From contig JAXHLQ010000001.1 in the NCBI GenBank assembly GCA_034522175.1, positions 4,529,685 to 4,593,684 of the forward strand: a DNA stretch of 64,000 bases, in the 5' to 3' direction. Both the position numbers and the translations under genes were made by a program. The stretch comes from Deltaproteobacteria bacterium. Its GTDB lineage: Bacteria; Desulfobacterota; DSM-4660; Desulfatiglandales; Desulfatiglandaceae. This document shows positions 1-64,000 of the stretch, one piece after another (position 1 is the stretch's first letter; each line of letters begins with the position of its first letter). Below the pieces are notes generated by a model that was not told the DNA's origin, did not search any database, and was given only the letters and a program-made list of their open reading frames with translations.

Positions 1-298
1 TGATCTTGGCTTCGATATCATCCCAGGCGGCTGATTGGGTTTTTTTGATCCAGACCTCCCGGGGCTTGATATGGATCTCCTCGATGCCGGGGAGGGCCAT
101 GAGGTCACGGACCGCGCGCTCCCCGATACGCCCGAGAGATTCAAGGGATGCTTCTGACTGTTCAAAGAAATCGCGCTTGAAATATTCCACGCGATAGCTC
201 GATATGGCCTTCGGGGTGAGGAAGGAGCGGATTTCGAGATTCGGATGACGGTAGACCAGCACCCGGGGGGGATTGGCGCGACGATTTTCTGATGTCAT
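1..298 (-). CDS. Hypothetical protein, N-terminal part only (continues past the window start). Weak resemblance to a NifU/Nfu N-terminal-type domain.
   Basis: Minus-strand frame is open from the ATG (complement of 296-298) to the window edge: MTSENRRANPPRVLVYRHPNLEIRSF...LPGIEEIHIKPREVWIKKTQSAAWDDIEAKI. It is absent from the ORF track because it has no stop inside the window. Confidence 0.45.
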   Translation of the reverse strand, partial: MTSENRRANPPRVLVYRHPNLEIRSFLTPKAISSYRVEYFKRDFFEQSEASLESLGRIGERAVRDLMALPGIEEIHIKPREVWIKKTQSAAWDDIEAKI

Positions 299-373
299 AT
301 GTTCACCTCTCCGTTTTAATAAACCAGTGACGAACGCTGAGTCCGTGTGATCGATGATAGTGTTTCGGGTATC

Positions 374-1595
374 TCAACAGACGAAAACATCGGAAGGCAC
401 CCTGCTGATGAGTTCATAACCCGTCTCGGTGACCGTAAACATGGTTTCTACCCCGGCGGAAAAATGATCCTGAAAGACCAGTTTGGGCTCAATGGAAAAT
501 GTCATGCCGGGTTTCATGGGCATTTCATTTTTATCGCTGATGATGGGGGGTTCCACCAGTTCGAGGCCGATGCCGTGACCGATGAAACGGACTTTATAGC
601 CGGGTGGACCCAGAAAGGATTCAGCATAACCCAATTGACGTGCGCTTTTCAGGGCAATCTGAAACAACCTGTTCAGGGGAATGCCCGGACGTATCGCCTC
701 AAGGATGGTGTTCTGAATGTCGATGGCCGTGAGGGAGGCGTTCATGGCCGTTTTCGGCATGCTTTCAATGGCGAACATGCGCGTTTCATCGGTGTGATAC
801 CCATTCAACATGAGGGCGAGGTCGATCATGATGGGTTCGTTTATGGCGAGCTGCTTGTTCCCTGCGCCTACTGGGAACGCAGGAGACGTGCCCTCGCCGC
901 TGGCCGGCGAATCCAGTAGTCCCACCATCCCGCCGCTGACGCCGCTGAGCACATGCCAGGGATACCCCTCGGCCTGGTAATCCCGAAGTCTTCAGCTTAC
1001 CGCTGTGGCCATGCTTTTTTGCAAAGGCCTCAAACATGCCGGCAAATTCCATTTCCGTCAGACCCGGGGCAATACGTTTTTTCATGTACTGAAACGTTTC
1101 AGCGGACAGGTAAGCCGTTCGAACCATCTGTTCGATTTCCCATTTGGATTTGATCATCCGTGTTTCAAGAATGATCAATGATCCGTCCACACACATGGTA
1201 TCTGGAAACAGCGTTTGATAGAAATGGAAATCGCGCGCAGGGATGACATCCAGCTCAAAGGCCAGTGTCTTTGGCATTCGGCCATAGACGTCACGAATTC
1301 GTGAAGGAATCTCCGTTACGGACGTGATTTCAATGAGGGTGGAAATGGGGGATTCTTTCCTTGCCCGCGGAAAATAGCGCTTGATGGAGAGAAGCGGGTC
1401 CCCTTGTGCCGGGATGAACAAGACACCATCTTGTGCGGTGCCGGTAAAATAAAAGAGGTCAGCTCTTTGAATAATGAGGAGGGCTTCCACCTCATTTTTC
1501 TTCAATCGGTTTTGGACCGCATGGATTCGGTTATCTATTTCACTGGGCGGGACACATAGTTGTCGCGACATTTGTTGTGGGCTTTCCGGTTTCAT
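374..1595 (-). CDS. M24-family Xaa-Pro aminopeptidase/creatinase-like peptidase, interrupted by one frameshift near 989-995.
   Basis: ORF 786..1595 gives the creatinase/prolidase-type N-domain up to ...FAKKHGHSGKL. ORF 374..952 gives the pita-bread catalytic domain (...RLRDYQAEGYPWHVLSGVSGG...HGIGLELVEPP...). The two join when the frame is shifted by one base in CTGAAGA. Confidence 0.8.
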
Positions 1596-1697
1596 TCCTG
1601 CCGTTATGGTGTTATATTCAGTGCAGCCGATTCACGAACCCGGATTTTGTGAAGTCACGGGCTCATCTTTCCAATAAAGCAGGTTCAGGGAGACGCC

Positions 1698-2144
1698 ATG
1701 GTCAGGGAGCAGGGTGTTGTGGAATGGGTAAAAGGAGGCAAGGCCCTCCTCCGAATAGAGCGGACCTCGGCGTGTGCCACCTGCGAGTCGAGAGGGTCCT
1801 GCGAAATGGGGCCCGACAAGAAGATGATGGTAGAGGTGACCAATGACCTGGGTGCCGGCACAGGGGATCGTGTGGAGGTAAGCGTGCCAACCGGTTCAAT
1901 TCTCAAGTTGAGTCTGCTGGTGTACCTGTTTCCCATACTCTTCCTTATTGCGGGTGCATATACAGGGGGTGAATGTGCGCAACGATTCGCCTTTGACACC
2001 ACGCTGGGCTCCATTTTCGGCGGGGGGATGATGGCGGCGATTGCGTTCATTGTGCTCCGGCATTTGGATCGCCGACTTCAACTCAGGGGCCGATCAATTC
2101 CCCAAATGACACGGATTTTGGCCCATTCGAAGCCGTCTCCGTAA
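1698..2144 (+). CDS. rseC: RseC/MucC-family (SoxR-reducing-system) membrane protein.
   Basis: 148 aa. N-terminal CxxCxxxGxC-type motif (ACATCESRGSC) followed by two hydrophobic helices, which is the typical RseC architecture. Confidence 0.8.
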   Translation: MVREQGVVEWVKGGKALLRIERTSACATCESRGSCEMGPDKKMMVEVTNDLGAGTGDRVEVSVPTGSILKLSLLVYLFPILFLIAGAYTGGECAQRFAFDTTLGSIFGGGMMAAIAFIVLRHLDRRLQLRGRSIPQMTRILAHSKPSP

Positions 2145-2164
2145 AAAACGATTGTCCGGAGGTG

Positions 2165-3469
2165 TCAAATTGCGGATTTCAGCTGCTTCAGTTTTTCCGG
2201 GCGGTTTTTAAGGAACATGCAATGATTAAGGGTTGTTTTTCCGTCGATGGTATCTTCGGCAAAGGTCTGGCAATCGGGGCACCCGCACATGCCGCACTCC
2301 TTTCTGGGAAGGGCCTCCATAATTTGTTTCACCTTGTTCAACCGCTCGATGTTTTCTGTAATGGACCGGCCGGAGTCGGCGGGAATGAGCTGGGATCTGT
2401 CTTTTTCCGTGAAGAACCATCCCTTCTTGTATAAATCAATGACGTATTTATATTTGATGCGTTTTTCCGAGCCAAACATGCGGATAAACTTCTGGAGGAG
2501 ATGTTTGGCCCGGTACTTGTCCTCAACCGTAAAGGGCCCGCCGATACACCCTTCACGACAGACCCGGCATTCGACATAGTCCAGATCATCGAGGATTCCC
2601 ATCTCGATCTTTTCAAGATACAAAATGGTTTCATCGAGACCCGAGACGGCAAGACAGTTTCTGTCCAATCCCGCCACTTCACCCCCCGACACGCCCCATC
2701 CCAGTCCGATCCCACTGGAGTGGTGCAACACACGGTCGTCATCGATTTCCTTTAGATTTCTTTTAACCGCTTCATAAACGCGGTTAATTCCCACTGCCTT
2801 ATCCATCCCGGCATATTTCCGATTCACGGATTCCTTGACAAAATCGGTCATGGCCGGGCAGGGGGTAATGTTCAAGATTCGAACATCTTCAGGTTTATAC
2901 CCGTACTTGGTGGAGATTCGTTTCTTGCCCTCCCTGGAGACGATCTCACGCGGTGTGGCGAGCGGGGGGATGTGCTTTAGAAGCGTGGGAAACCGGCAGG
3001 CGATGAGGCTGACCACCACCGGGCATACCGGAGAGATGAGTGGAAAGTGAGAATCCCCTTTCTTGCGTTGTTCCCGGATGTACAACTCGATGGCAAAATT
3101 GAACAATTCAGTGGTGTACGATTGATCGTGCACATACCCGAATCCCATTTTCTTGAGGGCCAGCAGGATGTCGTTGGGCAGATAATCGGATCCGAACTGA
3201 GAATAGATCACCGTGGAGGGACTGATGACGAACCGATCGTCCCCGTTTAACTCATCTTCCTTAAACCCCGACAGGCTGATGGCATTTTTCGGGCAGACAC
3301 GGATGCATTCACCGCAGTTGATGCAAACCCCTTCTATTCTCGCTGCTTCCTTCCTGACACGGATCGCCTTGGTCGGGCATGCCTTCATGCAGAGGACGCA
3401 TCCAGTGCATTTATCCACATCCACCTGGACATGAGGTCTTCTTCTTTCGGCTTCAGATGAGCTGCTCAC
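2165..3469 (-). CDS. [FeFe]-hydrogenase large-subunit-like protein, putative sensory/non-catalytic type (2x[4Fe-4S] ferredoxin N-terminus plus an H-domain-like core and a C-terminal Cys cluster).
   Basis: Ferredoxin motifs CTGCVLCMKACP and CINCGECIRVCP. H-cluster-like motifs are degenerate: SPVCPVV (vs TSCCPxW), TPCPAMTDF (vs MPCxxKxxE) and VECRVCREGCIGGP. A C-terminal CGMCGCPDC cluster is present. Confidence 0.75.
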   Translation of the reverse strand: MSSSSEAERRRPHVQVDVDKCTGCVLCMKACPTKAIRVRKEAARIEGVCINCGECIRVCPKNAISLSGFKEDELNGDDRFVISPSTVIYSQFGSDYLPNDILLALKKMGFGYVHDQSYTTELFNFAIELYIREQRKKGDSHFPLISPVCPVVVSLIACRFPTLLKHIPPLATPREIVSREGKKRISTKYGYKPEDVRILNITPCPAMTDFVKESVNRKYAGMDKAVGINRVYEAVKRNLKEIDDDRVLHHSSGIGLGWGVSGGEVAGLDRNCLAVSGLDETILYLEKIEMGILDDLDYVECRVCREGCIGGPFTVEDKYRAKHLLQKFIRMFGSEKRIKYKYVIDLYKKGWFFTEKDRSQLIPADSGRSITENIERLNKVKQIMEALPRKECGMCGCPDCQTFAEDTIDGKTTLNHCMFLKNRPEKLKQLKSAI

Positions 3470-3896
3470 GCCCCGTCCTTGACGTTAAAGATGATTTTCA
3501 GACAGGTCCCGTTTCCCATTTTTGAATCGATGCTCAGTTCATCGGCATTTTTTTTGATATTCGGGAGGCCCATTCCGGCACCAAATCCCATCTCCTGGAA
3601 TTCTTTGGTGGCCGTGGAATAGCCCTCCTGAAGGGCGAGTTCGATGTCTTCAATACCTGGGCCGTCGTCCCGCATTTCAAGGCGGATATGCTTCGGATCG
3701 ACAATCAGTTCACAGGTGCCGTCACCGCCGTGCATGACAATATTCATTTCCGACTCATAGGCGCATATGGCGACCCGGCGGATGAGGTCAGGGGGAAACC
3801 GACGGCTTTGAGAAGTTCCTGCACCTCGATGGATACCTCGCCGGCCTTTACAAAATCCCTGGCTTTCACCTCAAAACGTTTGATAAGGTCGGTCAT
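3466..3896 (-). CDS. Anti-sigma-factor-type Ser/Thr kinase (RsbW-like GHKL ATPase), with a frameshift in the G5 run at 3791-3795.
   Basis: ORF 3466..3747 gives ...EMNIVMHGGDG...DDGPGIEDIELALQEGYST...GFGAGMGLPNIKKNADE. The upstream frame from the ATG (complement of 3894-3896) reads MTDLIKRFEVKARDFVKAGEVSIEVQELLKAVGFP. One extra base in the run restores ...GFPPDLIRRVAICAYESEMNIVMH. Confidence 0.8.
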
Positions 3897-3969
3897 CGCG
3901 ATGCCGGAGCGGAATGAGGCTTCTCATCCGTCGCTCGTCTATAAGGGTAGTATTCGGGGGAGTCTTTCG

Positions 3970-4326
3970 CTAAGCGGTCCTTCCTTCTACTCCCCTGAGG
4001 CCTTTGGCGAAAAGCCTCCCACAGGATGAAAACATGGTGAACGGCGTCGATAGCAGCGGCAGATGGTGTTTGACCGCCAGTTGAATCACCTCGGGTGCGG
4101 GCCGCTTCTTTCTGACGAAGACAATGGCCTTGACACCGGCAATAACAGAAGTCCGGATGGCCTGGGCGTTGCACAAACCCGTCAGCAATACCGTGTCCGT
4201 GTTTTGCCCGGTGAGCATGTCGCTCATGAGATCGCTCCCGGCGCCGGCCTCAATGGTGATGTCGAGTTGATCTTCTCCCGTCAGTACGTCTGCACGTAAA
4301 GTATCTTTAATATCGCTTAGTTTCAT
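3970..4326 (-). CDS. DRTGG domain protein.
   Basis: 118 aa: ...GSDLMSDMLTGQNTDTVLLTGLCNAQAIRTSVIAGVKAIVFVR... This is the typical small DRTGG ORF found in NuoEF-type operons. Confidence 0.8.
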   Translation of the reverse strand: MKLSDIKDTLRADVLTGEDQLDITIEAGAGSDLMSDMLTGQNTDTVLLTGLCNAQAIRTSVIAGVKAIVFVRKKRPAPEVIQLAVKHHLPLLSTPFTMFSSCGRLFAKGLRGVEGRTA

Positions 4327-4453
4327 AAATTGTCTTTTTTGGGACCATGGAAATGCCCCTTTTGTCGTAGGAGGCCTGGGCGCTGCCCTCCGGCCTGTAA
4401 GCCGCTCACACAGAGCGGGTATTATAAACTGAGAATTGCCGGGTATCTATTCC

Positions 4454-7400
4454 TTAAAGATCGCATCGAAGACAGCGACGTGCCTCGAGACACGCTGCCT
4501 TTTCATCAATGCCCAATTCAACTTCATCGAAGTTATCCACCCGATCCGCCGCTGGCAGTTCATTCATCTCGGGTCGAACCAGTTTTTCATCTTCTTCTGT
4601 GGCCTCGAGGCGCGGCAGGGTGAGATGCGGCTTGGGGTGCCAGTAACCGCCGTAGGGCCGGTCCCTGAGATAACAATCGATGGATACGGCCGCACGATGC
4701 CCGGCGCCGATGGCCTCTACCACGGTCGCCGGACCGGTAACCGCATCCCCGCCGGAGAAGAATCCGGGTACATTGGTCGCCAGGGTGCGCTCATCCACCT
4801 CAAAACTGTTCCAGCGGCTGATATTGAATTGGAGATCGTCATTCAAAAACGAGAGATCCGGAGATTGACTGATGGCCGGGATGATGACATCGGTCTCAAT
4901 AATGAATTCCGAACCTTCAACAGGGACAGGCCGTCGCCGCCCGCTGGCATCGGGTTTTCCCAGTTCGTTGAAAAGGCACTCCATACCCACGACCTTGCCG
5001 TTTTCACCGAGGATTCGAATGGGGGACGTCAACAGATCGATCTGGATCCCTTCCTCTTCCGCCGCATCGACCTCGGCCGGGTTGGCCGGCATCTGCTCGC
5101 GCTGGCGGCGATAGACGATGTGGACCTCTTCGGCCCCGAGGCGCAGGGACGTTCGTGCCGCGTCGATGGCTGAATTCCCGGCGCCGATGACACATACCTT
5201 TTTACCGGGCGCCTTCTTTTCTCCCAGGTTGACATTTCTGAGGAATTTGGTGGCGTCGATGAATCCCTCGAACTCATCTTCCCCGGGTATTCTGAGTTTC
5301 AGGCCCTTATGTGCGCCAATACCGAAGAAAAACGCCTTGTACCCTGATGCTTTCATTTCATCGATGCTGATGTCCCTTCCCACACGAACGCCCAGTCGAA
5401 TCTCCACGCCAAGCCGTTTGATGGCATTGATCTCGTCGTTGAGTACATCTCGCGGGAGCCGATATTCGGGGATGCCCACATGGAGCATTCCCCCGGCCAC
5501 GGGGAGTTCTTCAAATACGGTCACCGGATATCCCTTGAGGGTGAGATCGTGGGCCACGGTCAATCCCGCGGGACCGGCCCCGATGACGGCCACCTTGTCC
5601 TCCGGAAAAAGGGCCTTTGCAGGTTCGATATCCTTAAGGCATTCTCGATTTTTATCTGCTGCAAACCGCTTCAACGCACAGATGGAAATGGGTTTGTCCA
5701 CATCCCCCCGGGTGCATTGGGTTTCACAAGGGTGCGGGCAGATACGGCCCAGGCACATGGGGAGGGGGTTTTCCATCCGGATAATGTCCCATGCCTTTCT
5801 GAATTCACCCTGGGCGATAAGCGCCGTATAGGTGGATACATCCTGTCCCGTGGGACAGGTGGACTGGCACGGCGGCGCACTGAGCCGTTTGCAGGTTCCC
5901 GTGGGGCAGTGTTTATCGAAGATGTGGGCCTCGTATTCGTGGCGAAAATATCTCAGCGTGCTCAAAACCGGGTTGGGCGCGGTCTGACCCAAACCACAGA
6001 GCGATGCGGATTGAATGACCTTGCTCAGGGTTTCCAGCCGTTCGATATCATCGGGCCTTCCGTCTCCCTGGGTAATACGCTCCAGTATGTTCAAGAGCTG
6101 TTGGGTGCCTTCCCGACACGGTGTGCATTTGCCGCAGGACTCCTCTGCCGTAAAACCGAGGAAAAACTTGGCAAGGTCCACCATGCAGGTGGTCTCATCC
6201 ATGACCACCATTCCCCCAGAGCCCACGATAGCGCCGGTCTTGGCGATATTTTCATAATCCACCGGTGTTTCAAGTAGGCTTTCCGGAATACACCCCCCGG
6301 AAGGGCCGCCGAGTTGCACCGCCTTGAATCGCTTGTTGTCCGGGATGCCGCCGCCGATATCGTAAATAATGGATCTGAGCGGCGTTCCCATGGGCACTTC
6401 TATCAATCCGATGTTGCGTACCCGTCCGCTCAGGGCAAACACCTTGGTCCCGGTACTCTTCTCCGTCCCGAGACTACTGAACCATTCTGCCCCGCGATAG
6501 ATGATCTGGGGAACATTCGCAAGACTCTCTACGTTGTTGAGAACCGAAGGACGGTCCCACAGTCCCTTATGGGCAGGGAAGGGGGGCCTCGGCCTCGGCA
6601 TGCCCCGTTTGCCTTCAATGGACCGCATCAGGGCCGTCTCCTCACCGCATACGAAGGCGCCGGCGCCGAAATAGAGTTCGATGTCCATGTCAAACCCGGA
6701 GCCGAGAATATCCTCGCCCAAAAGCCCGTAGTCCTTGGCCTGCCCGATGGCGGTCTGCAGTCTTTGGATGGCCAGGGGATACTCCGCCCTTACATAGATA
6801 AATCCGTGGTGGGAGCCGATGGCTTTCCCACCGATGATCATCCCCTCCAGTACCGCATGGGGATCACTTTCCAGTATGGATCGATCCATGAATGCGCCTG
6901 GATCGCCTTCATCGGCATTGCACAACATGTATTTGGGACTCCCTTCGGAACCCGCGCAGAACTGCCATTTGAGGCCGGTGGGGAATCCTGCGCCGCCGCG
7001 CCCCCGCAGCCCGGATGCCTTCATCTCCTCAACGATCTGTTCCGGCGTCATCTCCAAAAGGGCCTTGGCCGTTCCCATGTACCCATCCCGGGCGATATAT
7101 TCGTCGATGCTGTCGGGATCGATCAGGCCTCTGTTCCTGAGGGCCACCAGGACCTGGCGGCTGAAGAACCCGATATCCTTGATAGCGGGTACCAGTTGCT
7201 CCCCCTCCGGGCTCTCGAAGAGGAATTTCTCGGCGATACGACCCTTGACAAGATATTCCTCAACAAAATAAGGGACGTCTTTTGTTGTGAGTTTTTGATA
7301 GAAGACCCCCTCGGGATAGGCGATCATCAATGGGCCGGCGGCGCAGAAGCCGTTACATCCGGTGGTGGCCACATAGACTTCGTCCTGGAGCTCCCGTTTG

Positions 7401-7501
7401 TTGATCTCCTCGACAAGGGCGTCTCTCACATCCAGTGATCCACTGGATACGCAACTGGTTCCTGCACAGATGAGGAGATGAACGCGGTATTTCTTTTCCA
7501 T
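4454..7501 (-). CDS. NuoF/HydB-like NADH-binding FMN flavoprotein fused to a C-terminal GltD/NfnB-like NADPH:FAD oxidoreductase domain (StnB-like architecture).
   Basis: 1015 aa. Contains an N-terminal thioredoxin-like 2Fe-2S domain, the NuoF motif GRGGAGFPTGLKW, the ESCGKCTPCREG cluster site, ferredoxin Cys motifs, then GltD-like VAVIGAGPAGL (FAD) and VCVIGAGNSAIDAART (NADPH) Rossmann motifs. Confidence 0.9.
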   Translation of the reverse strand: MEKKYRVHLLICAGTSCVSSGSLDVRDALVEEINKRELQDEVYVATTGCNGFCAAGPLMIAYPEGVFYQKLTTKDVPYFVEEYLVKGRIAEKFLFESPEGEQLVPAIKDIGFFSRQVLVALRNRGLIDPDSIDEYIARDGYMGTAKALLEMTPEQIVEEMKASGLRGRGGAGFPTGLKWQFCAGSEGSPKYMLCNADEGDPGAFMDRSILESDPHAVLEGMIIGGKAIGSHHGFIYVRAEYPLAIQRLQTAIGQAKDYGLLGEDILGSGFDMDIELYFGAGAFVCGEETALMRSIEGKRGMPRPRPPFPAHKGLWDRPSVLNNVESLANVPQIIYRGAEWFSSLGTEKSTGTKVFALSGRVRNIGLIEVPMGTPLRSIIYDIGGGIPDNKRFKAVQLGGPSGGCIPESLLETPVDYENIAKTGAIVGSGGMVVMDETTCMVDLAKFFLGFTAEESCGKCTPCREGTQQLLNILERITQGDGRPDDIERLETLSKVIQSASLCGLGQTAPNPVLSTLRYFRHEYEAHIFDKHCPTGTCKRLSAPPCQSTCPTGQDVSTYTALIAQGEFRKAWDIIRMENPLPMCLGRICPHPCETQCTRGDVDKPISICALKRFAADKNRECLKDIEPAKALFPEDKVAVIGAGPAGLTVAHDLTLKGYPVTVFEELPVAGGMLHVGIPEYRLPRDVLNDEINAIKRLGVEIRLGVRVGRDISIDEMKASGYKAFFFGIGAHKGLKLRIPGEDEFEGFIDATKFLRNVNLGEKKAPGKKVCVIGAGNSAIDAARTSLRLGAEEVHIVYRRQREQMPANPAEVDAAEEEGIQIDLLTSPIRILGENGKVVGMECLFNELGKPDASGRRRPVPVEGSEFIIETDVIIPAISQSPDLSFLNDDLQFNISRWNSFEVDERTLATNVPGFFSGGDAVTGPATVVEAIGAGHRAAVSIDCYLRDRPYGGYWHPKPHLTLPRLEATEEDEKLVRPEMNELPAADRVDNFDEVELGIDEKAACLEARRCLRCDL

Positions 7502-7547
7502 GAATCGTGCCTCTTTTACCTACAGATGGACCTTCGTGTTATTCTGC

Positions 7548-7931
7548 TTAGTAAGTGGTTTCGCTTCCGACAGAAAGCGCGTATTTGGATACGGGATGCC
7601 CGTTCATCACATGTTCGTCAAATATTTTTGTGGCTTTCTCCTCATCCAGCAATACATATTTGACCGGTGCGGAATCTTTCACCTCAACGGTCATCATCGG
7701 TTCGTGATTACAGAGTCCCGCGCAGCCGGAAGAAGTCAGGATGATGTCGGCGGCCCCTGTTTTTTGTATCTTTTCGAGTAGAAAGTTCATAATCTTTCGG
7801 GCGCCCGCAGCGATGCCACAGGTGCCGAGATGAACGGTGATCTTGACGCGGTATTCACCGGCGCGCAGGTTCACGGTTCCCTTTGCCGCTTCCTTGATGC
7901 GTTTAAGGTCTTCCACACGAAGCTTGGCCAT
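7548..7931 (-). CDS. Thioredoxin-like [2Fe-2S] ferredoxin (HydD/NuoE-fold small subunit).
   Basis: 127 aa: ...HLGTCGIAAGARK...SSGCAGLCNHEPMMTV..., the characteristic Cys pattern. Confidence 0.8.
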   Translation of the reverse strand: MAKLRVEDLKRIKEAAKGTVNLRAGEYRVKITVHLGTCGIAAGARKIMNFLLEKIQKTGAADIILTSSGCAGLCNHEPMMTVEVKDSAPVKYVLLDEEKATKIFDEHVMNGHPVSKYALSVGSETTY

Positions 7932-7965
7932 TTTTTTTCCTCCATGAAGCCCTGTTGGCGTACGG

Positions 7966-8499
7966 CTATGATTCCGGGTTATTCACCATTTCTTGAATCA
8001 GTTGCAATATTTTTGGGTCTGAAATGGTGCTGAAACCTTCGATTTCATCCTTGATGGAGCGGGTATCCAGGGATGTCCGCTTTCCATCCCGCTTGTATTC
8101 ATACACAAAGTCCACATCCGGATTCCCGGCAATGAGCGACACCAGCGTGGCACCCATGTCGCCCATGGGTTTCCGGTCAATATGTCCGGCCTGAAATGTC
8201 GCCGTTAGCTCGGTTCCAAGGCCCGCCTCGGAGGCAACAGAGAGTCGGCCGCCTGCCTCCCGGGCGGCCTGCTCAAAGAGGGGGATGCCGAGTCCCACCC
8301 GGCGGGTGGTTCGGGAGGTCACAAATGGATCCGTTACCCCCTTGAGTGTTTGACTGTCCATACCGTGCCCATCGTCTTTGATGGTAATTTGCAACAGATC
8401 GCTTTTTGTATCTTCGATGATGCGAATCTCCACGCGCGTGGCGCCGGCGGTTGTGGCGTTTTCAACAATGTCCAGTATATGAAGCGATAGATCCTCCAT
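7966..8499 (-). CDS. GHKL-superfamily ATP-binding protein (histidine-kinase-like ATPase domain only).
   Basis: 177 aa: HILDIVENATTAGATRVEIRI...DDGHGMD...RRVGLGIPLFEQAAREAGG...GLGTELT (N, G1 and G2 boxes). Confidence 0.8.
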   Translation of the reverse strand: MEDLSLHILDIVENATTAGATRVEIRIIEDTKSDLLQITIKDDGHGMDSQTLKGVTDPFVTSRTTRRVGLGIPLFEQAAREAGGRLSVASEAGLGTELTATFQAGHIDRKPMGDMGATLVSLIAGNPDVDFVYEYKRDGKRTSLDTRSIKDEIEGFSTISDPKILQLIQEMVNNPES

Positions 8500-8512
8500 G
8501 AGCGTTGATGGC

Positions 8513-9308
8513 CTAATTGAGGATTTTTCGTCCGTCCATGCCTTTCAAGGCCAGCTTCAACTCCGCCAACCGGGGCGCGGCAACCCGGACACGCGTCGGG
8601 CTTGTGCCCAATTCATCCAGGTCATGGGCATCAGAGGCGGATATGAACGGGACCTTCGCATATTCAGAGTAATCCGCCTGCGCCTGGGACAGCGTGAGTC
8701 TTCGCGAAATCTCCAGGGCGTCAAAATTCAGGTCATCCGGAATGAATCCCAGTTGGCTGATCACACTGAAACTCCGTCGATCGATGTGTGCCGCAACAGC
8801 CAGACCACCGTGTTCGTGAATGCCGTTGACCACTTCATGAGCGTCAGGACGGTTCCACCGATCAAAAGCCGCGTATTGATGGCCTCGGCTTCGTCATATT
8901 CGTTCGCCACCACCTGCAGTCCAAAGAGATCCGGGTCGTTTTCGCCCGAAAAAAGATGACGGTAGACAATCGCCTGCATGGACAGGGCTTCTTCAACATC
9001 TTCAAACAGGCCGATAATGTGTGCTTCCTCGGCGGTGGTGATTTCCATGCCTGGGATCACGACCAGCTCGGTCCCCGCTGCCGAAGCCATCACAGCAGCC
9101 GCATTTCGGCGCTGTTGTGATCCGTAATGGCGATCATCGCCAGTTTACGCTTTAGGGCTTCCCGGACAATCTTTACCGGCGTCATATCCAGGGTGGCACA
9201 AGGGGAAAGGCAGGAGTGAACATGGGTATCGATGGTGATCCACTTCAACGGCGCTTCTGTTCCAACTGCCACCCGCACCCCTTGTTGAAAATCGTCTGAG
9301 AAACTCAA
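8513..9308 (-). CDS. PHP (polymerase/histidinol phosphatase) domain metal-dependent phosphoesterase, interrupted by two frameshifts (about 8847-8848 and TTT 9104-9106).
   Basis: The three ORF fragments 9090..9308 (IDTHVHSCLSPC...ITDHNSAE), 8761..9093 (AAVMASAAGTELVVIPGMEITTAEEAHIIGLF...) and 8513..8833 (VVNGIHEHGGLAVAAHIDRR...SASDAHDLDELG) join into one PHP protein after single-base corrections. Confidence 0.8.
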
Positions 9309-9646
9309 CTACCGGCCACACCCATTTCAAAGAGCTTGCCGACCAACTCAAACGTAGGCATTTTACTGACCAGTATGGGGATCTGCTCTTCAACGGCCTT
9401 TTTGAGGGTCATGGGATCAGGTTCTCTGCTGTTGACCAGGATAATGCCCGAAAGCGATTTCATGACTGCGATGGCGACGATGTTCTGATGCGCCTGCAGC
9501 GTGACCCATAAATCGCCCTCCGCGGCATTTCCCATGACATCACTCAACAAATCGCTGGCATAACCGCGGGTGACCTCCCTGTCCAACTGCGTTTCTCCGC
9601 TTTTGATTTCAAGGTCGAGTTTTTCGATGATCTTCTGAAGCTTCAT
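9305..9646 (-). CDS. DRTGG domain protein (second copy).
   Basis: 113 aa: ...YASDLLSDVMGNAAEGDLWVTLQAHQNIVAIAVMKSLSGIILVN... It is a paralogue of 3970..4326. Confidence 0.8.
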   Translation of the reverse strand: MKLQKIIEKLDLEIKSGETQLDREVTRGYASDLLSDVMGNAAEGDLWVTLQAHQNIVAIAVMKSLSGIILVNSREPDPMTLKKAVEEQIPILVSKMPTFELVGKLFEMGVAGS

Positions 9647-9687
9647 TTTTTTGGTTTCCTCAAGGGGTACGGTGTTTTCCGCGGCTT

Positions 9688-12600
9688 TTATATCGTGCCC
9701 CGGTAGCTCTCCACAATGTCGACAATTTGTTTCGGGTCCACCTCTCCATGGGTGGTGTCATCCACCACCATGACCGGGGCGAGTCCGCAGGCCCCGATAC
9801 ATCGGACCACTTCCAGGGAATATTCCCTATCTTCGGTGGTTTCGCCGATTCCCACGTGGAGGTGCTGCTCAAGCTTTTCCAACAGTCTTCCCGAGCCCTT
9901 GACAAAACAGGCCGTACCCAAACATACCCGGATGGTGTGTTGTCCCCTGGGGACCATGGTAAAAAACGAATAAAAGGTGACCACACCGAATACATAGGAT
10001 GGTGCAACACCGAGTCCCAGCGCAATATAGTTCTGGACGGGAACCGGCAGGAAGCCCAGGATCCCCTGGACCTGCTGCAGCACCGGAATCAGCCCACCGC
10101 GTTTGGTTTTATAGGTGGAGAGTATCTCGTCAATTTTCTCTTTCGCGTCTGTCTTTTCTTCCTCCTGAAGGAGCGCGATAAAGGCCTCTTTGACTTCTTC
10201 CGGATTGCTGGGCGGGACCTGTGTGCCGATGCCTCCGCTCTTGGGAAGGGATTCCAGGAGTCCGCCGCAATGTTCCAGCAGCGTGCGATGGTGGTAATTG
10301 AAGGATGTCCAGCCGGGACGTCTGAGGGGGGATCGTGCATCCCTGGGTCCTGGAACCCCCAGTTTCTGCGGGTCGGTCAAAGGCCGCTGCACCCCCTGTT
10401 TCTCCATGCGTTCATAGGTCATCCCCTCGAGTTGAGGGATCAGGTCGATGATTTCCTTTTCCCAAATGTCACGGGGGGTGGATTCCGGCCATGAAAGGCC
10501 CAGTCGATTGGCCAACTGGGTGAAAATCCATGTTTCCGGTTGGGCATCTCCGGGAGCAGGCACCGCATATCGAACGCGACTCACGCGTCTTTCGCAATTG
10601 GTGTACGTGCCTTCTTCTTCAGCCCAGGCGGCGGCGGGAAGCACCACATCTGCGTAGGGGATGGTTTCATTGTTCAGGATATCCTGCACCACGAGAAATT
10701 CGACTGCCTCCAGGGCAGCGGTCACGTTGGGCATGACCGGTGTGGTGAGTGCCAGATTTTCGCCCACGCAATAAAGGACGCGGATGGGCGTGCCTGCCTC
10801 CTGCTTTCCATTGCTCAGGTTTTGAATCATCTCGGAAAACCGCAAGCCGGGTTTGCTGTTCAGCGAAGTTCCCCAGGCCGTTTCAAAGGCGTTACGCGAC
10901 GCGTCATCCTCCACCCGGGCGAATCCGGGAAGAAAGTTCGGCAGCAATCCCATGTCACAGGCCCCTTGGGAATTGTTCAGATCGCCGAGGTAGTTCACCC
11001 CCCCGTAAGGGACGCCGAGATTTCCGAGGACATCCTGTAGGGCCACAAAGGTCCTGGCAAAGGAAGCAACCTTGGACCCATACACCAGCATGGCCGGTTC
11101 TTCCCTGTCGAGAATGTCCACGGCGGACAGGATATCATCGGCTGTAAGCCCCGTGATCTGTGTCACCTTAGCCATGTCATAGCTTTGCGTGCTCTTTTCG
11201 ATATCCTCAGCACATGTTCGTCCTCTTTGGATGAGTTGATGCATGATACCGTTGATGAGAACGGACTCGGTGCCCTCTTTCAAAAGAAGATGGGTATTGG
11301 CAAAGGTGCCGATCTTCGTGGGTATGGAGTTTACAACAATGAGTTGCGCACCGGCTTCGGATGCCCGCTTGACGAATGTGCCGGCGACCGGGTTTTCTTC
11401 GGTGATGTCGCTTCCGATGAGCAAAATGCGCTTCGCCTTTTCCAGTTCAGAGAGCGGGTTATTCAGCCCGCCTGCGGCGAAGGGGGAGGCCAGGTTGTTG
11501 GTGCCGATGCCCACCCTGAAGAGCTTCTGCATGGTATAAAGGGCTTCGTTTGTGGATTTGGCCGAACAGATGCCTGCAACGGAATCAGGGCCTTCTTTTT
11601 CCACGGTTTCTTTGATCTTTTTGGCGATAAGATCCAGGGCCTCTTCCCAGGAGGCACCCCTCAACTCGCCGTCCTTTCGAATCATGGGTCGGGTGAGACG
11701 TTCCGGACTCTGAACAAAATCGTATCCGAAGCGGCCCTTTACGCAAAGCCGCCCATGGTTGGGTTGGACCCCTTCGACCGCCGTGACCTTCATGATGGTG
11801 TCATTCTTGATGTGAAGATCCAGCTGGCACCCTACGCCGCAATAGTAACAGGTGGTCCGGACGTGCCGGGCCTCCCACGGTCTGATCTTGTAGCGGCTCT
11901 TTTTCTCCACCAGGGCACCGACCGGGCAGGCCTGGATGCACTGACCACAGAATACGCATTCCGACCGATCCAGGGATCCATCCCCCATGGCGATAATCCT
12001 GGCTTCGGCACCTCTGAAGCCGTGGGAAATGGCGTTATTGACCTGGATGCTGTTGCAGGCCTCTACACACCGGCCGCAGAGAATGCAGCGTGAGGCATCC
12101 CTTACAATGAGGGGACTTGCCGTCTCCATGGGATATTCGGCTGGGGCCCGGACCAGTCCACCGGTATCCACCTGATAACGGTAGGCATAGGCCTGCAGTT
12201 TACAGGCGCTGTGGGCCGGGCAGAGCTCCGTGGTTTGGTCATATTGTTCCACCTGTCGCTGAAAGTCGGTCCAGTCGTCTGAGGCCTTTTTGGCCACTGC
12301 GCAGTTGTGATTGCCGGATTGGAGCAACAGGGCCAGAACCGTTTGACGGGCTTCTTTGACCGCAGGCGAGTTGGTATGAACCACCATCTTATCGCCGGCC
12401 GGGGCGGAACAGGAGGGGGCAAGGGCGCGGGCCCCTTCGATCTCCACGAGACAGACCCGGCAGGCACCGGTCGGTGTGGTGCCTTCAAGGTGACACAGGG
12501 TGGGAATGAAAATCCCGTTGCGTCTGGCCACTTCGAGGATCGTCTCTCCAGGGGTAAACGCCAATTGGCGACCGTCTATGGTAATCTTCTGTTCGGACAT
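9688..12600 (-). CDS. FdhA/NuoG-like molybdopterin-oxidoreductase-family iron-sulfur protein that lacks the formate dehydrogenase catalytic residues, fused at its C-terminus to a NuoE-like [2Fe-2S] domain.
   Basis: The start is preferred at ATG 12598-12600 (MSEQKITIDG...), with GGAGAG upstream. The N-terminus has a 2Fe-2S fold and 2x[4Fe-4S] motifs (CILCGRCVEAC, CVFCGQCIQACP), followed by the MopB 4Fe-4S site CYYCGVGC...GRLCVKGRFG. Where FdhF has NNVDCCARVUHGPS, this protein reads IGTNNLASPFAAGGLNN. The C-terminal ~150 aa are NuoE-like (...RGGLIPVLQQVQ...CLGTACFVKG...CIGACGLAPVMVV). Confidence 0.85.
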   Translation of the reverse strand: MSEQKITIDGRQLAFTPGETILEVARRNGIFIPTLCHLEGTTPTGACRVCLVEIEGARALAPSCSAPAGDKMVVHTNSPAVKEARQTVLALLLQSGNHNCAVAKKASDDWTDFQRQVEQYDQTTELCPAHSACKLQAYAYRYQVDTGGLVRAPAEYPMETASPLIVRDASRCILCGRCVEACNSIQVNNAISHGFRGAEARIIAMGDGSLDRSECVFCGQCIQACPVGALVEKKSRYKIRPWEARHVRTTCYYCGVGCQLDLHIKNDTIMKVTAVEGVQPNHGRLCVKGRFGYDFVQSPERLTRPMIRKDGELRGASWEEALDLIAKKIKETVEKEGPDSVAGICSAKSTNEALYTMQKLFRVGIGTNNLASPFAAGGLNNPLSELEKAKRILLIGSDITEENPVAGTFVKRASEAGAQLIVVNSIPTKIGTFANTHLLLKEGTESVLINGIMHQLIQRGRTCAEDIEKSTQSYDMAKVTQITGLTADDILSAVDILDREEPAMLVYGSKVASFARTFVALQDVLGNLGVPYGGVNYLGDLNNSQGACDMGLLPNFLPGFARVEDDASRNAFETAWGTSLNSKPGLRFSEMIQNLSNGKQEAGTPIRVLYCVGENLALTTPVMPNVTAALEAVEFLVVQDILNNETIPYADVVLPAAAWAEEEGTYTNCERRVSRVRYAVPAPGDAQPETWIFTQLANRLGLSWPESTPRDIWEKEIIDLIPQLEGMTYERMEKQGVQRPLTDPQKLGVPGPRDARSPLRRPGWTSFNYHHRTLLEHCGGLLESLPKSGGIGTQVPPSNPEEVKEAFIALLQEEEKTDAKEKIDEILSTYKTKRGGLIPVLQQVQGILGFLPVPVQNYIALGLGVAPSYVFGVVTFYSFFTMVPRGQHTIRVCLGTACFVKGSGRLLEKLEQHLHVGIGETTEDREYSLEVVRCIGACGLAPVMVVDDTTHGEVDPKQIVDIVESYRGTI

Positions 12601-12777
12601 GTTCACTCTCCGACGGATGTTTTTCGCGCAGAGACGCAGCGGCGCAGAGAAAGAATAAATTCCTGCGGGTGATTTCTGTTGGCGCAAAATGGCATATGTG
12701 CTTATCGCCTTTCGTAATTCAGATTACTGGGTTGAACCTCAGGACATCTGTTCGCATGCCGTGAGGAGGCTAAACGT

Positions 12778-14861
12778 CTACTGACCCGTTTTCCATGTCT
12801 GCGATTTCGGATTTTTGTAACAAATCAGACCGCAGTTGAGACATCTGCGGGCCTCGTTTCTCGCAGCAGCTTCATCGAGCCCCGGCCAGGGTTTGGGGAA
12901 AATCCAGGCACTCTCACTATCCCCCTCCACATCGAGTGAAGGCGGTCGCTCTCTTTCCAGTGTCTCGACGTGGTGGACTTCTGATACATCCAGCACGGAT
13001 GCGGCTTCACACACCAATTCATCCATCGATCCAACCTGTCCGTCCGTAAGGTAGGTATGGATGGCACGGCAGAGCCGACGTCCTGAGAGGATCGACTTGA
13101 CCACCGCCGAAGAATCGCTGAGCCTGCCGGGTTCCGGTGCAGTGAACACGCCATTCCGGCCCGTTTTTGGAAACGTGTGGAAGGTTTCAACGGTTCGCCA
13201 CTGTGAGGCGGCCGCGTCCGTGGTGTCATCCGAGTCATCGGGGACAAACACCAACTCCGGGAGCCGGGCGCCTGGGAAAACAACACTGTCCACATGACGT
13301 GTGGTTGTTTCCACGAAATCCGCGCGCCGGGAATCTCGCGTTTCCAGTCCGATATCCGTCAGGCGATCATCGGTTCCTTTGAGGAAGGTCACATGGGTGG
13401 AAGCGTGAATCTCAATCCCCTCGGCAGCCAATGCGCGGGTATCTTTGAATGCCGCAGGGAGTTCGGCGGGATCAAGGTTTGAAATGATGTGTACCGTTTT
13501 TGCCCCCTGCTTTTTCAGCGTGCGTGCCAGGTCGAGTCCTTCAGCCATGTTGTGGACGATGGCGACCTCTTTGCCGATGTTGACCGTTTCGTTCGCAGCG
13601 AGGGCGGTCCAGAGATCCAGCAATATGAAAAGACCCTGAAAGGGGAGGTCAAACTGATTGACTTCAGGACGGAGGATCTTTTGGCTGTCGATCCCGCCTG
13701 TTGTCAGCACCACCGCATCATACCCTTCGTGCAGAAGCCCCCCCGGCGTGAAATCCCGACCCATGACCCTATTGGTTTTTGCCTCCACACCCATTTTCAG
13801 AATCCCATCAATTTCATGATCCAGGATGTCCCGGGGAAGCCGGTCTTCGGCAATGACATACCGTAAAATGCCTCCCAGTTCTGGTTTAGCCTCGAAGAGG
13901 GTAGGTCGGTAACCGAGCCGGGCCAGATAATAGCCGGTGGTTAACCCTTCGACACCGCCGCCGATAACAGCGATTTTGCGATGGTTGTCGTCGGCCTTGT
14001 AGGGATTGATATGGGCGTCGTTGGCCATCTCATATTCGGCGACAAATCGTTTGAGGGAATTGATGGCCACGGGTTCATCCACCATGTTTCGTCTGCAGGC
14101 CATTTCGCAGGGAGCCGGACAGATATGCCCGCAGATGAGCGGAAGGGCGCATTTCTCCTTTATGGTGAGGAGGGCCCCCGGGTAATCCCCGTTGTGGATC
14201 TGGCTGATATAGCGGGGGATGTTGATGCCGGTGGGGCAGGTCCGCTGCAAGGGGCCGTGCATTCGTCGGTCTGATATTCGTCGATGATTCGAAGTGAGTT
14301 GGAACTGAGGGTAATGATGTGTTTCGGGCAGATTCGCTCGCAGGTGCCGCAGCCTGTGCATCGCTCTGTGTTGACGATGGGCAGGTTGTCGGGCCCGATG
14401 GTGAGCGCATCAAAGGGGCACGCGCGAACACAGGTGCCGAGTCCCAGACATCCGATGGGGCATTCTTTGGACCCTCCTCCCAGCAGCATGGCGGCGCGAC
14501 AATCATGAATGCCCTGATAGATGTATTTCAGGTCTGCTTCCTGGGTTCCATAGCGGCATCCCGGGAATGCAAATTCGGGCTCCCTGAGCTCCAATTCCAC
14601 GCCCATGATGGCCGCAATTTCAACAGCGATCTCAGCTCCGCCTGCGACGCAGGAGGACGGTGAGGATTGACCGGCTACAATAGCGGCGGCGTTGGAACTG
14701 CATCCGGGTAATCCGCATCCGCCGCAGTTCGCCCCGGGGAGCGCATCGTCCACCGCTTCGATCTTGGGATCCACATACACGTAGAACACCTTCGAAGCCA
14801 GTGCCAGGCAAATGCCGATGGCAACACCCAATCCCCCCATTACCAGAAACCCACCTAACAT
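12778..14861 (-). CDS. rnfB: RnfB (Rnf complex subunit B) fused to a GltD/NfnB-like FAD flavoprotein domain, interrupted by one frameshift near 14245-14250.
   Basis: ORF 14160..14861 has an N-terminal TM helix, the CGGCGLPGC motif and 2x[4Fe-4S] motifs (CLGLGTCVRACP, CTGCGTCERICP). ORF 12778..14361 continues in another frame as ...CPTGINIPRYISQIHNGDY...ICPAPCEMACRR...KIAVIGGGVEGL. One added base gives ...DECTAPCQRTCPTGINIP. Confidence 0.8.
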
Positions 14862-14955
14862 GTCGTTCCTCCAACGTCAGTCGACTTGACCCGCTTCATC
14901 TGTCCGACTCGATTCGCTATTCACTGTTCAATCGCCAATCGTCAATCGCCAATCC

Positions 14956-15530
14956 CTACACCATCCCTTTAAAAGCGAAAAAAGCGAGGGAGATCATGCC
15001 TGCGGTCACGAGCCCGATGGACGTATCCTGCAAGGGTTTTGGAACCCTGGCGAGGAGGAGACGTTCTCGAATCCCCGCAAAGAGAATCAGGGCCAGTCCG
15101 AAGCCCACCGCATAGCTGAGAGAGGCCACCAGTGCCTGAACAAAACCGTATTCTTCGTTGATATTGATGAGGCATACCCCCATGACCGCACAATTGGTGG
15201 TGATGAGGGCAGGAATATTCCGAGCCCCGCATAGAGCGTCGGAATACTCTTTCTCAAAAACATCTCCACCAGTTGGACCAGGGATGCGATGACCAGGATG
15301 AAGGCCAGTGTCCTCAAATATTCAAGCTCAAACGGTCGGAGAAGAAATGTGTTGACGATCCAGGTGATGGCGCCTGCCATGACCAGCACGAATACGACCG
15401 CCATGGCCATTCCGGTGGCCGTCTCCATCCGTTTGGAAACCCCGAGAAAGGGACAGTTCCCGAGGTATTGCATCAGCAGGATGTTGTTGACAAAGATGCA
15501 GCTGACGATCAGTAAGATGTAGTCACCCAT
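14956..15530 (-). CDS. rnfA: Rnf complex subunit A, with a frameshift in the G3 run at 15207-15209.
   Basis: ORF 15087..15530 reads MGDYILLIVSCIFVNNILLMQYLGNCPFLGVSK...LYAGLGIFLP. ORF 14956..15183 reads ...CAVMGVCLININEEYGFVQALVASLSYAVGFGLALILFAGIRERL. One added base restores GIFLPLITTNCAVMG. Confidence 0.85.
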
Positions 15531-15548
15531 TCTGCTGCCTCCGATCGA

Positions 15549-16145
15549 TTATCTCATTTTCCCCAGCATATTCATTACACACAGCATCAACCCCAGACAG
15601 ACGAACGCCCCCGGGGCCTGCACCATGAAACCGAATGGCTCAAAGCTCGGCCCAAACACCGGAATATCGTAGAAGGTCCCATTACCGAGGACCTCACGAA
15701 CGATGGAGAGGGCGGTCAGTGACAGGGTGAAGCCCACGCCGATGCCGAGTCCGTCGGCAAAGGAATGAACAACCCCGTTCTTGGCGGCGAAGGCCTCTGC
15801 CCGGCCCAATACGATGCAGTTGACCACAATGAGGGGGATAAAGATGCCCAGTTTCAGAAAGAGGGATAGGCGAATGCCTGCATCACCAATTCGACTACGG
15901 TGACAAAGGTGGCGATCACCACGATGTAGCAGGCGATTCCGAACCCGCTTGGGGATGACGTTTCTGAGCAGCGATATCAGGACATTGGAACACACCAGCA
16001 CGAATGTGGTCGCGATGCCCATGCCGATCCCGTTTTCCACCCCCTTGGTCACGGCCAGCGTCGGACACAGGCCCAGAACCAGGCGAAAAGGTGGAATCTT
16101 GGCCCAAAGCCCTTTGGTGAATTCTTGAACTGCCGTCTTTGCCAT
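15549..16145 (-). CDS. rnfE: Rnf complex subunit E. The ORF stays open, but about 25-30 internal codons (about 15862-15937) are out of frame because of two compensating indels.
   Basis: The in-frame text ...IPKRVRNRLLHRGDRHLCHRSRIGDAGIRLSLFLKLGIFIPLIVVNCIVLGRAEAFA is unlike RnfE. The +1 frame of the same DNA reads IACYIVVIATFVTVVELVMQAFAYP, which matches the RsxE/RnfE consensus ([24 protein letters not shown]). Confidence 0.85.
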   Translation of the reverse strand: MAKTAVQEFTKGLWAKIPPFRLVLGLCPTLAVTKGVENGIGMGIATTFVLVCSNVLISLLRNVIPKRVRNRLLHRGDRHLCHRSRIGDAGIRLSLFLKLGIFIPLIVVNCIVLGRAEAFAAKNGVVHSFADGLGIGVGFTLSLTALSIVREVLGNGTFYDIPVFGPSFEPFGFMVQAPGAFVCLGLMLCVMNMLGKMR

Positions 16146-16160
16146 TTCCGCACTCCCTCA

Positions 16161-16760
16161 CTATTGTGTAAGCGCCTTTACCCCCTTGGCGATATCTGTT
16201 TTTATCCGCTGGTAGCGCGCGCTCGTTTTTCCGACCGCACCGCACACCCCCCGGGATGAAATGGTCGCGCCGCTGAGTGCATCAATCTGCCCGCCGTCGG
16301 CCTTTACCTTGAATGGGTCCTGAACGGGAAGCCCTTCAAATTGTTCGGTAAATGAGGCGTCGGTCTTTGCGCGCGACCCCACGCCCGGGGTTTCGCTGTG
16401 GGTGGTGACCTCCACGCCGACGATTTCGTCTGTGTCGATATTCACACCGACAACAACACCGATATCCCCGCCGAAGCCTTTGCCGAAAGATTCCAATGCC
16501 ACCACATTGGGCTTGCCGTCAAACACACCCACAAAAACCGTTGTTTCCTCCCCATTATCCGTCACCTTGAATCGATCGGTAATGGGATTGTTGGTACTGC
16601 CCTTTAGAATTTCATTGATGGCCGGTCCCTTGACGAACTTGAGCTGCTGGTATTCGATCCGATCCTTGGTGGCATTTTGAATGGCCGCCAGCACACCGCC
16701 GGAGAGCGAACTGAAAATGACAATCACTATGAACAGTTTCATCATCTCACGCATCTTCAT
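16161..16760 (-). CDS. rnfG: Rnf complex subunit G (FMN-binding).
   Basis: 199 aa with an N-terminal TM anchor and the covalent-FMN motif SGATISSRG. Confidence 0.85.
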   Translation of the reverse strand: MKMREMMKLFIVIVIFSSLSGGVLAAIQNATKDRIEYQQLKFVKGPAINEILKGSTNNPITDRFKVTDNGEETTVFVGVFDGKPNVVALESFGKGFGGDIGVVVGVNIDTDEIVGVEVTTHSETPGVGSRAKTDASFTEQFEGLPVQDPFKVKADGGQIDALSGATISSRGVCGAVGKTSARYQRIKTDIAKGVKALTQ

Positions 16761-17715
16761 GCCTCTTTCCCAGGGCCCTCGGCCTGATTTTGTCGAAAAG
16801 CGGATTGGCCACGTTGACCATCAGAATGGCGAACACGACGCCGTCCACAAAAGCACCGATGTTGCGGATAAGAACGGTCAGAAATCCGGCGCATGCCCCG
16901 TATATCAGCATGGGCAGGAAGTTGACCGGAGATGAGGAATCCTCTGTGGCGAGGAAAAAGGCTCCGATGAGGGTGTATCCCGTCAGGAGGTGAAACAGGG
17001 GGGGGGCATAGGCCGCTGAGTCGGCCACGTAAAACAAAAGGGCGGTCATAAAGACCCCCGTCAGAAAAGAGAGGGATATCTCCCACCGAATGAACCCTCT
17101 GAGCATCAGATAGACGCCACCGATGATGAGCCCCAGGCCGAAGGTGGAGCCGATGGCGCCGGGCTCCTGGCCCATCAACAGATCGCCCAGGGGGTAATTG
17201 TACAGGACATCGGTCCCGAAATATTTCAGGGCGCTCAACGGATAGACCATGGTCACCCCAAGATCGTAATGGACCAGGGCCTCGTTAAAATCGAGCATGG
17301 CCTCCCATGACAGCATGATCATGGCGATGGCCACCAAAGAGGGATTGAGGGGATTCCCGCCGACCCCGCCAAAAATCTGTTTTCCGATGACGATGGCGAT
17401 AAATGTGCCCACCAGGACCACCCACCACGGCGTGGATGCGGGGAGTAGCATGGCAAAGAGCAGACCGATGACCGCCGCATTCCCGTCTCCGATACTGATG
17501 GGTCTTTTCATTACCAGATTCATGAGGAGTTCCCAGCCAATGGCAAAGGAAACGGCGAAGGCCACCACACCGAGGGCGGGCGCCCCGTATTGATAGATTC
17601 CCATAATGACCGCTGGAAGCGCGGCCAGCATGGTATGGTAACTCTTGGCGCAGAGACCGCTTCCATTGTGCCAGTAGGGGGCGTATGACCCAATAAAAAG
17701 CTTTTTATTCTCCAT
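16747..17715 (-). CDS. rnfD: Rnf complex subunit D (polytopic membrane subunit).
   Basis: The start is preferred at ATG 17713-17715 (MENKKLFIGSYAPYWHNG...), with GGAGGA upstream. The tracked ORF 16747..17928 begins inside rnfC. The sequence is typical of RnfD/NqrB. The expected [S/T]GAT site reads VTMVY by eye. Confidence 0.8.
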   Translation of the reverse strand: MENKKLFIGSYAPYWHNGSGLCAKSYHTMLAALPAVIMGIYQYGAPALGVVAFAVSFAIGWELLMNLVMKRPISIGDGNAAVIGLLFAMLLPASTPWWVVLVGTFIAIVIGKQIFGGVGGNPLNPSLVAIAMIMLSWEAMLDFNEALVHYDLGVTMVYPLSALKYFGTDVLYNYPLGDLLMGQEPGAIGSTFGLGLIIGGVYLMLRGFIRWEISLSFLTGVFMTALLFYVADSAAYAPPLFHLLTGYTLIGAFFLATEDSSSPVNFLPMLIYGACAGFLTVLIRNIGAFVDGVVFAILMVNVANPLFDKIRPRALGKRHEDA

Positions 17716-18992
17716 CGGATTCCTCCGCGGCCCGCTGTAGAGCGAGTTCATGTTTCCCGAGCATAATGTAGTGAAATACGGGAATGTGAAGCATGCAGAC
17801 GTAACTGCAGAGACCGCATTCAACACATGACAGGAGGTCATAACGCTGAGCGGCTTCTTCATAGAGCCGGTTTTCAAGCAGGCGCACGAGCATGTTGACC
17901 GGTAGCCTTGCAGGGCAGGCCCGCACACATTCTCCGCAATTCACGCATGGGCTGTCCGAGGCCGCGACGATCTGATGCTTATCCTGAATAAAGATGGCAT
18001 CGGTGGTGTGCATCACCGGCATCTTTTCTGAATAGACGCTGTGGCCGGTCATGGGTCCGCCGAAGACGATCCGGTCTCCCTGATCGGTTGATATGTCGAG
18101 GTCGGTCAGGATGTCCTCTACGGGCGTCCCGATTCTTGCCCGTACAAGGCTGACGCGGGCGTCTTTGTGGATAACGGAGACGACCTTTTCCACCGGCGGC
18201 CGTCTGTCGACGAAGGCTGTTTTAAGGGCCAGTACGGCTTCGACATTAAGGACCCCCACGCCCAAATCGGAGGGGGTATGGTCACGGGGATATCCTGGTT
18301 CAGGAGGTCTCGAACCGTAAACCAGGGGAGGGCCTTTGGATAAGTGGGATCGATAACCTTGACTTCCGCACCGGTCTTCTCGGCCGCTGATTGCAGGCTG
18401 GGTGGAATAACCAGGATGACGCGAGCGGCCCCCGTTATGTCCTTGAGACAGCTTACGCCCTCCCTGATTCCCGTGGCTTCGGTGTTGAGGATAAATTGTT
18501 GGGTGGACACCAGAAGATCCTGATCGATGCCGTTTATAATAAGGGTATGGACAGGGTTCTCAATGTCGAGTATCGCGTGAACATCCGCCATGCCGGGGAG
18601 GCGGGGAGAAATTCCCGGGCGACCTGGGCACTCGGCGATTCGGCTGCATCCGTGAATCCGGTGTCCCATCTGTCCGGTTCATCCACATCGATGGTCACGC
18701 AGATGGAGCGATGATCGGTATAGGTGCTGTCTTCAAAAACGGCGTCAACCGTCCCGGTAGCTGTGGTCGTGAGATTTCCTTTCTTGCCTCCTGAAAAGGG
18801 AACTGCCGCTCCTGTCTTGACCTCTGTGTCCTGCCTGAGGCCAAGATCTCCCGGATGTATACGATTGTCATGCAGAAGGAGGGTTACTTTTTTTGGAAGC
18901 GGTATATCCCTGACTTCCGTCTGAGCGAAAAGCGCAATGTCCGCATATGTCAGTTTCGGTCTGGTAAAACCGAAAAATGGCCTTTTAATCAT
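17705..18992 (-). CDS. rnfC: Rnf complex subunit C-like protein, interrupted by two frameshifts (G5 18272-18276 and G4 18603-18606). The NADH/FMN-binding glycine motif is not recognisable.
   Basis: The fragments 18534..18992 (N-terminal barrel-like part), 18118..18669 (...HTLIINGIDQDLLVSTQQFIL...) and 17705..18265 (...CVNCGECVRACP...CVECGLCSYVC) join after single-base corrections. The consensus GMGGAGFPTHVK/NGAECEPYLT region reads LPGMADVHAILDI/NGIDQDLLVS. Confidence 0.75.
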
Positions 18993-19081
18993 CGCTTGCC
19001 TCCTGACTCATGAGAAAGGGACCCGTCTTTCCCATAAGAAAAGGGTTTGAACCTGATGCACATGGCGCTTTGGCGAGGATC

Positions 19082-19456
19082 TTACCTCATGTGGCAGGAA
19101 TAACATTCGACCGGACCGCTCCCACTGTCTTTGTGGCACCCAATACATTGCTTGTGAAGGGCGTCGGATCGCTTGGGGGCATCCTCGCCATCCGATAAAT
19201 GACATTCTCCACAAGACGTCGGTCTTTCGCCTTCGTCTTCGAGCATGTGATGGCATGTGTTGCATTCGAATGCGTAACCGGCCTCGGAAAAATGCATGTT
19301 ATGATCAAACAGGACCTTTCCGCCTGTGGTTTTGTACATAATTCTTAAGGGATTTTCGGGTGTCTTTTTTGCGAAGGCCGTGTAGCAGAGGAGCCCTGCA
19401 ATGAACAGGACAACTGCCATGACGTAGCCAATCGTTTTTTGAGTGTTTGCGGCCAT
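19082..19456 (-). CDS. Membrane-anchored tetraheme c-type cytochrome (cytochrome c3-like); first gene of the rnf array.
   Basis: Four CxxCH motifs (CNTCH, CGECH, CIGCH, CYSCH) follow one N-terminal hydrophobic helix. The start is preferred at ATG 19454-19456 (MAANTQKTIGYVMAVVLFIAG...), with GAGGAG upstream. Confidence 0.8.
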   Translation of the reverse strand: MAANTQKTIGYVMAVVLFIAGLLCYTAFAKKTPENPLRIMYKTTGGKVLFDHNMHFSEAGYAFECNTCHHMLEDEGERPTSCGECHLSDGEDAPKRSDALHKQCIGCHKDSGSGPVECYSCHMR

Positions 19457-19790
19457 CCCGGCTGTCTCCTCAGATCTGTTGAATGGGCTGGAAATGTCCC
19501 AGGTTATGCGTACCCACATGCGAGTTGGGGTACGAAAGCCTTTTACAGACAAGCGTCCTTCTTTGTCAAGGGGGATTTGGGGTTATATTCAGTGAATCGT
19601 TATCGTCAGCCAATTCCTTTGCCGGGAGTGCGCCTTGACCACGGATGCGGACGACGGTTTTGCGGGTTGAAAATGACCTGGGGTTTTGATACATTCCCAC
19701 AACATCGATGTACGGCAGTCAGGGGAAGGGCAGGTAACTTGGCTTCCTCTAATGTGGGCGGAATCTTGTAACGGTTGAATGAACCTGTGA

Positions 19791-21266
<1,476 letters not shown>

Positions 21267-21274
21267 GGAGCCAA

Positions 21275-22831
21275 ATGAGAAACGATATCCACGTGGAACG
21301 TATCCTGATTCTGGATTTCGGTTCCCAGTACACCCAGCTCATTGCCCGGCGGGTTCGGGAGGCCAGCGTCTATTGTGAAATCCACCCCTTCAATATGCCT
21401 GTGGAGGAGATTGCCGAATTTTCCCCTAAGGGCATCATCCTTTCCGGGGGTCCCGCAAGTGTGTATGGGGAGGCGGCACCGCTCGCAGACCGGCGTATCT
21501 TCGATCTCGGCATGCCCATCCTCGGCATCTGCTATGGCATGCAGTTTATCACCCATATGCTGAGCGGAGAGGTTGCCCTCACGGGGGACCGGGAATACGG
21601 CAATGCGGTCATCTCTATTTTAAGGGAGAGCGACCTTTTTCGGGGCCTGGGAGATGATGGGGAGCGAATCGTGTGGATGAGCCACGGGGATCGCATCGAT
21701 CGGATGCCGGAGGGCTTTGAAGTTCTGGCCGAGAGTAAGAACAGCCCGGTTGCGGCCATGGGGAATCCGTCCAAGAAGTGGTTTGGTCTGCAGTTCCACC
21801 CCGAGGTGGCCCATACGCCGGATGGGTTCAGGATTCTGAAGAATTTTCTCTTCACCATCTGTGGATGCGAGGGGTCCTGGACCATGGCCTCTTTTGTTCA
21901 GAGCACCACGAAGGCCTTGAGAGATCAGATTGGAAATGATCGTGTGATCTGCGGTCTTTCAGGGGGTGTGGACTCATCGGTTACAGCGGTATTGCTGCAC
22001 AATGCCGTTGGAGACAATCTCTCCTGTATCCTGGTGGATAACGGCCTTTTGAGAAGAGGGGAGGCCAGGGAGGTCATGGACCTCTTCCAGGGGCACTATG
22101 GCATCGATCTGCATCTCGTGGACGCCTCAGAGCGGTTTTTAAGCTGTCTCAAAGGGGTTACGGATCCGGAGGAAAAACGAAAAATTATCGGACGCGAGTT
22201 CATTCATGTTTTCGAGGCAAAGGCTAAGGAACTGGGAAGCGCCCGGTACCTGGCCCAGGGCACCCTTTATCCGGATGTGATTGAAAGTGTGTCATTCAAG
22301 GGGCCGTCCGCCACCATCAAGAGCCACCACAACGTCGGGGGGCTCCCCGACATCATGAACCTGAAACTGATTGAACCCCTTCGGGAGCTGTTCAAGGATG
22401 AAGTTCGGGAGGTGGGCGCGGAATTGGGCCTGCCGAGAGATCTGGTCATGCGGCAGCCGTTTCCCGGGCCGGGCCTCGCTGTCAGAATTCTGGGCGAAAT
22501 CACAGAGGAGCGTTTGGAAATTCTGGGTCTGGCCGACGTCATTGTCACGGAAGAGATCCGCATGGCCGGTCTGTATGAGAAGGTCTGGCAGTCGTTTGCC
22601 GTCCTTTTGCCGGTCCGGACCGTCGGTGTGATGGGCGATGAACGAACCTATGAACATGTCATCGCCGTGAGGGTGGTGGACAGTCTCGATGCCATGACAG
22701 CGGACTGGTCAAAGATTCCTTATGAGGTATTGGGAAGGATCTCCAACCGGATCATCAATCACGTGAAAGGGGTCAATCGCGTGGTGTATGACATCTCTTC
22801 CAAACCGCCCAGTACCATCGAGTGGGAGTAG
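21275..22831 (+). CDS. guaA: GMP synthase (glutamine-hydrolysing).
   Basis: 518 aa with a GATase domain (GICYGMQ), the ATP-PPase motif SGGVDSSV and the C-terminal ...[11 protein letters not shown]. Confidence 0.95.
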
Positions 22832-22868
22832 GGCCTTAGATTACGGATTCTGCTACCTTTTACTTACG

Positions 22869-22887
22869 CTGAGAGATAAACTCTCAG
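22869..22887. terminator. Perfect 7-bp hairpin between the convergent guaA and ABC ATPase genes; a possible bidirectional terminator with no clear U-tract.
   Basis: CTGAGAG-ataaa-CTCTCAG, read directly from the sequence. Confidence 0.3.
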
Positions 22888-22902
22888 ACTGAACGGGTAA
22901 GA

Positions 22903-23721
22903 CTAATGTCCGCGAGGGATCTCTCCCCCAGGAATGAATTTACGGGGAACCTGGGTGACCCGCTTAAATCTGCCCAAGGGGCTTTGATCCACCAGCAAGG
23001 GACAGTCGTAGGCCTTTTCCAGGGTCTGATAGGTGAGCACGTCATCCGGCACACCCTGACTGACCACCCCCCCCGCCTTCAACAGGAGTAACCGGCTGGC
23101 GTACATGGCTGCCAGGTTGACATCATGAGAGACCATGATGATGGTCAACTGGTCCTTTTCCTTCAATTTTTCCATAAGATCCATAACCCGGATCTGATGC
23201 CCGAGATCGAGAGCGGCGGTGGGTTCGTCGAGAAGTAGAATCCGAGGTTGTTGGCAGATGGCCCGGGCAATGGAGACCCGCTGAAGTTCTCCCCCGCTGA
23301 GGGTGTCTGCCCTCCGGTCCGCGAGATGCGCCACGTCGGTATAGGCCATGGCCGCTTCGGCAATGTCGCGATCGCTCTTTCGTTCGAGTCCCAGCACCCC
23401 GAGATGGGGCGACCGCCCCATGAGCACCACTTCAGCGACTGTAAATGGGAAATCCACGGTGGTGATTTGAGGAACAAAGGCGATGGTTTTTGCCAGACGG
23501 CGGCGTGACAGGCTTTCGGGCGATTTTCCCAGGATGTCTAACTCCCCCCGCTGCCGGGGGAGAATACCGGCGAGTATTTTGAGCAGCGTGGTTTTTCCCG
23601 ATCCGTTGGGTCCGATGATAATGAAAAAATCCTCCCTTTCCACGTAAAAGGTGATCTGTTTCAGGACGGGGTATTCTCCGTAGGCATGGTGAATATCTCT
23701 GACGTCAACGATTCGGGTCAT
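22903..23721 (-). CDS. ABC transporter ATP-binding protein, FecE/BtuD/HmuV family (iron-chelate or cobalamin type).
   Basis: Walker A GPNGSGKTT, signature LSGGELQR and Walker B ILLLDEP. Confidence 0.9.
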   Translation of the reverse strand: MTRIVDVRDIHHAYGEYPVLKQITFYVEREDFFIIIGPNGSGKTTLLKILAGILPRQRGELDILGKSPESLSRRRLAKTIAFVPQITTVDFPFTVAEVVLMGRSPHLGVLGLERKSDRDIAEAAMAYTDVAHLADRRADTLSGGELQRVSIARAICQQPRILLLDEPTAALDLGHQIRVMDLMEKLKEKDQLTIIMVSHDVNLAAMYASRLLLLKAGGVVSQGVPDDVLTYQTLEKAYDCPLLVDQSPLGRFKRVTQVPRKFIPGGEIPRGH

Positions 23722-24728
23722 CGTCCACTTCGCTTCAGAAGGATAATGAACAGAGGTGCGCCGATCATGGCGGTAATGACGCCGGCGGGCATCTCTCCCT
23801 GGTCCGGGAGGGTTCTCGCGAGCACGTCACAGAGAATCATGTAGGTCCCGCCGCTTAGAATGCAGGACGGTACGAGAATTCGGTGGTCCGGTCCGAGAAT
23901 GAGCCGCATGAGGTGCGGTATCACCAGCCCCACAAATCCGATGGGCCCACACTGGGAAACCGTGATACTGACCATGAGCGAGGTTACCACAAGAAGTTCC
24001 CCTGTCACCCATCGGATGTGGATGCCCATGGTGTGCGCGACTTCTTTTCCCATGAGAAGAACATTCATGGCATTCGAACGGAGAAAAATAAGGGCGCATG
24101 ACGGGAGGAGTATGCCCCCCAGGACCCATACATTTTTCATGGAACTCGTGGAAAGATCCCCCATGAGCCAGAAAATGATATTGTGAAGTCGGGCGTCGTG
24201 GGTGATGGAGATGAGGAACATGATCAATGCACCGCAAAAGGCATTGATCATGACCCCGGACAAAAGAAGCGTATTTCGCCTGACCATTCCCTGTCCCGAG
24301 GCCATGAGAAGAAGTAACAGAAGGGTTGCGACGCTCCCGGCAAATGCGGTGATGCCCACTCCCGGAAAACGGGATAGCCCGGCAAGTATCCCGAGAATGG
24401 CGCCGATGCCTGATCCGCTCGAAATACCCAGGATGTAGGGCTCCGCCAGGGGGTTTCGGAGCAAGGCCTGAAAAACCAGTCCGCCCACGGAAAGGGCGGC
24501 ACCCACCAGGGCGGCGACAAGGACCCGGGGCACGCGGATCTGCCAGATAATGGTTTGGATGGTTGCGCCTGCGTCGGCGGTTCCTGTGAGGGATTCAAAC
24601 ACATCTTTGAAACCAATGTGCGTGGATCCCAGGGATATCCCGAGAAAAACGGCTACCATCAAAACCCCCAGGAACAGTACCGATACCCTCAACAGACGGT
24701 GCAGTATGTAGGGACGGTTTTGGATCAC
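23718..24728 (-). CDS. FecCD/BtuC-family ABC permease.
   Basis: 336 aa polytopic protein with the typical FecCD sequence (...LLSGVMINAF...GPIGFVGLVIPHLMRL...). Confidence 0.9.
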   Translation of the reverse strand: MIQNRPYILHRLLRVSVLFLGVLMVAVFLGISLGSTHIGFKDVFESLTGTADAGATIQTIIWQIRVPRVLVAALVGAALSVGGLVFQALLRNPLAEPYILGISSGSGIGAILGILAGLSRFPGVGITAFAGSVATLLLLLLMASGQGMVRRNTLLLSGVMINAFCGALIMFLISITHDARLHNIIFWLMGDLSTSSMKNVWVLGGILLPSCALIFLRSNAMNVLLMGKEVAHTMGIHIRWVTGELLVVTSLMVSITVSQCGPIGFVGLVIPHLMRLILGPDHRILVPSCILSGGTYMILCDVLARTLPDQGEMPAGVITAMIGAPLFIILLKRSGR

Positions 24729-25681
24729 GGCGACCCCTCAAATCGTTCAGGATGAATTTTCATGGCAAGGGTTTCAAGAGCGTCCACAATGCGGGGGCTG
24801 GCCCGGTCAAAGAGATTGGAATCCACCACCAGGATTCGATGGTTTTTTACGGCGGGTAGATCAGACCATTTTTCCCAGCTTTTCTTAACCTCCTCAAAAT
24901 GCCCCCCCCTTGCCATGGAGGTGATGATGAGCACCTCGGGTGCCAGGGCCACGACCTGCTCCTGACTGAAACGGGGATAGGCTGTTGGGCCCCGGGCGAC
25001 ATTTTCACCGCCGGCCAGAACGATGAGTTCATGGATAAATGTGGGCGAACCCACTGAAATGATGGGGGTGATGCCGATCTGAAAAAAACAGTGGACGGTG
25101 TGATGCACCGGAAACGCGCGAGGAAATATGCCGGATTCGCCTGCGCATCTCCTTGACGATATCCACGGCCTTTTGCCGCGCATTTAGAATCTCCCCGATT
25201 TTGATGAGACTGTCCATCACCCCGTCCAGATTTCTCGGGTCCACCACATAGACCGGTATATTCAAGGCCTCGAGACGCGAAACAACCGCCTTCGGATTGC
25301 CGTCCTTGGTGGCGAAACAGAGATCCGGGTTCAATGCCACGATTCTTTCCAGGTCCAGATTAACGTAGGACCCCACTGATGGGAGACGCTTGGCTTCAGG
25401 CGGGAAGTCACTGAATCGGGTGACGCCCACGAGGCGTCTTCGCGGTTTAATGCGAAGACAATCTCCGTAATACTCGGCGCCAGCGATACAATCCGCCTCG
25501 GCCCATCCGGGAGGGTCACAATCCGTCCCACTTCATCGGAAATCTCCCGGGCATGTGTCTGAGAGCCGAATGGCAGTAACACCGTAAAGAGAAGAGTCAT
25601 CAGGAGATGAGTGGGGGTTATCGCGTATCTTGCTATAAATGGTATCGACATTTTGGGTACCTGTTGGGCGTTTGATGGCAA
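24725..25681 (-). CDS. BtuF/FhuD-like periplasmic substrate-binding protein, interrupted by two frameshifts (A7 run 25082-25088 and about 25434-25437).
   Basis: The fragments 25331..25681 (signal peptide plus RIVSLAPSITEIVFAL), 25029..25430 (LVGVTRFSDFPPEAKRLPSVGSY...) and 24725..25183 (VFFQIGITPIISVGSPTFIHELIVLAGGENV...) join after single-base corrections. An alternative start is M at 25651. Confidence 0.8.
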
Positions 25682-25752
25682 ACCTTAGACGGTTTCATGT
25701 CGTTTTTCAATTCCTTAGTGGGAGTACGCCGATCCCGGCGGCGGTTGAAGCA

Positions 25753-25795
25753 AAGGCGGATGAGCGGGTCTTGACCGGAAACCGCCTTATTTTTT
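25753..25795 (+). terminator. Intrinsic-terminator-like hairpin plus T6 tract on the plus strand, with no plus-strand gene upstream.
   Basis: AAGGCGG-(22 nt, with inner CGG/CCG pairing)-CCGCCTT followed by ATTTTTTG. Confidence 0.4.
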
Positions 25796-25797
25796 GC

Positions 25798-25826
25798 TTG
25801 CATTTCATAATGTTATTGATTATAAA
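25798..25826 (+). promoter_or_regulatory. Candidate sigma70-type promoter for the thrS leader.
   Basis: TTGCAT, a 17-nt spacer, then TATAAA, located about 250 nt upstream of the thrS ATG. Confidence 0.35.
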
Positions 25827-26013
25827 GAATACTTTACAGTGAAATTATTCGTCTGCCGTATCAGAAAGCGTGTGGCGTTATTATGGTGAGTGGAGAGGCC
25901 CTGGATGTAAACTCAGCGGATACCCGTTAAAAAAACCCGATTTTCGAGAGGGGCCTTTATCTTTTTTGTTGATCCGGAAACAATTGCGTATCTAAATTTT
26001 CGAAACAATCGAT

Positions 26014-26062
26014 AAGGCATCCTGAGGCGGAAGGTCGTGACTTTGGATGCCTTGTTTTCTTT
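26014..26062 (+). terminator. Terminator/attenuator-like hairpin plus U-rich tract, 15 nt upstream of the thrS start codon.
   Basis: AAGGCATCC-(22 nt)-GGATGCCTT followed by GTTTTCTTT. Confidence 0.45.
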
Positions 26063-26076
26063 AAAAGAATGGGACG

Positions 26077-27989
26077 ATGAAGACGTTTTCTGTTGGTTTA
26101 AAAGATAAACCCTCTATAGAAATCGAGGCGGATCGACTGTCGGCCGCAGACGCCCTCAAACGCTTAGAGGTGGGCGGTCTCGATCGTATCGTTACCGTAG
26201 GTGTAAATGGTGTGCTCCGTGATCTCTTTTATGAACTGGATGTCGATAGCGAGCTGGAGCCGGTATACTTACATTCTGATGAAGGCATGGAGATTCTCCG
26301 TCACAGTACCGCGCATGTGATGGCCATGGCCGCAAAAGCGCTCTTTCCCGGCATCAAGGTGACGATTGGGCCAGCCATAGCGAATGGTTTTTATTACGAT
26401 TTTGATTACGAAAGGCCCTTAAAGGAAGAAGACCTCCCGCGCATAGAAGAGAAGATGGAAGAGATCATCAAGGCGGATCTGCCGTTTACCCGCAAAGTGC
26501 TTTCCAGCGAGGCAGCCATTGATTTTTTCAGCGCCGAGGATGAGACCTACAAGGTTGAATTAATCGAAGATCTCGGGAGTGAGACGGTATCGCTGTACAG
26601 CCAGGGGGTTTTACCGACCTGTGTCGCGGGCCCCACATACCGTCTACGGGATTGATCAAGGCCTTTCGATTGACCCATGTGGCCGGCGCCTATTGGCGGG
26701 GGGATGAAAAGCGTCCCATGTTGAGCCGCGTTTACGGGGTGGCCTTCTCCGATCAGAAGCGCCTGAAGAAGCATCTTCATCAGCTTGAGGAAGCGAAAAA
26801 GCGAAACCATGTGAAACTGGGACCGAAACTGGGGCTGTTCAATACTTACGATGAGATCGGCGCGGGTATGATCGTCTGGCATCCCAAGGGGGCCATGCTG
26901 CGTCACATTTTGGAGAGCTTCGAAGTGGAGGAGCATCTCAAGCGGGGTTACGAACTGGCCAGGGGGCCGCAGATCCTGAAAACGGAATTGTGGAAAAAAT
27001 CGGGCCATTTTGAAAATTACCGGGAAAACATGTATTTTACCGAGATCGATGAGCAGTCCTATGGCATCAAGCCGATGAACTGCCTGGCCCACATGCTCAT
27101 CTACCGTTCGGAAATCCGGAGTTATCGGGACCTCCCTAAACGCTATTTTGAATTGGGAACGGTTCACCGTCACGAACGGTCCGGGGTGTTGAACGGCCTT
27201 TTTCGGGTCAGGGAGTTTACACAGGACGATGCCCATATCATCTGCACACCGGGTCAACTCGACGATGAGATTACCGGCGTGCTTGATTTCGTGAAAGATG
27301 TCATGGGTATTTTTGACTTTGATTACCAACTTGAAGTCAGCACACGCCCTGAAAAATCCATCGGATCAGATGAAGACTGGGAACTAGCCACCGACGCGCT
27401 CATCAAGGCCGTAAATGACAACCGTTTGAACTATGACATCAATGAGGGGGACGGCGCGTTTTATGGGCCCAAGATCGATGTCAAGCTCAGAGATGCGCTG
27501 GGGCGAAGCTGGCAATGTGCGACCATTCAGTGTGATTTTACGCTACCGGACAAGTTTGATCTGACCTACGTGGACAAAGACGGGGAACGGCACAGGCCGG
27601 TTATGATTCACCGGGTGATTCTCGGTGCCGTTGAACGGTTCATTGGTGTCCTCATCGAGCATTACGCCGGTGCGTTTCCGACCTGGTTGGCACCCGTACA
27701 GGCCGTTGTGCTCACCGTAACCGATCGAAATACGCCCTACGCCGAGAGCGTCAGGAGGCGTCTCGCGACGGCCGGAATTCGTGCAGAGGCGGATGTGAGA
27801 AACGAAAAGCTCGGGTTTAAGGTGAGAGAGGCCCAGGTACAAAAAATTCCCTATATGTTGATTATCGGGGATAAAGAGTGTGATAATCAGGAGGTAACCC
27901 CGCGATTGAGGAATGGTCAGAATCTATCCAGCATGTCGGTGGAGGCATTCATTGATCGCATCAAGGATGAATCGGAACAGAGGAGGTAG
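26077..27989 (+). CDS. thrS: Threonine--tRNA ligase, with a frameshift in the G5 run at 26604-26608.
   Basis: ORF 26077..26655 carries the TGS and editing-domain N-terminus (...[10 protein letters not shown]...LYSQG). ORF 26652..27989 carries the class II core and anticodon-binding domain. A sixth G gives [38 protein letters not shown]. Confidence 0.9.
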
Positions 27990-27994
27990 CAGCC

Positions 27995-28513
27995 ATAGCA
28001 AAGAAAACTGATGATGTCCGGATAAATGAACGAATTCAGTCCAAAACGATACGACTTATTTCCGCGGATGGAAATCAGGTCGGCATCGTTCCCCTGCACG
28101 AGGCGCTCAATGTGTCAAGGGAAGTGGGGTTGGATCTGGTGGAGGTGGCGCCCAATTCGGACCCACCGGTTTGCCGGGTGATGGACTACGGGAAGTTCCG
28201 TTATCAGGCACAGAAAAAGGCGCAGGAAGCGCGAAAGAAAAGCAAAGGCGGGCAACTCAAGGAGATCAAACTCCGGCCCCACACCGAGGAGCATGACCTG
28301 GGCTTCAAACTCAAGAATTTGAAGAAATTTCTGGAGAAGAAGAACAAGGTCAAGGTAACGGTTTTTTTCAGGGGCCGGGAGATGGCTTTCACGGAAGCAG
28401 GGGTTGAAATGCTGAATCACGTGGCCGAATCCATTGAGGATGTAGGCAGCGTGGAACAGCCGCCGACCCGGGAAGCCAAAAATCGAATGACCATGGTCAT
28501 CGTTCCTAAGTAA
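27995..28513 (+). CDS. infC: Translation initiation factor IF-3, apparently starting at a non-canonical ATA codon.
   Basis: The frame is open from 27971. The conserved N-terminus (..VRINERIQSKTIRLISADGNQVGIVPLHEAL..) lies upstream of the first canonical start (GTG 28112). AGGAGG at 27981-27986 sits 8 nt before ATA 27995. Confidence 0.75.
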   Translation: MAKKTDDVRINERIQSKTIRLISADGNQVGIVPLHEALNVSREVGLDLVEVAPNSDPPVCRVMDYGKFRYQAQKKAQEARKKSKGGQLKEIKLRPHTEEHDLGFKLKNLKKFLEKKNKVKVTVFFRGREMAFTEAGVEMLNHVAESIEDVGSVEQPPTREAKNRMTMVIVPK

Positions 28514-28762
28514 ACATTTTTCAGTATTTTGGCATCGCGCTCTGTTTGAATTCCCCCGCATCCATGCGCCTGAACGGGAGGTCTTCCATCATATTTTGTG
28601 TCTTAGCACCCTAACGGGGTTTCATGGAACGTATGGGTTTCTTTGCCGAGTGGTTTGACATTTTCAGGATACATTTTCATCAGGTGTAAGATTTAGACGA
28701 CGAAACCGTTTCTGTCATGTTGAATTGCAGACAGTTAGCGGAACCAATAAGGAGGGGTCATC

Positions 28763-28960
28763 ATGCCGAAGATAAAGACAAACCGTGGTGCGGCAAAGCG
28801 ATTTAAAACCACGGGATCAGGTAAAATCGTAAGGAATAAGGCCTTTGCCAACCATATCCTTACCAAGAAAAGCACAAAACGGAAACGGAATCTCAGAAAA
28901 TCGGGCCTGGTGGACGCCACCAATCAAAAACAGGTCAGCAGGCTGATTCCCTATTGCTAA
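28763..28960 (+). CDS. rpmI: 50S ribosomal protein L35.
   Basis: [24 protein letters not shown]..., with an AGGAGG RBS. Confidence 0.95.
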
Positions 28961-28995
28961 TCTTATTAAAACAAAGCGTATGTTGAGGGTTTAAA

Positions 28996-29343
28996 ATGTC
29001 AAGGGTTAAAAGAGGCTCCAAGGCGAGGAAAAGACGAAACAAGGTACTGAAGGCGGCCAAGGGTTACCGCGGCGGGCTCAGTAAACAATTCAGAACGGCC
29101 GAAACGGCTGTCAGACGGGCCGGCAGGTATGCCTACCGGGACCGAAGAACGCGGAAGCGCGAGTTCCGTAAACTCTGGATCGTCAGGATCAACGCGGCGG
29201 CGAGGGAGAATGGACTTTCCTACAGCCGTTTGATTGGCGGGTTAAATAAAGCGGGCATTGTATTGGATAGAAAAGTGCTGGCCGATATGGCCGTCTACGA
29301 TCCTGCAGCGTTTTCACGGTTGGCGGAAATGGCGCAGGCCTGA
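28996..29343 (+). CDS. rplT: 50S ribosomal protein L20.
   Basis: [26 protein letters not shown]... Confidence 0.95.
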
Positions 29344-29364
29344 TCAAACCGGTTACTGGCGTGA

Positions 29365-30375
29365 ATGATGAAAGCGCGACTCCTTGCACTTGAAAAGGCT
29401 GCGTCTGCACGAATTGAAGAGATCGACGACCTTTCGGAACTCGAGAACTTCAGGATCAAATACCTGGGCAAGAAAGGCGAACTCACCGCCTTAATGAAAG
29501 ACGTGGGAAAACTCCCGCCGGAAGAACGTCCCGAGATTGGAAAACTGGCCAATCTCGTCAAGGGAAATTTAACCTCCCGTTTCAAACAAGCCGAGCAAAT
29601 CCTGAAATCAGAAGGGGATCAGAAAAGGGTCTTTCTCGATGTGACGCTGCCGGGAAGGAAGCCGCCCCTGGGGCATTTGCATCCGATTACGGCCATCGTG
29701 AAAGAAGTCTGTCGCATTTTTTCCAAGATGGGCTTCAGGATTGTTAAAGGTCCCAATGTGGAGTTGGATTATTACAATTTCGAGGCCTTGAACATTCCCA
29801 AAGATCATCCCGCCAGGGATATGCAGGACACCTTCTACATCTCGGAAAATGTGGTCCTGCGGACCCATACGTCGCCCATTCAGGTCCGTGTCATGGAAAA
29901 AGCGTCCCCGCCGGTGAGCGTTATCGCCCCCGGAAAAGTCTACAGGCGGGATTCGGATGTCTCCCATACGCCCATGTTCCATCAGGTGGAAGGTCTTCTC
30001 GTGGACAAGGGCGTTACGTTTGGTGATTTGAAAGGGACGCTTACCGGCTTTGTGCATCAGATGTTCGGAAAACAAACCCCGCTTCGATTCAGACCCAGTT
30101 TTTTTCCTTTCACAGAGCCCAGTGCCGAGGTGGATATCGGTTGCGTATTGTGCGGTGGGGAAGGCTGCCGTACGTGCGCTCACACGGGGTGGCTCGAAAT
30201 TCTGGGTTCGGGCATGGTCGATCCGGCGGTATACCGCTTTGTCGATTATGATGCAGACACCTATTCGGGCTTCGCCTTTGGCATGGGCATTGAGCGGATC
30301 GCCATGCTGAAGTACGGCATCGATGACATTCAGCTTTTTTTTAAAAACGAAATGCGCTTTTTGAGGCAGTTTTAG
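29365..30375 (+). CDS. pheS: Phenylalanine--tRNA ligase alpha subunit.
   Basis: 336 aa with class II motifs (...HPARDMQDTFY..., ...FRPSFFPFTEPSAEVD..., GFAFGMGIERIAM). Confidence 0.95.
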   Translation: MMKARLLALEKAASARIEEIDDLSELENFRIKYLGKKGELTALMKDVGKLPPEERPEIGKLANLVKGNLTSRFKQAEQILKSEGDQKRVFLDVTLPGRKPPLGHLHPITAIVKEVCRIFSKMGFRIVKGPNVELDYYNFEALNIPKDHPARDMQDTFYISENVVLRTHTSPIQVRVMEKASPPVSVIAPGKVYRRDSDVSHTPMFHQVEGLLVDKGVTFGDLKGTLTGFVHQMFGKQTPLRFRPSFFPFTEPSAEVDIGCVLCGGEGCRTCAHTGWLEILGSGMVDPAVYRFVDYDADTYSGFAFGMGIERIAMLKYGIDDIQLFFKNEMRFLRQF

Positions 30376-30411
30376 GGTCGTTGGTTTCCAAAGACGATTG
30401 AAGGATCATCA

Positions 30412-32825
30412 GTGAAAGTCAGTCTCAACTGGTTAAAAGAATACGTCCGGATCGCGATGCCGCCCCCGGAACTCGCCCATCTGTTGACCATGTTGGGGCT
30501 GGAAGTGGAGGGAATGGAGCCGGTCTGCGAGTCTCTGGACCATGTGGTTGTCGCCAGGATCCTGTCGGTCAGTCCCCACCCCAATGCGGATCGTCTTTCC
30601 GTTTGTCGCGTGGACACGGGGGAGGATCATGTGGATGTGGTGTGCGGCGCACCCAATGTGGCGGACGGGATGCTGGCCCCCCTGGCCCTGGTCGGATCCC
30701 GGCTCCCGAATGGTCAGGTCATGAAGGAGACCCGCATCAGGGGGGTCGTTTCGTGCGGGATGCTCCTGGCCGAAGATGAACTGGGATTGACCAACGACCA
30801 CAGCGGCATCATGCCGCTTTCGCCTGCGTTGCAGGTGGGGGCTCCATTGTCGTCTGCACTGGCTTTACCCGATTGGGTTCTGGATTTGAGTATTACGCCA
30901 AACCGCCCGGATTGCGCAAACGTGATGGGTGTTGCAAGGGAAATCGCGGCGGCGACAGGAGAATTTCTCATACGGCCGGAGGTAAAGCTTGAGACATCCG
31001 GCCCGCCCGTGGAAAAACTGACCCGTGTAACGATCCTGGATCCTGAGGGGTGCCCCCGCTACGTGGCCGGTGCCATACAGGGTGTCGAGCTGAAACCCGC
31101 CCCCTTCTGGCTGAGATATCGTCTGTATCAGTCTGGTATTCGGAGTATCAATAACCTGGTGGACATCACCAATTATGTCATGCTGGAAATGGGGCAACCG
31201 CTTCATGCCTTTGACTACCATCGTCTGAGAGAAAACCGAATAGAGGTAAGGAAAGCGGGGGATGGCGAGCGGTTTACCACCCTTGATGGGGAGTCGAGAC
31301 GTCTGACGTCGGAGACACTCCTGATCTGTGATGGAAAGCGACCGGTGGCCCTGGCAGGCATTATGGGCGGGCTTAATTCTGAAATTTTTGAGGGGACAAC
31401 CGATGTCCTGCTCGAGAGCGCTTTTTTTGATCCGGTGACCATTCGAAGGGCTTCAAAGCAGCTTGGCTTGTCCACTGAGGCCTCCTATCGCTTTGAAAGG
31501 GGAGGGGATGTTGAGGGCGTTGTTCATGCGCTTAAGCGGGCCTTGTCCCTCATGTCTATTCTCGGGGGCGGCACCATTGCGCAGGGTATGGTGGACAATT
31601 ACCCCAAGCCCCATTCACCCGAGACCATCCGGTTCAGGTCTGATCAGGCCAATCGACTTCTTGGTACCAGCCTGCCAACAGGTGTTATGAAGGGCTATTT
31701 AAAGGCGCTGGAGATGGATGTGAAAGACGCGGGGACGAATTCGCTGGATGTGACGCCCCCCTCATTCAGGGTGGACATTACCCGGGAGGTAGACCTCATC
31801 GAAGAAGTGGCCCGGATGGATGGGTTTGACAAAATCCCTGTGACCTACCCCAGAATCCGTCCCGGCGAAGAGGGGATGCTCCGGAGCTTGCGATCAGAGA
31901 CCAGATCAGATCCATATTGACGGGAATCGGTTTCAGCGAAATCATTACCTACAGCTTTATATCGCCCGAGTCCGCCGACACACTAAACGCAGACGAGACA
32001 AGTGATCTCAGAAGGTTTACCGGATTGATGAACCCGCTCAGCAAGGATCAGTCGGTCCTCAGGACATCTTTACTCCCAGGGGTGATGGCCACGGTCGCAC
32101 ACAACCGGCTCAACGGTGAAAAAGACCTTAGGCTTTTTGAATGGGGAAAGGTATTCAAAAACCGAAAGGGCGACCCCCAGCCGTTGGAACAAAACATGCT
32201 GGTGGGCGCCATAACCGGGCGTGCACAGCAGAGGACATGGTACAGCAATAGACGGGATGTGGATTTTTATGATATCAAAGGATGTTTCGAGGCGCTCTTA
32301 ACGGGATTGGGCGTCGATTCTGCGCGCTTTGAGCGCAAAAACGGTTTTCCCGGTTACGATGCGGAGTCGTCGTGTGGGGTCTACGCCTCAAAAACCTGTA
32401 TCGGACAGATGGGCAAGGCATCTTCAAGCATGAAAGCGGCCTATGATATTGAAGAAGATGATGTCTTCATTTTTGAAATGAATGTCGCGGAACTGCTGCC
32501 CTTCATACCCACAGAAAAGCGGTTTCGTCCGTTCCCCAGGTTTCCAGCCGTCTACCGTGATATCTCACTGGTGGTGGATCAGCGTGTGGAGAGCGGCAGG
32601 ATTGTGGAATTCATCCAGGAAACAGGGAAAGACCTATTGGAGTCCGTTCACATTTTTGACATCTATGAGGGAGATCAAATCGGCGAGTGCGAAAAGGCCA
32701 TAGCTTTCAGGATAAGCTACCGGTCGGATAAAGGGACCCTCGACGGTGACACGGTGAACCGGCTATATGAGCGTATGATCCGTAAGGTATGCAATGAAAC
32801 GGGTGGCAGGCTGAGAGAGGGGTAA
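30412..32825 (+). CDS. pheT: Phenylalanine--tRNA ligase beta subunit, with a frameshift in the G4 run at 31872-31875.
   Basis: ORFs 30412..31920 and 31917..32825 join when one G is added: ...RIRPGEEGDAPELAIRDQIRSILTGIGFSEIITYSF... Confidence 0.9.
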
Positions 32826-32829
32826 TGTC

Positions 32830-33156
32830 ATGGTGGAGATCCCTGAAAACAGGCGGTATTTCCGGATAGGGGAGACCAGCAGGATCGTGGGTGTCGCCCC
32901 CTATGTACTGCGCTACTGGGAGAGCGAATTTCCCCAGGTAAAGCCAAAGCGTGCGGATTCGAATCAGCGGACGTATCAGCGGAAGGAGATCGAAACGCTT
33001 CTAAATATCAAGCGATTGCTCTATGAGGAGGGCATGACCATCGAGGGCGCCAGACGGGTTTTGCGTAAGGGTCGGACACAGCAGACAGAAATACCGGTTC
33101 CTTCCCTCAAGGAAATCAAGACCGAGCTATACGGTATTCTGGATATTCTGAGATAG
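32830..33156 (+). CDS. MerR-family transcriptional regulator.
   Basis: 108 aa with an N-terminal HTH (FRIGETSRIVGVAPYVLRYWESEF). Confidence 0.8.
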   Translation: MVEIPENRRYFRIGETSRIVGVAPYVLRYWESEFPQVKPKRADSNQRTYQRKEIETLLNIKRLLYEEGMTIEGARRVLRKGRTQQTEIPVPSLKEIKTELYGILDILR

Positions 33157-33208
33157 TGCGCAGTTGGGGGAAACTCAATAATGGCCTATGATCCGTGCGA
33201 GGCGTTTT

Positions 33209-33496
33209 TCATCTCTTGGCATTTATTTTGTCGCGGAGAACGCCTGATGTCTTAAAGACGATCACCCGTCTTTCCCTCAGTTGAAGGTCCTGAGTGGTCT
33301 GGGGATTGCGCCCGCGCCTCGCCGATTTTTCCTTTACCACAAACTTGCCAAAACCGCTGATGAGGAGGTCCTCACCGTTTTCCAGGTTTTTCTTGATTAG
33401 TTCAAGAAGTGCCTCAGTGACAGTTCGGGACTGGATTTTGCTGAGTCCCACCTGATGATAAATCGTGTCGATGATTTTTTCTTTGGTCAGGGCCAC
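33209..33496 (-). CDS. Integration host factor/HU-family DNA-binding protein (IHF-alpha-like).
   Basis: ...GFGKFVVKEKSARRGRNPQTTQDLQLRERRVIVFKTSGVLRDKI. The start is preferred at GTG 33494-33496, preceded by AGGAGGA. Confidence 0.8.
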   Translation of the reverse strand: MALTKEKIIDTIYHQVGLSKIQSRTVTEALLELIKKNLENGEDLLISGFGKFVVKEKSARRGRNPQTTQDLQLRERRVIVFKTSGVLRDKINAKR

Positions 33497-33623
33497 CTTT
33501 GATCCTCCTATCACGTAACTGAATGGCAAACCAAGCTCTTCCTACCCTATCCCCACACTTCAAAACGGCAGCGTGTTGTATGAATTTATCAAGCAATAAA
33601 TATGGCTTAAGGTCAAATGGGTG

Positions 33624-34121
33624 TCAAGCTTTTTTTGCGTCCGAAAATTTTGCCTTGAGTTTTTTATTGACCTCATCAGGGACAAGACCGCTGATATCTC
33701 CCCCGAAACTGGCAGCCTCCTTAATGATGGTGGAACTGGTGTAGAACCACTTGTAATCGGTCATGAGAAACACCGATTGGATATTCCGGTCCATTTTTCG
33801 GTTCATCAGCGCCATTTGAAATTCATATTCGAAATCAGAAAGGGCCCTCAGCCCTCTGAGAATGACATTGGCCCCGCGTCTCGCCACGTAATCGACCAGC
33901 AGGCCGTCGAAGGTGTCGATCTCCGCATTGGGTTCGTTTTTGACAGCCGATTTAATCATACGGATTCTCTCTTTAACGGTGAAGAGGGGATCTTTCTGGG
34001 GATTATTGAGTATGGCAATGACCACCTTATCGAATATGGTCAACGCCCGGTTGATGATGCTGAGATGTCCATTGGTAATCGGGTCAAAAAAGCCGGGGTA
34101 AATTGCCGTTCTTGAACTCAT
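33624..34121 (-). CDS. coaD: Pantetheine-phosphate adenylyltransferase.
   Basis: MSSRTAIYPGFFDPITNGHLSIINRA...; the start is taken at the internal Met of tracked ORF 33624..34166. Confidence 0.9.
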   Translation of the reverse strand: MSSRTAIYPGFFDPITNGHLSIINRALTIFDKVVIAILNNPQKDPLFTVKERIRMIKSAVKNEPNAEIDTFDGLLVDYVARRGANVILRGLRALSDFEYEFQMALMNRKMDRNIQSVFLMTDYKWFYTSSTIIKEAASFGGDISGLVPDEVNKKLKAKFSDAKKA

Positions 34122-34710
34122 GATGCCTCCTTGTGGATTTGGCTGATTCATGCGGTTTGTGTACATAGAATGTTATTCGCGTATCACCATATGACCGGGT
34201 ATCGACGGCCCTCAAATACCCAATCTGTGGGGGTAACCGGTTATGGGTCGAGGTTTCGGCCACCGCCCATGCCCCGGGTGACAACCGTTTGTCCTTTGTC
34301 AGGTACGCCATCACGAACGGAATGCCGGTAAAGCGGTACGGCGGGTCAAGGAATACCAGATCAAACGGTTGTTGGGTGCTGGATAATGCCTTTGGAAGCC
34401 CTTTTCTCAGGTCTTTTCTCAGAACGCGTGCCGATTCACCATGGCCGCATAATGCGATGTTTTTACGGATGAGTCGAATGGCCTCGCGGGAATGGTCGAT
34501 GAACACAGCAGACCCGGCGCCGCGACTCAGGGCCTCCAGCCCCAGACTGCCGGTGCCTGAAAAGAGGTCGAGCACGGCTATTCCATCAAGGTCTTGTCCC
34601 AGGATGCTGAATATGGCCTCTCGCACCTTGTCCGAGGTGGGACGAATGAGCGCGCTTCTGGGGATCTTTGACAGGATTCGGCCGCTGTCACTGCCGCCGG
34701 TAATTCTCAT
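34084..34710 (-). CDS. rsmD: 16S rRNA (guanine966-N2)-methyltransferase RsmD.
   Basis: ...RPTSDKVREAIFSIL...LDLFSGTGSLGLEALSRGA...VFLDPPY... Its 3' end overlaps coaD by 38 nt. Confidence 0.85.
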   Translation of the reverse strand: MRITGGSDSGRILSKIPRSALIRPTSDKVREAIFSILGQDLDGIAVLDLFSGTGSLGLEALSRGAGSAVFIDHSREAIRLIRKNIALCGHGESARVLRKDLRKGLPKALSSTQQPFDLVFLDPPYRFTGIPFVMAYLTKDKRLSPGAWAVAETSTHNRLPPQIGYLRAVDTRSYGDTRITFYVHKPHESAKSTRRHHEFKNGNLPRLF

Positions 34711-34731
34711 GTTGTGTCTGCTGCGACAAAA

Positions 34732-35508
34732 TCACTTTTCATCAACGAGGGACACTTCTTCCCTTGGCGCCTTTTCCGCCGTTCTCTTCTTTTTGTACCG
34801 ATACCATGTAATCACCGGACCCGAAAAAACGTACACAATCAATATGAAAAAGAGCATGATTTTGGGTTTATACGCCACCACAATCAGTACGAGGATGGTG
34901 GCCACCAGCACATTAAAGGGCTTTTGCTTTTTCGGTTCAAATTCTTTGAAGCTAAAATAATCGACCGTGCTGACCATGAGAAATGACAGGGTGTACACGA
35001 TAATGAGAATAATGAATGGCCCGGACAGAGGCAACCCACCGAGAAGCATGGTAAATAGGATGAGGGAAGCGATGAAGCTCGCTGCGGCGGGTATGGGCAA
35101 TCCCTTGAAATAGTTGGCTTCCACGGTTGCTTTCTGGACGTTGAACCTCGCGAGCCTGAGTGCGCCGCATATAACGTACATAAAACAGGCCAGCCACCCC
35201 AATCGGCCAAACGGTTCCAGTGCCCATTGAAATGCCAGGATGGCGGGTGCGACGCCGAAGGCAACAAGATCGGAGAGGGAATCATACTCGGTGCCAAAAG
35301 GGCTTGTGGAATGGGTGAAACGGGCGATTTTTCCGTCGAGGGCATCAAAAACGCACGATATCAGGATCGCCACAGCGGCTGTTTCATACCGGCCCTGAAT
35401 AGCCGCTATAATGGCGAAAAAGCCACTGAAAAGGCTCGCAGAGGTAAAGAGATTGGGGAGGACGTAAATGCCACGCTTTTTGGCCTTCTTTCTTCGTTTG
35501 GATGTCAT
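34732..35508 (-). CDS. pssA: CDP-diacylglycerol--serine O-phosphatidyltransferase.
   Basis: CDP-alcohol phosphatidyltransferase motif DALDGKIARFTHSTSPFGTEYDSLSDLVAFG. Confidence 0.85.
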   Translation of the reverse strand: MTSKRRKKAKKRGIYVLPNLFTSASLFSGFFAIIAAIQGRYETAAVAILISCVFDALDGKIARFTHSTSPFGTEYDSLSDLVAFGVAPAILAFQWALEPFGRLGWLACFMYVICGALRLARFNVQKATVEANYFKGLPIPAAASFIASLILFTMLLGGLPLSGPFIILIIVYTLSFLMVSTVDYFSFKEFEPKKQKPFNVLVATILVLIVVAYKPKIMLFFILIVYVFSGPVITWYRYKKKRTAEKAPREEVSLVDEK

Positions 35509-36164
35509 GATAAATATCCTATAACCGTTTGACCGGCTTTGACCTTATCCCCCTTTTGGACCACCATTCGGCTGTCCGCCGGGAGAAATACCTCTAACCG
35601 GGAACCGAACCTGATGAGACCAAAGCGCTGCCCTGAGGAGACCTTGTCCCCTTCTTCAACCCAACAGGCGATCCGCCTGGCGACGAGTCCTGCGATTTGA
35701 ATGACAGCCAGTTTTTGTGAATCCACCGTCTCCATCAACACCCGGTTATTCTCATTGTATCGGGAAGCCTTATCAAGATCTGCTGAAAAGAATTTGCCCG
35801 GTGTATAGTCGATTTTTCTGATGGTGCCCTGAACCGGTATCCTGTTGACGTGAACATCGAAGAGGGACATAAAGATAGAGACCTTCAGCGCAGCATGGCC
35901 TAAAGGGTTGTCATCACTCGGCACTTTCCGAACCTCCAAAACCTTTCCGTCTGCCGGTGTCAGCACCGATTTTTCAGCCGGATTATGCGGCCGTTCCGGG
36001 TCCCTGAAAAAGTAAAGGATAAAGAGGGTGATCAGGGAGAAAAAAATAGCGGGAATCAGCCATCCCAGAAAAAAGAATAAAAGAGTGATACCGCATCCGG
36101 CCAATACAAAAGGAAACCCCTCTTTTGCAATGGGCCATCGGTTTTTAATTCGTGAATCGTTCAA
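35505..36164 (-). CDS. psd: Phosphatidylserine decarboxylase proenzyme (short, Asd-type).
   Basis: 219 aa, with the self-cleavage-type motif ...GLIRFGSRLEVFLP near the C-terminus. It is adjacent to pssA. Confidence 0.85.
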   Translation of the reverse strand: MNDSRIKNRWPIAKEGFPFVLAGCGITLLFFFLGWLIPAIFFSLITLFILYFFRDPERPHNPAEKSVLTPADGKVLEVRKVPSDDNPLGHAALKVSIFMSLFDVHVNRIPVQGTIRKIDYTPGKFFSADLDKASRYNENNRVLMETVDSQKLAVIQIAGLVARRIACWVEEGDKVSSGQRFGLIRFGSRLEVFLPADSRMVVQKGDKVKAGQTVIGYLS

Positions 36165-36347
36165 ATCAAGCGCTGCCTGGTACGGGGGTGGTAAATGGTT
36201 ATACGCATACTAGTGTCGTGTCATACATCAGATGTGACGGAACACTAGAGCAAGAACCAAAGTTTGTCATCATGTAAATAATTTTGCGTCCCCCTTCGTA
36301 TCATTTCCTTGGGGGCGATTCCGTTAGACTGCCCGGAGCATTCTCCT

Positions 36348-37106
36348 TTATCTCTTTTCAAGGGAATTGTCAACGGGGTAGCCGCGCGGGTCGGAAAGTG
36401 CTGCCATTGATTTGGTGAGAAGCGGAAACGGGTTCGGCCGGATATCCGGCGGGCGCATATACACAGGTGTAAGGGTCGCCGGATCATCGGGGTCTCCGTC
36501 ATTGAGGCGTTTGAGGGCCAGGAGGCCGATCTGGACGGGATTCAGCTGCCAGTTTTGAGGCGGTGCGAAAACCGCCCGGTCGCCAAGGACCTCCTTAATA
36601 AGCGGCCGCTGCCCTTCAAAATCATCGCCCACAAAGTGGGTGGGGCTCCTGAACACCTCGTGGAGATCCGTGAATTTCAGACAGATGTCTTTACTCTCCC
36701 TGACGAGCTCCCCACCTTTGTCCCGGGTGAAAAGGGCCGTGAACACCTCATTTTTTCTGGCGTAAAGAACGGGGGCAACAGGGAGGTTGGCGGGTGAAAC
36801 CCCGCTGGCCATGGCCGCCATTGTGGAGATACCCACCAGGGGAAGGCCGAGCGCGTGGCACACCCCTTTTGCCAGGGACAGGCTCACTCGGAGTCCCGTA
36901 AAACTGCCCGGGCCCGATGCCACTGCAACCGCGGTGATATCGGCCGTTGTGCGTACGGATTCCCTTAAGAGGAAATCGAATGCAGGCATCAAGGTACCAA
37001 AATGACCCTTTTGCCGGGGGAGCATGATCTTCGAGTGAACCGTGCCGTTCGCTGCCATCAGGGCGATGCCGAACTGAGGCGTGGCCGTGTTAAGGGCGAG
37101 GATCAT
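36348..37106 (-). CDS. tsaB: tRNA threonylcarbamoyladenosine biosynthesis protein TsaB.
   Basis: MILALNTATPQFGIALMAANG...VAVASGPGSFTGLRVSLSLAKG... Confidence 0.8.
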   Translation of the reverse strand: MILALNTATPQFGIALMAANGTVHSKIMLPRQKGHFGTLMPAFDFLLRESVRTTADITAVAVASGPGSFTGLRVSLSLAKGVCHALGLPLVGISTMAAMASGVSPANLPVAPVLYARKNEVFTALFTRDKGGELVRESKDICLKFTDLHEVFRSPTHFVGDDFEGQRPLIKEVLGDRAVFAPPQNWQLNPVQIGLLALKRLNDGDPDDPATLTPVYMRPPDIRPNPFPLLTKSMAALSDPRGYPVDNSLEKR

Positions 37107-37166
37107 GAGGGTTTTGGGGATTGAAGGTGAGAAGGTCGATGCGGTGTATTCTGCCCGGGACCATTT

Positions 37167-38249
37167 TTATTCCAGGAGTCTGGCAATATCATTGTAGATC
37201 ACCACCGCCATGAGCATGATCAACAGAACGAGGCCGGTTTTTTGTGCGATTTCGCGTTTTCTCAGGTTGAGCGGTCTTCCCGTGATGAGCTCAATAAAAA
37301 GGAAAATGATAAAGCCTCCATCAAGGATGGGCACCGGTAAGAGATTCAATATACCCAGGTTAATACTGATCACTGCAGTAAAAGGGATCAGGTAAATCCA
37401 GTTTTCCTGGGCCAGCTGGCCGGTCATCTGGCCGATCAGGATGGGCCCGCCCAGCGTCTTGATGGGTACCACCTGCTGAAAAAGCTTTACGATGGTCAAA
37501 CAGGTCAGTTCAATGATCTCCCATGTTTTTCTGAAGCCCTCACCAATGGCTTCGAGCGGCCCGAGGGAAACTTTTTTGAAATGGCCTGCAGCCACAATCC
37601 CAACCAGCGGCGTCTTTATCTCTTCCCCGAAAAGATTTTTGACCACGCTGACTTGAGGGGTCACAGACACGGATATAACCCCATCCCCTCGTTTGGCCTT
37701 TATTCGTAGGGCCTCGCCTTGATTCTTTTCGACGTGGGATTTGATGTCATCCCATGCGTGAATCGGCTGGTCATCGATGGCCACAATCATATCTCCTTTT
37801 TGGAGACCCGCCCGGGCCGCGGGGGAGCCCTCGCGGATTTGTCCGATTTCGGGCGTCATGACCTGAATACCGGAGAACAGAAAAGATGCACAAAAGATGA
37901 ATAGGGCGAGGATTAGATTGAAGATGGGTCCGGCGGCGACAATGGCGATCCGTTTGCCCACGTGTTTATTGCTGAACGATTTCTCCTCGTCTTCAGGGGA
38001 AAGGGGCTCTTCCTCGTCCTCCTCGCTTTCCCCCAGCATTTTGACATATCCCCCGAGGGGAACGGCTGAAATGAGATATTCGGTTTCCCCCACCTTTTTT
38101 CCCACGAGCTTGGGTCCAAACCCTAAAGAGAACTTGAGCACCTTTACCCCGAAATATTTCGCGGTGAGAAAGTGTCCCAGTTCATGAAAAAAAATCAGAA
38201 CCCCCAACACAATGGCAAAAGGGAGTATGTAGTAGAAAAAAAACGGCAT
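37167..38249 (-). CDS. rseP: RIP (site-2) zinc metalloprotease RseP.
   Basis: HELGH motif, a PDZ segment and the C-terminal NLLPVPILDGG motif. Confidence 0.9.
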   Translation of the reverse strand: MPFFFYYILPFAIVLGVLIFFHELGHFLTAKYFGVKVLKFSLGFGPKLVGKKVGETEYLISAVPLGGYVKMLGESEEDEEEPLSPEDEEKSFSNKHVGKRIAIVAAGPIFNLILALFIFCASFLFSGIQVMTPEIGQIREGSPAARAGLQKGDMIVAIDDQPIHAWDDIKSHVEKNQGEALRIKAKRGDGVISVSVTPQVSVVKNLFGEEIKTPLVGIVAAGHFKKVSLGPLEAIGEGFRKTWEIIELTCLTIVKLFQQVVPIKTLGGPILIGQMTGQLAQENWIYLIPFTAVISINLGILNLLPVPILDGGFIIFLFIELITGRPLNLRKREIAQKTGLVLLIMLMAVVIYNDIARLLE

Positions 38250-38327
38250 TGGCTTCCTATTGTGGCATCAGTGTATACATCTCGATAAGATAAGGAAAAT
38301 GGCGGTTTTTCATTTTCCAATCATCAA

Positions 38328-39485
38328 TCAACCATCGTCAATCAACAATCCGGTGGTCTCTCTGGCCCACCGGTCCGTTTCTATGATCCGTTCGATATGG
38401 TCTAAGGAATGGGTGGTGTGAGCCATCATGGATTTCTCGATGAATGAAGGGATATCCAGAAAACCGATTCTTCCCTTTAAAAACGCCTCGACCGCCACCT
38501 CATTGGCCGCGTTAAGTACTGCGGGCATGCTCCCCCCTTCTTCCGCCGCCTGGAGCGCCAGATCCAGGCATTTGAATCGTTTTAAATCCGGTTCCTGAAA
38601 TGTCAAGTTCCCGACCTTTGCCAGGTCCAGCGGGGTCAGCCCGTTTTCCAGGTGTCTGGGATAGGAAAGTGCATAAGCAATGGGGATCTTCATGTCCGGA
38701 ATACCCAATTGAGCGATGACCGATCCGTCACGGTATTCCACCATGGAATGCAGGATGCTTTCCGGGTGAATCAGGATACCGATTTGATCGATGCTGAGAT
38801 CAAAGAGCCATTTGGCTTCAATGACCTCGAGCCCCTTGTTCATCATGGATGCAGAATCGATGGTGATTTTGGGACCCATATCCCAATTGGGGTGCTTCAG
38901 GGCCTCGGTTGCCGTGACGGTTTTCATTCGTTCCAAGGTGGACTCTCTGAAAGGTCCTCCGGAAGCGGTGAGGATGATACGGTTGACATCTTCCTTCGAG
39001 TGACCCCTCAATGACTGGAAAATGGCGCTGTGTTCGCTGTCGACAGGGTATATGGGTACGCCCTTTTCCTTGGCCGCATTCATGATGAGCGGGCCGGCCA
39101 TCACGAGCGTTTCCTTGTTGGCCAGTGCAATCGCTTTGCCGCTTTGAATGGCTTCATGGGTGGGAATGAGGCCTGCTGCACCGGTCATGGCGGAGATGAC
39201 GGTATCCACCTCCTCCATGGAGGCGATCTGTTTGTAGCCGTCCTGGCCATAGAGGATTGTTAATGCCGTATGTCCGTTGAGGCGCTTTTTGAGCTCGGCG
39301 GCGATGGGGGCCTCCAGCACGGATACGGCCCGGGGGGTAAACCGTTTGATCTGCTCAAGAAGCAGATCGACGTTCTTCGCAGCGGTGAGGGCGGTCACCT
39401 CGTAATGATCTGGATTGGCGCCGATGACCTCGAGGGCGCTGACGCCGATGGACCCGGTGGATCCCAATATGGCAATCTTTTTCAT
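38328..39485 (-). CDS. dxr: 1-deoxy-D-xylulose-5-phosphate reductoisomerase.
   Basis: MKKIAILGSTGSIGVSALEVI...LANKETLV...PVDSEHSAIFQ... Confidence 0.95.
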   Translation of the reverse strand: MKKIAILGSTGSIGVSALEVIGANPDHYEVTALTAAKNVDLLLEQIKRFTPRAVSVLEAPIAAELKKRLNGHTALTILYGQDGYKQIASMEEVDTVISAMTGAAGLIPTHEAIQSGKAIALANKETLVMAGPLIMNAAKEKGVPIYPVDSEHSAIFQSLRGHSKEDVNRIILTASGGPFRESTLERMKTVTATEALKHPNWDMGPKITIDSASMMNKGLEVIEAKWLFDLSIDQIGILIHPESILHSMVEYRDGSVIAQLGIPDMKIPIAYALSYPRHLENGLTPLDLAKVGNLTFQEPDLKRFKCLDLALQAAEEGGSMPAVLNAANEVAVEAFLKGRIGFLDIPSFIEKSMMAHTTHSLDHIERIIETDRWARETTGLLIDDG

Positions 39486-39573
39486 CTATTCGTCACTGTT
39501 CAACGTAAATTAAGGTCACATTCGGGTGAATTAGCAGGTTTCAATCAACAACCGGCGTTGATCCATCTTAATC

Positions 39574-40368
39574 CTACCAGAGAAGATACACGAAAAGGAT
39601 GGGGATTGCAAAGAGCAGCCCGTCGATCCGATCCAGAATGCCCCCATGTCCAGGGAGAATATGCCCGGAATCCTTTATGCCGTGGTTTCGTTTTAACAAG
39701 GACTCCGCCAAATCCCCGATTTGGGCGGCTGCGGACAAAAGCGTCACGAGGGCCAGCACCTGAAGGTTTAACGGGCGCAGGGGAATGAAAATGAGAAACA
39801 CGAGGGCCACTATTAAACTGCCCAGCCAGCCGCCGACGGCCCCCTCCCAGGTCTTGCCCGGGCTGACCCTTGGATGTAATTTGTGTTTTCCCAGGGCCTT
39901 CCCCGCGTAAAAGGCCCCGGTGTCTCCGGCGAATACCACCAAAAGCAGAAAAAACACCCAGGCACGGCCCAAGGGGCGAAAGTAGATGAGCGACAGGAGG
40001 ACCAGCGGCAGCGAAACATAAATGCTTCCGAAGACCCCTTTCGCCGTTCGAACGGTGATGGTTTCTCCGGGCGGTGTGTGTTCAAAGACCGAGAGGGCCA
40101 TGGGAAAAAGGGCGTAGAACCAAATGAGGACAGGGATAAAAAAAAACTGGCGCAGGGCAAGGGCGGAAAAAAGCGCAATCGTCAAGAGCATATTCCATAC
40201 AAGAAACGACCTCGGCGGCTTGGTGTCTGTCAGGCTGTAACACTCAAACATGCCCACGATGGCGGCCGCGCAGAGGAGGGCAAGAAACCCCCATTTGGGG
40301 CCGTAGCCCACAATAAAGACCAGGGCAGGGACGGCAATGATAGCGGTCAGCCATCTTTTCAGATGCAT
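39574..40368 (-). CDS. cdsA: Phosphatidate cytidylyltransferase.
   Basis: Signature SLLKRNHGIKDSGHILPGHGGILDRIDG. Confidence 0.9.
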   Translation of the reverse strand: MHLKRWLTAIIAVPALVFIVGYGPKWGFLALLCAAAIVGMFECYSLTDTKPPRSFLVWNMLLTIALFSALALRQFFFIPVLIWFYALFPMALSVFEHTPPGETITVRTAKGVFGSIYVSLPLVLLSLIYFRPLGRAWVFFLLLVVFAGDTGAFYAGKALGKHKLHPRVSPGKTWEGAVGGWLGSLIVALVFLIFIPLRPLNLQVLALVTLLSAAAQIGDLAESLLKRNHGIKDSGHILPGHGGILDRIDGLLFAIPILFVYLLW

Positions 40369-40389
40369 CTGTTTTGCTGCTCCCTGGCG

Positions 40390-41124
40390 TCAGCGTGTGG
40401 TTTTCGTGTCGCCAAATCGGCGGTCCCGTTGCTGGAATTCTTCGAGGGCCTTCAGGTATTCAGCCTTGTTAAAATCGGGCCACAGGGTAGAGGTGATGTA
40501 CAATTCGGTGTATGAAAGTTGCCAGAGGAGAAAATTGCTGATCCGATACTCGCCGCTGGTCCGGATGAGAAGGTCGGGGTCGGGCATCCCCCTGGTGTAA
40601 AGGGCATTTGAAATGAGCTCCTCGGAAACGTCCCCGCTATTGAGCTTGCCGGCCTCGATCCTCCTGCCGATGCGTTGAATTGCATCGATAATCTCCTGTC
40701 TTCCGCCATAGCTCAGGGCCAGCGTCAGGACCATATCCGTGTTGGTTTTTGTCTTTGCCATGGTATCCCGCAGGGTATTTCGCGTGTCGGATGGGAGCTT
40801 TTCCGTCCGGCCGATGGTATTGAGCCGAATACCATTTTTCTGCATCGTTGGCAATTCGCTCTTCAGAAAACGCTTAAGGAGGCTCATGAGCGCCCTGATC
40901 TCATGCTTCGGACGCTGCCAGTTCTCCTCTGAAAAGGCATACAGGGTCAACCATGGAATGTTGAGTTCGCGATTGGCCGTGACGATCTTCCTCACGGCGC
41001 TTGCGCCCTTTTCATGACCCAGAACGCGTTTCAGGCCTTTTTGTTTGGCCCATCGGCCGTTACCGTCCATAATGACGGCCACGTGTCGGGGTAAGGTATG
41101 GGGAGGGGTTGAGTTCATGGGCAT
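40390..41124 (-). CDS. uppS: Isoprenyl transferase (undecaprenyl-diphosphate synthase).
   Basis: HVAVIMDGNGRWA...LTLYAFSEENWQRP...RTSGEYRISNFLLWQLSYTEL. Confidence 0.95.
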   Translation of the reverse strand: MPMNSTPPHTLPRHVAVIMDGNGRWAKQKGLKRVLGHEKGASAVRKIVTANRELNIPWLTLYAFSEENWQRPKHEIRALMSLLKRFLKSELPTMQKNGIRLNTIGRTEKLPSDTRNTLRDTMAKTKTNTDMVLTLALSYGGRQEIIDAIQRIGRRIEAGKLNSGDVSEELISNALYTRGMPDPDLLIRTSGEYRISNFLLWQLSYTELYITSTLWPDFNKAEYLKALEEFQQRDRRFGDTKTTR

Positions 41125-41220
41125 ATGGGGATTTTTGGGTTAAGGCAAGTGCTCGGAAATGTGTATGGATAGCAGATCGCAGCTTCTATAAAAAAGCGAA
41201 GATATCCGGTCGCGTTCAAT

Positions 41221-41778
41221 CTAAAATTCGGTGATCTCTTTTTCCTTCTGAGCAGTGATGTCATCGATTTTTTTGATAAAATCGTCGGTGATTTTTTGGA
41301 CCTCTTCCTGGCCTTTGAATGCCTCGTCTTCGGATATCTCCTTTTCATTCTTGAGATCTTTCAGCATCTCATTGGCGTCCCGCCTGATATTGCGGATGCT
41401 GATTCGACTGTCTTCAGCCATCCGTTTTGCCAGTTTCGCCAGTTCCTGGCGCCGCTCCTCGGTCAGCGGTGGGATCGATATTCGAATGATATTTCCGTCG
41501 TTCATGGGCGTAAGACCCAATTCGGATTTCAGGATTGCCTTTTCGATATCGCCGATAATGGATTGATCCCATGGTTGGATGGTGATCAAACGGCTTTCCG
41601 GGGCGGACAGGGTGGCCACTTGCTCAAGGGGCATTCGGGTTTCATAACAATCCACTTTGATGCCCTCCAGGAGGGCCGTGGACGCCCTGCCTGTCCGGAT
41701 CTTTTTAAACTCTCTTTCAAGGGCCTCAGCCGTCTTGCTCATTTTTTGGCGCTGCTCAGAAAGGATCTCATCAATCAT
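41221..41778 (-). CDS. frr: Ribosome recycling factor.
   Basis: 185 aa: ...FKKIRTGRASTALLEGIKVDCY...PPLTEERRQELAK... Confidence 0.95.
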   Translation of the reverse strand: MIDEILSEQRQKMSKTAEALEREFKKIRTGRASTALLEGIKVDCYETRMPLEQVATLSAPESRLITIQPWDQSIIGDIEKAILKSELGLTPMNDGNIIRISIPPLTEERRQELAKLAKRMAEDSRISIRNIRRDANEMLKDLKNEKEISEDEAFKGQEEVQKITDDFIKKIDDITAQKEKEITEF

Positions 41779-41816
41779 GGTGTTACCTCTCGTTTCAGAA
41801 TATTTCCCAAGTCAAA

Positions 41817-42419
41817 TCAGCCTTCGGATTCCCCCAGCTGAAATCTGACGAATCGATTGATAACGATGTTCTCACCCGTTTTTGCCATCATCTCGTTGAG
41901 TAAATCCTGAATGGTGATGTCAGGATCCTTTACAAAGGGCTGTTCCAGGAGACAGGCCTCGGAAAAAAACTTCTTGAGTTTTCCCTCCACGATTTTTTCG
42001 ATGACCTTTTCGGGTTTACCGGATTCCTTGGCCTGTGTGGCGTAGATATCTTTTTCATTGTTGAGAATGGATTCAGGAATCCTTTCCCGGTCAATGGCCA
42101 GAGGACTGGTGGCTGCAATCTGCAGGCAGAGATCCCGGACGAATTCGGAGAAGTCATCGTTCTTGCCGGTAAAGTCCGTCTCACAGTTGACTTCCAAAAG
42201 GACGCCGATTTTGCCCCCTGCATGAATATAGGCCTGAATCTGGCCTTGAGAGGTAGTGCGGCCGCCACGCTTTTTTGCGGTTGCGATTCCCTTTTTCCGT
42301 AAATAGTCGACCGCTTTTTCAATATCGCCGTCGGTTTCCTTGAGGGCTGCTTTGCAGTCCATGATACCGACGCCGGTTTTTTCCCTGAGTTCCTTTATGA
42401 GTGATGTCGATAGGGTCAA
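41817..42419 (-). CDS. tsf: Elongation factor Ts (short ~200-aa form).
   Basis: ...LIKELREKTGVGIMDCKAALKETDGDIEKAVDYLRKKG... Apparent TTG start. Confidence 0.9.
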   Translation of the reverse strand: MTLSTSLIKELREKTGVGIMDCKAALKETDGDIEKAVDYLRKKGIATAKKRGGRTTSQGQIQAYIHAGGKIGVLLEVNCETDFTGKNDDFSEFVRDLCLQIAATSPLAIDRERIPESILNNEKDIYATQAKESGKPEKVIEKIVEGKLKKFFSEACLLEQPFVKDPDITIQDLLNEMMAKTGENIVINRFVRFQLGESEG

Positions 42420-42420
42420 T

Positions 42421-43293
42421 TTAACTCTCCTCTTTCACTGAAGTATCTGTTGTTGTCTCATTGGTTTCGGGCGCAGTTGGGGTTTCCCCGCTCCTCGGAA
42501 TAATGATCACTTCCGGACCCCCTTCGTCCTTCTCAACCGGTTCAGGAGGTTCTTCTGCCGCAGCCTCTTTTTCCTTCCGCTGTTGATCTTCCTCCCTCAA
42601 CCGCTGCTCCGCCAGGGTATGGCCTTCAATACAGGCATCCGCCATCTTGGAGGTGATGAGCCGTATGGCGCGTATGGCGTCGTCATTTCCGGGAATAATG
42701 AAATCAATTTCGTCGGGGTCGCAATTTGAATCGGCGATGGCAATCACAGGAATTTGGAGCCTTCTGGCCTCCCGTACCGCAATTTTTTCCCGTTTGGGAT
42801 CAATGACAAAAACCGCACCGGGAAGTTCATCCATATTCTTGATCCCGCCGAGGTTCTTTTCCAGCTTGACCAACTCCCTGTCCATTTCAAGGGCTTCTTT
42901 TTTGGTGTACCGTTGGATGGAGCCGTCTTCTTTCATCCGCTCAAGATCTTTGAGTCGAGCGATGCTCTTTTTGATGGTCTGAAAGTTGGTGAGGGTCCCG
43001 CCAAGCCATCGATTGACCACGAAAAACATCCCGCATCGCTCCGTCTCTTCGATGACGGAATCGCGGGCTTGTTTTTTGGTTCCAACGAAAAGAACGGGGT
43101 ATCCGTCAGCCACCGTTTTGACCACGAAATCGTAGGCGGTCTTGATGAGCCTTACGGTTTTTTGAAGGTCGATGATGTGAATACCGTTTCGTGCCCCGAA
43201 GATAAAGGGCTTCATCTTCGGATTCCAGCGGCGGGTTTGGTGTCCAAAATGAACGCCCGCCTCCAAAAGCTGTTTCATGGTAATAATTGCCAT
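42421..43293 (-). CDS. rpsB: 30S ribosomal protein S2 (with an acidic C-terminal tail).
   Basis: [27 protein letters not shown]... Confidence 0.95.
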
Positions 43294-43311
43294 AAATGCC
43301 TCCCTGTTTTG

Positions 43312-43332
43312 GGGAGATCCTGATGATCTCCC
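43312..43332 (-). promoter_or_regulatory. Perfect 8-bp hairpin in the rpsB 5' leader, 7 nt upstream of the Shine-Dalgarno sequence.
   Basis: GGGAGATC-ctgat-GATCTCCC. The SD (complement of CCTCCC) is at 43299-43304. Confidence 0.35.
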
Positions 43333-43757
43333 TACCGGTTTTTCCTCGGTTCAGGGTATTTCACACCCCGGGGCAAAAGGGCACTGGCAAACGCCTGAAC
43401 CTGTGAAGTGAGTTGGTGATCGTCCGTTTAGATCCTTGAGCTGAAACGCATTGTTTGATACGATGATGCCCGATCGCGTTTAGAGCGCCTCATGCTGGAT
43501 GAGGAGTTGCCCCACCATGGCCAAAATTCGATAAACTGTTATAAATATCAGATTCGACATGCTTTGCAAGAAAAAAATGAGCGTGGAGCCGGTTTGATGT
43601 AAAAAGACCTTGAACGTCCGGCAAGGTGTGAGAAAATGAAATGAGGCCCGGCAATGGTCTCTTCTCAGTAAATCGGGGCCTGCCCCTGATTATTGAGATG
43701 TTACCGGCAATGCGTTCTTATCGTATGTGAGGTTCGCCGGAGGGGAGATAGATAAGG

Positions 43758-44930
43758 TTGAAACACGAAGCACTGCTTTTTGAATTAAGGAGTGGATTGG
43801 ACCTCAAGGAACGGGAGGGATTTTCCCCACAGGCATGTCTCAGCAGTGAAGCCATTCGGGATAAGGCAGAGCCCGACATCGACAGGGGGCATCGGCAGAA
43901 TTTCTCGGTGGACGCAGACAGGATACTCCACTCGCTTGCCTATTCCCGCTATATCGATAAGACCCAGGTGTTTTATCTCATCAAACATGATCATATCACC
44001 CACCGGGTCCTCCATGTACAGCTTGTATCCAAGATCGCCCGGAATGTCGGCCGCTTGTTAAGGCTCAACGAAGACCTGGTCGAAGCCATCGCTCTGGGTC
44101 ACGATATCGGCCATGCGCCTTTTGGGCACGACGGGGAGACATTTCTCTCTGAGCTCTGTAAAGCCCACGGCATCGGTGCCTTCCTACACAATGTTCAAAG
44201 TGTCCGGTTCCTTCAGGAGATCGAGCGAAAGGGGAGGGGATGGAATCTGACGCTTCAGGTCTTGGACGGCATTTTTTGTCACGATGGTGAGATTCATACC
44301 CAATCTCTGACACCGGTCAGGGAAAAAAGCTTCAGCGATTTGTACGCGGAGATGGAGCAAAAGCGCCGGGACATCTCAAAAGACGTTCGACCCATGACCC
44401 TGGAGGGGTGTGTGGTGAGGATGGCCGATACCATCAGTTACGTGGGGCGGGATATTGAGGACGCCATCCGGCTCGGCATCATCACCCGAAAAGACCTTCC
44501 ATTGGCATGTACGCGCGTCCTCGGGGATACCAATGGGACCATTGTCTACACGCTGGTTCAAGATCTCATCTATAACAGTCTAAAGCGGCCCTTTGTCCGG
44601 TTCAGTGAAGAAGTCGGAACAGCGCTCCGTGATCTGAAGGGGTTCAGCAGGAACCGCATCTATAATGACCCCCGCGTAAAGGCCCAGACGGGAAAAATTA
44701 AACTCATGTTTGAACTCCTTTTTGAACGATATCTTGAGGACCTGCGCTCGGAAAATGATTCTTCAGACATTTACAAGGGTTTCTTGGATGGGATGTCAGG
44801 GACGTATGTTGAGAAGAACCGGGACGCTGAAATCGTCAGAGATTTCATCGCCGGGATGACGGACGACTATTTCTTGAAACAATGCCACAAGTATTTAATT
44901 CCCATAATAAAATCAGAGATCTTATCATAA
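43758..44930 (+). CDS. dGTPase-like HD-domain deoxynucleoside triphosphate triphosphohydrolase family protein.
   Basis: ...FSVDADRILHSLAYSRYIDKTQVF...ITHRVLHVQLVSKIAR...ALGHDIGHAPFGHDGE... Apparent TTG start after GGAGGGGAG. Confidence 0.8.
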   Translation: MKHEALLFELRSGLDLKEREGFSPQACLSSEAIRDKAEPDIDRGHRQNFSVDADRILHSLAYSRYIDKTQVFYLIKHDHITHRVLHVQLVSKIARNVGRLLRLNEDLVEAIALGHDIGHAPFGHDGETFLSELCKAHGIGAFLHNVQSVRFLQEIERKGRGWNLTLQVLDGIFCHDGEIHTQSLTPVREKSFSDLYAEMEQKRRDISKDVRPMTLEGCVVRMADTISYVGRDIEDAIRLGIITRKDLPLACTRVLGDTNGTIVYTLVQDLIYNSLKRPFVRFSEEVGTALRDLKGFSRNRIYNDPRVKAQTGKIKLMFELLFERYLEDLRSENDSSDIYKGFLDGMSGTYVEKNRDAEIVRDFIAGMTDDYFLKQCHKYLIPIIKSEILS

Positions 44931-45275
44931 ACCGCCGATTCCCCCCAAATGATGTCCCTTGGGCGCCGCGGCCGTGGTCTTCATGAGACCGGCGTTTGGT
45001 TGACCGATCCGTGTTCGCCTGTTGGGCGACGGTCCCTTTGAGTGTGGATACCCCTTTTTTCAATATTTTTCACCAAAATGTGTTGACAAAAAAAGTGACA
45101 GCGAGTAATGGTAGAGCCGCATAATGGGACGGCGTCCCGCAATCATAATTTCTTTTCCAATCTCTCAAAACGACATCATCAGACAAAAGCGCACGTGCTG
45201 ATGAAGACCATAGAAAGCACATTAAATATCCTCATCAAAACAACATTATCATTCATCAATGGAGGCCTGTAGATT

Positions 45276-46097
45276 ATGGTCCAGGTTGGAGAGCTTAAAG
45301 AAGGCGACACCATCTTGAGGCTCGAGGACGTGCATATGTCCTTTGGCAAGGTTGCGGCGTTGGCAGGGATTAATTTAGATGTAAAAAAGGGACATATCCA
45401 CTCCATTATCGGTCCGAACGGGGCGGGAAAGACCGTTATGATGAACTGCATCAACGGTCTCTACAGACCCCAGAAGGGGAACATCTTCCTGAAGGGACAG
45501 AAAGTGAACCATCTGCGCCCTCACAAACGAGCCGAATTGGGCCTTTCCAGGACATTTCAGAAACTGGAGCTTTTCGGGGGCATGACGGTGCTCGACAACA
45601 TCCGTCTCGGGAGGCATGTTCATCTCAAGAGCGGTATATTCAGTGGTTCCGTCTATGTGGGAAAAACAAAAGCCGAAGAAATCGAGTCCAGAAAGTTTAT
45701 CGAGGAGGAGATTATTGACCTTCTGGAAATAGAGAGCATCCGGGACAAGCCGGCCCATATGCTCCCCTATGGTCTCCAGAAACGTGTTGAACTGGGACGG
45801 GCGCTGGCACTCAATCCAGAGCTCATTCTGCTGGATGAACCGCTGGCCGGATTGAACCTGGAAGAGGTGGAAGACATGGCCCGGTTTATTCTGGACATCA
45901 ATGAGGAGAAGCGCTGGCAGGTGACCTGTGTGTTGGTGGAGCATGACATGGGCGTGGTCATGGACATTTCCCATCGGGTCAATGTGTTGAATTTCGGTAT
46001 TCAGATCATGGACGGGACCCCCGAAGATGTTCAGGCAAATCCCGAGGTGGTCAAGGCATACTTGGGCGAAGAGGACTTGTATTCCACAAGGAGGTAG
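45276..46097 (+). CDS. ABC transporter ATP-binding protein, LivG-like.
   Basis: Walker A GPNGAGKT, the signature-equivalent LPYGLQKRVELGRAL and Walker B LILLDEP. Confidence 0.85.
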   Translation: MVQVGELKEGDTILRLEDVHMSFGKVAALAGINLDVKKGHIHSIIGPNGAGKTVMMNCINGLYRPQKGNIFLKGQKVNHLRPHKRAELGLSRTFQKLELFGGMTVLDNIRLGRHVHLKSGIFSGSVYVGKTKAEEIESRKFIEEEIIDLLEIESIRDKPAHMLPYGLQKRVELGRALALNPELILLDEPLAGLNLEEVEDMARFILDINEEKRWQVTCVLVEHDMGVVMDISHRVNVLNFGIQIMDGTPEDVQANPEVVKAYLGEEDLYSTRR

Positions 46098-46105
46098 AGG
46101 AAACG

Positions 46106-48034
46106 ATGAGTGGATCCGGGATAGAGATCACAAAAGAACTCACCATCCCCAAGCTTTTTCTTAGGCAGTGCAAGAAGTACGGCAAGGATAAGGTGGCCAT
46201 GCGGGAAAAGGAGTTCGGCATTTGGATCCCGTTTACATGGCAGGACTATTATGAAAACGTCAAATATCTTACCTTGGGCATGGTCAGCTTAGGCTTAAAG
46301 CCCGGAGACAAGGTGGCCATGATCGGGGACAACCGACCGGAAGGACTGTGGGCGGAAATGGCCGCACTGTGTGCCGGGGGCATCGGGGTCTGGTTGTTTC
46401 AGGATTGTATGATGGAGGAGGTCAAGTACATCATCGATCATTCCGATGCGAAGATCTTTGTGGGTGAAACCCAGGAAGAAGTGGACAAGGCCATCCTCAT
46501 CAAAGATGATTGCCCCAAGCTGGAAACCGTCATATGGGACGATCCCAAGGGGATGCGGAATTACCACCAGGAGTACCTCATCAGCATAAGAAAGGTTCAG
46601 GACCTGGGCAGGGAATTTGAGAAAAAGGAACCGGATTTTTTTGAAAAGCGGATCAACGAGGGTCACGGCGATGATGTCTGCCTCCTCTTTTATACCTCCG
46701 GTACCACCGCGCTCCCCAAAGGGGCCCTCTTGAGTCACTGGAACATGCTGACCATGGGAAAGAACCTGATGGCCGTGGATCCCTGTTATGACACCGATGA
46801 CTTTGTCTCCTATCTCCCCTTTGCATGGATCGGGGAACAGATGATGTCCATTTCCTGCGGGCTTCAAATGGGCTATACCCTGAATTTTCCGGAAGAGCCT
46901 GAGACCGCCCAGGAAAATATCCGGGAAATCGGTCCCCACGTCATGTTTGCGCCGCCGAGGATGTATGAGGGAATGACCCGTCAGGTCCAGGTCAAGTATA
47001 TCGATTCAACCTGGATCAAGCGAAAGGCCTATGAGCTTTCCACCAAGGTGGGCTATCACGTGGCCGATCTGCAGTTCGATAAAAGGCCGGTCCCGGTGGG
47101 GTGGCGGATCTTGCACTGGATCGGTTACGCGCTGGTTCAGAAAAAATTAAAGGATCACCTGGGCATGTCCCGGCTTCGCAATTCCTACACGGGCGGGGCC
47201 GCCATGGGACCGGATCACTTCCGCTTTTTTCACGCCCTCGGGGTCAATCTCAAGCAGATTTACGGGCAGACCGAGGTGGCGGGCATCTCCATCGTGCACC
47301 GGGACGGGGATATCAAGTTCGATACGGTGGGCACCCCCATTCCGGAAACAGAGGTTAAGATCACCGAGGACGGCGAGATTATCACCAAGAGCCCTTCTGT
47401 ATTTTTAGGCTACTACAAGAACGACGAGGCCACACAAAAAACCCTGGTGGACGGCTGGCTCTATTCCGGGGACAGGGGATTCATAGATGAAGACGGGCAT
47501 CTCGTGGTTTTTGACCGGTCCAAGGATGTCATGACCCTGAGTGACGGCAGACCGTTCTCACCGCAATACTTGGAAACCCGGTTGAAATTCAGTCCGTTTA
47601 TCCAGGAGGCATGGGCCATCGGAGACAAACGGGATTACATCACCGCCGTCATGTGCATTGATTATTCAGTGGTGGGGAAATGGGCCGACGACAAGAAACT
47701 CAACTACACCAGCTATCATGAACTGTCTCAGAAACCCGAAGTATACCAACTGGTGAAAGAACAGATCGAGGAGGCCAACAAAGATCTTCCCGCACCGGCC
47801 CGGATCGCCAGATTTGTGAACCTTTACAAGGTGTTTGATGCGGATGATGAAGAGCTGACCCGGACGTCCAAGTTGCGGCGGGCCTTTGTGGGCGAAAGAT
47901 ACAAGGACATTGTGGATGCCCTGTATTCGGATAGAGATGTGGTGCATATGGATACCAAGATAACCTATGAGGACGGCAGGGAGCAGCGCATCAGGACCGA
48001 CCTGCATGTCGAAAAAATCAACGTGGGGGATTAA
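46106..48034 (+). CDS. AMP-forming acyl-CoA ligase (long-chain-fatty-acid--CoA ligase-like), embedded in the ABC operon.
   Basis: 642 aa with the AMP-binding motif LFYTSGTTALPKGA, followed by ...YGQTE... and GWLYSGDRGFIDEDGHLVVFDRSKD. Confidence 0.85.
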   Translation: MSGSGIEITKELTIPKLFLRQCKKYGKDKVAMREKEFGIWIPFTWQDYYENVKYLTLGMVSLGLKPGDKVAMIGDNRPEGLWAEMAALCAGGIGVWLFQDCMMEEVKYIIDHSDAKIFVGETQEEVDKAILIKDDCPKLETVIWDDPKGMRNYHQEYLISIRKVQDLGREFEKKEPDFFEKRINEGHGDDVCLLFYTSGTTALPKGALLSHWNMLTMGKNLMAVDPCYDTDDFVSYLPFAWIGEQMMSISCGLQMGYTLNFPEEPETAQENIREIGPHVMFAPPRMYEGMTRQVQVKYIDSTWIKRKAYELSTKVGYHVADLQFDKRPVPVGWRILHWIGYALVQKKLKDHLGMSRLRNSYTGGAAMGPDHFRFFHALGVNLKQIYGQTEVAGISIVHRDGDIKFDTVGTPIPETEVKITEDGEIITKSPSVFLGYYKNDEATQKTLVDGWLYSGDRGFIDEDGHLVVFDRSKDVMTLSDGRPFSPQYLETRLKFSPFIQEAWAIGDKRDYITAVMCIDYSVVGKWADDKKLNYTSYHELSQKPEVYQLVKEQIEEANKDLPAPARIARFVNLYKVFDADDEELTRTSKLRRAFVGERYKDIVDALYSDRDVVHMDTKITYEDGREQRIRTDLHVEKINVGD

Positions 48035-48052
48035 GGAGGGGAGTTTTAAGAT

Positions 48053-48937
48053 ATGGAACTGTTTTTGATGACCGCGACCACGGGTATTTTGGTGGGTGGG
48101 ATCTATGCACTGGTTGCATTGGGTTGGGTGCTCATCTACAAGTGCTCCGGTGTGTTGAATCTGGCCATGGGTGAGCTGACCCTTATCGGGGCCTATGTAA
48201 CCTACTCTTTTCATTCAGTGGGCATCCCCTTTATTCCATCGGTACTCCTGACATTGCTGGTGGGGATTGTTCTGGGGGTCCTGACCGAGCGGATATTCCT
48301 GGACAAACTCATCGGCGAGCCCGTTCTGGCGGTCATCATGGTCACCGTGGGGCTCTCCTTCTTTTTAAAAGGGCTCATCGGATATACCTGGGGATCGGAC
48401 ACCCGGGTCTTCACCCCGCCGGTTTTTGAAATCAAACCCATTGCCGTAGGGATGCTCAGAATATCGCCCGTATACCTGTGGTCGTTTATCCTGGCCATTG
48501 TCCTTCTGGTGGCCTTTGTCTGTTTTTTTAAATACACCCGCTGGGGCCTTTCCATGCAGGCCACGGCCGATGATGAAACCGCGGCCCTCTCCCTCGGGGT
48601 GAGCGCCCGCTTTGTGTACGCGTCCGCCTGGGCCATTGCATTTATGAGTGCGGGGGTGGGCGGTGCGCTTCTTGGAAATATCAACGGGATCAATATTTCC
48701 GTGGGATACCTGGGGTTGCTGGTGTTGCCGGCCGTGGTCCTCGGGGGCCTCAACTCGGTGCCCGGCGCCATTGTGGGCGGTATTCTCATCGGGTTGCTCC
48801 AGAATTTTTCAGGGACCTATCTGGACCAATATTTTCCCGGCGGCGTAAAGACGATTGTCCCCTTTGCCTTTATGGCGGTATTCCTCCTGTTCAAGCCTTA
48901 CGGTCTGTGGGGATGGGAGCGGATTGAGAGAGTGTAG
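48053..48937 (+). CDS. Branched-chain-amino-acid-type ABC permease, LivH-like.
   Basis: 294 aa polytopic protein with typical LivH-family sequence. Confidence 0.85.
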   Translation: MELFLMTATTGILVGGIYALVALGWVLIYKCSGVLNLAMGELTLIGAYVTYSFHSVGIPFIPSVLLTLLVGIVLGVLTERIFLDKLIGEPVLAVIMVTVGLSFFLKGLIGYTWGSDTRVFTPPVFEIKPIAVGMLRISPVYLWSFILAIVLLVAFVCFFKYTRWGLSMQATADDETAALSLGVSARFVYASAWAIAFMSAGVGGALLGNINGINISVGYLGLLVLPAVVLGGLNSVPGAIVGGILIGLLQNFSGTYLDQYFPGGVKTIVPFAFMAVFLLFKPYGLWGWERIERV

Positions 48938-49007
48938 GCTGCTAGTACGAAGATGAAACCGAATGGGGCTTTTAGAACCTTTACTGTAACCATGAAGAGG
49001 TAATGAT

Positions 49008-50107
49008 ATGTCCAGTGTGTGGCTACCTTGCGGTGATTATCATTGGAATTATGCACAGGATCAGGGGTGGTGGCAGACCCGATTTTTAAAGGGGAAGATG
49101 CTCCTCCTTCTCGCGGTGGTTTTCATCGGGATCCCCCTGTTTCTGGATGACTACTGGATCGGTGTGAGCACCATGGTGGGGTATACGGCCATGGGGGCCT
49201 TGGGCGTTCAGCTCCTCATCGGGTATGCGGGGCTGCTCACCCTGGGTCATGCCGCCTTTATTGCGGTGGGGGCCTATACCAGCGTGATGTTGATTCTGCA
49301 GTTTCCGTGGCCCCAGTTTATGATAGAGTGGGGGATCGCCTATCCGGTGAGCATTGTCATGGCCGGGATCGTGGCCGGGTTATGGAGTGTGCTCTTTGGT
49401 CTGCCGTCCGTCAAGGTGAAAGGGTTTTATCTGATCCTGACCACCATGGCGGCCCAATTCATCACCGTGGATTTCATTCTCACCCAGTATATCAGTCAGA
49501 TCGGCGGCCGAGGCCAGGCCTTTTCCCTCCCCCCGGGACCATCAAGATGGGTCCCTGGGTTATTGATACGGAGAAAACTACATATTACGTGATGGCGGTC
49601 TTGCTCTCGTTGATGATTATTGTGCTGGCCAACCTGCTCAGGTCCCGGGCCGGCCGGGCCTGGGTGGCCATCCGGGACAACGATATCGCTGCCGAGGCCC
49701 TGGGAATCAATATTGTCTGGTACAAGCTTCTGGCCTTTTTCGTGGCCGGGTTTATGGCCGGTGTGGCCGGGGCCTTTTGGGTCTGTAACACGGCCGCCCT
49801 GAGCCCGGAGCACTTTCAGTGGTTCCTCTCCCTGTGGCTGGTCGGCGTTATCCTGATCGGTGGCGTGGGGTCCATTCAGGGGGCGGTTTTCGGATCCATC
49901 TTTATGGTGGTGGTCATGGAGTTGCTGCAAATGGCTGTGCTGCCCCTGGCGGACTTTTATCCCAAAGTGCTCATGAATTTCGCTTATGTAAAGGACATGG
50001 CCTTTGGGCTGGCCATCTGCGCCTTTCTGATCTATGAACCCAACGGACTTGCCTATCGCTGGTGGCAGGCCAAGAACTACTTTAATTTATGGCCGTTTTC
50101 CTATTAA
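49008..50107 (+). CDS. Branched-chain-amino-acid-type ABC permease, LivM-like, with a frameshift in the C6G3 run at 49529-49537.
   Basis: ORFs 49008..49592 and 49307..50107 join when one base is added: ...QIGGRGQAFSLPPGTIKMGPWVIDTEKTTYYVMAVLL... Confidence 0.8.
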
Positions 50108-50219
50108 TTTTCCATTAGCAGAATGAAAGGAGGTGAAGACATCTTCAGCACAGAAGCTTCGATTGGCCAATGAAATGGAACAGGTAAAGCCTTTTTAACT
50201 GCAACAAGGGGGTAAATCG

Positions 50220-51480
50220 ATGAAAAAAGGGATTTTTTTGAGACTTTTGGTACCATGTTTGGCTGTGGTTTTCCTGAACGGCGTTTTCAACCACTGCGCT
50301 GGCAAAGGAAATCAAGATCGGCGGCATCATGGATACTACCGGTGCGACGTCTGATGTGGGCAAGGATTATGCCATCGGGATGGATGACGCCTACAAGTAT
50401 ATCAATTCTCAAGGAGGGGTGGACGGGTTAAAGATAAAATACAGGTGGTTTGACTACGGCTACCGGATTCCGGAGGCCATCACCAAGTATAAACTCGTAA
50501 AAAGGCTGGGGAGTGTGGTCATCATGGGATGGGGAACCGGCGACACCGAGGCTTTGTCCCCTACGGTGAACAAAGACAAGATTCCTTATGTGTCCGCATC
50601 TTATTCGGCGCATCTGACCGATCCCAAGAAGTCACGCTACAACCTCTTTTTCTCTTCCGACTATTCCACCAATGCCAGGTCAGCCATTACCGCCTGGCAT
50701 GATAAGGTATGGAAGAACCATCCGGATAACGGCAAGAGAAAGCCCAGGTTCGCGTGCTGTTATATGTTTGCATCCCCCTATTGCTCTGCACCCATCAAGG
50801 CCATCAAGGACCAGGCCAAGCTTCTGGGATTTGAGGTCGGTCCGGACCAGGACGTTTCCCTGTTTGCCCTGGATACCAAGAGCCAGATCATGGCATTGAA
50901 GGAATTCAAGCCCGATTTGGTGTGGCACGGCAATACCACCATGTCGGTGGCCGCCACCATCAGGGACGCCTATGGTCTGGAGCTGGGGGCGGACTGGATT
51001 GTGGACAACTGGGGGTTTGACGAAAACCTGCCCCGCCTGGCCGGCGAGGCGGCCGAAGGGGTCATGGGAGCCACGCCCTGTGCGTTCTTTGGGCAGGATG
51101 TGAAGAACATGGACAAGGTGGTCTCCGCGGCCGAGACCTACAGCCCGGGAATCCCCTTAGGCAAGCGTTTAAATCGGACGGTCCAGGCCTGGGGCGATGC
51201 CCTGATCACCTGGGAGGCCTTGAAAAGGGCCAAAAAGGCGGGCGTGGATGTGACAGACCAGAAAGCCGGCCCTGAAATCATGGTGAAAGGCTATGAGACC
51301 ATGCGCAACTATGACATTGGTCTGGGGGCCGCGCCCATCAGCTTTACGGCGACCGATCACAGACCCGCCACCGGATGCCGCATCCAGGTATGGAAAGACG
51401 GTAAATTCCAGGTGGTGGAGGATGTCAATCTCAAAAAGCGGTGGCCCGAAAAGTGGGAAAAGGAATGGTTAGGATGGTAA
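50220..51480 (+). CDS. ABC substrate-binding protein (LivK/type-I PBP-like). The signal-peptide region is out of frame with the mature domain (indel near 50277).
   Basis: ATG 50220 reads MKKGIFLRLLVPCLAVVFL. The next frame continues TAFSTTALAKEIKIGGIMDTTGATSDVGKDY..., which is tracked ORF 50329..51480. Confidence 0.75.
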
Positions 51481-51513
51481 TGAAGCGTACATATCACCCT
51501 TGGAGGTAGGGTC

Positions 51514-52323
51514 TTGGAGACATCAGAGGCGATATTAGAGATCAAGAATATTGAGGTGAAGTACCACGAGGTCATTTTGGTCCTCAAGGGCGTCTCCATT
51601 GAGCTGGACCGCGGGGGGATCGTGGCCCTTCTCGGCGCCAACGGCGCCGGGAAGAGCACCACCCTCAAGGCCATCTCCGGATTGCTGAAAACCGAAGACG
51701 GGGAGGTCACGGACGGCAGCATCGAATATGAGGGACGCCGGATCGACCACGACAAGGCAGCCAATATTGCCAAGGCGGGAATTGTCCAGGTCATCGAAGG
51801 CCGGAGGATTTTCGAACATCTCACCGTGGAGGAAAATCTCAAGGTGGGGGCTCACTTACGAAAGACCGGCTCGGTAAAGGACGGCCTGGAAACGGTATAC
51901 CACTATTTTCCCAGACTGATGGAAAAACGCAATGAGGTTGCCGGGTTTGTCAGTGGTGGAGAACAACAGATGACGGTTGTGGGAAGGGCCCTGATGACCG
52001 AGCCTAAACTGGTCTTGCTGGACGAGCCTTCAATGGGCCTGGCGCCCATGCTGATTCGTGAAATCTTTAATATCATCACCAAACTCAATAAGGAGCAGAA
52101 GATATCCATTCTCCTGGTGGAACAGAACGTGAAGCTGGCCTTGAATGTGGCGCCCTACGCCTATGTCATGGAGACCGGGCGGATTGTGATGGACGATACT
52201 TCTGAAACCTTGAGCCAAAATGAGGATATTAAGGATTTCTACCTCGGCATGGGCGGAAAGGGTGAGAAAAAGAACTTTCGCGATGTAAAGCATTACAAGA
52301 GAAGAAAACGGTGGTTGTCCTGA
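51514..52323 (+). CDS. ABC transporter ATP-binding protein, LivF-like.
   Basis: Walker A GANGAGKST, signature-like VSGGEQQM and Walker B LVLLDEPS. Confidence 0.85.
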   Translation: METSEAILEIKNIEVKYHEVILVLKGVSIELDRGGIVALLGANGAGKSTTLKAISGLLKTEDGEVTDGSIEYEGRRIDHDKAANIAKAGIVQVIEGRRIFEHLTVEENLKVGAHLRKTGSVKDGLETVYHYFPRLMEKRNEVAGFVSGGEQQMTVVGRALMTEPKLVLLDEPSMGLAPMLIREIFNIITKLNKEQKISILLVEQNVKLALNVAPYAYVMETGRIVMDDTSETLSQNEDIKDFYLGMGGKGEKKNFRDVKHYKRRKRWLS

Positions 52324-52406
52324 CAAGCATGGGGTAACCCACGGCGGATGATCTTAGACATAAATGGTTTCACGTCACGGAGCATCCGTAATCAAAAGGG
52401 AGGTCA

Positions 52407-53006
52407 ATGATGCAGAAGAAGCTGATTTTTTTGACTATATTGATATTCGGTTTGAGTATTGCGCTGGCATCTTGTGGCACGACGCAGGTCAAGCCCACTG
52501 AAAAGAATTTCGTGGCGCCGAAGATTGCGCTGGATGGTTATGAGATTCCGCAATATGATGGCTACTGGTATTTTGCAAAGAGTGTGAACCCCACCAAAGG
52601 CGAAGCGGGTGACAGAGGTGCACCGCTTCCCATGAGTTTTCTGTTTACCATCATGAACCCGAATCCGTATCCCGTTCAGTTGAATGGGGTCCGATTCAGT
52701 GTGGTATTTGATAAGCACTTCAACGTGGTGACGTACAACAATCAGGATACCATATGGATTCCTGCTGGCAAAACCAGCGATGTAAGGGCGACGACACTGA
52801 TCACCGCGCGTTCGGCCCTGTTAAGCCTGCTGGTGACCGGTGGCTTTAAACTGAAAGAAAAGGGCTGGAGCCCATGGGATGCCCTGGAACGATGGTGGAA
52901 GGGTGTTCCGGATTACTCCGTGCCGGTGGATGTGGCTGAAGCGACCTTCACCTTTTCCGCCAATGGCGTAACCAAGGTGTATCCTTTTGAAGTGACATCC
53001 AAATAA
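52407..53006 (+). CDS. Hypothetical lipoprotein.
   Basis: Signal peptide with lipobox LASC (MMQKKLIFLTILIFGLSIALASCG). I recognise no family with confidence. Confidence 0.6.
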   Translation: MMQKKLIFLTILIFGLSIALASCGTTQVKPTEKNFVAPKIALDGYEIPQYDGYWYFAKSVNPTKGEAGDRGAPLPMSFLFTIMNPNPYPVQLNGVRFSVVFDKHFNVVTYNNQDTIWIPAGKTSDVRATTLITARSALLSLLVTGGFKLKEKGWSPWDALERWWKGVPDYSVPVDVAEATFTFSANGVTKVYPFEVTSK

Positions 53007-53076
53007 ACGCCTTTGAACCGCATGACCCTTTGCCGCCATTGTGTGGCAAAGGGTCTATTCTTTGAAAGGGACGGCT

Positions 53077-54600
53077 ATGGGACTTTATGACTTTACTTTC
53101 TATGACCTTATCAACCGCAATGCATCCACCTACGGCAATAAGACCGCATGGGTGGAGGTCGATGATGATCGCCGTCTGACCTTTACTGCGTACAAGGAGA
53201 AAGCGGATCGCCTCGCTTGCGGGTTGCAGAAATCGGGCGTTCAGAAGGGGGACCGGATCGGTGTGGTGGGGAAAAACAGTCTCGAATTTTTTCTCCTTTA
53301 CGGCGCGGCCGCAGCCCTCGGCGCCATCGTATTACCCATCAACTGGCGGCTCTCTGTCGAGGAGATGGTCTATAATCTGAATGACGGCATGCCCAAAATC
53401 CTTTTTGCGGATAAGGAGTTTCAAGAGGGTATTCAGGGGGCCAGAAAAGAACTCTCCACAGTGGAGGCATATTTTGACCTGGGACCTGCGGGCGGCGATT
53501 TCTCGGACTTTTCCTCACTGTTGGAGAAGGGCGAAACCCCTGACCTAGTCGATGTGGCCACCGATGAGGGATTTGTGATCATTCACACGGCTGCAGTGGC
53601 CGGCAGGCCCAGAGGAGCACTACTAAGTCACGGAAACGTGCTTTGCGCGGATATGCACCTGGATTATCACTGTCAGGTCACATCGGATGATGTTCACCTC
53701 AATATTCTTCCCCTGTTTCATGTGGGCGGGCTGTTTATGGCCACCGCAACCTTTCATGTGGGCGCCACCAACCTGAATGTGAGGAAATTCGATGCGGAAA
53801 AGGCCGTATCGCTCATCGCAGAAAAAGGAGCTTCAATCCTGATTGAATTCCCGCCCATCCTCTCGTCCATTCTGGAAGCACACGAAAAGACCGGTACTGA
53901 CATCAGTGGTCTCAGGGCCGTGGCAGGACTGGAATCATCCGAGACCATTGAAAAATATCAAGAACTCACCGGCGGGACCTTTTATGTCCTTTACGGCCAG
54001 ACCGAGACCTCTTGCCTGGCCACATTCGGGGCCTACAATGACCAACCCGGTTCAGCCGGCAGACCCCTCCCCCTGGCGGATGTCCGGCTCGTGGATGCCT
54101 ACGATCGCGAGGTGCCTGTGGGGCAGGTGGGCGAAATCATCGTGAAGGGGCCCATGGTCTTCAAGGGATACTGGAATCTCCCCGAAGACAACGCCTATGC
54201 CTTTCGAGAGGGATGGCATCACACGGGTGATCAGGGCCGGTTTGATGAGGAAGGATTTTTATGGTACGCGGGCCGAATGGCGGAAAAGGAACTCATCAAG
54301 CCGGGGGGAGAAAACGTCTATCCGGCAGAGGTTGAAAAGGTCATCCTTGAGCATCCGAAGATCGAGGCTACCGTGGTGATTGGGGTTCCGGACCCCAAAT
54401 GGAAAGAGGGTATCAAGGCGGTTTGTAAGCTTATGGAAGGCGAAACGCTGTCGCCCCGGGAACTGATTGACTTTGTGGGGGAACGGATTGCCCGTTACAA
54501 AAAGCCGCAGTATGTCGAATTCGTGGCGGATCTTCCCTTTCTCGAAGACGGCTCACCCGATCGTGTCAAAGTGAAGGAATTGTATGGGGATGAGCAGTAA
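53077..54600 (+). CDS. AMP-binding acyl-CoA synthetase (class I adenylate-forming enzyme).
   Basis: The start is preferred at the internal Met of tracked ORF 53041..54600 (MGLYDFTFYDLINRN). Motifs: IIHTAAVAGRPRGA, YGQTE, GWHHTGDQGRFDEEGFLWYAGR and KPGGENVYPAEVE. Confidence 0.85.
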   Translation: MGLYDFTFYDLINRNASTYGNKTAWVEVDDDRRLTFTAYKEKADRLACGLQKSGVQKGDRIGVVGKNSLEFFLLYGAAAALGAIVLPINWRLSVEEMVYNLNDGMPKILFADKEFQEGIQGARKELSTVEAYFDLGPAGGDFSDFSSLLEKGETPDLVDVATDEGFVIIHTAAVAGRPRGALLSHGNVLCADMHLDYHCQVTSDDVHLNILPLFHVGGLFMATATFHVGATNLNVRKFDAEKAVSLIAEKGASILIEFPPILSSILEAHEKTGTDISGLRAVAGLESSETIEKYQELTGGTFYVLYGQTETSCLATFGAYNDQPGSAGRPLPLADVRLVDAYDREVPVGQVGEIIVKGPMVFKGYWNLPEDNAYAFREGWHHTGDQGRFDEEGFLWYAGRMAEKELIKPGGENVYPAEVEKVILEHPKIEATVVIGVPDPKWKEGIKAVCKLMEGETLSPRELIDFVGERIARYKKPQYVEFVADLPFLEDGSPDRVKVKELYGDEQ

Positions 54601-54630
54601 GCAAAAACCGTTATTTTCATATGCGGTATC

Positions 54631-54665
54631 AAAGCCCTGCTTGAAAAGGCAGGGCTTTTTCTTTA
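54631..54665 (+). terminator. Rho-independent terminator after the acyl-CoA synthetase gene.
   Basis: AAAGCCCTGC-ttgaaaag-GCAGGGCTTT followed by TTCTTT. Confidence 0.7.
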
Positions 54666-54699
54666 CAATGATTCCATGGGGCGGTAATTTGGAGTTCAT

Positions 54700-55089
54700 G
54701 TGCGTATGGAATGGGGGCGTATTCGTTTTCTGAAGATACCGCTGATGATGGTGTGCGCGATCATCGGCGTCGGTGCGTGGTTATGGTTTGGGGACGGTGG
54801 TTTTGTCCGCCTTTACCGAACCGAGTCGGAGCGGCAGGCCTGTATCGAACGTATTAAGGCCCTAGCCCAGGAAAACCAGGCGCTTATGGATGAGATCCAT
54901 CGCCTGCGGACCGACATGGCCTATGTGGAGTCCGTGGCACGCAGGCAACTCGACCTGATCAAAAAAAATGAGGTGATTTATCGGTTTGATGCGCCAGTCG
55001 GTGAGGGCGCCGTTGAGGAAACCCGATCCGAGCCCGGGGGCATGGGAAATGGCAGCCCTTCATCAAACGCCGGAGGACCCACCCGATGA
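54700..55089 (+). CDS. ftsB: Septum formation initiator FtsB/DivIC-family protein.
   Basis: One TM helix followed by a coiled coil (...ERIKALAQENQALMDEIHRLRTDMAYVESVARRQLDLIKKNEVIYRF). Confidence 0.75.
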   Translation: MRMEWGRIRFLKIPLMMVCAIIGVGAWLWFGDGGFVRLYRTESERQACIERIKALAQENQALMDEIHRLRTDMAYVESVARRQLDLIKKNEVIYRFDAPVGEGAVEETRSEPGGMGNGSPSSNAGGPTR

Positions 55090-55789
55090 AGAACACAAAC
55101 GATATCTATTCTGCGATCCTGGAGTGCGAACCCTCAGGTAACACCGTTGTTTTCGTGCTTGGCAAAATGAGGGCCCAAGGCCGTTCAAACGAGGCCATGA
55201 GGCAATGCACGCGGTTTCTTAGGCAGTATCCCCATAATGCGCCCCTGGGGCGTCTGATGGTGGAATTGTATCTTGAGAATGGATTTATCGGGCTCGCCGA
55301 GGATGAATTAAAGAAGCTGACCGTATCCATAGATGAACTTGTTTTACCCTATAAGGCGATGGCTGAGCACCTCGCCGCAAGAGGCAACTGGGCGGAAGCC
55401 GAACAGCATCTTAGATATTACCTGGCACATCAGTCCGGGACACTGAGGCTTCGGCGCTCTTGGAAAAAGCAGAGGGATATACCAAACCCTCCCCGGAAAC
55501 GGAAGGTCCAGCGCCCGTGGACTTTGCAACACCGACCATCGCCGAACTCTATTATGAACAGGGAGAGATTGATGCGGCCATTGCCACATATGAACGGGTG
55601 CTGGCGGACAATCCCGAGCACCCGGACGCTGCACGTCGCCTGGCGGAATTGAGGGGGACTTCTCAGGAAGAAAAAACAGCGATTGACACGGAAAGCCCTC
55701 CGGATGATATGAACAAGATCTTGATGGATATCTTGAAAAGATGGCTCCCGAAAATTCGAGACATAAACCATGCCCACCCAACCCCCTGA
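55086..55789 (+). CDS. TPR-repeat protein, with a frameshift in the G3 run at 55437-55439.
   Basis: ORFs 55086..55652 and 55460..55789 join when one G is added: ...RYYLAHQSGDTEASALLEKAEGYTKP...IAELYYEQGEIDAAIATYERVLADNPEH... Confidence 0.65.
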
Positions 55790-56819
55790 TTTTCATTTCT
55801 TGGCGACGGGCATCGGCAGTGTGCCGTTTACCGACATCGACGATACCTGCCGGCAGATAATCGATCTTTTCCCCCTCAGTCCTTTCTGGCCACAGTTCGT
55901 CAAGCGCAGTCTGCTTGAGGACATGAGCATCCAGTTCAGCGAGGGGTTACCGCTTATCGAGATCGATGAAAACGCACGGTCGCTAACGATATCTCATACC
56001 CGGGAGCGGGAAGCCGCCCTCGCGGATTTCTACGAGCGATTTCTTTCCCAGGACACGGATCACTTTAAGATGACGCCCCGATTTGCCGCCGGCCTGTTCG
56101 CTTTGATTGCACACGTCAAGGAGAGCGGCAAGGTTATCGGTCCCTATATCAAAGGGCATATTGTCGGCCCTGTGACCTTTACAGCGGGGATACGGGGGCT
56201 GGACGGTAAACCGATTCTTCATGATACGGAATTGTCAGAGGCCATGGCCAACGGACTGGCCATCAAAGCCCTCTGGCAGGCCGAGACCCTGGGAGCATCC
56301 GGTTTACAGCCGATTATCTTTTTTGATGAACCTTATCTGTCCGGTTTCGGCTCGGCTTTTTCCCCGGTTGGTCGCAGCGAGGTGGTGGATTTATTAAGGA
56401 TTCCGATGGATTATGTGCGGATGCATTCGAATGCGCTGATCGGTATTCACTGTTGCGGCAACACCGACTGGTCTATGATCCTTGAGGCCGGACCCGATAT
56501 TGTGAATTTCGATGCTTTTGATTTTATGGATCACTTTCTCCTCTACCCTGATGATATTAAGGCCTTTGTCACAAAGGGCGGAAGTATTGCCTGGGGCATT
56601 GCACCCACGGCCGGTTTCCGTGGCGATGAAACGGTGACGCAACTCTGTGAGATACTGGAACGTGGGCTCGACATCCTTGAGGAAACAGGACTCCCAGGGC
56701 GGCTTCTATCGGAACGATCGATCCTCACCCCGTCGTGCGGCATGGGGACGATGTCATGCGAATCAGCCAAATCCGTGATGAATCTGCTCGCCTCTACATC
56801 GAGTAAACTTGATACGTAA
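55770..56819 (+). CDS. Cobalamin-independent methionine synthase II (MetE C-terminal-like)/URO-D-like family protein.
   Basis: 349 aa. IFFDEPYL, IHCCGNTDW and LTPSCGMG resemble the MetE-family substrate and Zn-site motifs. The assignment is by eye only. Confidence 0.5.
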   Translation: MPTQPPDFHFLATGIGSVPFTDIDDTCRQIIDLFPLSPFWPQFVKRSLLEDMSIQFSEGLPLIEIDENARSLTISHTREREAALADFYERFLSQDTDHFKMTPRFAAGLFALIAHVKESGKVIGPYIKGHIVGPVTFTAGIRGLDGKPILHDTELSEAMANGLAIKALWQAETLGASGLQPIIFFDEPYLSGFGSAFSPVGRSEVVDLLRIPMDYVRMHSNALIGIHCCGNTDWSMILEAGPDIVNFDAFDFMDHFLLYPDDIKAFVTKGGSIAWGIAPTAGFRGDETVTQLCEILERGLDILEETGLPGRLLSERSILTPSCGMGTMSCESAKSVMNLLASTSSKLDT

Positions 56820-57139
56820 AAGACATCATATAAAGTTCTGCTTTATACCCAATGGGGTGCCCCTCAATGGCTTGCAGTGAAGAAGTCCTTGACAACGCCC
56901 TCCATATCATATATGCCATTTCATGTTTGTTTAAACGAAAACACTTTCCTCCTTCTCCCAATACCAGGTTCGCCTCACTTTGGGTTGGAGGCGATAGGAT
57001 AATTGAATAAGCGTCAGGCGAGTTCACACCACGAGAGAGACGATCCATGAAGCGGTTCACAGTTTTTATAAACATATCGGGTTGATCAACGAGGGGCACG
57101 CATTTTAAATCAATATTTTGCAATGAGGGAGGAAAGCGT

Positions 57140-57406
57140 ATGAACAAGGGAGAATTGGTCAATGAGGTGGCAAAGGTCGTGAGTTCAAAAAAGGAAGCCC
57201 AGGCCGCAGTCGATTGCGTGTTGGACACCATTACAGACGCCTTAAAAAAGGATGAAAAAGTCACCCTGGTCGGATTTGGTACCTTTAAAGTGGATCAGAG
57301 AAGCGCAAGGACAGGGATCAATCCGCAGACCCGGGAAACCATGCACATAGCGGCCAAAAAGGTGCCCAAATTCGTGCCGGGCCAGGCCCTGAAGGATGCG
57401 GTCTAA
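57140..57406 (+). CDS. hup: HU-family nucleoid-associated DNA-binding protein.
   Basis: MNKGELVNEVAK...VTLVGFGTFKVDQRSARTGINPQTRETMHIAAKKVPKFVPGQALKDAV. Confidence 0.9.
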   Translation: MNKGELVNEVAKVVSSKKEAQAAVDCVLDTITDALKKDEKVTLVGFGTFKVDQRSARTGINPQTRETMHIAAKKVPKFVPGQALKDAV

Positions 57407-57434
57407 GGCTCGTACTGAATGATTTGATTTTGAC

Positions 57435-57476
57435 GCCCTCACCATGACGCTGTACCGATTCGGTGGGGGCTTTTTT
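57435..57476 (+). terminator. Rho-independent terminator after the HU gene.
   Basis: GCCCTCACC-(18 nt)-GGTGGGGGC followed by TTTTTT. Confidence 0.65.
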
Positions 57477-57584
57477 ATCGCCATTTCAACAGCCTTAATT
57501 TGCAGTTTATCCTTGGATCGTCACTCGTGATTGACTGATTTTGCACGTCTTTTGAGACCGATCTCTGCATAAAGGAGCAAATCC

Positions 57585-58346
57585 ATGAAACTTGCTGTCA
57601 GTGGCAAAGGCGGGGTGGGCAAGACGACGTTTTCTTCTTTTCTGATTCGTGCGCTCGCGGATGAAGGCGTGAAAGTGCTGGCCATCGATGCGGACCCGGA
57701 TGCCAATCTGGCCCAGGCTCTTGGCGTGAAAGATGCGGATGATATTGTTCCCATCTCCAACATGAAGGAACTCATTGAGGAGCGTACCGAGGCAAAGGTG
57801 GGCACCATGGGCTCGTTTTTCAAGTTAAATCCCAAGGTGAGCGATCTCCCGGAAAAACTCTCTGTCGAGGTGGACGGAATCAGGGTAATGGTCATGGGGG
57901 GGGTCAAGAAGGGCGGGGCCGGCTGCATATGCCCTGAGAGCACCTTGTTGAAACGCCTCGTGGGGCATATCGTCCTTGCCAGGGACGAGGCCGTGATTCT
58001 GGACATGGAGGCAGGCCTCGAACATCTCGGCAGAGGAACAGCCATGAATGTGGATCGGCTGATCGTGGTGGTCGAACCTGGAAGGCGGAGTATCGAAACC
58101 GCCCACCAGATCCGCCGCCTGGCGGGTGACATGGGACTCAAGAACATCAGTCTCGTGGGAAATAAGATCAGGGCCGACACGGACAGGGAATTTCTCTTGA
58201 ATCACATGGGGGATTTCGACTTTCTCGGATTTCTTCCCTACCGGGACGAAATCATCGAGGCCGATCTAAACGGCCGTCCGCCCTTTGAAAAAGATAAGAC
58301 CGGCCTTTCGGCCGTGAAGGAAATGCTCAAAAAATTGAAAGCATAA
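57585..58346 (+). CDS. cooC: CooC-type (MinD/ParA-fold) nickel-insertion accessory ATPase.
   Basis: Deviant Walker A GKGGVGKTT and the CooC-type metal motif GAGCICPES. Confidence 0.75.
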   Translation: MKLAVSGKGGVGKTTFSSFLIRALADEGVKVLAIDADPDANLAQALGVKDADDIVPISNMKELIEERTEAKVGTMGSFFKLNPKVSDLPEKLSVEVDGIRVMVMGGVKKGGAGCICPESTLLKRLVGHIVLARDEAVILDMEAGLEHLGRGTAMNVDRLIVVVEPGRRSIETAHQIRRLAGDMGLKNISLVGNKIRADTDREFLLNHMGDFDFLGFLPYRDEIIEADLNGRPPFEKDKTGLSAVKEMLKKLKA

Positions 58347-58359
58347 AGGAGACACCCCA

Positions 58360-59445
58360 ATGGCAAAACGCATATACAATTTTAATGCCGGTCCGGCTGC
58401 CTTACCCATCGAGGTACTGGAGGAAATTCAATCCGAACTGCTCGATTTCAAAGGGTCGGGAATGTCCATTCTGGAAGTGAGCCATCGATCCAAGTGGTTC
58501 GATGACGTGATCAACAGCGCGGCCGAAAGGACGAAAAGACTTCTGAAACTAAGCGATGATTTCGAGGTGCTCTTCATCCAGGGCGGGGCCAGCCTTCAGT
58601 TCTGCATGATTCCCATGAACCTCGGTGGGGAGGGAAAACCCGTCGATTACATTAACACTGGAACGTGGTCCACCAAGGCCATTAAAGAGGCGGAGATTCA
58701 GGGCAAAGCGGTTCACGTTATTGCATCCTCCGAAGACCAGGGCTTTTCCTATATCCCGGATGGATTTACCGTTGACGCCGATGCGGCTTATCTTCATTTC
58801 ACTTCCAACAACACCATCAAGGGGACCCAGTGGGCCCGGTTCCCGGATACACAAGGGGTCCCCCTGGTATGTGATATGTCATCCGATATCATGAGCCGGC
58901 CCTTTGATGCGCAACCCTTCGGTCTCATTTACGCCGGCGCGCAGAAAAACATCGGTCCATCGGGAACGGCAATGGTGATCATTCGTAAGGACATGCTGGA
59001 GCGGACCCCGGATCATCTGCCCACCATGCTCAAATATACCACCTTCGCCGGCAAGAACTCCATGTTCAACACACCGGCCTGTATGGTTATCTATACCATC
59101 GAGCTCGTCCTCAAATGGCTCGAAGAGACGATCGGCGGCCTGGATGAAATGGCGGCCATCAACAGGGAAAAAGGGACCATCCTTTACGATTTCATTGATC
59201 AGTCTTCATTTTACAAGGGAACCACGGCACCCGACAGCCGGTCCCTCATGAATGTGACCTTCAGGCTCCCCGAAGAGGCATTGGAAAAAGCATTCGTGTC
59301 CGAGGCGCTGGAAGCGGGGTTCGGGGGTCTGAAAGGCCATCGCTCCGTGGGTGGCTGCAGGGCGTCCATTTACAATGCCACAGGAGTTGAGGCGGTGAAG
59401 GCGCTGGTGGCATTCATGACTGAATTTGAAAAGAAAAACGGGTGA
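58360..59445 (+). CDS. serC: Phosphoserine aminotransferase.
   Basis: MAKRIYNFNAGPAALPIEVLEE...MSILEVSHRSK...GAQKNIGPSG... Confidence 0.9.
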   Translation: MAKRIYNFNAGPAALPIEVLEEIQSELLDFKGSGMSILEVSHRSKWFDDVINSAAERTKRLLKLSDDFEVLFIQGGASLQFCMIPMNLGGEGKPVDYINTGTWSTKAIKEAEIQGKAVHVIASSEDQGFSYIPDGFTVDADAAYLHFTSNNTIKGTQWARFPDTQGVPLVCDMSSDIMSRPFDAQPFGLIYAGAQKNIGPSGTAMVIIRKDMLERTPDHLPTMLKYTTFAGKNSMFNTPACMVIYTIELVLKWLEETIGGLDEMAAINREKGTILYDFIDQSSFYKGTTAPDSRSLMNVTFRLPEEALEKAFVSEALEAGFGGLKGHRSVGGCRASIYNATGVEAVKALVAFMTEFEKKNG

Positions 59446-59472
59446 TCCCATGGGACACTGCGAGGCGTCCAC

Positions 59473-60867
59473 ATGCTGAACAGGACACGAATATCGGAAG
59501 TGCTCACCTCAGAGAAGATGGGGTCCCGATTTGAAGTGGCCGGATGGGTAAGGACGCGCAGGGACTCCAAGGGTGGATTTTCCTTTATTGAAATCAATGA
59601 CGGATCGTGTCTCTCCGGGCTGCAAATCATCGCGGATACATCGTTGGATAACTATCAGAGCGAGGTGATGAAATTGCAGACGGGTTGCGCCGTCATGGCT
59701 GCCGGCGTCCTGGCCACTTCTCCGGGTAAGGGTCAGCGGGTGGAGCTGCAGGCCGACGAGATAAACGTCGTCGGCTGGAGCGATCCGGAAACCTACCCCC
59801 TTCAAAAGAAACGTCATTCCTTCGAATTCCTCAGAACCATCGCCCACCTGAGGCCCAGGACCAATACCTTCGGTGCGATGGCGCGTGTGCGAAATGCGAT
59901 GTCGTGGGCCATCCACAACTTCTTTCAGAAGAGAGGCTTTCTCTATCTTCACACGCCCATTATTTCCGGAAGCGACTGTGAAGGTGCCGGGGAGATGTTT
60001 AGGGTGACCGCATTTGACCTGAACCATGTGCCTCAAAAAGAGGGCCGGGTGGATTTCTCTCAGGATTTTTTTGCAGCTCCCGCGAACCTCACGGTGAGTG
60101 GGCAATTGGAGGCGGAAATTTACGCCCTTTCCATGGGAGATGTTTATACGTTCGGTCCCACCTTCAGAGCCGAAAATTCCAATACATCGCGGCATCTCGC
60201 CGAGTTCTGGATGATTGAGCCCGAAATGGCCTTTTGTGATCTGAACGGGGATGTGGCCCTGGCGGTGGCATTTTTAAAGGAGATTTTCACGCACGTCCTG
60301 GATCATTGTCAGGAGGACATGGCCTTTTTTGAGCGGTTTATTGACAAGTCGGTCATCAAAACCCTTGAAGCCCTCGTCGTTCAGGATTTTGAGACCCTCA
60401 GTTATACCGAGGCAATCGGACACCTTCAAAAGGCCGACCAGGCATTTGAGTTTCCGGTGTCCTGGGGAGTGGACCTCCAGTCGGAACACGAGCGGTATCT
60501 TTGCGAAACCGTCTTCAAACGGCCCGTGGTTCTCGTGGATTATCCAAAAGACATCAAGGCCTTTTACATGAAAATGAATGCGGATGAAAAGACGGTTCGG
60601 GCCATGGATGTGCTGGTGCCCAAAGTCGGTGAAATCATCGGTGGGAGCCAGCGCGAGGACGATTATGATGTGCTTTATGAGCGGATCACCGAGATGGGCC
60701 TGAACCCCGAAGATTACTGGTGGTATCTGGATTTGAGGAAATTCGGCTCCGTGCCCCATTCCGGATTTGGTCTTGGCTTTGAACGGCTTGTGCAGTTTGT
60801 GACCGGTCTTTCCAACATCAGGGATGTCATCCCTTTTCCCAGGACGCCCGGTAATTTGGCATTCTGA
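59473..60867 (+). CDS. asnS: Asparagine--tRNA ligase.
   Basis: 464 aa, class IIb: ...[21 protein letters not shown]...[34 protein letters not shown]. Confidence 0.95.
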
Positions 60868-63040
60868 TGTCCCTGAGCCGCGCCTTCAAATGGGTGTAGC
60901 GCTGCCGTGTCCGGTCATTTTTGATGGCCATGGCAAGCGCCTTTTGGGTCCCCACCAGAATCACCAGCCGTTTCCCCCGGGTCACCGCCGTATAGATGAG
61001 ATTTCGCTGCAAGAGGACATAGTGCTGCGTGACCACCGGCACAATGACGGCCGGATACTCCGACCCCTGGGATTTATGGACGGAAACCGCGTAGGCTAGG
61101 ACGATTTCGTCCAGTTCGGTGAAGTCGTAGATGATTTCCTTCCCATCAAATAAAAGCGTGGCCTCATGCATTTCAGCATCGATGCGGTTGATGCGCCCCA
61201 TGTCCCCGTTGAAAACCCCCTTGTCGTAATTGTTTTTGATCTGCATGATCTTGTCGTTGATCCTGAAACGGGTGCTGCCGCGTACCAGGGACATCCCTTC
61301 GGGGTTCAACAGGTTCTGTAATTCATTGTTGAGGTTTCCTGCGCCCGCAATGCCCTTGTGCATGGGGGTGAGCACCTGGATGTCTTCTATGGGATCGAAT
61401 CCGAAGCGATCCGGTATGCGGGTTCCGGCGAGAGTCAATACGGTCTGAACGGTTGTGTCCGGATCGTTCCGTTCAATGAAATAAAAGTCGCTTTTTTCTG
61501 AAGCGGCGGGGAAGATCGGCATCTCCCCTTGATTGATCCGGTGTGCGTTGGTGATGATCAGGCTCTTCCGGGCTTGCCGGAATATCTCATCTAATCTCAC
61601 CACGGGGATCACCGTGGACTGAATCAGATCTTTGAGCACGCTTCCGGAACCCACTGAGGGGAGTTGGTTGATATCCCCCACCAGGATGACGGTTGCCTCA
61701 GGGGGTACGGCCTTTAAAAGATGATACATGAGGATGGCATCGATCATGGAGGCCTCGTCCACGATCAACAGATCGCACTTCAAGGGCTTATCACTGTTTT
61801 TTTGAAACCCACCCTTCTGCATGCTGTATTCCAAGAGCCGGTGAATGGTCCTGGCCGGAAATCCGCTGGTCTCGCTCATCCGTTTTGCGGCCCGCCCGGT
61901 GGGCGCCGCCAGCAGGATCCTTGTGCTGATCTTGGAAAAGATCTTCAATATGGCGCTGACGAGAGTGGTTTTGCCGGTTCCCGGACCCCCGGTAATGATC
62001 AACACCTTGTTCTCGGTGGCATACCGCACCGCCTTCACCTGATTTCTGGCGAGCGTGATGCGCAACTTCTGCTGGACCCAGGACACGGCCTTATCCGTAT
62101 CGATGCGTCGGATGGACCTGGCTGCGGTTAAAAGGGTATGCATTCGATCCGCAACACCGGTCTCGGAAATATAAAACGGGGTCAGATACACCCGCCTTGC
62201 GTCGGCGTCCGATGGGGCCGTCCCTTGCGGGTTATCCTCGATAACAATCCGTTTGGCCGAAGCGAGAGCTGCCAATGCCTTTTGTACCCGCTCGCGATTC
62301 ACTTCCAGCAGGGTCTCACACCTCTCCAGAAGGGCGTCATAGGGAAAGTAGACGTGGCCTTCATCGGCCGATTGATCAAGGGCATACAAGACACCGGCCT
62401 CGGCTCTCGACGCTGAATCCTTCTCAAAGCCCAGTTTCATGGCAATGTGATCCGCCGTCACAAATCCGATACCGAAGATGTCGGTTGCCAGCCGGTACGG
62501 ATTCTGCTTCACCACCGATATGGATCGGTTGCCGTAGGCCTTGAATATCTTTGTGGCATAACCGGAACTGACGCCATGACCTTGAAGAAACAACATGACT
62601 TCCCGGATTTCCTGTTGTGCTTCCCAGGCCTTTGTAATCATGTCGATTCGTTTCTTGCCGATCCCGGGTATGGTCTTTAGTCGATGAATATCCGTTTCAA
62701 TGATATCAAGCGTCTCTGTACCGAACCGCTTGACAATCCGTTTGGCCATCTTCGGACCGATCCCCTTTATCAGGCCTGATCCCAGGTATTTTTCAATCCC
62801 GTATACCGAAGCGGGGACCTCCGTACGGCAATGCGTGATTTTGAACTGCTCCCCGTATTTGGGATGACGGGTCCATTCTCCCTCAAGCGAGACCACCTCT
62901 CCGGGGCTGAGGGCGACGACATTCCCGACGGCCGTCACCAGTTCAGGCGTGCCGGGAACTCTCAGTCGGGCGATGGTAAAGCCGTTTTCTGAATTGGTGT
63001 AGGTAATACGTTCGATCTGGCCCTTTATCTCGGCGGGCAT
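60827..63040 (-). CDS. recD2: RecD2-like SF1B ATP-dependent DNA helicase.
   Basis: 737 aa with an N-terminal HhH region, Walker [19 protein letters not shown] and the C-terminal ...[17 protein letters not shown]... Its 3' end overlaps the asnS 3' end by 41 nt. Confidence 0.85.
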
Positions 63041-63361
63041 GGATGCTCTCTATCTTGGCGTGCTGTTTTTAAGAAGGTCGATTCTGGTCCGAGGAATGCG
63101 TTAAAATGTTCTCGATCGTTTTTGATAATTTCATTTGAACGTCTGACCCTCAGGTTCGGCCATTGCCGGTCCACCCCCTCTTTTTGAAGGAATGGCGGGG
63201 AGATAAATGCTAAAGGCGGAGAGGGCCACGGTCAGGGCCGCCGGCAGGATAATCTGAAATGAAGCGACCCAGGGACGCTTGTCCTCGGATACAGGTGTTT
63301 TTCGTAAGTGGACACGTAGGATCTCGGGTATTGATGGATGAGCGGGAAAGGGTATATGACT

Positions 63362-63378
63362 GTTGACAAAATGTCAAC
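63362..63378. promoter_or_regulatory. Perfect 17-bp palindrome containing a consensus TTGACA; a candidate operator overlapping a -35 element.
   Basis: GTTGACA-aaa-TGTCAAC, in the 610-bp gap between recD2 and the M24 peptidase gene. Confidence 0.35.
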
Positions 63379-63462
63379 TCCGTGACAATACACGAGCGTG
63401 GCCGATGACTGGAGTCAATGCCACTAACGCTGAAGATTTTTCTTTTTGGCGCTTCAATCGAA

Positions 63463-63486
63463 ATCGCTATCGGGATCGGTATCGAA
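63463..63486. repeat. Tandem hexamer array (ATCGNN)x4; the left arm of an imperfect 24-nt inverted repeat.
   Basis: ATCGCT ATCGGG ATCGGT ATCGAA. It matches the reverse complement of 63605-63628 at about 20 of 24 positions. Confidence 0.6.
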
Positions 63487-63604
63487 AGGGGTCGTTCCCT
63501 GAGGTCTGGTGTCCTCTCGGAGGCGATACGTGTTTTGATCTATGCGGCGCAATCTGTCCATGAACCATAACCGTCCGGCCGTTCTTGCCCGGGCCTGATG
63601 GTGT

Positions 63605-63628
63605 TCCGATCCCGATCCCGATCCCGAT
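63605..63628. repeat. Tandem hexamer array (CCCGAT)x4; the right arm of the inverted repeat.
   Basis: TCCGAT CCCGAT CCCGAT CCCGAT, ending 22 nt before the peptidase ATG. Confidence 0.6.
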
Positions 63629-63650
63629 TTGGAAGGGGACTGTTACATGT

Positions 63651-64000
63651 ATGGAACCTCCTGAACGAAAGAACGAAATCCTTCATCGCATAGAGAGGCT
63701 CCAGGGATTGCTCCGAGAGCAGGACATTGACGGCGCCCTGTTGACCGAGCGTATCGATAGGGTTTATTTCACCGCTACGGATCAGGATGCCCATCTTTAT
63801 GTGCCCGCGGGCGGAAGGCCGTTACTCATGGTCCGGAAGAGCATGGACCGGGCGGTTCAAGATGCCGCGATAGACGACGTCGTTCCACTCAGAAGCTTTT
63901 CCGAGATTCTCCGCCTCATTCAGCGCCACAGTGGATACCTGCCCAGGCGAATGGGACTTGAACTGGATGTTCTTCCCATGCGGTTTTACCGGACGTACGA
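63651..64000 (+). CDS. M24-family Xaa-Pro peptidase/creatinase-like protein, N-terminal part (runs off the window end); a paralogue of 374..1595.
   Basis: The frame is open from ATG 63651: MEPPERKNEILHRIERLQGLLREQDIDGALLTERIDRVYFTATDQDAHLYVPAGGRPLLMVRKS...LELDVLPMRFY. It parallels the N-domain of the first peptidase (...ALLIIQRADLFYFTGTAQDGVLFIPAQGDPLL...ELDVIPARDFHFY). Confidence 0.7.
   Translation, partial: MEPPERKNEILHRIERLQGLLREQDIDGALLTERIDRVYFTATDQDAHLYVPAGGRPLLMVRKSMDRAVQDAAIDDVVPLRSFSEILRLIQRHSGYLPRRMGLELDVLPMRFYRTY

What the first reader, a model, noticed from the sequence alone, without database searches (positions are those of the whole stretch)
4454..12600. Candidate Stn/Nfn-like NADH-NADPH-ferredoxin flavoprotein module built on an FDH-derived rather than hydrogenase-derived scaffold
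The operon encodes three core components:
- A NuoF-type subunit with an intact NADH/FMN motif (GRGGAGFPTGLKW), fused to a GltD/NfnB-type domain with both Rossmann motifs intact (VIGAGPAGL and VIGAGNSAID).
- A thioredoxin-like 2Fe-2S protein.
- A large FeS subunit fused to NuoE.

The NuoF::GltD fusion is the defining architecture of StnB in the Sporomusa-type Nfn transhydrogenase (StnABC). In that complex the third subunit is a HydA homologue without an H-cluster. Here the corresponding large subunit is instead a formate-dehydrogenase-alpha homologue stripped of its catalytic residues (see the separate finding).

I see no H2- or formate-converting active site in the operon. The only obvious substrate sites are NAD(H), NADP(H) and ferredoxin-type clusters. 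I therefore infer an electron-bifurcating or confurcating transhydrogenase of a subunit composition that I do not recognise as described.
Basis: inference. Interest (0 to 1): 0.75.

Follow-up and report, generated by a model that had tools for sequence, protein, structure and literature searches.

The report
Rearranged NADH/NADPH flavoprotein module beside Rnf
The operon encodes an uncharacterised but widespread iron-sulfur flavoprotein module with one NADH site and one NADPH site and no hydrogen or formate site; it has nearly all the parts of the known Stn/NfnABC transhydrogenase (only the ferredoxin-docking domain is missing) wired in a different order, and it sits directly behind an unusual Rnf membrane complex that it probably serves.

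Summary
The sequence observation holds. On the minus strand, 4454-7501 encodes a 1015-aa Trx-like[2Fe-2S]::NuoF::GltD protein with intact FMN/NADH, FAD and NADPH motifs. 7548-7931 encodes a 127-aa Trx-like FeS protein. 9688-12600 encodes a 970-aa NuoG/FdhA-like::NuoE protein whose Sec/Cys-His loop is deleted, whose Arg333 equivalent is Gly, and which has no pterin cap domain.

The comparison with Stn was misremembered. In StnABC the GltD domain sits inside StnC, the NuoG-like subunit. That subunit already carries an inactive FdhF-like domain.

Here the fusion equals StnB residues 1-527 plus StnC residues 101-567. GltD therefore replaces the C-terminal 2x[4Fe-4S] domain where ferredoxin docks in Bfu enzymes.

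That operon has a cytochrome c3 gene and an RnfC without an NADH motif. The same synteny recurs in Desulfobacterota and Eisenbacteria, and in Kiritimatiellae with an ordinary HydB.

Elsewhere NuoF::GltD pairs with a true Sec-FdhA or a true HydA.

Verdict: a new, widespread variant of the Bfu/Stn kind, most likely an NAD(H)/NADP(H) head wired to large RnfB. The mechanism is inferred only.

The parts
4454..7501 (-). 1015-aa fusion: N-terminal Trx-like [2Fe-2S] domain, NuoF/HydB core (FMN/NADH site, N3-type [4Fe-4S], His/Cys/Cys hinge), then a GltD/NfnB-type domain (2x[4Fe-4S], FAD, NADPH)
   Evidence: Pfam. PDB hits show residues 1-540 matching HydB/StnB (E about 1e-230 to 1e-199) and residues 542-1014 matching NfnA/StnC residues 101-567. 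Motif conservation in 109 homologues.
7548..7931 (-). 127-aa thioredoxin-like FeS protein, a paralogue of the N-terminal domain of the NuoF fusion. It has only 3 Cys plus a candidate His.
   Evidence: Reciprocal tblastn cross-hits with the NuoF N-terminus. Weak NCBIfam 2Fe-2S ferredoxin hit. Conserved directly upstream of NuoF in L001, L085, L086, L087 and L082.
7966..8499 (-). 177-aa HATPase_c protein (regulatory set typical of HydABC-type operons)
   Evidence: Pfam. Synteny.
8513..9270 (-). PHP-domain gene, broken by two 1-nt deletions in this assembly (about 9106 and about 8838). The upstream end is approximate.
   Evidence: tblastn frames. Intact 256-aa PHP gene in L087. Gap map.
9305..9646 (-). 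113-aa DRTGG-domain protein
   Evidence: Pfam.
9688..12600 (-). 970-aa fusion: NuoG-type FeS N-terminus, catalytically dead FdhA-like MopB domain without cap domain, and a C-terminal NuoE [2Fe-2S] domain
   Evidence: Pfam. PDB hits. Active-site alignment. A 100% identical NCBI protein, P0121.
12778..14861 (-). Large RnfB (about 694 aa if a 1-nt deletion near 14253 is repaired): membrane helix, PF04060 FeS, 2x[4Fe-4S], then a GltD-like domain with an FAD motif but a degenerate NAD(P)H motif
   Evidence: It is one ORF in L001, L081, L085, L086 and L087.
14962..18992 (-). rnfC-D-G-E-A of a Tol2-type Rnf. rnfC is split into three frames and rnfA into two in this assembly. The intact homologue of this RnfC in L086 lacks the FMN/NADH glycine motif; the window's own split copy was only read by eye.
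   Evidence: PMC5109826.
19082..19552 (-). 156-aa membrane-anchored tetrahaem cytochrome c3 (TmcA-like) heading the rnf cluster
   Evidence: The same gene heads the cluster in L085, L086 and D. multivorans rnf2.
3970..4326 (-). 118-aa DRTGG-domain protein
   Evidence: Pfam.
3466..3897 (-). SpoIIAB-like HATPase_c_2 protein (143 aa in L087)
2165..3469 (-). 434-aa HydA-like protein with 2x[4Fe-4S] and a C-terminal PF04060 cluster. H-cluster motifs are degenerate (Lys358 to Met, Cys299 to Val), so it is probably a sensor or FeS protein, not a hydrogenase.
   Evidence: Conserved in L087 but not found in L001 or L086.

Best explanation
What it is: a domain-shuffled relative of the Bfu-type transhydrogenase StnABC/NfnABC. 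It has three redox ports.

- Port 1 (shown). An FMN/NADH site in a HydB-type NuoF core. This core keeps the N-terminal [2Fe-2S] domain, the N3-type cluster, the His/Cys/Cys hinge and a NuoE [2Fe-2S] partner.
- Port 2 (shown). A GltD-type FAD/NADPH site with two [4Fe-4S] clusters. It is attached exactly where HydB and StnB carry the ferredoxin-docking 2x[4Fe-4S] domain.
- Port 3 (inferred). An FeS wire through the dead FdhA-like NuoG subunit. It has no substrate site of its own. It most likely passes electrons to or from the co-encoded large RnfB, whose GltD-like domain would sit on the dead FDH domain as FdhB/SfrB sits on FdhA/SfrA.

Inferred function: the module is the NAD(H)/NADP(H) head of a Tol2-type Rnf, whose own RnfC has lost its NADH site. 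It would link the NADH and NADPH pools to the low- or mid-potential FeS and cytochrome c3 chain of that membrane complex.

If the Bfu port geometry is kept, NADP(H) takes the place of ferredoxin on the low-potential branch, and the RnfB wire is the mid-potential branch.
For: - Domain and motif anatomy.
- The junction is mapped to StnB 1-527 plus StnC 101-567.
- The FDH active site and cap domain are lost.
- Large RnfB - NuoG::NuoE - (regulators) - 127-aa protein - NuoF is syntenic in the window, L001, L087/L088 (Desulfobacterota) and L086 (Eisenbacteria). It recurs in L085 (Kiritimatiellae) with an ordinary HydB instead of NuoF::GltD, and in L081 as a bare three-gene cluster.
- RnfC of these clusters has lost the GGAxFP FMN/NADH motif and gives no Complex1_51K hit.
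- The literature already notes this Rnf type as functionally unexplained (PMC5109826).
- The GltD-like part of large RnfB keeps the FAD motif but not the NAD(P)H motif in 118 homologues.
- JGI names large-RnfB homologues 'formate dehydrogenase (NADP+) beta subunit'.
- StnC is itself SfrB-like plus SfrA-like (PMC7483475).
Against: - There is no biochemical or structural evidence; physical contact with large RnfB or Rnf is inferred from gene order only.
- D. multivorans has a Tol2-type rnf2 with hppA about 1.9 kb downstream, so no adjacent NuoG::NuoE. Rnf of this type can therefore exist without the module next to it.
- L084 has a GltD-like gene without the RnfB part. L002 and L005 have NuoF::GltD with no large RnfB.
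- NuoF::GltD also works with real FdhA or HydA partners, so the fusion as such is not Rnf-specific.
- In this assembly rnfC, rnfA and large rnfB carry frameshifts.
Confidence: 0.45

Rival explanations
1. A free-standing soluble Stn/Nfn-like transhydrogenase. Reduced ferredoxin plus NADH would reduce NADP+ (or the reverse). Soluble ferredoxin would dock somewhere on the NuoG-like subunit or on the 127-aa protein.
For: - It has the same cofactor inventory as StnABC except for the B3/B4 domain.
- L081 keeps the three genes without rnfCDGEA nearby.
- The Chloroflexi loci lack large RnfB.
Against: - The only experimentally located ferredoxin site in this family, the BfuB C-terminal Fd-like domain (PMC12018979), is missing.
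- NADPH would sit on the branch that is low-potential in Stn, while ferredoxin would have to use the mid-potential branch.
- Even L081 retains the membrane-anchored large RnfB.
Confidence: 0.25
2. A non-bifurcating SfrAB-like NAD(P)H:acceptor oxidoreductase. NADH (through FMN) and NADPH (through FAD and GltD clusters) both feed the N3-type cluster and the FeS wire. This gives a dual-specificity dehydrogenase, or an uncoupled NADPH-to-NAD+ transhydrogenase.
For: - The junction NADH_4Fe-4S + Fer4_20 + Pyr_redox_2 also occurs in many proteins of about 580-740 aa that lack the FMN domain.
- SfrB and StnC are related (PMC7483475).
- SfrAB is described as an NADPH oxidoreductase (PMC9888536, PMC3543383).
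Against: - The NuoF core keeps the extras of bifurcating HydB: the N-terminal [2Fe-2S] domain and the hinge.
- It scores best against bifurcating HydB chains.
- An extra Trx-like protein is conserved next to it.
Confidence: 0.15
3. An electron-transfer module for a catalytic formate dehydrogenase or hydrogenase encoded elsewhere in the genome, which docks on the dead FDH subunit.
For: NuoF::GltD sits next to a Sec-FdhA plus FocA (L082), a full FdhA (L002) and a true HydA (L004) in other lineages.
Against: - No such gene lies in the 64-kb window.
- The A-subunit position is already filled by the dead FdhA.
- The local HydA-like protein lacks Lys358 and Cys299 and falls far below all hydrogenase model cut-offs.
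Confidence: 0.08
4. A decaying, non-functional locus in this organism.
For: Frameshifts in rnfC, rnfA, large rnfB and PHP. NCBI annotates the truncated 494-aa piece (P0245).
Against: - The two large genes are intact.
- All mapped lesions are single-base deletions.
- The essential pheT gene and a peptidase gene in the same window are split too, which points to assembly indel errors.
- The whole cluster is intact in the nearest relatives.
Confidence: 0.04

Closest known systems
StnABC / NfnABC (Nfn-Bfu) electron-bifurcating transhydrogenase (Sporomusa ovata, Caldicellulosiruptor, Thermococcus sibiricus)
   Same: - NuoE-like [2Fe-2S] unit.
- HydB-type NuoF with an N-terminal Trx-like domain and a hinge.
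- GltD/NfnB-like FAD/NADPH domain. The best PDB hits for the GltD part are NfnA and StnC.
- NuoG-like subunit with an inactive FDH-like domain.
- No H2 or formate site.
   Different: - GltD is fused to the C-terminus of NuoF instead of being inserted after the [2Fe-2S] domain of the NuoG-like subunit.
- The ferredoxin-docking B3/B4 domain is absent.
- NuoE is fused to the C-terminus of the NuoG-like subunit.
- An extra 127-aa Trx-like protein is present.
- The NuoF core scores higher against hydrogenase HydB (773-782 bits) than against StnB or NfnB (657-669 bits).
- The cluster is linked to rnf.
SfrAB of Geobacter sulfurreducens and the NADP-dependent FDH FdhAB type
   Same: - A GltD-like NADPH subunit pairs with an FdhA/NuoG-like FeS subunit.
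- The gene order is beta then alpha, as for large RnfB then NuoG::NuoE.
- The NADH_4Fe-4S + Fer4_20 + Pyr_redox_2 junction is shared with many proteins of about 650 aa. My assignment of those proteins to SfrB/FdhB rests on memory and on JGI names.
   Different: - Here a full FMN/NADH NuoF and a NuoE are present.
- The upstream GltD-like unit has lost its NAD(P)H motif and is fused to a membrane-anchored RnfB.
Tol2-type Rnf (Desulfobacula toluolica Tol2, Desulfococcus multivorans Rnf2, Desulfobacterium autotrophicum)
   Same: - Cytochrome c3 gene.
- RnfC of about 430-450 aa without a detectable NADH domain.
- RnfB of about 690 aa with a C-terminal flavoprotein-like domain (PMC5109826).
   Different: - The published description does not mention a NuoG::NuoE or NuoF(::GltD) module.
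- In D. multivorans none is adjacent.
- The 'NAD-binding site' ascribed to large RnfB is not supported by motif conservation.
HydABC-type bifurcating hydrogenases and Fdh-Bfu / FdsABG formate dehydrogenases
   Same: - The NuoE/NuoF/NuoG scaffold.
- The same regulatory gene set: DRTGG, PHP, HATPase and a HydS-like protein.
- The dead subunit is closest to FdsA-type FDH alpha subunits.
   Different: There is no H-cluster and no pterin active site, and NADPH/FAD stands in place of the ferredoxin domain.

Membership tests
StnABC / NfnABC (Nfn-Bfu) | NuoE-like [2Fe-2S] subunit (StnA/BfuC) | tested here: met
   A full 2Fe-2S_thioredx domain at residues 824-967, E 2e-46, but fused to the NuoG-like protein. 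PDB hits to HydC and NfnC.
StnABC / NfnABC (Nfn-Bfu) | HydB-type BfuB with FMN/NADH site, N-terminal Trx-like domain and His/Cys hinge | tested here: met
   The hinge H/C/C is invariant in 109 homologues.
StnABC / NfnABC (Nfn-Bfu) | BfuB C-terminal ferredoxin-like domain with two [4Fe-4S] clusters (B3/B4), the ferredoxin site | tested here: not met
   The alignment to StnB and HydB stops at the hinge (residue about 540). The next residues align to StnC 101 onwards.
StnABC / NfnABC (Nfn-Bfu) | GltD-like NADPH/FAD domain inserted in the NuoG-like subunit (StnC/NfnA) | tested here: not met
   GltD is at the C-terminus of NuoF. True Stn loci (L045, L055, L017) show StnB followed by 2Fe2S-GltD-NuoG in one gene. 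The NuoG-like protein here has only a 27-aa insert at that point.
StnABC / NfnABC (Nfn-Bfu) | NuoG-like subunit with a catalytically inactive FDH-like domain | tested here: met
   PMC10482914 for Stn.
StnABC / NfnABC (Nfn-Bfu) | Coupled NADPH : NAD+ + ferredoxin oxidoreductase activity | not testable with these tools
   Needs the purified enzyme.
Bfu family core as defined by Schut et al. 2022 | Invariant BfuBC core with five clusters in BfuB (B1-B5) and one in BfuC | tested here: not met
   B1, the N-terminal cluster, the hinge and C1 are present. B3/B4 are absent. The published census used the ferredoxin-type domain in its query architecture (PMC9304861, methods), so it probably did not sample these proteins. 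That last point is my inference.
Catalytic Mo/W formate dehydrogenase alpha subunit | Sec/Cys-His active-site loop, the catalytic Arg, and the Molydop_binding cap domain | tested here: not met
   The loop is deleted, Arg333 is Gly, and PF01568 is absent. The Fdh-alpha model scores 424 bits against a cut-off of 666.
[FeFe]-hydrogenase (for the 434-aa HydA-like gene at 2165-3469) | H-cluster motifs L1-L3 including the proton-relay Cys and the CN-binding Lys | tested here: not met
   Four cluster Cys are kept, but TSCCP is SPVCP and PCxxK is PCPAM. The best hydrogenase model scores 81 bits against a cut-off of 450.
Tol2-type Rnf | RnfB of about 700 aa with a C-terminal flavoprotein-like domain | tested here: met
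   About 694 aa after repair of one deletion. It is intact in L001, L081 and L085-L087.
Tol2-type Rnf | RnfC without an NADH/FMN-binding domain or SLBB domain | tested here: met
   In L086 RnfC, GMGGATFPT is replaced by ELGAWTWAT, and there is no Complex1_51K or SLBB hit. The window copy is split by frameshifts and was read by eye only.
NfnAB (NfnSL) transhydrogenase | NfnA/NfnS subunit (FAD plus [2Fe-2S], ferredoxin-NADP-reductase type) paired with NfnB | tested here: not met
   No such gene is in the cluster. The GltD part matches T. maritima NfnB less well than Nfn-Bfu NfnA (326 against 377-390 bits).

The most novel reading that the evidence does not exclude
The module and the Tol2-type Rnf form one membrane-bound machine. 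In it, the Bfu flavin/FeS bifurcation site uses NADP(H), not ferredoxin, as its low-potential partner. Electrons at roughly -330 mV, coming from the cytochrome c3 / Rnf / large-RnfB wire, would be split between NAD+ and NADP+, or the reverse. The reaction could be coupled to ion translocation.

More generally, BfuB::GltD would define a class of 'NAD+/NADP+-bifurcating' enzymes. The same class would include the hydrogenase and formate dehydrogenase versions seen in L004, L002 and L082.
Probability: 0.2. Interest if true: 0.85.

Novelty: new variant of a known kind. Interest (0 to 1): 0.6.

Why it matters
- **An unexplained Rnf type.** Sulfate reducers and related anaerobes carry a second Rnf type whose RnfC cannot bind NADH and whose RnfB is twice the normal size. 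Its function has been open since it was noticed in Desulfobacula and Desulfococcus. A conserved adjacent module that supplies an NADH site and an NADPH site gives a concrete, testable answer to what that Rnf talks to.
- **A natural experiment on the Bfu mechanism.** Swapping the ferredoxin-docking domain of a HydB-type subunit for an NADPH flavoprotein tests the proposed low-potential branch (C1 to B3/B4 to ferredoxin). If the enzyme still couples, that branch can end in NADP+. If it does not, the swap marks how bifurcation is lost.
- **An annotation gap.** The fusion proteins are annotated simply as 'NuoF' or 'molybdopterin oxidoreductase' in hundreds of metagenome genomes. Metabolic reconstructions therefore currently miss an NADPH-linked redox node.

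Tried and rejected
1. Rejected after reading both Stn papers and mapping the junction.
2. A real FDH. Rejected by the active-site alignment and the missing cap domain.
3. The downstream HydA-like gene as a catalytic head. Rejected on motifs and model scores.
4. A real NADPH site in the GltD-like domain of large RnfB, as domain annotation suggests. Not supported by conservation in 118 homologues.
5. Obligatory linkage of the Tol2-type Rnf with this module. Contradicted by D. multivorans, where hppA lies 1.9 kb downstream of rnfB2.
6. Pseudogenisation of rnf. Judged unlikely, because pheT and a peptidase gene are split too and the relatives are intact.
7. Lookup of the source contig by the exact protein P0121. 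Nothing was on record.
8. Literature searches for a described NuoF::GltD or RnfB-GltD system. They found nothing beyond the Tol2-type Rnf note.
9. Structure prediction was not run. The tool returns no coordinates and takes no complexes, so it could not measure cluster distances between subunits.
10. The single genome-collection scan returned mostly plain HydB and Stn loci, because the patterns came from conserved NuoF and GltD stretches. No cultured carrier of the full cluster was identified.
Full report
**Observation**

The region is a minus-strand operon.

Gene 4454-7501 encodes 1015 aa. Pfam finds these domains:
- a short thioredoxin-like [2Fe-2S] domain (4-83)
- the NuoF FMN domain (161-331)
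- SLBB
- the NuoF [4Fe-4S] domain (442-526)
- the two-cluster domain of the GltD/DPD type (537-620)
- a pyridine-nucleotide-disulfide oxidoreductase domain (636-934)

In 109 full-length homologues the following are invariant or nearly so:
- the FMN/NADH loop
- both Rossmann motifs
- the YRR motif typical of NADPH binders
- the GGD flavin motif
- the cluster cysteines

Gene 7548-7931 (127 aa) has no Pfam hit. It is a paralogue of the N-terminal domain of the big NuoF protein and weakly matches a 2Fe-2S ferredoxin model.

Gene 9688-12600 (970 aa, 100% identical to the NCBI protein P0121) has the following:
- the NuoG-type N-terminus
- a MopB [4Fe-4S] domain
- a Molybdopterin domain
- no cap (Molydop_binding) domain
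- a complete NuoE domain at the C-terminus

Against E. coli FdhH, a 15-residue deletion removes the Sec140-His141 loop, and Arg333 is Gly. The sequence-level observation is therefore confirmed.

**What the fusion is made of**

- *NuoF core.* Residues 1-540 match bifurcating HydB chains best: Acetomicrobium NiFe-HydB 782 bits and Acetobacterium HydB 773 bits. StnB and NfnB score 657-669 bits.
- *GltD part.* Residues 542-1014 match the GltD part of NfnA and StnC (340-390 bits) better than Thermotoga NfnB (326 bits).
- *Junction.* A query spanning the junction aligns to StnB through residue 527. That stretch includes the HIxDKxCPxxxCK hinge, which binds zinc in Stn. The query then continues directly with StnC residue 101.
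- *What is missing.* The last ~57 residues of StnB/HydB are absent. They form the ferredoxin-like domain with clusters B3/B4.
- *Dead subunit.* It scores higher against real NAD-dependent FDH alpha subunits (382-398 bits) than against StnC or NfnA (224-234 bits).

**Comparison with the literature**

- StnA is NuoE-like, StnB is a HydB/NuoF homologue, and StnC is a fusion of a GltD-like domain and a NuoG-like domain.
- StnC was annotated as formate dehydrogenase and showed no formate activity. Its parts resemble SfrB and SfrA of Geobacter (PMC7483475).
- The cryo-EM paper describes the C-terminal part of StnC as a catalytically inactive FdhF-like domain (PMC10482914).
- In the archaeal NfnABC structure, ferredoxin binds between the NfnC C-terminal domain and the Fd-like domain of NfnB, which carries B3/B4 (PMC12018979).

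The real differences are the position of GltD, the loss of the ferredoxin domain, and the NuoG::NuoE fusion.

**Surroundings**

Immediately upstream lies a gene that is one ORF of 685-697 aa in relatives. In the window it is split by a 1-nt deletion near 14253. It has:
- an RnfB membrane helix
- the PF04060 cluster
- two [4Fe-4S] motifs
- a GltD-like domain

In 118 homologues the first (FAD) glycine motif is invariant. The second Rossmann motif is degenerate (first Gly in 15 of 118), and the YRR and GGD motifs are absent.

Further upstream are rnfA, E, G, D and C and a membrane-anchored TmcA-like tetrahaem cytochrome c3. In the intact Eisenbacteria homologue, RnfC has ELGAWTWAT where Clostridium RnfC has GMGGATFPT, and it gives no Complex1_51K or SLBB hit.

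This matches the "Tol2-type" Rnf noted in Desulfobacula toluolica, Desulfococcus multivorans and Desulfobacterium autotrophicum. That type has a large RnfB and an RnfC without an NADH domain, and its function is open (PMC5109826).

Regulatory genes lie between and after the two big genes: DRTGG, PHP, HATPase and a SpoIIAB-like HATPase. There is also a 434-aa HydA-like protein.
- It keeps four cluster cysteines but has Val for the proton-relay Cys and Met for the CN-binding Lys.
- It lies far below every hydrogenase model cut-off.
- It is probably a sensor-type FeS protein.

No catalytic FDH or hydrogenase is in the rest of the window, which holds housekeeping genes.

**Distribution and synteny**

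Both fusions are common in metagenome genomes. They occur in Desulfobacterota, Eisenbacteria, KSB1, Marinimicrobia, Chloroflexi, Planctomycetota and Kiritimatiellae.

| Locus (lineage) | Arrangement |
|---|---|
| L087/L088 (closest relatives), L001 (Desulfobacteraceae), L086 (Eisenbacteria) | Full order: rnf genes (with the cytochrome c3 gene visible in L086) - large RnfB - NuoG::NuoE - regulators - 127-aa protein - NuoF::GltD |
| L085 (Kiritimatiellae) | The same cluster, but with an ordinary 596-aa HydB that carries the ferredoxin domain |
| L081 (complete Desulfobacterales genome) | Only large RnfB - NuoG::NuoE - NuoF::GltD |
| L084 | A GltD-like gene without the RnfB part |
| L082 | NuoF::GltD next to a genuine Sec-FdhA and FocA |
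| L002 | NuoF::GltD next to a full FdhA with cap domain, plus MetF |
| L004 | NuoF::GltD next to a true HydA |

A search with the 260 residues around the junction found it in full-length fusions. It also found it in many proteins of 580-740 aa with NADH_4Fe-4S + Fer4_20 + Pyr_redox_2 but no FMN domain. I take these to be the SfrB/FdhB type. That assignment rests on memory and on JGI names, and was not tested.

D. multivorans rnf2 has no adjacent NuoG::NuoE.

**How it most likely works**

Shown by sequence:
- an NADH/FMN site
- an NADPH/FAD site
- about a dozen FeS sites
- no substrate site on the dead FDH subunit

Inferred:
- The dead subunit is a wire. The only conserved protein that could sit at its far end is large RnfB. 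Its GltD-like domain would bind the FDH-like domain as the beta subunit binds alpha in FdhAB and SfrAB.
- Because the accompanying RnfC has lost its own NADH site, the module is a plausible NAD(P)H head for this Rnf.
- If the Bfu geometry is conserved, the GltD clusters take the place of B3/B4. NADP(H), physiologically about 100 mV more negative than NAD(H), would then be the low-potential partner and the RnfB wire the mid-potential one.
- The Kiritimatiellae version, with a normal ferredoxin domain on the same scaffold, fits the idea that this branch is exchangeable.

I give the "NAD(P)H head wired to large RnfB" reading 0.45. The stronger bifurcation claim gets about 0.2.

**Rivals**

- A free soluble Stn-like ferredoxin-dependent transhydrogenase (0.25). 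It is weakened by the missing ferredoxin domain and the swapped port.
- A non-bifurcating SfrAB-like dual NAD(P)H dehydrogenase (0.15).
- A module for a catalytic FDH or hydrogenase encoded elsewhere (0.08).
- A decaying locus (0.04).

**Frameshifts**

Relative to intact relatives, the window has single-base deletions in rnfA, large rnfB and PHP (twice), and rnfC is in three frames. NCBI's annotation of the source genome, a 5.23-Mb contig, carries the same break (P0245). The essential pheT gene (30412-31920 and 31917-32825) and a prolidase gene are also split. I therefore read these as assembly indel errors, not biology.

**Novelty**

I found no description of NuoF::GltD, of NuoG::NuoE, or of their link to the large-RnfB Rnf in the searchable literature. 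The Bfu census built its set from an architecture that includes the ferredoxin-type domain, and it does not discuss Rnf.

The parts and the family are known; the wiring and the partner are not. This makes it a new variant of a known kind, of moderate to high interest for anaerobe bioenergetics.

Noticed in passing
window 8838, 9106, 14253, 15207, 17705-18992; also 30412-32825 and 374-1595: Many genes are split by single-base deletions relative to intact relatives: PHP (twice), large rnfB, rnfA, rnfC, the essential pheT, and a prolidase-like gene. The two largest genes of the operon are unbroken. The deposited annotation carries the same breaks (P0245). This looks like long-read indel error in a 5.23-Mb single-contig genome.
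   Followed up: partly
window 9688-12600, protein residues about 101-128: The His-ligated [4Fe-4S] motif of the NuoG-like N-terminus (HxC ... CxxxxxC) is interrupted by a 27-residue insert. StnC carries its whole GltD domain at this same point. The insert could be a scar or a hot spot for domain insertion.
   Followed up: partly
L082/L083 (Desulfomonilia) 9095-18866; L004 (Armatimonadia) 6637-12002; L002 (Dehalococcoidales) 6780-14602: The NuoF::GltD fusion also occurs next to a TGA-encoded Sec-FdhA with a FocA transporter, next to a genuine [FeFe]-hydrogenase HydA, and next to a full FdhA followed by MetF/MetV-like genes. These would be formate- or H2-linked enzymes with both an NADH and an NADPH site and no ferredoxin domain.
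   Followed up: partly
L085 (Kiritimatiellae) 2615-18142: The same cytochrome c - rnfCDGEA - large RnfB - NuoG::NuoE - regulators - 127-aa cluster occurs here, but it ends in an ordinary 596-aa HydB with the ferredoxin domain instead of NuoF::GltD. The NADPH domain and the ferredoxin domain thus appear interchangeable on one scaffold.
   Followed up: no
window 1698-2144 (+): An RseC/MucC-family gene (PF04246, E 5e-31) lies next to the cluster on the opposite strand, as it does in L087. From memory, RseC is linked to the Rsx (Rnf-type) SoxR-reducing system in E. coli, so it may belong functionally to the rnf locus.
   Followed up: no
window 2165-3469 (-): A HydA-like 434-aa protein has two ferredoxin clusters and a C-terminal PF04060 four-Cys motif. 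It keeps the four H-cluster cysteines but lacks the Lys and the proton-relay Cys. It sits with DRTGG and SpoIIAB-like genes and is probably a redox sensor rather than an enzyme.
   Followed up: partly
window 7548-7931 (-): The 127-aa Trx-like protein has only three cysteines at the expected [2Fe-2S] positions. A His lies four residues before the first Cys (VHLGTCG), which suggests mixed His/Cys ligation.
   Followed up: no
L038 (Pirellulaceae) 9263-13123: A single 1286-codon open frame appears to fuse NuoE, NuoF and GltD. It lies directly after rnfD/E/A-like genes and is followed by a short 210-aa NuoG-like FeS protein.
   Followed up: no
L006 (Gemmatimonadales) 4058-11099: A 1110-aa NuoF::GltD is followed by an 1138-aa protein with a NuoG-like N-terminus and by an MvhD/FlpD-like gene. 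This hints at a heterodisulfide-reductase-type partner.
   Followed up: no

What the first reader, a model, noticed from the sequence alone, without database searches (positions are those of the whole stretch)
9688..12600. FdhA-like subunit lacks Sec/Cys-His and the catalytic Arg, has a truncated cap domain, and is fused to NuoE
This comparison is by eye against E. coli FdhF.
- FdhF has IGTNNVDCCARVUHGPSVAGL... (SeCys140-His141). This protein reads IGTNNLASPFAAGGLNN (DNA 11461-11520), a roughly 12-residue deletion that removes the Mo ligand and the adjacent His.
- The FdhF Arg333 context NPVRGQNNVQGACDMG reads NYLGDLNNSQGACDMG here.
- The WPC motif reads QRPLTD.
- The C-terminal molybdopterin cap domain is replaced after ...FNYHHRTLLEHCGGLLESLPK by a linker and a complete NuoE-like 2Fe-2S domain (9688 to about 10200).

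There is no in-frame TGA, so a selenocysteine reading is not hidden. The N-terminal 2Fe-2S/4Fe-4S wiring is intact. This parallels how NuoG retains an FDH-like fold purely as an electron-transfer scaffold.
Basis: partly seen in the sequence, partly recalled or inferred. Interest (0 to 1): 0.65.

Follow-up and report, generated by a model that had tools for sequence, protein, structure and literature searches.

The report
Pterin-less formate dehydrogenase relic fused to NuoE
This gene encodes a former formate dehydrogenase that has lost its metal active site, now looks like an iron-sulfur "wire" fused to a NuoE-type subunit, and sits in a conserved operon that links an NADH/ferredoxin flavoenzyme module to an unusual Rnf membrane complex.

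Summary
The ORF at 9688-12600 (- strand, 970 aa) is an FdsA/FdhF-type formate dehydrogenase alpha subunit with these features:
- All five N-terminal Fe-S sites are intact.
- A 15-residue deletion removes the Sec/Cys-His loop.
- The catalytic Arg is Gly.
- There is no cap domain (PF01568).
- A complete NuoE [2Fe-2S] domain is fused in frame, with no internal stop.

All 112 full-length relatives (51-100% identity; Desulfobacterota, Eisenbacteria, Kiritimatiellae) share the deletion, the Arg loss and the fusion. It is therefore a real, conserved architecture and not an assembly artefact.

The "electron-transfer scaffold" reading is supported, and there is structural precedent: the FDH-like domains of StnC and NfnA in Bfu-type bifurcating enzymes are pterin-free.

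The context is new. In 10 of 12 loci the gene follows c3-type cytochrome c, rnfCDGEA and an RnfB::GltD-like fusion that keeps FAD but has lost its NADPH site. It precedes an HndB-like ferredoxin and NuoF, which here is fused to an intact NADPH-type GltD. RnfC in these operons has lost its FMN/NADH motifs.

The nearest catalytic relatives are Sec-FdhAs encoded directly upstream of nuoE.

Verdict: a new variant of a known kind. A possible "Rnf-Bfu" supercomplex is the more novel, untested reading.

The parts
9688..12600 (-). CDS of the FDH-like::NuoE fusion protein (970 aa, BfuA::BfuC-type). ATG at 12600, TAA at 9688-9690.
   Evidence: ORF list; start and stop check, no internal stop; 100% identical to P0001; domains.
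12361..12600 (-). N-terminal [2Fe-2S] ferredoxin domain (residues 1-80; ligands C36, C47, C50, C64).
   Evidence: PF13510 at 6-79; Cys invariant in 86 relatives.
12202..12309 (-). His-ligated [4Fe-4S] motif H98-x-C100...C127-x5-C133, with a 24-26 aa conserved insert (invariant W110).
   Evidence: Alignment with catalytic FDHs; invariants. The alignment to NfnA (9bov_A) starts at query residue 128 against NfnA residue 568, that is, after the GltD insertion point of NfnA.
11926..12087 (-). Two ferredoxin-type [4Fe-4S] sites (C172/175/178/182 and C215/218/221/225).
   Evidence: Fer4 and Fer4_Nqo3 Pfam hits; invariants.
11707..11865 (-). MopB-type [4Fe-4S] domain (C251, C254, C258, C286; K288 corresponds to FdhF K44).
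   Evidence: PF04879 at 247-298; 112/112 Cys conserved, K/R in 108/112.
10504..11700 (-). Degenerate molybdopterin-oxidoreductase domains I-III (PF00384), without pterin-site residues.
   Evidence: PF00384, E=2e-54. The AF2 model has pLDDT around 90 here and superposes on FdhF 1aa6 at rmsd 2.7 Å over 537 columns. Loss of columns invariant in catalytic FDHs.
11485..11496 (-). Site of the 15-residue deletion that removes the Sec/Cys-His loop (between about residues 369 and 372, 'GTNNLA|SPF').
   Evidence: MAFFT with FdhF and 112 relatives; alignment with Sec- and Cys-FdhAs; HMMER alignments to FdsA structures.
10984..10986 (-). Codon for G539, the position of catalytic Arg333 of FdhF.
   Evidence: G in 91, S in 14, A in 4, T in 3, no R.
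10135..10368 (-). Linker that replaces the cap domain (residues 745-822). It contains the nearly invariant motif FNYHHRTLLExCxGLLESLP and an acidic helix.
   Evidence: no PF01568 hit; low to medium pLDDT.
9691..10134 (-). NuoE/HndA/BfuC-type thioredoxin-like [2Fe-2S] domain (C893, C898, C934, C938).
   Evidence: PF01257, E=2e-46. PDB hits HydC 8a6t_C (1.6e-41) and 7t2r_C (6.9e-43). Invariants.
12778..14861 (-). RnfB::GltD-like flavoprotein gene: N-terminal TM helix, RnfB Fe-S domains, then a GltD-like FAD domain lacking the NAD(P)H motif. It is split into two ORFs in the window by a 1-base deletion near 14254.
   Evidence: ORFs; Pfam; fused 691-718 aa genes in relatives; motif alignment; frameshift located.
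14959..19456 (-). Genes for c3-type cytochrome c (19085-19456), RnfC (about 17705-18992, frameshifted, NADH/FMN motifs lost), RnfD, RnfG, RnfE and RnfA (frameshift at 15212).
   Evidence: tblastn with L003 and L085 proteins; RnfC motif loss; indels.
7548..9646 (-). Accessory genes: DRTGG (9305-9646), PHP (8516-9263, two or more frameshifts), HATPase (7966-8499), and a 127-aa thioredoxin-like [2Fe-2S] ferredoxin that I take to be HndB-like (7548-7931).
   Evidence: Pfam; tblastn. The same gene set occurs in many Hnd/Bfu-type operons.
4454..7501 (-). NuoF::GltD fusion (1015 aa): N-terminal [2Fe-2S], FMN/NADH site, [4Fe-4S], then a GltD module with intact FAD and NADPH motifs.
   Evidence: Pfam and NCBIfam. 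PDB: 7t2r_B at 1e-233, HydB 7q4v_B at 5e-231 over residues 5-540; NfnA/StnC GltD domain at 1e-100 to 1e-115 over 542-1014. Motifs.

Best explanation
The gene encodes a catalytically dead, pterin-free descendant of a selenocysteine-type NAD/ferredoxin-linked formate dehydrogenase alpha subunit. Its cap domain was deleted and it became fused to the nuoE gene that follows fdhA in its nearest relatives.

What remains is an Fe-S wire: one [2Fe-2S] and four [4Fe-4S] sites, covalently joined to the NuoE/BfuC [2Fe-2S] subunit. This BfuA::BfuC protein pairs with a NuoF/HydB-type flavoprotein (FMN and NADH site; in this genome fused to an NADPH-binding GltD module) and with a small ferredoxin that I take to be HndB-like. 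Together they form a Hnd/Bfu-type NAD(P)H/ferredoxin module in which the FDH fold only holds and spaces clusters and docks partners.

The third redox partner is not formate. It is most likely the GltD-like FAD/Fe-S protein encoded immediately upstream, which in most genomes is fused to RnfB. In that way the soluble module would be wired into an Rnf membrane complex whose own RnfC has lost its NADH/FMN site and which carries a c3-type cytochrome c.

Shown here: loss of the catalytic residues and the cap, retention of the Fe-S ligands, conservation of the fusion, and conservation of the operon. Inferred: absence of pterin, formation of the complex, the electron path into RnfB, and any bifurcating chemistry.
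For: Catalytic features lost and Fe-S sites kept:
- The Sec/Cys-His loop is deleted and Arg333 is replaced in 112/112 relatives, while the MopB [4Fe-4S] Cys are kept in 112/112.
- There is no cap domain, and the protein scores below the Fdh-alpha and NuoG NCBIfam cut-offs.
- Loss of FDH-invariant positions is region-specific.
- All Fe-S ligands are invariant in 86 sequences.
- The fold is still MopB domains I-III.

The fusion is real:
- It is conserved in at least 120 clusters at 51-100% identity.
- These collapse to only about three full-length representatives at 50% clustering.

Origin:
- The nearest catalytic relatives, L006 and L007, carry TGA at the Sec position, share the 24-aa insert, and have the gene order fdhA(cap)-nuoE-...-nuoF.
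- An unfused Rnf-linked intermediate (L016; also P0126 and P0129) keeps the cap but has CARLCH changed to TARLVD.

Partners:
- The NuoF part is most similar to bifurcating BfuB/HydB subunits.
- The GltD-like partner lacks the NADPH motif in all 7 sequences aligned.
- Operon conservation: a GltD-like gene lies directly upstream in 12/12 loci, it is fused to RnfB in 11/12, and the full cyt c-rnfCDGEA set is present in 10/12.
- RnfC has lost its FMN/NADH motifs.

Precedent for pterin-free FDH-like domains in Bfu enzymes: PMC11829005, PMC10482914, PMC7483475.
Against: - No metal, cofactor or activity data exist for any family member.
- In StnC and NfnA the MopB-side clusters are a dead-end branch. 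Here those Cys are strictly conserved, so their role (structural, or a real entry point) is open.
- In the window's NuoF::GltD, the C-terminal 2x[4Fe-4S] ferredoxin domain of HydB-type subunits is replaced by the GltD Fe-S domain. The NfnABC paper cites deletion experiments on T. kivui HydABC showing that the B3 and B4 clusters are required for bifurcating activity (PMC11829005). So bifurcation is not assured.
- Two loci (L002, L005) lack adjacent rnfCDGEA genes, so the module may also work without the membrane core.
- Operon adjacency and a domain fusion do not prove a physical supercomplex.
- In this window several neighbouring genes (rnfC, rnfA, rnfB::gltD-like, PHP) carry frameshifts. If these are real, the system is decaying in this organism.
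- The AF2 models are poor for residues 90-245.
Confidence: 0.72

Rival explanations
1. A stand-alone soluble Stn/NfnABC-like transhydrogenase. The GltD-like protein, the FDH-like::NuoE fusion, the ferredoxin taken to be HndB-like and NuoF::GltD would form a cytoplasmic (or merely membrane-tethered) NADH/NADPH/ferredoxin oxidoreductase. The neighbouring rnf genes would then encode a separate, conventional ion pump that only shares regulation and substrates.
For: - Both GltD modules are most similar to the GltD domain of NfnA/StnC.
- The NuoF::GltD of the window has intact NADPH and NADH sites.
- L005 has only rnfB::gltD-like, the fusion and nuoF::gltD. L002 has only the gltD-like gene and the fusion.
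- A 2026 paper on Desulfatiglans MAGs treats Rnf and 'NuoEFG' as separate complexes (PMC13343851).
Against: - About half of the loci (L004, L010, L087, L088, L089, and the unfused L016) have a plain HydB-like NuoF and no NADPH site anywhere in the module. NADPH therefore cannot be the universal third substrate.
- The GltD-like partner has lost its NAD(P)H motif in all cases.
- It is covalently fused to RnfB in 11/12 loci.
- RnfC has lost its own NADH site, which leaves this Rnf without an obvious pyridine-nucleotide site unless the module supplies one.
Confidence: 0.2
2. It is still a working formate (or other substrate) dehydrogenase that uses a non-canonical metal ligand or a different cofactor arrangement.
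For: - Sequence and predicted fold are closest to genuine FdsA-type and FdhF enzymes.
- K288 (FdhF K44) and the adjacent [4Fe-4S] site are conserved.
- Parts of the 'NNSQGACDMG' motif persist in close relatives.
Against: - The loop carrying Sec/Cys-His is deleted, Arg333 is absent and the entire cap domain is missing in every member.
- The 'NNSQGACDMG' motif decays in more distant members, for example to LNNSTGSTLMG and QANSLGAVYMG, as expected without selection on a pterin site.
- Experimental precedent: Stn showed no formate oxidation activity, and the Fdh-like domain of NfnA shows no pterin density.
Confidence: 0.04
3. Assembly artefact or pseudogene: the fusion of FDH-like and NuoE parts results from an indel in an error-prone assembly, or the locus is decaying.
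For: The window carries at least seven single-base deletions that break neighbouring genes relative to the syntenic relative L085: rnfC, rnfA (15212), rnfB::gltD-like (14254), PHP (9107, 8840 and others) and an HATPase gene (3799).
Against: - The same 940-987 aa fusion occurs in at least 120 independent clusters from many assemblies and phyla.
- The DNA alignment of this gene to L085 has only two gaps, both multiples of three, and the neighbouring NuoF::GltD gene has none.
- The linker is conserved at the amino-acid level.
Confidence: 0.02

Closest known systems
StnC / NfnA (BfuA subunit of the Stn/NfnABC Bfu-type electron-bifurcating transhydrogenases; PDB 8OH5, 9BOV, 9N5U)
   Same: - An N-terminal [2Fe-2S] domain plus NuoG/FDH-like Fe-S domains and a MopB-like domain that has no pterin and is catalytically inactive (PMC10482914, PMC11829005).
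- It works with NuoE-like and NuoF-like subunits and a GltD-type flavoprotein module.
- Both GltD modules of this operon hit the GltD domain of these proteins best.
   Different: - There, GltD is inserted into BfuA after the [2Fe-2S] domain and binds NADPH. Here BfuA has only a 24-aa insert at that point.
- Here the GltD-like protein is a separate polypeptide, usually fused to RnfB, without an NAD(P)H motif. The NADPH-type GltD, when present, is fused to NuoF instead.
- NuoE is fused to BfuA here but is a separate subunit there.
- Sequence similarity to StnC and NfnA covers only residues 128-554. The protein is closer to true FdsA-type FDHs.
NAD-linked / Bfu-type formate dehydrogenase alpha subunits (FdsA of Rhodobacter capsulatus 6TG9; Methylorubrum FDH1 7VW6; the Sec-FdhAs of loci L006/L007)
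   Same: - Best sequence matches (E about 1e-113 to 1e-118) and best fold matches (TM 0.6).
- The same Fe-S domain order.
- Gene order fdhA-nuoE-nuoF in the nearest relatives.
- The 24-aa insert is shared with L006/L007.
   Different: The Sec/Cys-His loop is deleted, the catalytic Arg is lost, the cap domain is absent, many pterin-side invariant residues are changed, and NuoE is fused.
NuoG / Nqo3 (75-kDa subunit of respiratory complex I)
   Same: An FDH-derived subunit that keeps the molybdoenzyme fold without pterin and serves as an Fe-S carrier next to NuoE and NuoF.
   Different: - TIGR01973 scores 304 against a cut-off of 470.
- No other nuo genes lie nearby.
- This is an independent and much more recent loss of the active site, from a Sec-FDH lineage.
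- The protein is fused to NuoE.
Hnd/HydABC-type electron-bifurcating hydrogenases (HndABCD of Desulfovibrio fructosovorans, from my own knowledge; HydABC, PDB 7P5H and 8A6T)
   Same: - NuoE-like, small [2Fe-2S] ferredoxin and NuoF-like subunits in the same gene order.
- The same accessory DRTGG/CBS-HATPase/PHP/HATPase genes, as seen in many loci.
- The NuoF part is most similar to HydB-type subunits.
   Different: There is no H-cluster domain in the large subunit (no PF02906). The large subunit is an FDH relic rather than a hydrogenase.
Rnf complex with a multihaem cytochrome c (Methanosarcina acetivorans Rnf-MmcA; Desulfovibrio rnf with an upstream cytochrome gene)
   Same: A c-type cytochrome gene lies directly upstream of rnfC in the same operon.
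   Different: RnfB carries a C-terminal GltD-like flavoprotein domain, RnfC lacks the FMN/NADH motifs, and a Hnd/Bfu-type module is encoded in the same gene string. I found no description of this arrangement.

Membership tests
Mo/W-bisPGD formate dehydrogenase catalytic subunit (FdhF/FdhA/FdsA) | Sec or Cys ligand to Mo/W followed by His (FdhF U140-H141) | tested here: not met
   15-column gap in 112/112 relatives; gap in HMMER alignments to FdsA structures; no in-frame TGA.
Mo/W-bisPGD formate dehydrogenase catalytic subunit (FdhF/FdhA/FdsA) | Catalytic Arg (FdhF R333) | tested here: not met
   G539 here; G/S/A/T and never R or K in 112 relatives.
Mo/W-bisPGD formate dehydrogenase catalytic subunit (FdhF/FdhA/FdsA) | C-terminal pterin-capping domain IV (Pfam PF01568) | tested here: not met
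   No PF01568 hit; alignment to FdhF ends near residue 532 of 715; 4 of 29 invariant columns kept.
Mo/W-bisPGD formate dehydrogenase catalytic subunit (FdhF/FdhA/FdsA) | MopB fold (PF00384) with the proximal [4Fe-4S] and the Lys that bridges to the pterin | tested here: met
   PF00384 at 2e-54 and PF04879; Cys in 112/112, K/R in 108/112; rmsd 2.7 Å to 1aa6.
Mo/W-bisPGD formate dehydrogenase catalytic subunit (FdhF/FdhA/FdsA) | Score above the curated equivalog cut-off (TIGR01591) | tested here: not met
   423.9 bits against a cut-off of 666.25.
Mo/W-bisPGD formate dehydrogenase catalytic subunit (FdhF/FdhA/FdsA) | Bound Mo/W-bisPGD and formate oxidation activity | not testable with these tools
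   Needs metal and cofactor analysis and enzyme assays.
Bfu family (BfuABC: HydABC, NfnABC/Stn, Fdh-Bfu...) | BfuC: NuoE-type subunit with the C1 [2Fe-2S] cluster | tested here: met
   PF01257 at 2e-46; best PDB hits are HydC-type chains; four Cys invariant. Here it is fused to BfuA.
Bfu family (BfuABC: HydABC, NfnABC/Stn, Fdh-Bfu...) | BfuB: NuoF-type subunit with FMN/NADH site, B1 [4Fe-4S] and an extra N-terminal thioredoxin-like [2Fe-2S] (B2) | tested here: met
   NuoF::GltD at 4454-7501 has PF01512, PF10589 and an N-terminal PF01257-like domain. The best PDB hits are bifurcating BfuB subunits, at 1e-233.
Bfu family (BfuABC: HydABC, NfnABC/Stn, Fdh-Bfu...) | BfuB C-terminal 2x[4Fe-4S] ferredoxin domain. 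The NfnABC paper cites deletion experiments on T. kivui HydABC showing that clusters B3 and B4 are required for bifurcation. | tested here: inconclusive
   In the window and in L003, L005, L020, L085 and L086 this domain is replaced by a GltD Fe-S/FAD module. In L004, L010 and L087-L089 a canonical 596-601 aa HydB-like protein with Fer4 domains is present.
Bfu family (BfuABC: HydABC, NfnABC/Stn, Fdh-Bfu...) | BfuA with the N-terminal [2Fe-2S] and [4Fe-4S] chain that feeds the BfuBC core | tested here: met
   All ligands invariant; homology to HydA, NuoG and FdsA N-termini.
Bfu family (BfuABC: HydABC, NfnABC/Stn, Fdh-Bfu...) | Ferredoxin- and NAD-coupled electron bifurcation with a third substrate | not testable with these tools
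   Requires the purified complex.
Stn / NfnABC transhydrogenase | NADPH-binding GltD domain inserted within the BfuA polypeptide | tested here: not met
   BfuA here has only a 24-aa insert at that position. The GltD-like protein is separate and lacks the NADPH motif. The NADPH-type GltD is on NuoF.
NuoG (complex I) | Score above the TIGR01973 cut-off and a nuo operon context | tested here: not met
   304 bits against a cut-off of 470; the neighbours are rnf and hnd-like genes, not nuo genes.
[FeFe]-hydrogenase large subunit (HndD/HydA) | H-cluster domain (PF02906) | tested here: not met
   No PF02906 hit in the protein. A separate gene with PF02906 and PF04060, which I take to be a HydS-like sensory [FeFe]-hydrogenase homologue, lies at 2168-3469.

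The most novel reading that the evidence does not exclude
The fusion protein is the central scaffold of a so-far undescribed membrane-bound 'Rnf-Bfu' supercomplex. A Hnd/Bfu-type NADH/ferredoxin (± NADPH) flavoenzyme head would be wired, through the pterin-less FDH relic and a GltD-like FAD/Fe-S domain covalently attached to RnfB, into an Rnf ion pump that has given up its own RnfC NADH site and that communicates with a periplasmic c3-type cytochrome. This would couple flavin-based bifurcation or confurcation directly to ion translocation and periplasmic electron transfer. It would be a third kind of membrane-bound Bfu enzyme, beside the predicted Nuo-Bfu and Mbh-Bfu types (PMC9304861).
Probability: 0.4. 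Interest if true: 0.8.

Novelty: new variant of a known kind. Interest (0 to 1): 0.6.

Why it matters
Annotation pipelines call this protein "formate dehydrogenase major subunit" or "molybdopterin-dependent oxidoreductase". Metabolic reconstructions of Desulfobacterota, Eisenbacteria and Kiritimatiellae that count it as formate metabolism are therefore probably wrong.

It also gives a clean evolutionary series: Sec-FDH, then ligand loss with the cap retained, then loop and cap deletion with fusion to NuoE. The series shows how a catalytic molybdoenzyme can become a pure Fe-S scaffold. It parallels the origin of NuoG, but it is recent enough that intermediates survive.

If the operon-level inference holds, it points to a new way of connecting bifurcating flavoenzymes to the Rnf ion pump and to periplasmic cytochromes in sulfate reducers and their relatives, where the route of electrons across the membrane is a long-standing open question. 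The conserved RnfB::GltD-like fusion and the NADH-site-less RnfC make that idea directly testable.

Tried and rejected
- Hidden selenocysteine: rejected. There is no in-frame TGA, whereas the nearest catalytic relatives L006 and L007 do have TGA at exactly that position.
- Assembly-indel origin of the fusion: rejected on conservation and on the in-frame DNA alignment.
- The 24-aa insert in the His-cluster motif as a family-specific scar of a lost GltD domain: rejected as family-specific, because Sec-FdhAs (L006, L007) share it. Only the position coincides with the GltD insertion point of NfnA.
- First AlphaFold run with 14 sequences: mean pLDDT 63, too poor for the Fe-S and NuoE parts. The second run with 86 sequences reached 77.6, but residues 150-242 remain unreliable, so nothing can be said about how NuoE packs against the MopB domains.
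- Foldseek against the PDB added nothing beyond the sequence searches.
- Literature searches for an Rnf-linked Bfu or NuoEF module, or an RnfB-GltD fusion, found no description. The D. autotrophicum genome paper was uninformative.
- The SfrAB (Geobacter) relationship was not tested, because no sequence was at hand. It is only mentioned in PMC7483475.
- The translation of the L002 GltD-like gene from the listed coordinates was out of frame and was ignored.
- Pseudogenisation versus sequencing error for the neighbouring frameshifts could not be settled. At the RnfA, RnfB::GltD-like, PHP and HATPase frameshift sites the change is a single-base deletion in the window, which favours read errors.

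Full report
**What is there**

The window's - strand carries an ORF at 9688..12687. Relatives all start at the position of the ATG at 12600 (MSEQKITIDG...). This gives a 970-aa product that is 100% identical to database protein P0001, which comes from a 5.2-Mb contig. Residue numbers are one higher, because I first translated from 12603. The reading frame has no internal stop and no TGA.

Pfam finds, in order:
- a [2Fe-2S] ferredoxin domain (PF13510)
- the NuoG-type His-cluster region
- two ferredoxin-type [4Fe-4S] motifs
- the molybdopterin-oxidoreductase [4Fe-4S] domain (PF04879)
- the molybdopterin-oxidoreductase domain (PF00384, residues 302-700, E=2e-54)
- after a linker of about 80 residues, a complete NuoE-type thioredoxin-like [2Fe-2S] domain (PF01257, residues 824-967, E=2e-46)

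The pterin-capping domain PF01568 is not found.

The best solved relatives are FdsA-type NAD-dependent formate dehydrogenases (7vw6, 6tg9; E about 1e-113 to 1e-118, aligned over residues 9-747). The C-terminal part matches HydC/NuoE chains (8a6t_C, 7t2r_C).

I took E. coli fdhF from the K-12 genome and aligned it with the 112 full-length relatives returned by the protein search.
- Every one of the 112 has a 15-column gap spanning FdhF D134-L148. This removes SeCys140 and His141.
- Arg333 aligns to Gly539 here, and to G/S/A/T and never Arg or Lys in the family.
- The four Cys of the proximal [4Fe-4S] cluster are kept in 112/112.
- The Lys that in FDHs links this cluster to the pterin is K or R in 108/112.

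HMMER's own alignments to the FdsA structures place the same gap at the '...CH...' motif and show 'lrgqNNvQG' opposite 'LGDLNNSQG'.

The 'NNSQGACDMG' motif that survives in the window decays in more distant members, for example to LNNSTGSTLMG and QANSLGAVYMG. That is the expected pattern if there is no longer selection on a pterin site.

Of 196 columns that are invariant in six catalytic FDHs, the protein keeps the following:
- 33/36 in the cluster/domain-I part
- 3/11 in the active-site loop
- 22/55 in FdhF 151-330
- 8/13 around Arg333
- 4/29 in the cap region

All ligands of the six predicted Fe-S clusters are invariant in 86 aligned relatives.

An AlphaFold model built on those 86 sequences has mean pLDDT 77.6, and above 90 over most of residues 300-740. 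It superposes on FdhF with rmsd 2.7 Å over 537 columns and on FdsA-type enzymes with TM about 0.6. The fold of domains I-III is therefore retained.

- The deletion is 15 residues rather than about 12.
- 'QRPLTD' is peculiar to the window. Most relatives read QWPx.
- A short, nearly invariant remnant, 'FNYHHRTLLExCxGLLESLP', of the segment that normally leads into the cap is kept.

**Is the fusion real?**

The protein search returned at least 120 clusters (90% identity level) with 51-100% identity. The 112 that are at least 930 aa long, and so appear complete, run from 939 to 987 aa, and nearly all 120 carry both PF00384 and PF01257. They come from Desulfobacterota, Eisenbacteria, Kiritimatiellae and unclassified metagenome bins.

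In the exhaustive search of 1.84 billion 50%-identity representatives, the fused architecture collapses to about three full-length representatives (P0099, P0122, P0123). Everything below about 47% identity matches only residues 1-750. So this is a compact clade that is nevertheless widely sampled.

P0122, the most divergent fusion at 48% identity, keeps a longer loop but also has no Cys-His and no Arg.

The DNA alignment of the gene to its closest syntenic relative (L085, a Desulfatiglandaceae MAG) has only two gaps, both multiples of three. An assembly artefact at the junction is excluded.

**Where it came from**

A scan of 185,579 species genomes, seeded on the NuoE part, brought in 80 loci. 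I annotated them with a small domain library.
- The nearest catalytic relatives (L006, L007; 52-54% identity in the N-terminal part) are FdhA genes interrupted by TGA exactly at the Sec position. They have a normal cap, share the 24-aa insert in the His-cluster motif ('W[AT]DFQ'), and are followed directly by nuoE and later nuoF.
- Cys-type relatives (L008, L009, L012) have fdhA ending 3-30 nt before nuoE.
- A further group keeps the loop length, the Arg and the cap, but has 'CARLCH' replaced by 'TARLVD', 'TSRLFD' or 'ASRLLD'. It comprises L016 from a Spirochaetes bin, and P0126 and P0129.

The simplest history is therefore: an Fdh-Bfu-type Sec-FdhA, then loss of the metal ligand, then deletion of the loop and the cap together with fusion to the downstream nuoE. 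This is an inference from extant sequences. No tree was built.

**Genomic context**

In the window, on the same strand and without intervening opposite-strand genes, the order running downstream from 19456 is:
- a c3-type cytochrome c (19085-19456)
- rnfC, rnfD, rnfG, rnfE, rnfA (19000-14959)
- an RnfB ORF (14160-14861) overlapping a GltD-like ORF (12778-14361)
- the fusion gene
- DRTGG, PHP and HATPase genes
- a 127-aa thioredoxin-like [2Fe-2S] ferredoxin (7548-7931)
- a 1015-aa NuoF::GltD fusion (4454-7501)
- a DRTGG-like gene, an HATPase_c_2 gene and an [FeFe]-hydrogenase-like gene that I take to be HydS-like (2168-3469)
- an RseC-family gene on the opposite strand (1698-2120)

I examined 12 loci that carry the fused gene with enough flank: the window, L002-L005, L010, L020 and L085-L089.
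- A GltD-like gene lies immediately upstream in 12/12.
- It is fused to a complete RnfB (N-terminal membrane helix, PF04060, two Fer4) in 11/12, giving proteins of 691-718 aa.
- The full cyt c-rnfCDGEA set precedes it in 10/12.

L016 has the same operon with unfused nuoE, ferredoxin, nuoF and the ligand-less FDH-like gene.

The accessory DRTGG/CBS-HATPase/PHP/HATPase genes and the small ferredoxin are shared with dozens of ordinary NuoE-Fdx-NuoF-HydA/FDH-type operons in Desulfobacterota, Nitrospirota and Syntrophales. From my own knowledge, the NuoE-ferredoxin-NuoF arrangement corresponds to HndA-HndB-HndC of the bifurcating Hnd hydrogenase. This correspondence was not tested here.

**Partner proteins**

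- *NuoF.* Residues 5-540 of the NuoF::GltD protein match the BfuB subunits of bifurcating enzymes far better (7t2r_B at 1e-233, HydB 7q4v_B at 5e-231) than non-bifurcating homologues (FdsB and Nqo1, about 1e-111 to 1e-121). The match includes the extra N-terminal [2Fe-2S] domain. The FMN/NADH motifs GRGGAGFP and NADEGDPG are present.
- *GltD part of NuoF::GltD.* It matches the GltD domain of NfnA/StnC (1e-100 to 1e-115) and keeps the NADPH signature (GAGNSAID, YRR). It replaces the C-terminal 2x[4Fe-4S] domain of HydB.
- *Variation in NuoF.* In L004, L010, L016 and L087-L089 the NuoF is instead a plain 596-601 aa HydB-like protein. Fer4 hits mark its C-terminal ferredoxin domain in L004 and L087-L089; for L010 and L016 only the NuoF part and the length were seen.
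- *Upstream GltD-like domain.* It keeps the FAD motif (GGGxEGLT). In all seven sequences aligned, the second dinucleotide motif and the 2'-phosphate Arg pair are lost (for example HNMAEGLD...IISN in the window).
- *RnfC.* In these operons it aligns with Azotobacter RnfC (8ahx_C), but 'GlGGAiFP' reads 'GISDFT' and 'NGsEcEP' reads 'NGTDPDL', while both [4Fe-4S] motifs are kept. PF01512 scores only E=0.0055.

**Mechanism proposed**

*Shown:* the protein cannot be a canonical formate dehydrogenase, and it keeps a complete Fe-S chain plus the NuoE cluster.

*Well supported by homology and by two cryo-EM precedents:* it acts as the BfuA (scaffold/wire) and BfuC parts of a Hnd/Bfu-type module, together with the NuoF-type flavoprotein.
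- In Csac NfnABC the Fdh-like domain has an incomplete pterin site and no pterin density (PMC11829005).
- In StnABC the FdhF-like domain is inactive and mediates oligomerisation (PMC10482914).
- Stn has no formate activity (PMC7483475).

*Inferred from conserved gene order and fusions:* the module's third partner is the GltD-like FAD/Fe-S domain attached to RnfB. Electrons would pass between NADH, ferredoxin (and NADPH where NuoF::GltD is present) and the Rnf membrane core with its cytochrome c. The module would supply the pyridine-nucleotide site that RnfC has lost.

The direction of electron flow, ion coupling and true bifurcation are unknown. The main rival is a stand-alone Stn-like soluble enzyme whose genes merely neighbour rnf. 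Loci L002 and L005 favour that rival. Against it stand the loci without any NADPH site, the covalent RnfB fusion and the degenerate RnfC.

**Comparison with the literature**

The Bfu-family survey (PMC9304861) lists Nfn-, Fdh-, F420-, Wor-, Bam-, Codh-, Por-, Mbh-, Nuo- and Rub-Bfu types. Its main text mentions Rnf only in a reference title.

Seven full-text searches found no description of a BfuA::BfuC fusion, of an RnfB::GltD fusion, or of an Rnf-linked Bfu module.

A 2026 study of Desulfatiglans-related MAGs notes the c3 cytochrome in the rnf operon. Its supplementary table lists NuoE/NuoG/NuoF genes a few locus tags away from a second rnf set in which no RnfC was detected (HEFDMJ_22285-22345). 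The study discusses 'NuoEFG' and Rnf as separate complexes (PMC13343851).

The library searched is limited to open-access papers and bioRxiv, so absence there is not proof of novelty.

**Quality of the window sequence**

Relative to L085, where all genes are intact, the window has frame-breaking indels in:
- rnfC (several)
- rnfA (15212)
- rnfB::gltD-like (14254; 'ACGGC-CCCTTGC')
- PHP (9107, 8840 and others)
- an HATPase_c_2 gene (3799)

At the RnfA, RnfB::GltD-like, PHP and HATPase sites the break is a single base missing from the window, which suggests long-read consensus errors rather than decay. This cannot be settled without reads. The fusion gene and nuoF::gltD (5.9 kb together) carry none. 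At the observed rate of about 0.35 per kb, that has a chance probability of roughly 0.1, so it is not significant.

**Verdict**

The "dead FDH as scaffold" idea is already established for NuoG, StnC and NfnA, so the finding is a new variant of a known kind. What is new is an independent, recent loss of the active site with surviving intermediates, the covalent fusion to NuoE, and a conserved link to an atypical Rnf operon. The most interesting, still unproven, reading is a membrane-bound Rnf-Bfu supercomplex.

Noticed in passing
window 12778-14861 (- strand); frameshift near 14254: The RnfB ORF and the GltD-like ORF overlap by 202 nt in different frames. In 10 relatives they form one 691-718 aa RnfB::GltD-like fusion protein. 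The window lacks one base ('ACGGC-CCCTTGCAG' against 'ACGGCGCCCTGCCAG'). The GltD-like part keeps its FAD motif but has lost the NAD(P)H motif in all seven sequences aligned.
   Followed up: yes
window 3400-19000: near 18802, 18606, 18458, 18451, 18271 (rnfC); 15212 (rnfA); 14254; 9235, 9107, 8840 (PHP); 3799 (HATPase_c_2): At least seven frame-breaking indels relative to the syntenic, intact relative L085. Nearly all are single bases missing from the window (the rnfC alignment also shows a 4-base gap and two small insertions), often next to short homopolymers. They look like long-read consensus errors. If real, they would mean the rnf part of the operon is decaying. The two 3-kb genes (fusion, nuoF::gltD) are unaffected.
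   Followed up: partly
window about 17705-18992 (- strand); L085:3779-5065: The RnfC of this operon type has lost the NuoF-like FMN/NADH motifs (GGAxFP reads GISDFT; NGxECEP reads NGTDPDL) but keeps both [4Fe-4S] motifs. Pfam PF01512 is barely detectable. In the loci where Pfam hits for RnfC were listed, PF01512 is weak or absent.
   Followed up: partly
window 4454-7501 (- strand): A 1015-aa fusion of a HydB/BfuB-type NuoF (with N-terminal [2Fe-2S]) to a complete NADPH-type GltD module, which replaces the usual C-terminal 2x[4Fe-4S] domain. NuoF::GltD fusions also occur in many other NuoE-Fdx-NuoF operons of Syntrophales, Dehalococcoidia and Desulfobacterota (for example L041, L052, L067, L075-L078).
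   Followed up: partly
window 19085-19456 (- strand): A membrane-anchored c3-type tetrahaem cytochrome c gene (CxxCH motifs) lies directly upstream of rnfC. It is conserved in the relatives' operons, where it is sometimes longer (234-256 aa).
   Followed up: partly
window 2168-3469 (- strand) and 1698-2120 (+ strand): An [FeFe]-hydrogenase-like gene (PF02906 + PF04060 in the L085 and L089 orthologues; I take it to be a HydS-like sensor) and an RseC/MucC-family gene lie at the downstream end of the cluster. RseC recurs next to the operon in L085-L089.
   Followed up: no
L016:9932-12727; proteins P0126, P0129, P0127: Other degenerate FDH-like lineages exist. A clade of about 900-930 aa keeps the cap and the Arg but has Cys/Sec-His replaced by V-D, F-D or L-D; its member in L016 is Rnf-linked. 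A 770-aa form has Ser-His at the ligand position, no Arg and no cap.
   Followed up: partly
L006:4077-4079; L007:11138-11140: The nearest catalytic relatives are selenocysteine FdhAs (in-frame TGA at the ligand position) followed by nuoE. In my stop-to-stop ORF listing of these loci the TGA splits each gene into two ORFs.
   Followed up: yes
window residues 766-785 of the fusion protein (DNA about 10246-10305): The linker motif FNYHHRTLLExCxGLLESLP is nearly invariant (H770, H771, C778) across 86 relatives. It could be a metal site or a docking helix. Its function is unknown.
   Followed up: no

Follow-up and report, generated by a model that had tools for sequence, protein, structure and literature searches.

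The Rnf2 complex has been reported as a core, constitutive and abundant redox complex of the Desulfobacteraceae, which are major marine sulfate reducers (PMC11887813). Its large RnfB, the Desulfobacula toluolica Tol2-type, was found in all Desulfobacteraceae genomes and is constitutively expressed (PMC5109826; PMC11887813 and supplement). This protein of about 700 aa consists of an RnfB part of about 200 aa and a pyridine-nucleotide-disulfide-oxidoreductase-like extension of about 500 aa, for which the literature infers binding of NAD(H). The Tol2-type was described together with an RnfC without FMN/NADH site and with a cytochrome c3 (PMC5109826 section 23; PMC11887813 supplement).

The nearest relatives of the extension are the GltD-like inserts of StnC/NfnA (BfuA) in the StnABC/NfnABC transhydrogenases (PDB 8OH5, 9BOV, 9N5U). 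In these enzymes the domain is built into a NuoG/Fdh-like subunit, and electrons travel through the clusters of the domain; in StnC it binds NADPH, and K170 is a cluster ligand (PMC10482914). A further GltD-like, FeS- and NADP-binding protein is FdhB, the beta subunit of NADP-dependent formate dehydrogenases of the Moorella thermoacetica type, where it is the partner of a cytoplasmic Sec-FdhA. Moorella FdhB is soluble and uses NADPH (PMC5736913). NfnB (NfnL), GltD and the N-terminal module of DPD resemble the extension in fold and in the arrangement of cofactors (2x[4Fe-4S] and FAD). Here we compare with these systems an rnfB locus in a 64,000-nucleotide stretch of the genome of a Deltaproteobacteria bacterium, referred to as the window.

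The large rnfB gene is interrupted by a frame break

In the window, the rnfB region is covered by two overlapping open reading frames. The ORF at 14160-14861(-) encodes 233 aa with a TM helix, the PF04060 motif NCGGCGLPGC and a 2x[4Fe-4S] domain, and matches TIGR01944 (rnfB) with 87.8 bits at a cut-off of 68.7. In a profile search the ORF at 12778-14361(-) matched PF14691 (Fer4_20; 2.4e-22) and PF07992. The architecture of RnfB plus a GltD/NfnB-like domain given in the preliminary description is confirmed. Joining of the two ORFs at the junction 14246/14247 results in a protein of 694 aa.

The position of the break was located by DNA alignment with the relative L001, in which rnfB is one ORF of 688 aa within the same operon. 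Compared to the family, the window is one base short at 14246..14247(-), between TGC (C205) and AG(CGG). Codon 205 of RnfB (TGC) has its last base at 14247; the GltD frame starts at 14244 and continues to the stop at 12778. Addition of one base at 14246/14247 restores ECTAPCQRTCPTG, the junction that is invariant (ECTAPCQRxCP) across 117 intact homologues of 662-718 aa. Placing the repair in the GGCCCC run was ruled out; it yields ECTAPLQ and loses the invariant C205.

More than 100 intact homologues of 680-700 aa are single ORFs, the closest with 80% identity. Indels are common in this assembly: rnfA, rnfC and thrS are split, as are the rnfD gene of the second operon and the PHP and HATPase genes, and the rnfB operon contains at least seven further frame switches within 17 kb. 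A programmed frameshift was ruled out, as all clean homologues are single ORFs and the same assembly also breaks thrS, rnfA and rnfC. Judged by these comparisons, both ORFs are one gene, rnfB of an Rnf2-type complex, and the split is most likely an assembly error of one base. The preliminary description had likewise assumed a single gene after correction of one indel, and the intact homologues and the invariant junction bear this out.

Domain organization of the 694-aa protein

By its sequence the 694-aa product is a membrane-anchored RnfB (residues ~1-195) followed by an FdhB/StnC-type FeS-flavoprotein domain (residues ~196-694). The part matching TIGR01944 above cut-off, rnfB proper (residues 1-205), extends over 14247..14861(-). 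It starts with the TM anchor (14787-14861(-)), predicted by AF2 as a helix at residues 2-25, and includes the PF04060 cysteine motif (14646-14741(-)). A 2x[4Fe-4S] ferredoxin domain (14310-14462(-)) is followed by a linker to the invariant C201/C205. According to these sequence motifs, the RnfB part (~1-195) retains its own FeS clusters.

The extension begins with a StnC/GltD-type 2x[4Fe-4S] domain (Fer4_20; 14020..14261(-)) with the pattern C201-x3-C205-x3-C209-P ... C244, C248-P-x2-C252-E-x2-C256 and the FeS motifs CQRTCPTGINIP and ICPAPCEMACRR. Among the 117 homologues C201, C205, C209, C248, C252 and C256 are invariant, and C238 and C244 are found in at least 90%. The invariant K271 of this domain occupies the position of the StnC ligand K170. 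At the C-terminus an invariant RCLxCGLICY (C674, C677, C681; 12817..12846(-)) precedes the stop codon (12778-12780); its counterpart in the alignment is RCLECGC, the segment at the end of the GltD insert of StnC/NfnA. Judged by the alignments, the C-terminal RCLxC seems to provide the first canonical cysteine of Fer4_20, as it does in StnC.

The FAD Rossmann beta-alpha-beta unit is encoded at 13864..13977(-) (KIAVIGGGVEGL...FEAKPELGG). This motif had been described as intact, and its glycines G301, G303 and G306 as well as R334 are indeed invariant in the family, while E324 is conserved in at least 90%. The FAD-module features GxGxxG, the acidic residue after beta-2 and the Arg of GG(I/M)LRY are present. 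In place of the canonical C-terminal FAD 'GD' motif, however, the protein carries PEPGRLSD (13114..13137(-)) with a 2-residue insertion. At this position P-E-P-G-R-x-S-D is invariant across the family, including E577 and D583. Because of this replacement, flavin binding by the extension is not certain.

Similarity searches place the domain closest to the StnC/NfnA inserts, which were the top matches both by sequence (E 1e-50 to 1e-56) and by fold (E ~1e-29 to 4e-30). NfnB, GltD and DPD are more distant (E 1e-35 or weaker), and all bind NADPH. Common to the StnC/NfnA insert and the window are the C-x3-C-x3-CP start, the lysine ligand (K170/K271), the FAD Rossmann motif and RCLxCG at the end. 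The homology is limited to the insert. A StnC/NfnA subunit carries it inside a NuoG/Fdh-like polypeptide with an N-terminal [2Fe-2S]; in the window the NuoG/Fdh-like part is encoded by a separate gene, the next one at 9688-12600, and the domain is fused to RnfB instead. Many large RnfBs bear the IMG name 'formate dehydrogenase (NADP+) beta subunit'. In contrast to FdhB, the domain in the window is tethered to the membrane via RnfB, has no NADPH loop and has a candidate partner without the catalytic Sec/His segment. No curated NCBIfam model reached its own cut-off on the extension.

The NAD(P)H site is lost in a whole clade of large RnfBs

At the second dinucleotide loop, where relatives have GGGNTAxDAAR, the window reads VAIVHNMAEGLDLART (13519..13566(-)); the StnC/NfnA equivalent is VVGGGNTAMDAART. 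Here GGGxxA is replaced by HNMAEG. Where the NAD(P)H subdomain of relatives has (Y/F)R(R) behind beta-2, YRR in StnC/NfnA, the alignment shows S-N-L (13474..13482(-)), with Asn in the position of the Arg. Both elements of the NADPH site, the GxGxxA loop and the Arg-Arg after beta-2, are therefore absent from the aligned extension. The degenerate loop is not an assembly artefact: in L001/L005, an independent assembly whose protein is 80% identical, the loop reads VALVHNMAEGLDLARS and is degenerate as well. The degeneracy noted in the preliminary description is thus real, and its position is 13519-13566 by the present count rather than 13521-13575. The claim that the NuoF fusion of the same operon has an intact nucleotide loop also stood; it reads VIGAGNSAIDAA.

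Conservation of the loop is seen only outside the window's clade. All nine sampled StnC-type relatives have GGGN(T/V)AxD. The tree also included six fusion representatives from deep branches or outlying positions, and four of these have it, too. A GxGxxA-type loop is retained in P0122 (GGGKLALEAA) and P0123 (GSGNSAVEAA), and P0128 is without it. The window belongs to clade A (42 members, SH-aLRT 99), in which the GGG and R462 positions are variable. Of the 25 members of the sister RnfB clade B, 24-25 have GGG and all have R462. Some clade-B members (EGG/DGG loops) also lack the first Gly. Within clade A the loop positions vary freely (H/D/G/N, G/N/S/A and others). The remainder of the domain is conserved, with a within-clade identity of 0.61-0.75 in the FeS and FAD parts. 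On this alignment and tree, the absence of both dinucleotide loop and Arg is derived and characterizes the clade as a whole. In this respect the window and its 42-member clade differ from the published Rnf2 with its inferred NAD(H) binding. In the literature searched, no description of this loop-loss branch was found.

Operon and distribution of the Rnf2-type complex

The large rnfB is the last gene of an rnfCDGEAB cluster. Its upstream context (14956..19456(-), from high to low coordinates) consists of a cytochrome c, rnfC, rnfD, rnfG, rnfE and rnfA. The cytochrome c is a membrane-anchored tetrahaem protein with four CxxCH motifs and a TM helix (19082-19456(-)). Both rnfA (14956-15530(-)) and rnfC (~17708-18959(-)) are frameshifted. 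RnfC has no FMN/NADH motifs: in an alignment with 8AHX_C, GLGGAxFP and NGSECEP are replaced, and GxGGxxFP and NxxECEP are missing in 61 of 61 linked RnfC proteins. As a positive control, the second, canonical rnf operon of the same genome encodes GIGGAGFP, NGAECEP and a short RnfB.

The locus therefore shares with published Rnf2 the RnfB-like N-terminus of about 200 aa, the Pyr_redox-type extension of about 500 aa after frame joining, the RnfC without FMN/NADH domain, the cytochrome c3-type gene in the cluster and a canonical Rnf in the same genome. Absent is the NAD(H)-binding site on the extension inferred in the literature. The fusion had been regarded as unusual. It is the already known large RnfB of the Rnf2/Tol2 type, a common and described protein class: we found it in 176 genomes of a 209-genome sample of the class, and at least 550 species genomes carry it.

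Downstream of rnfB lies a candidate partner gene, encoding an Fdh-like protein (NuoG-type, without the Sec/His segment) fused to NuoE (9688..12600(-)). The same operon encodes a NuoF fused to a second GltD-like domain (4454..7501(-)), the one with the intact loop. Fdh-like-NuoE is located directly 3' of rnfB in 36 of the 41 degenerate-loop loci with downstream sequence. In the 209-genome class sample, 33 genomes have it beside an RnfB of this type, and it occurs in no other place; the gap to rnfB is 17-230 nt in 33/33 resolvable genomes. The module varies in its nucleotide specificity, as about half of clade A has plain NuoF and half NuoF-GltD.

Other large RnfBs have other neighbours. Some are followed by a genuine Sec-FdhA gene (HCARL-U-H motif), and clade-B operons often have no Fdh-like neighbour at all; the clade-B members with EGG/DGG loops are without the module, too. 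By gene order, D. multivorans rnfB2 differs from the window in having hppA 1.9 kb downstream and no direct Fdh-like-NuoE/NuoF module. A Spirochaetota locus contains two tandem large RnfBs together with NuoE/NuoF/Fdh-like genes; one has the canonical GGGNTAIDAAR..YRR, and the other, sister to the window's clade, has YPY. On the tree, motif loss and module presence amount to about one evolutionary event, and the independent contrasts were too few to reach significance. The link between motif and module is for this reason a clade-level pattern only.

Possible roles of the extension

Loss of the NAD(P)H pocket and the adjacent Fdh-like-NuoE/NuoF module suggest that the large RnfB probably wires this module to the pump. 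With a probability of roughly 0.55, we favour a single rnfB gene whose extension has lost the NAD(P)H site and is a FAD/FeS docking and wiring unit for the NuoG-type partner. The extension would no longer react with NAD(P)H. It would act as a FAD/FeS relay and as a docking surface for the Fdh-like-NuoE encoded just downstream, while Fdh-like-NuoE and NuoF(-GltD) would provide the NADH/NADPH sites. Since RnfC has also lost its FMN/NADH site and the nucleotide sites lie on the module, pyridine-nucleotide electrons would enter or leave Rnf via RnfB, and they would run from RnfB to RnfA/E-G-D and on to the tetrahaem cytochrome c of the operon. A docking site for the neighbouring flavoprotein module was among the roles proposed in the preliminary description, and the clade-specific adjacency of Fdh-like-NuoE favours this reading.

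Several other explanations have to be weighed against it. The assembly as given contains two ORFs, and the gene annotated in this genome (P0005) encodes 494 aa; with a real frameshift, RnfB would be truncated to 233 aa and the flavoprotein part would be a separate 494-527-aa product or a pseudogene. This is very improbable given that the genes named above, the essential thrS among them, are broken likewise, that the 489 codons after the break are free of additional stops and share 75-77% identity with the relative, and that the same gene is split in further MAGs with long contigs, which are probably assembled from long reads, e.g. L039. It is also improbable that the extension still binds NAD(P)H or another dinucleotide via a non-canonical pocket, with RnfB remaining the nucleotide entry. 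The literature annotates an 'NAD-binding domain' and assumes nucleotide entry for Rnf2, the Rossmann subdomain fold is kept (AF2 pLDDT ~90 over residues 430-530), and the within-clade identity of this second subdomain is 0.41 in clade A vs 0.47 in clade B. Yet the three Gly are all gone together with the Ala pair and the Arg, the free variation of the loop positions is unlike a remodelled binding site, and the PF00070/PF13450 'NAD-binding' matches sit on the FAD Rossmann (residues 129-166 of the second ORF), not on the second one.

The extension could instead be a vestigial, redox-inert structural appendage that is disappearing since the NuoF module took over the nucleotide function. The missing loop and the altered GD motif would fit such decay, which we nevertheless hold to be unlikely: about 100 positions are invariant in 117 sequences from several phyla, among them all FeS cysteines, K271, GxGxxG, R334, E577/D583 and the C-terminal CxxCxxxC, and the ORFs are intact wherever assemblies are clean. 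A different partner or substrate (docking of ferredoxin or flavodoxin, or an NfnB-like bifurcating flavin), with the neighbouring module merely co-regulated, would explain the clade-B operons without Fdh-like neighbour, and NfnB-type FADs can bifurcate (PMC10482914). The strict adjacency in the window's clade, with its short gaps in all resolvable genomes, and the StnC type of the domain, whose FAD was reported as non-bifurcating (PMC10482914), make this doubtful as well.

Building on the wiring role, we tentatively consider a further, speculative arrangement. The nucleotide-blind RnfB extension may be a socket that fixes a Bfu-type (NuoE/NuoF/NuoG-like) flavin module on the Rnf2 core. In such a membrane supercomplex, oxidation of NADH (here also NADPH), possibly with flavin-based bifurcation or confurcation, would be linked directly to ion transport across the membrane and to the periplasmic cytochrome c3, with no free ferredoxin in between. 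Na+-NQR offers a comparison by analogy only. NqrF, a membrane-anchored FeS, flavin and NAD(P)H subunit, stands at the position of RnfB, like the clade-B Rnf2 protein, and NqrA, the homologue of RnfC, no longer has its nucleotide site, as is the case for RnfC in Rnf2. However, NqrF is not homologous (FNR-type fold), and the window's copy is without any nucleotide site.

Implications for Rnf2 complexes

Current models put NAD(H) binding on the large RnfB. On the sequences compared here, this cannot hold for one large, well-supported branch. The extension is homologous to the FdhB/StnC module, the usual partner of NuoG-type formate-dehydrogenase subunits, and the gene neighbourhoods sort by the loop trait: a dead Fdh-like-NuoE plus NuoF, an active Sec-FdhA, or nothing. 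Homology and neighbourhood sorting together lead to testable predictions of partner and electron donor for each Rnf2 subtype. If the socket arrangement were true, Rnf2 would be an 'FdhB-RnfB' platform, onto which lineages load an active Sec-FdhA, an NAD(P)H site or a NuoEF module. The homology and the gene neighbourhoods also hint that bifurcating flavoenzymes may be linked directly to an ion pump.

One large rnfB gene with a frame break at the domain junction

In the window, rnfB is read in two overlapping open reading frames on the minus strand. The product of the first (14160-14861, 233 aa) has a hydrophobic helix at its N-terminus, carries NCGGCGLPGC (PF04060) and two Cys motifs of the ferredoxin type, and scores above the cut-off of the rnfB model TIGR01944. 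The second (12778-14361) lies in a different frame and encodes a GltD-like protein matching PF14691 (Fer4_20, 2.4e-22) and PF07992. The frames meet at 14247/14246, where RnfB codon 205 (TGC) ends at 14247; the GltD-like frame is open from 14244 to its stop at 12778. One added base joins both frames (...DECTAPCQRTCPTGINIP...) and yields a 694-aa protein. With this joined protein as query, over 100 intact homologues were found, 662-718 aa long (coverage 95-100%, best identity 80%), and all of them combine PF04060, Fer4, PF14691 and PF07992. Two alignments, with 16 and 117 members, show no variation at the junction residues C201, T202, P204, C205, C209, P210, T211 and G212. In the closest relative, a Deltaproteobacteria MAG (locus L001), the same operon carries a single ORF of 688 aa, and alignment of its DNA with the window leaves a one-base gap exactly at the junction. 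Placement of the missing base in a nearby GGCCCC run was ruled out, as the invariant C205 would become Leu; the base was therefore placed after TGC. The intact homologues, the invariant junction and the 688-aa ORF bear out the proposal of the preliminary description that RnfB and the GltD-like part form one ORF after correction of one indel. The frame break is very probably an assembly indel. The same gene is also broken in other long-contig MAGs, likely long-read assemblies.

Set against the L001 proteins, this 17-kb part of the window has no fewer than seven frame switches (rnfC twice, rnfA, rnfB, PHP twice, HATPase), and rnfE has a probable compensated indel pair with an out-of-frame Arg/His-rich stretch. 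Against close homologues, frame-switched genes are rnfA, rnfC, PHP, HATPase and the essential thrS (14956-18959, 8519-9272, 3472-3896 and 26077-27989); TIGR00418 positions 1-105 and 122-564 of thrS fall on separate ORFs. The second rnf operon of this genome has a split rnfD and an in-frame TGA in rnfB. Since the assembly (2 contigs, 5.24 Mb) is indel-rich, ORF integrity carries little meaning here.

The large RnfB belongs to the Rnf2 class

The fusion had been regarded as unusual; it is instead a known and common class. An RnfB of ~700 aa with 'NAD+-binding sites' was described for the 'D. toluolica Tol2-type' Rnf, whose RnfC lacks the NADH-ubiquinone-oxidoreductase domain, and both Rnf1 and Rnf2 of D. 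multivorans were seen by proteomics (PMC5109826, section 23). Rnf2 occurs in every Desulfobacteraceae genome and belongs to the core genome, its formation is abundant and constitutive, and its cluster includes a cytochrome c3 gene; its function is putative (PMC11887813 and supplement). Our own counts agree with this spread. Within the window's class, 176 of the 209 genomes had a match, as did 86 of the 89 genera. A relative is present in at least 550 species-representative genomes, among them the type strains of Desulfacinum infernum and D. hydrothermale as well as MAGs with the labels Fibrobacteraceae, Eisenbacteria, Kiritimatiellae, Spirochaetota and Acidobacteriota.

Of the 61 RnfC genes that are linked to a large RnfB, none has the GxGGxxFP or the NxxECEP motif. 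Outside the window (L088, G000:C1:2448000-2454000), the genome holds a second, canonical rnf operon, with GIGGAGFP and NGAECEP in RnfC and a short RnfB. The window operon is headed by a gene for a membrane-anchored tetrahaem cytochrome c.

The extension resembles StnC inserts and has a degenerate nucleotide site

By sequence, the extension comes closest, among solved proteins, to the GltD-like inserts of NfnA (9BOV, 9N5U) and StnC (8OH5); E values for these lie between 1e-50 and 1e-56, and NfnB (~1e-35) and GltD are far behind. Foldseek ranking with an AF2 model of the intact homologue P0001 (pLDDT 78) was identical. In an exhaustive HMMER search, the RnfB fusions were followed by StnC-like proteins of 1100-1250 aa, matched over residues ~97-580. 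The extension shares with the StnC/NfnA inserts the C-x3-C-x3-CP start and the closing EAxRCLxCG motif, and one of its Lys residues corresponds to K170 of StnC, which ligates a cluster (PMC10482914). Many large RnfBs are named 'formate dehydrogenase (NADP+) beta subunit' in IMG, the Moorella FdhB type (PMC5736913). Other public names are '(Fe-S)-binding protein', 'FAD-dependent oxidoreductase', '4Fe-4S binding protein', 'formate dehydrogenase beta subunit', 'NADPH-dependent glutamate synthase beta subunit-like' and 'RnfB'. No NCBIfam model reached its cut-off on the extension.

The FeS motifs and the FAD Rossmann motif (KIAVIGGGVEGL...FEAKPELGG) are intact. The canonical GD motif is altered to PEPGRxSD, so flavin occupancy is putative. 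The second dinucleotide loop reads VAIVHNMAEGLDLART (13519-13566), compared with VVGGGNTAMDAART in the best solved relatives, and (Y)RR after beta-2 is replaced by SNL. The independent assembly of the relative reads almost identically, so the motif is no artefact. The degenerate motif holds as first described, as does the intact one (VIGAGNSAIDAA) in the GltD domain that is fused to NuoF in this operon.

The invariant C-terminal RCLxCGLICY (three Cys; 12817-12846) and C201 (14259-14261) provide, family-wide, more Cys than two [4Fe-4S] clusters need. They match residues flanking the StnC GltD insert (H-x3-C ... C-x2-C-x-C-x5-C-KLQ) and could either complete a permuted Fer4_20 cluster or make up an additional or interface cluster.

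Loop state divides the family

Maximum-likelihood analysis of the extension (92 rows) placed the RnfB fusions as sister to the StnC-type inserts. Within the fusions it separates a 25-row clade with an intact site (clade B), which takes in Desulfacinum and Desulfatiglandales, from a 42-row clade with the window (clade A, SH-aLRT 99); several small clades also have an intact site. Clade B retains GGG in 24-25 of 25 rows and A445 and R462 in all 25. In clade A the loop positions vary (H/D/G/N, G/N/S/A, G/L/A/T) and R462 is replaced by N/D/P/K. GGGN(T/V)AxD is present in 9/9 sampled StnC-type relatives and in 4/6 of the representatives of deep-branching or outlying fusions that the tree also includes; a GxGxxA-type loop remains in the homologues P0122 and P0123 and is gone from P0128. 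The remaining domain is equally conserved in clades A and B, with ~100 positions invariant among 117 sequences. The tree, the intact loops of the relatives and the conserved remainder mark the loop loss as a derived trait of the whole clade that is confined to the nucleotide pocket.

Six clade-B loci (L059, L061, L065, L071, L073, L076) have Glu or Asp for the first Gly of GGG (ILEGGK..., ILDGGK...) and no Fdh-like neighbour. These loops would be a further, independent weakening of the nucleotide site.

Degenerate-loop RnfBs adjoin a formate dehydrogenase-like module

Downstream of the window rnfB lies a gene for a NuoG-type formate dehydrogenase-like protein fused to NuoE (Fdh-like-NuoE). The comparison of neighbours covered the 64 retrieved loci that extend at least 1.5 kb past rnfB (41 degenerate-loop, 23 intact-loop); an Fdh-like gene follows directly in 36/41 degenerate-loop and 3/23 intact-loop loci. 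In two of these three (L057, L079) it is a Sec-FdhA without NuoE; the third (L022) has a full-length Fdh-like-NuoE, and its loop, GSGLRG, was probably scored intact by a chance pattern match. Across the class sample, window-type RnfB is adjoined by a full-length Fdh-like-NuoE orthologue in 33 genomes (gaps of 17-230 nt), and the sample has no such orthologue elsewhere; five cases are cut by contig ends. In D. multivorans, hppA lies 1.9 kb beyond rnfB2, so no such module follows there.

Genuine selenocysteine FdhA, with the HCARL-U-HSS motif and a NuoG-like N-terminus, directly follows the large RnfB at L034, L035, L057 and L079 and in at least 14 further genomes (carriers include G177, G178, G151, G063, G154, G155, G160, G185-G190, G193 and G198). 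This gene order suggests formate-linked Rnf2 complexes. The window-type Fdh-like protein has a 15-residue deletion exactly at the HCARL-U-HSS site.

In the clade-A operon of Ca. Desulfacyla euxinica (L015 = G089:C230), a Sec-FdhA gene (14638-16965) follows NuoF-GltD; in that operon the module is possibly a full Hyl/Fdh-like bifurcating formate dehydrogenase attached to Rnf2. In the window, regulatory genes and a HydS-like gene occupy the Sec-FdhA position.

At a Spirochaetota locus (L002:7848-12055, MAG GCA_034190085.1), two large rnfB paralogues lie in tandem. The NADPH site of copy 1 is fully canonical (GGGNTAIDAAR...YRR, AGD); copy 2, with GGGNST..YPY and a changed FAD motif, is sister to the window's clade. 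The pair is followed by genes for NuoE, a NuoE-like protein, NuoF and an Fdh-like protein of 919 aa.

A putative docking and relay function

By its motifs, the extension is an FdhB/StnC-type module fused to RnfB, with FeS and FAD determinants kept and NAD(P)H determinants gone; the nucleotide site is missing from the RnfC of the operon too. The NuoG-type Fdh-like-NuoE gene and a NuoF gene consistently come next. From homology and gene order we infer that the extension docks the Fdh-like-NuoE/NuoF(-GltD) module. It would relay electrons between the cluster chain of this module and the RnfB clusters, and via RnfA/E, RnfG and RnfD they would pass towards the operon's cytochrome c. Such a relay would parallel the homologous insert within StnC, with its path FAD-C7-C6-C5...FMN (PMC10482914), and StnC serves as a 'Rosetta-stone' fusion of both partners. 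The link between motif loss and module is a single evolutionary event and the contrasts are not significant, and some clade-B members with EGG loops are without the module. A degenerate-site clade with a distinct, strictly linked partner module is undescribed in the papers searched. The loop loss marks a clade with its own partner module inside the already known Rnf2 class.
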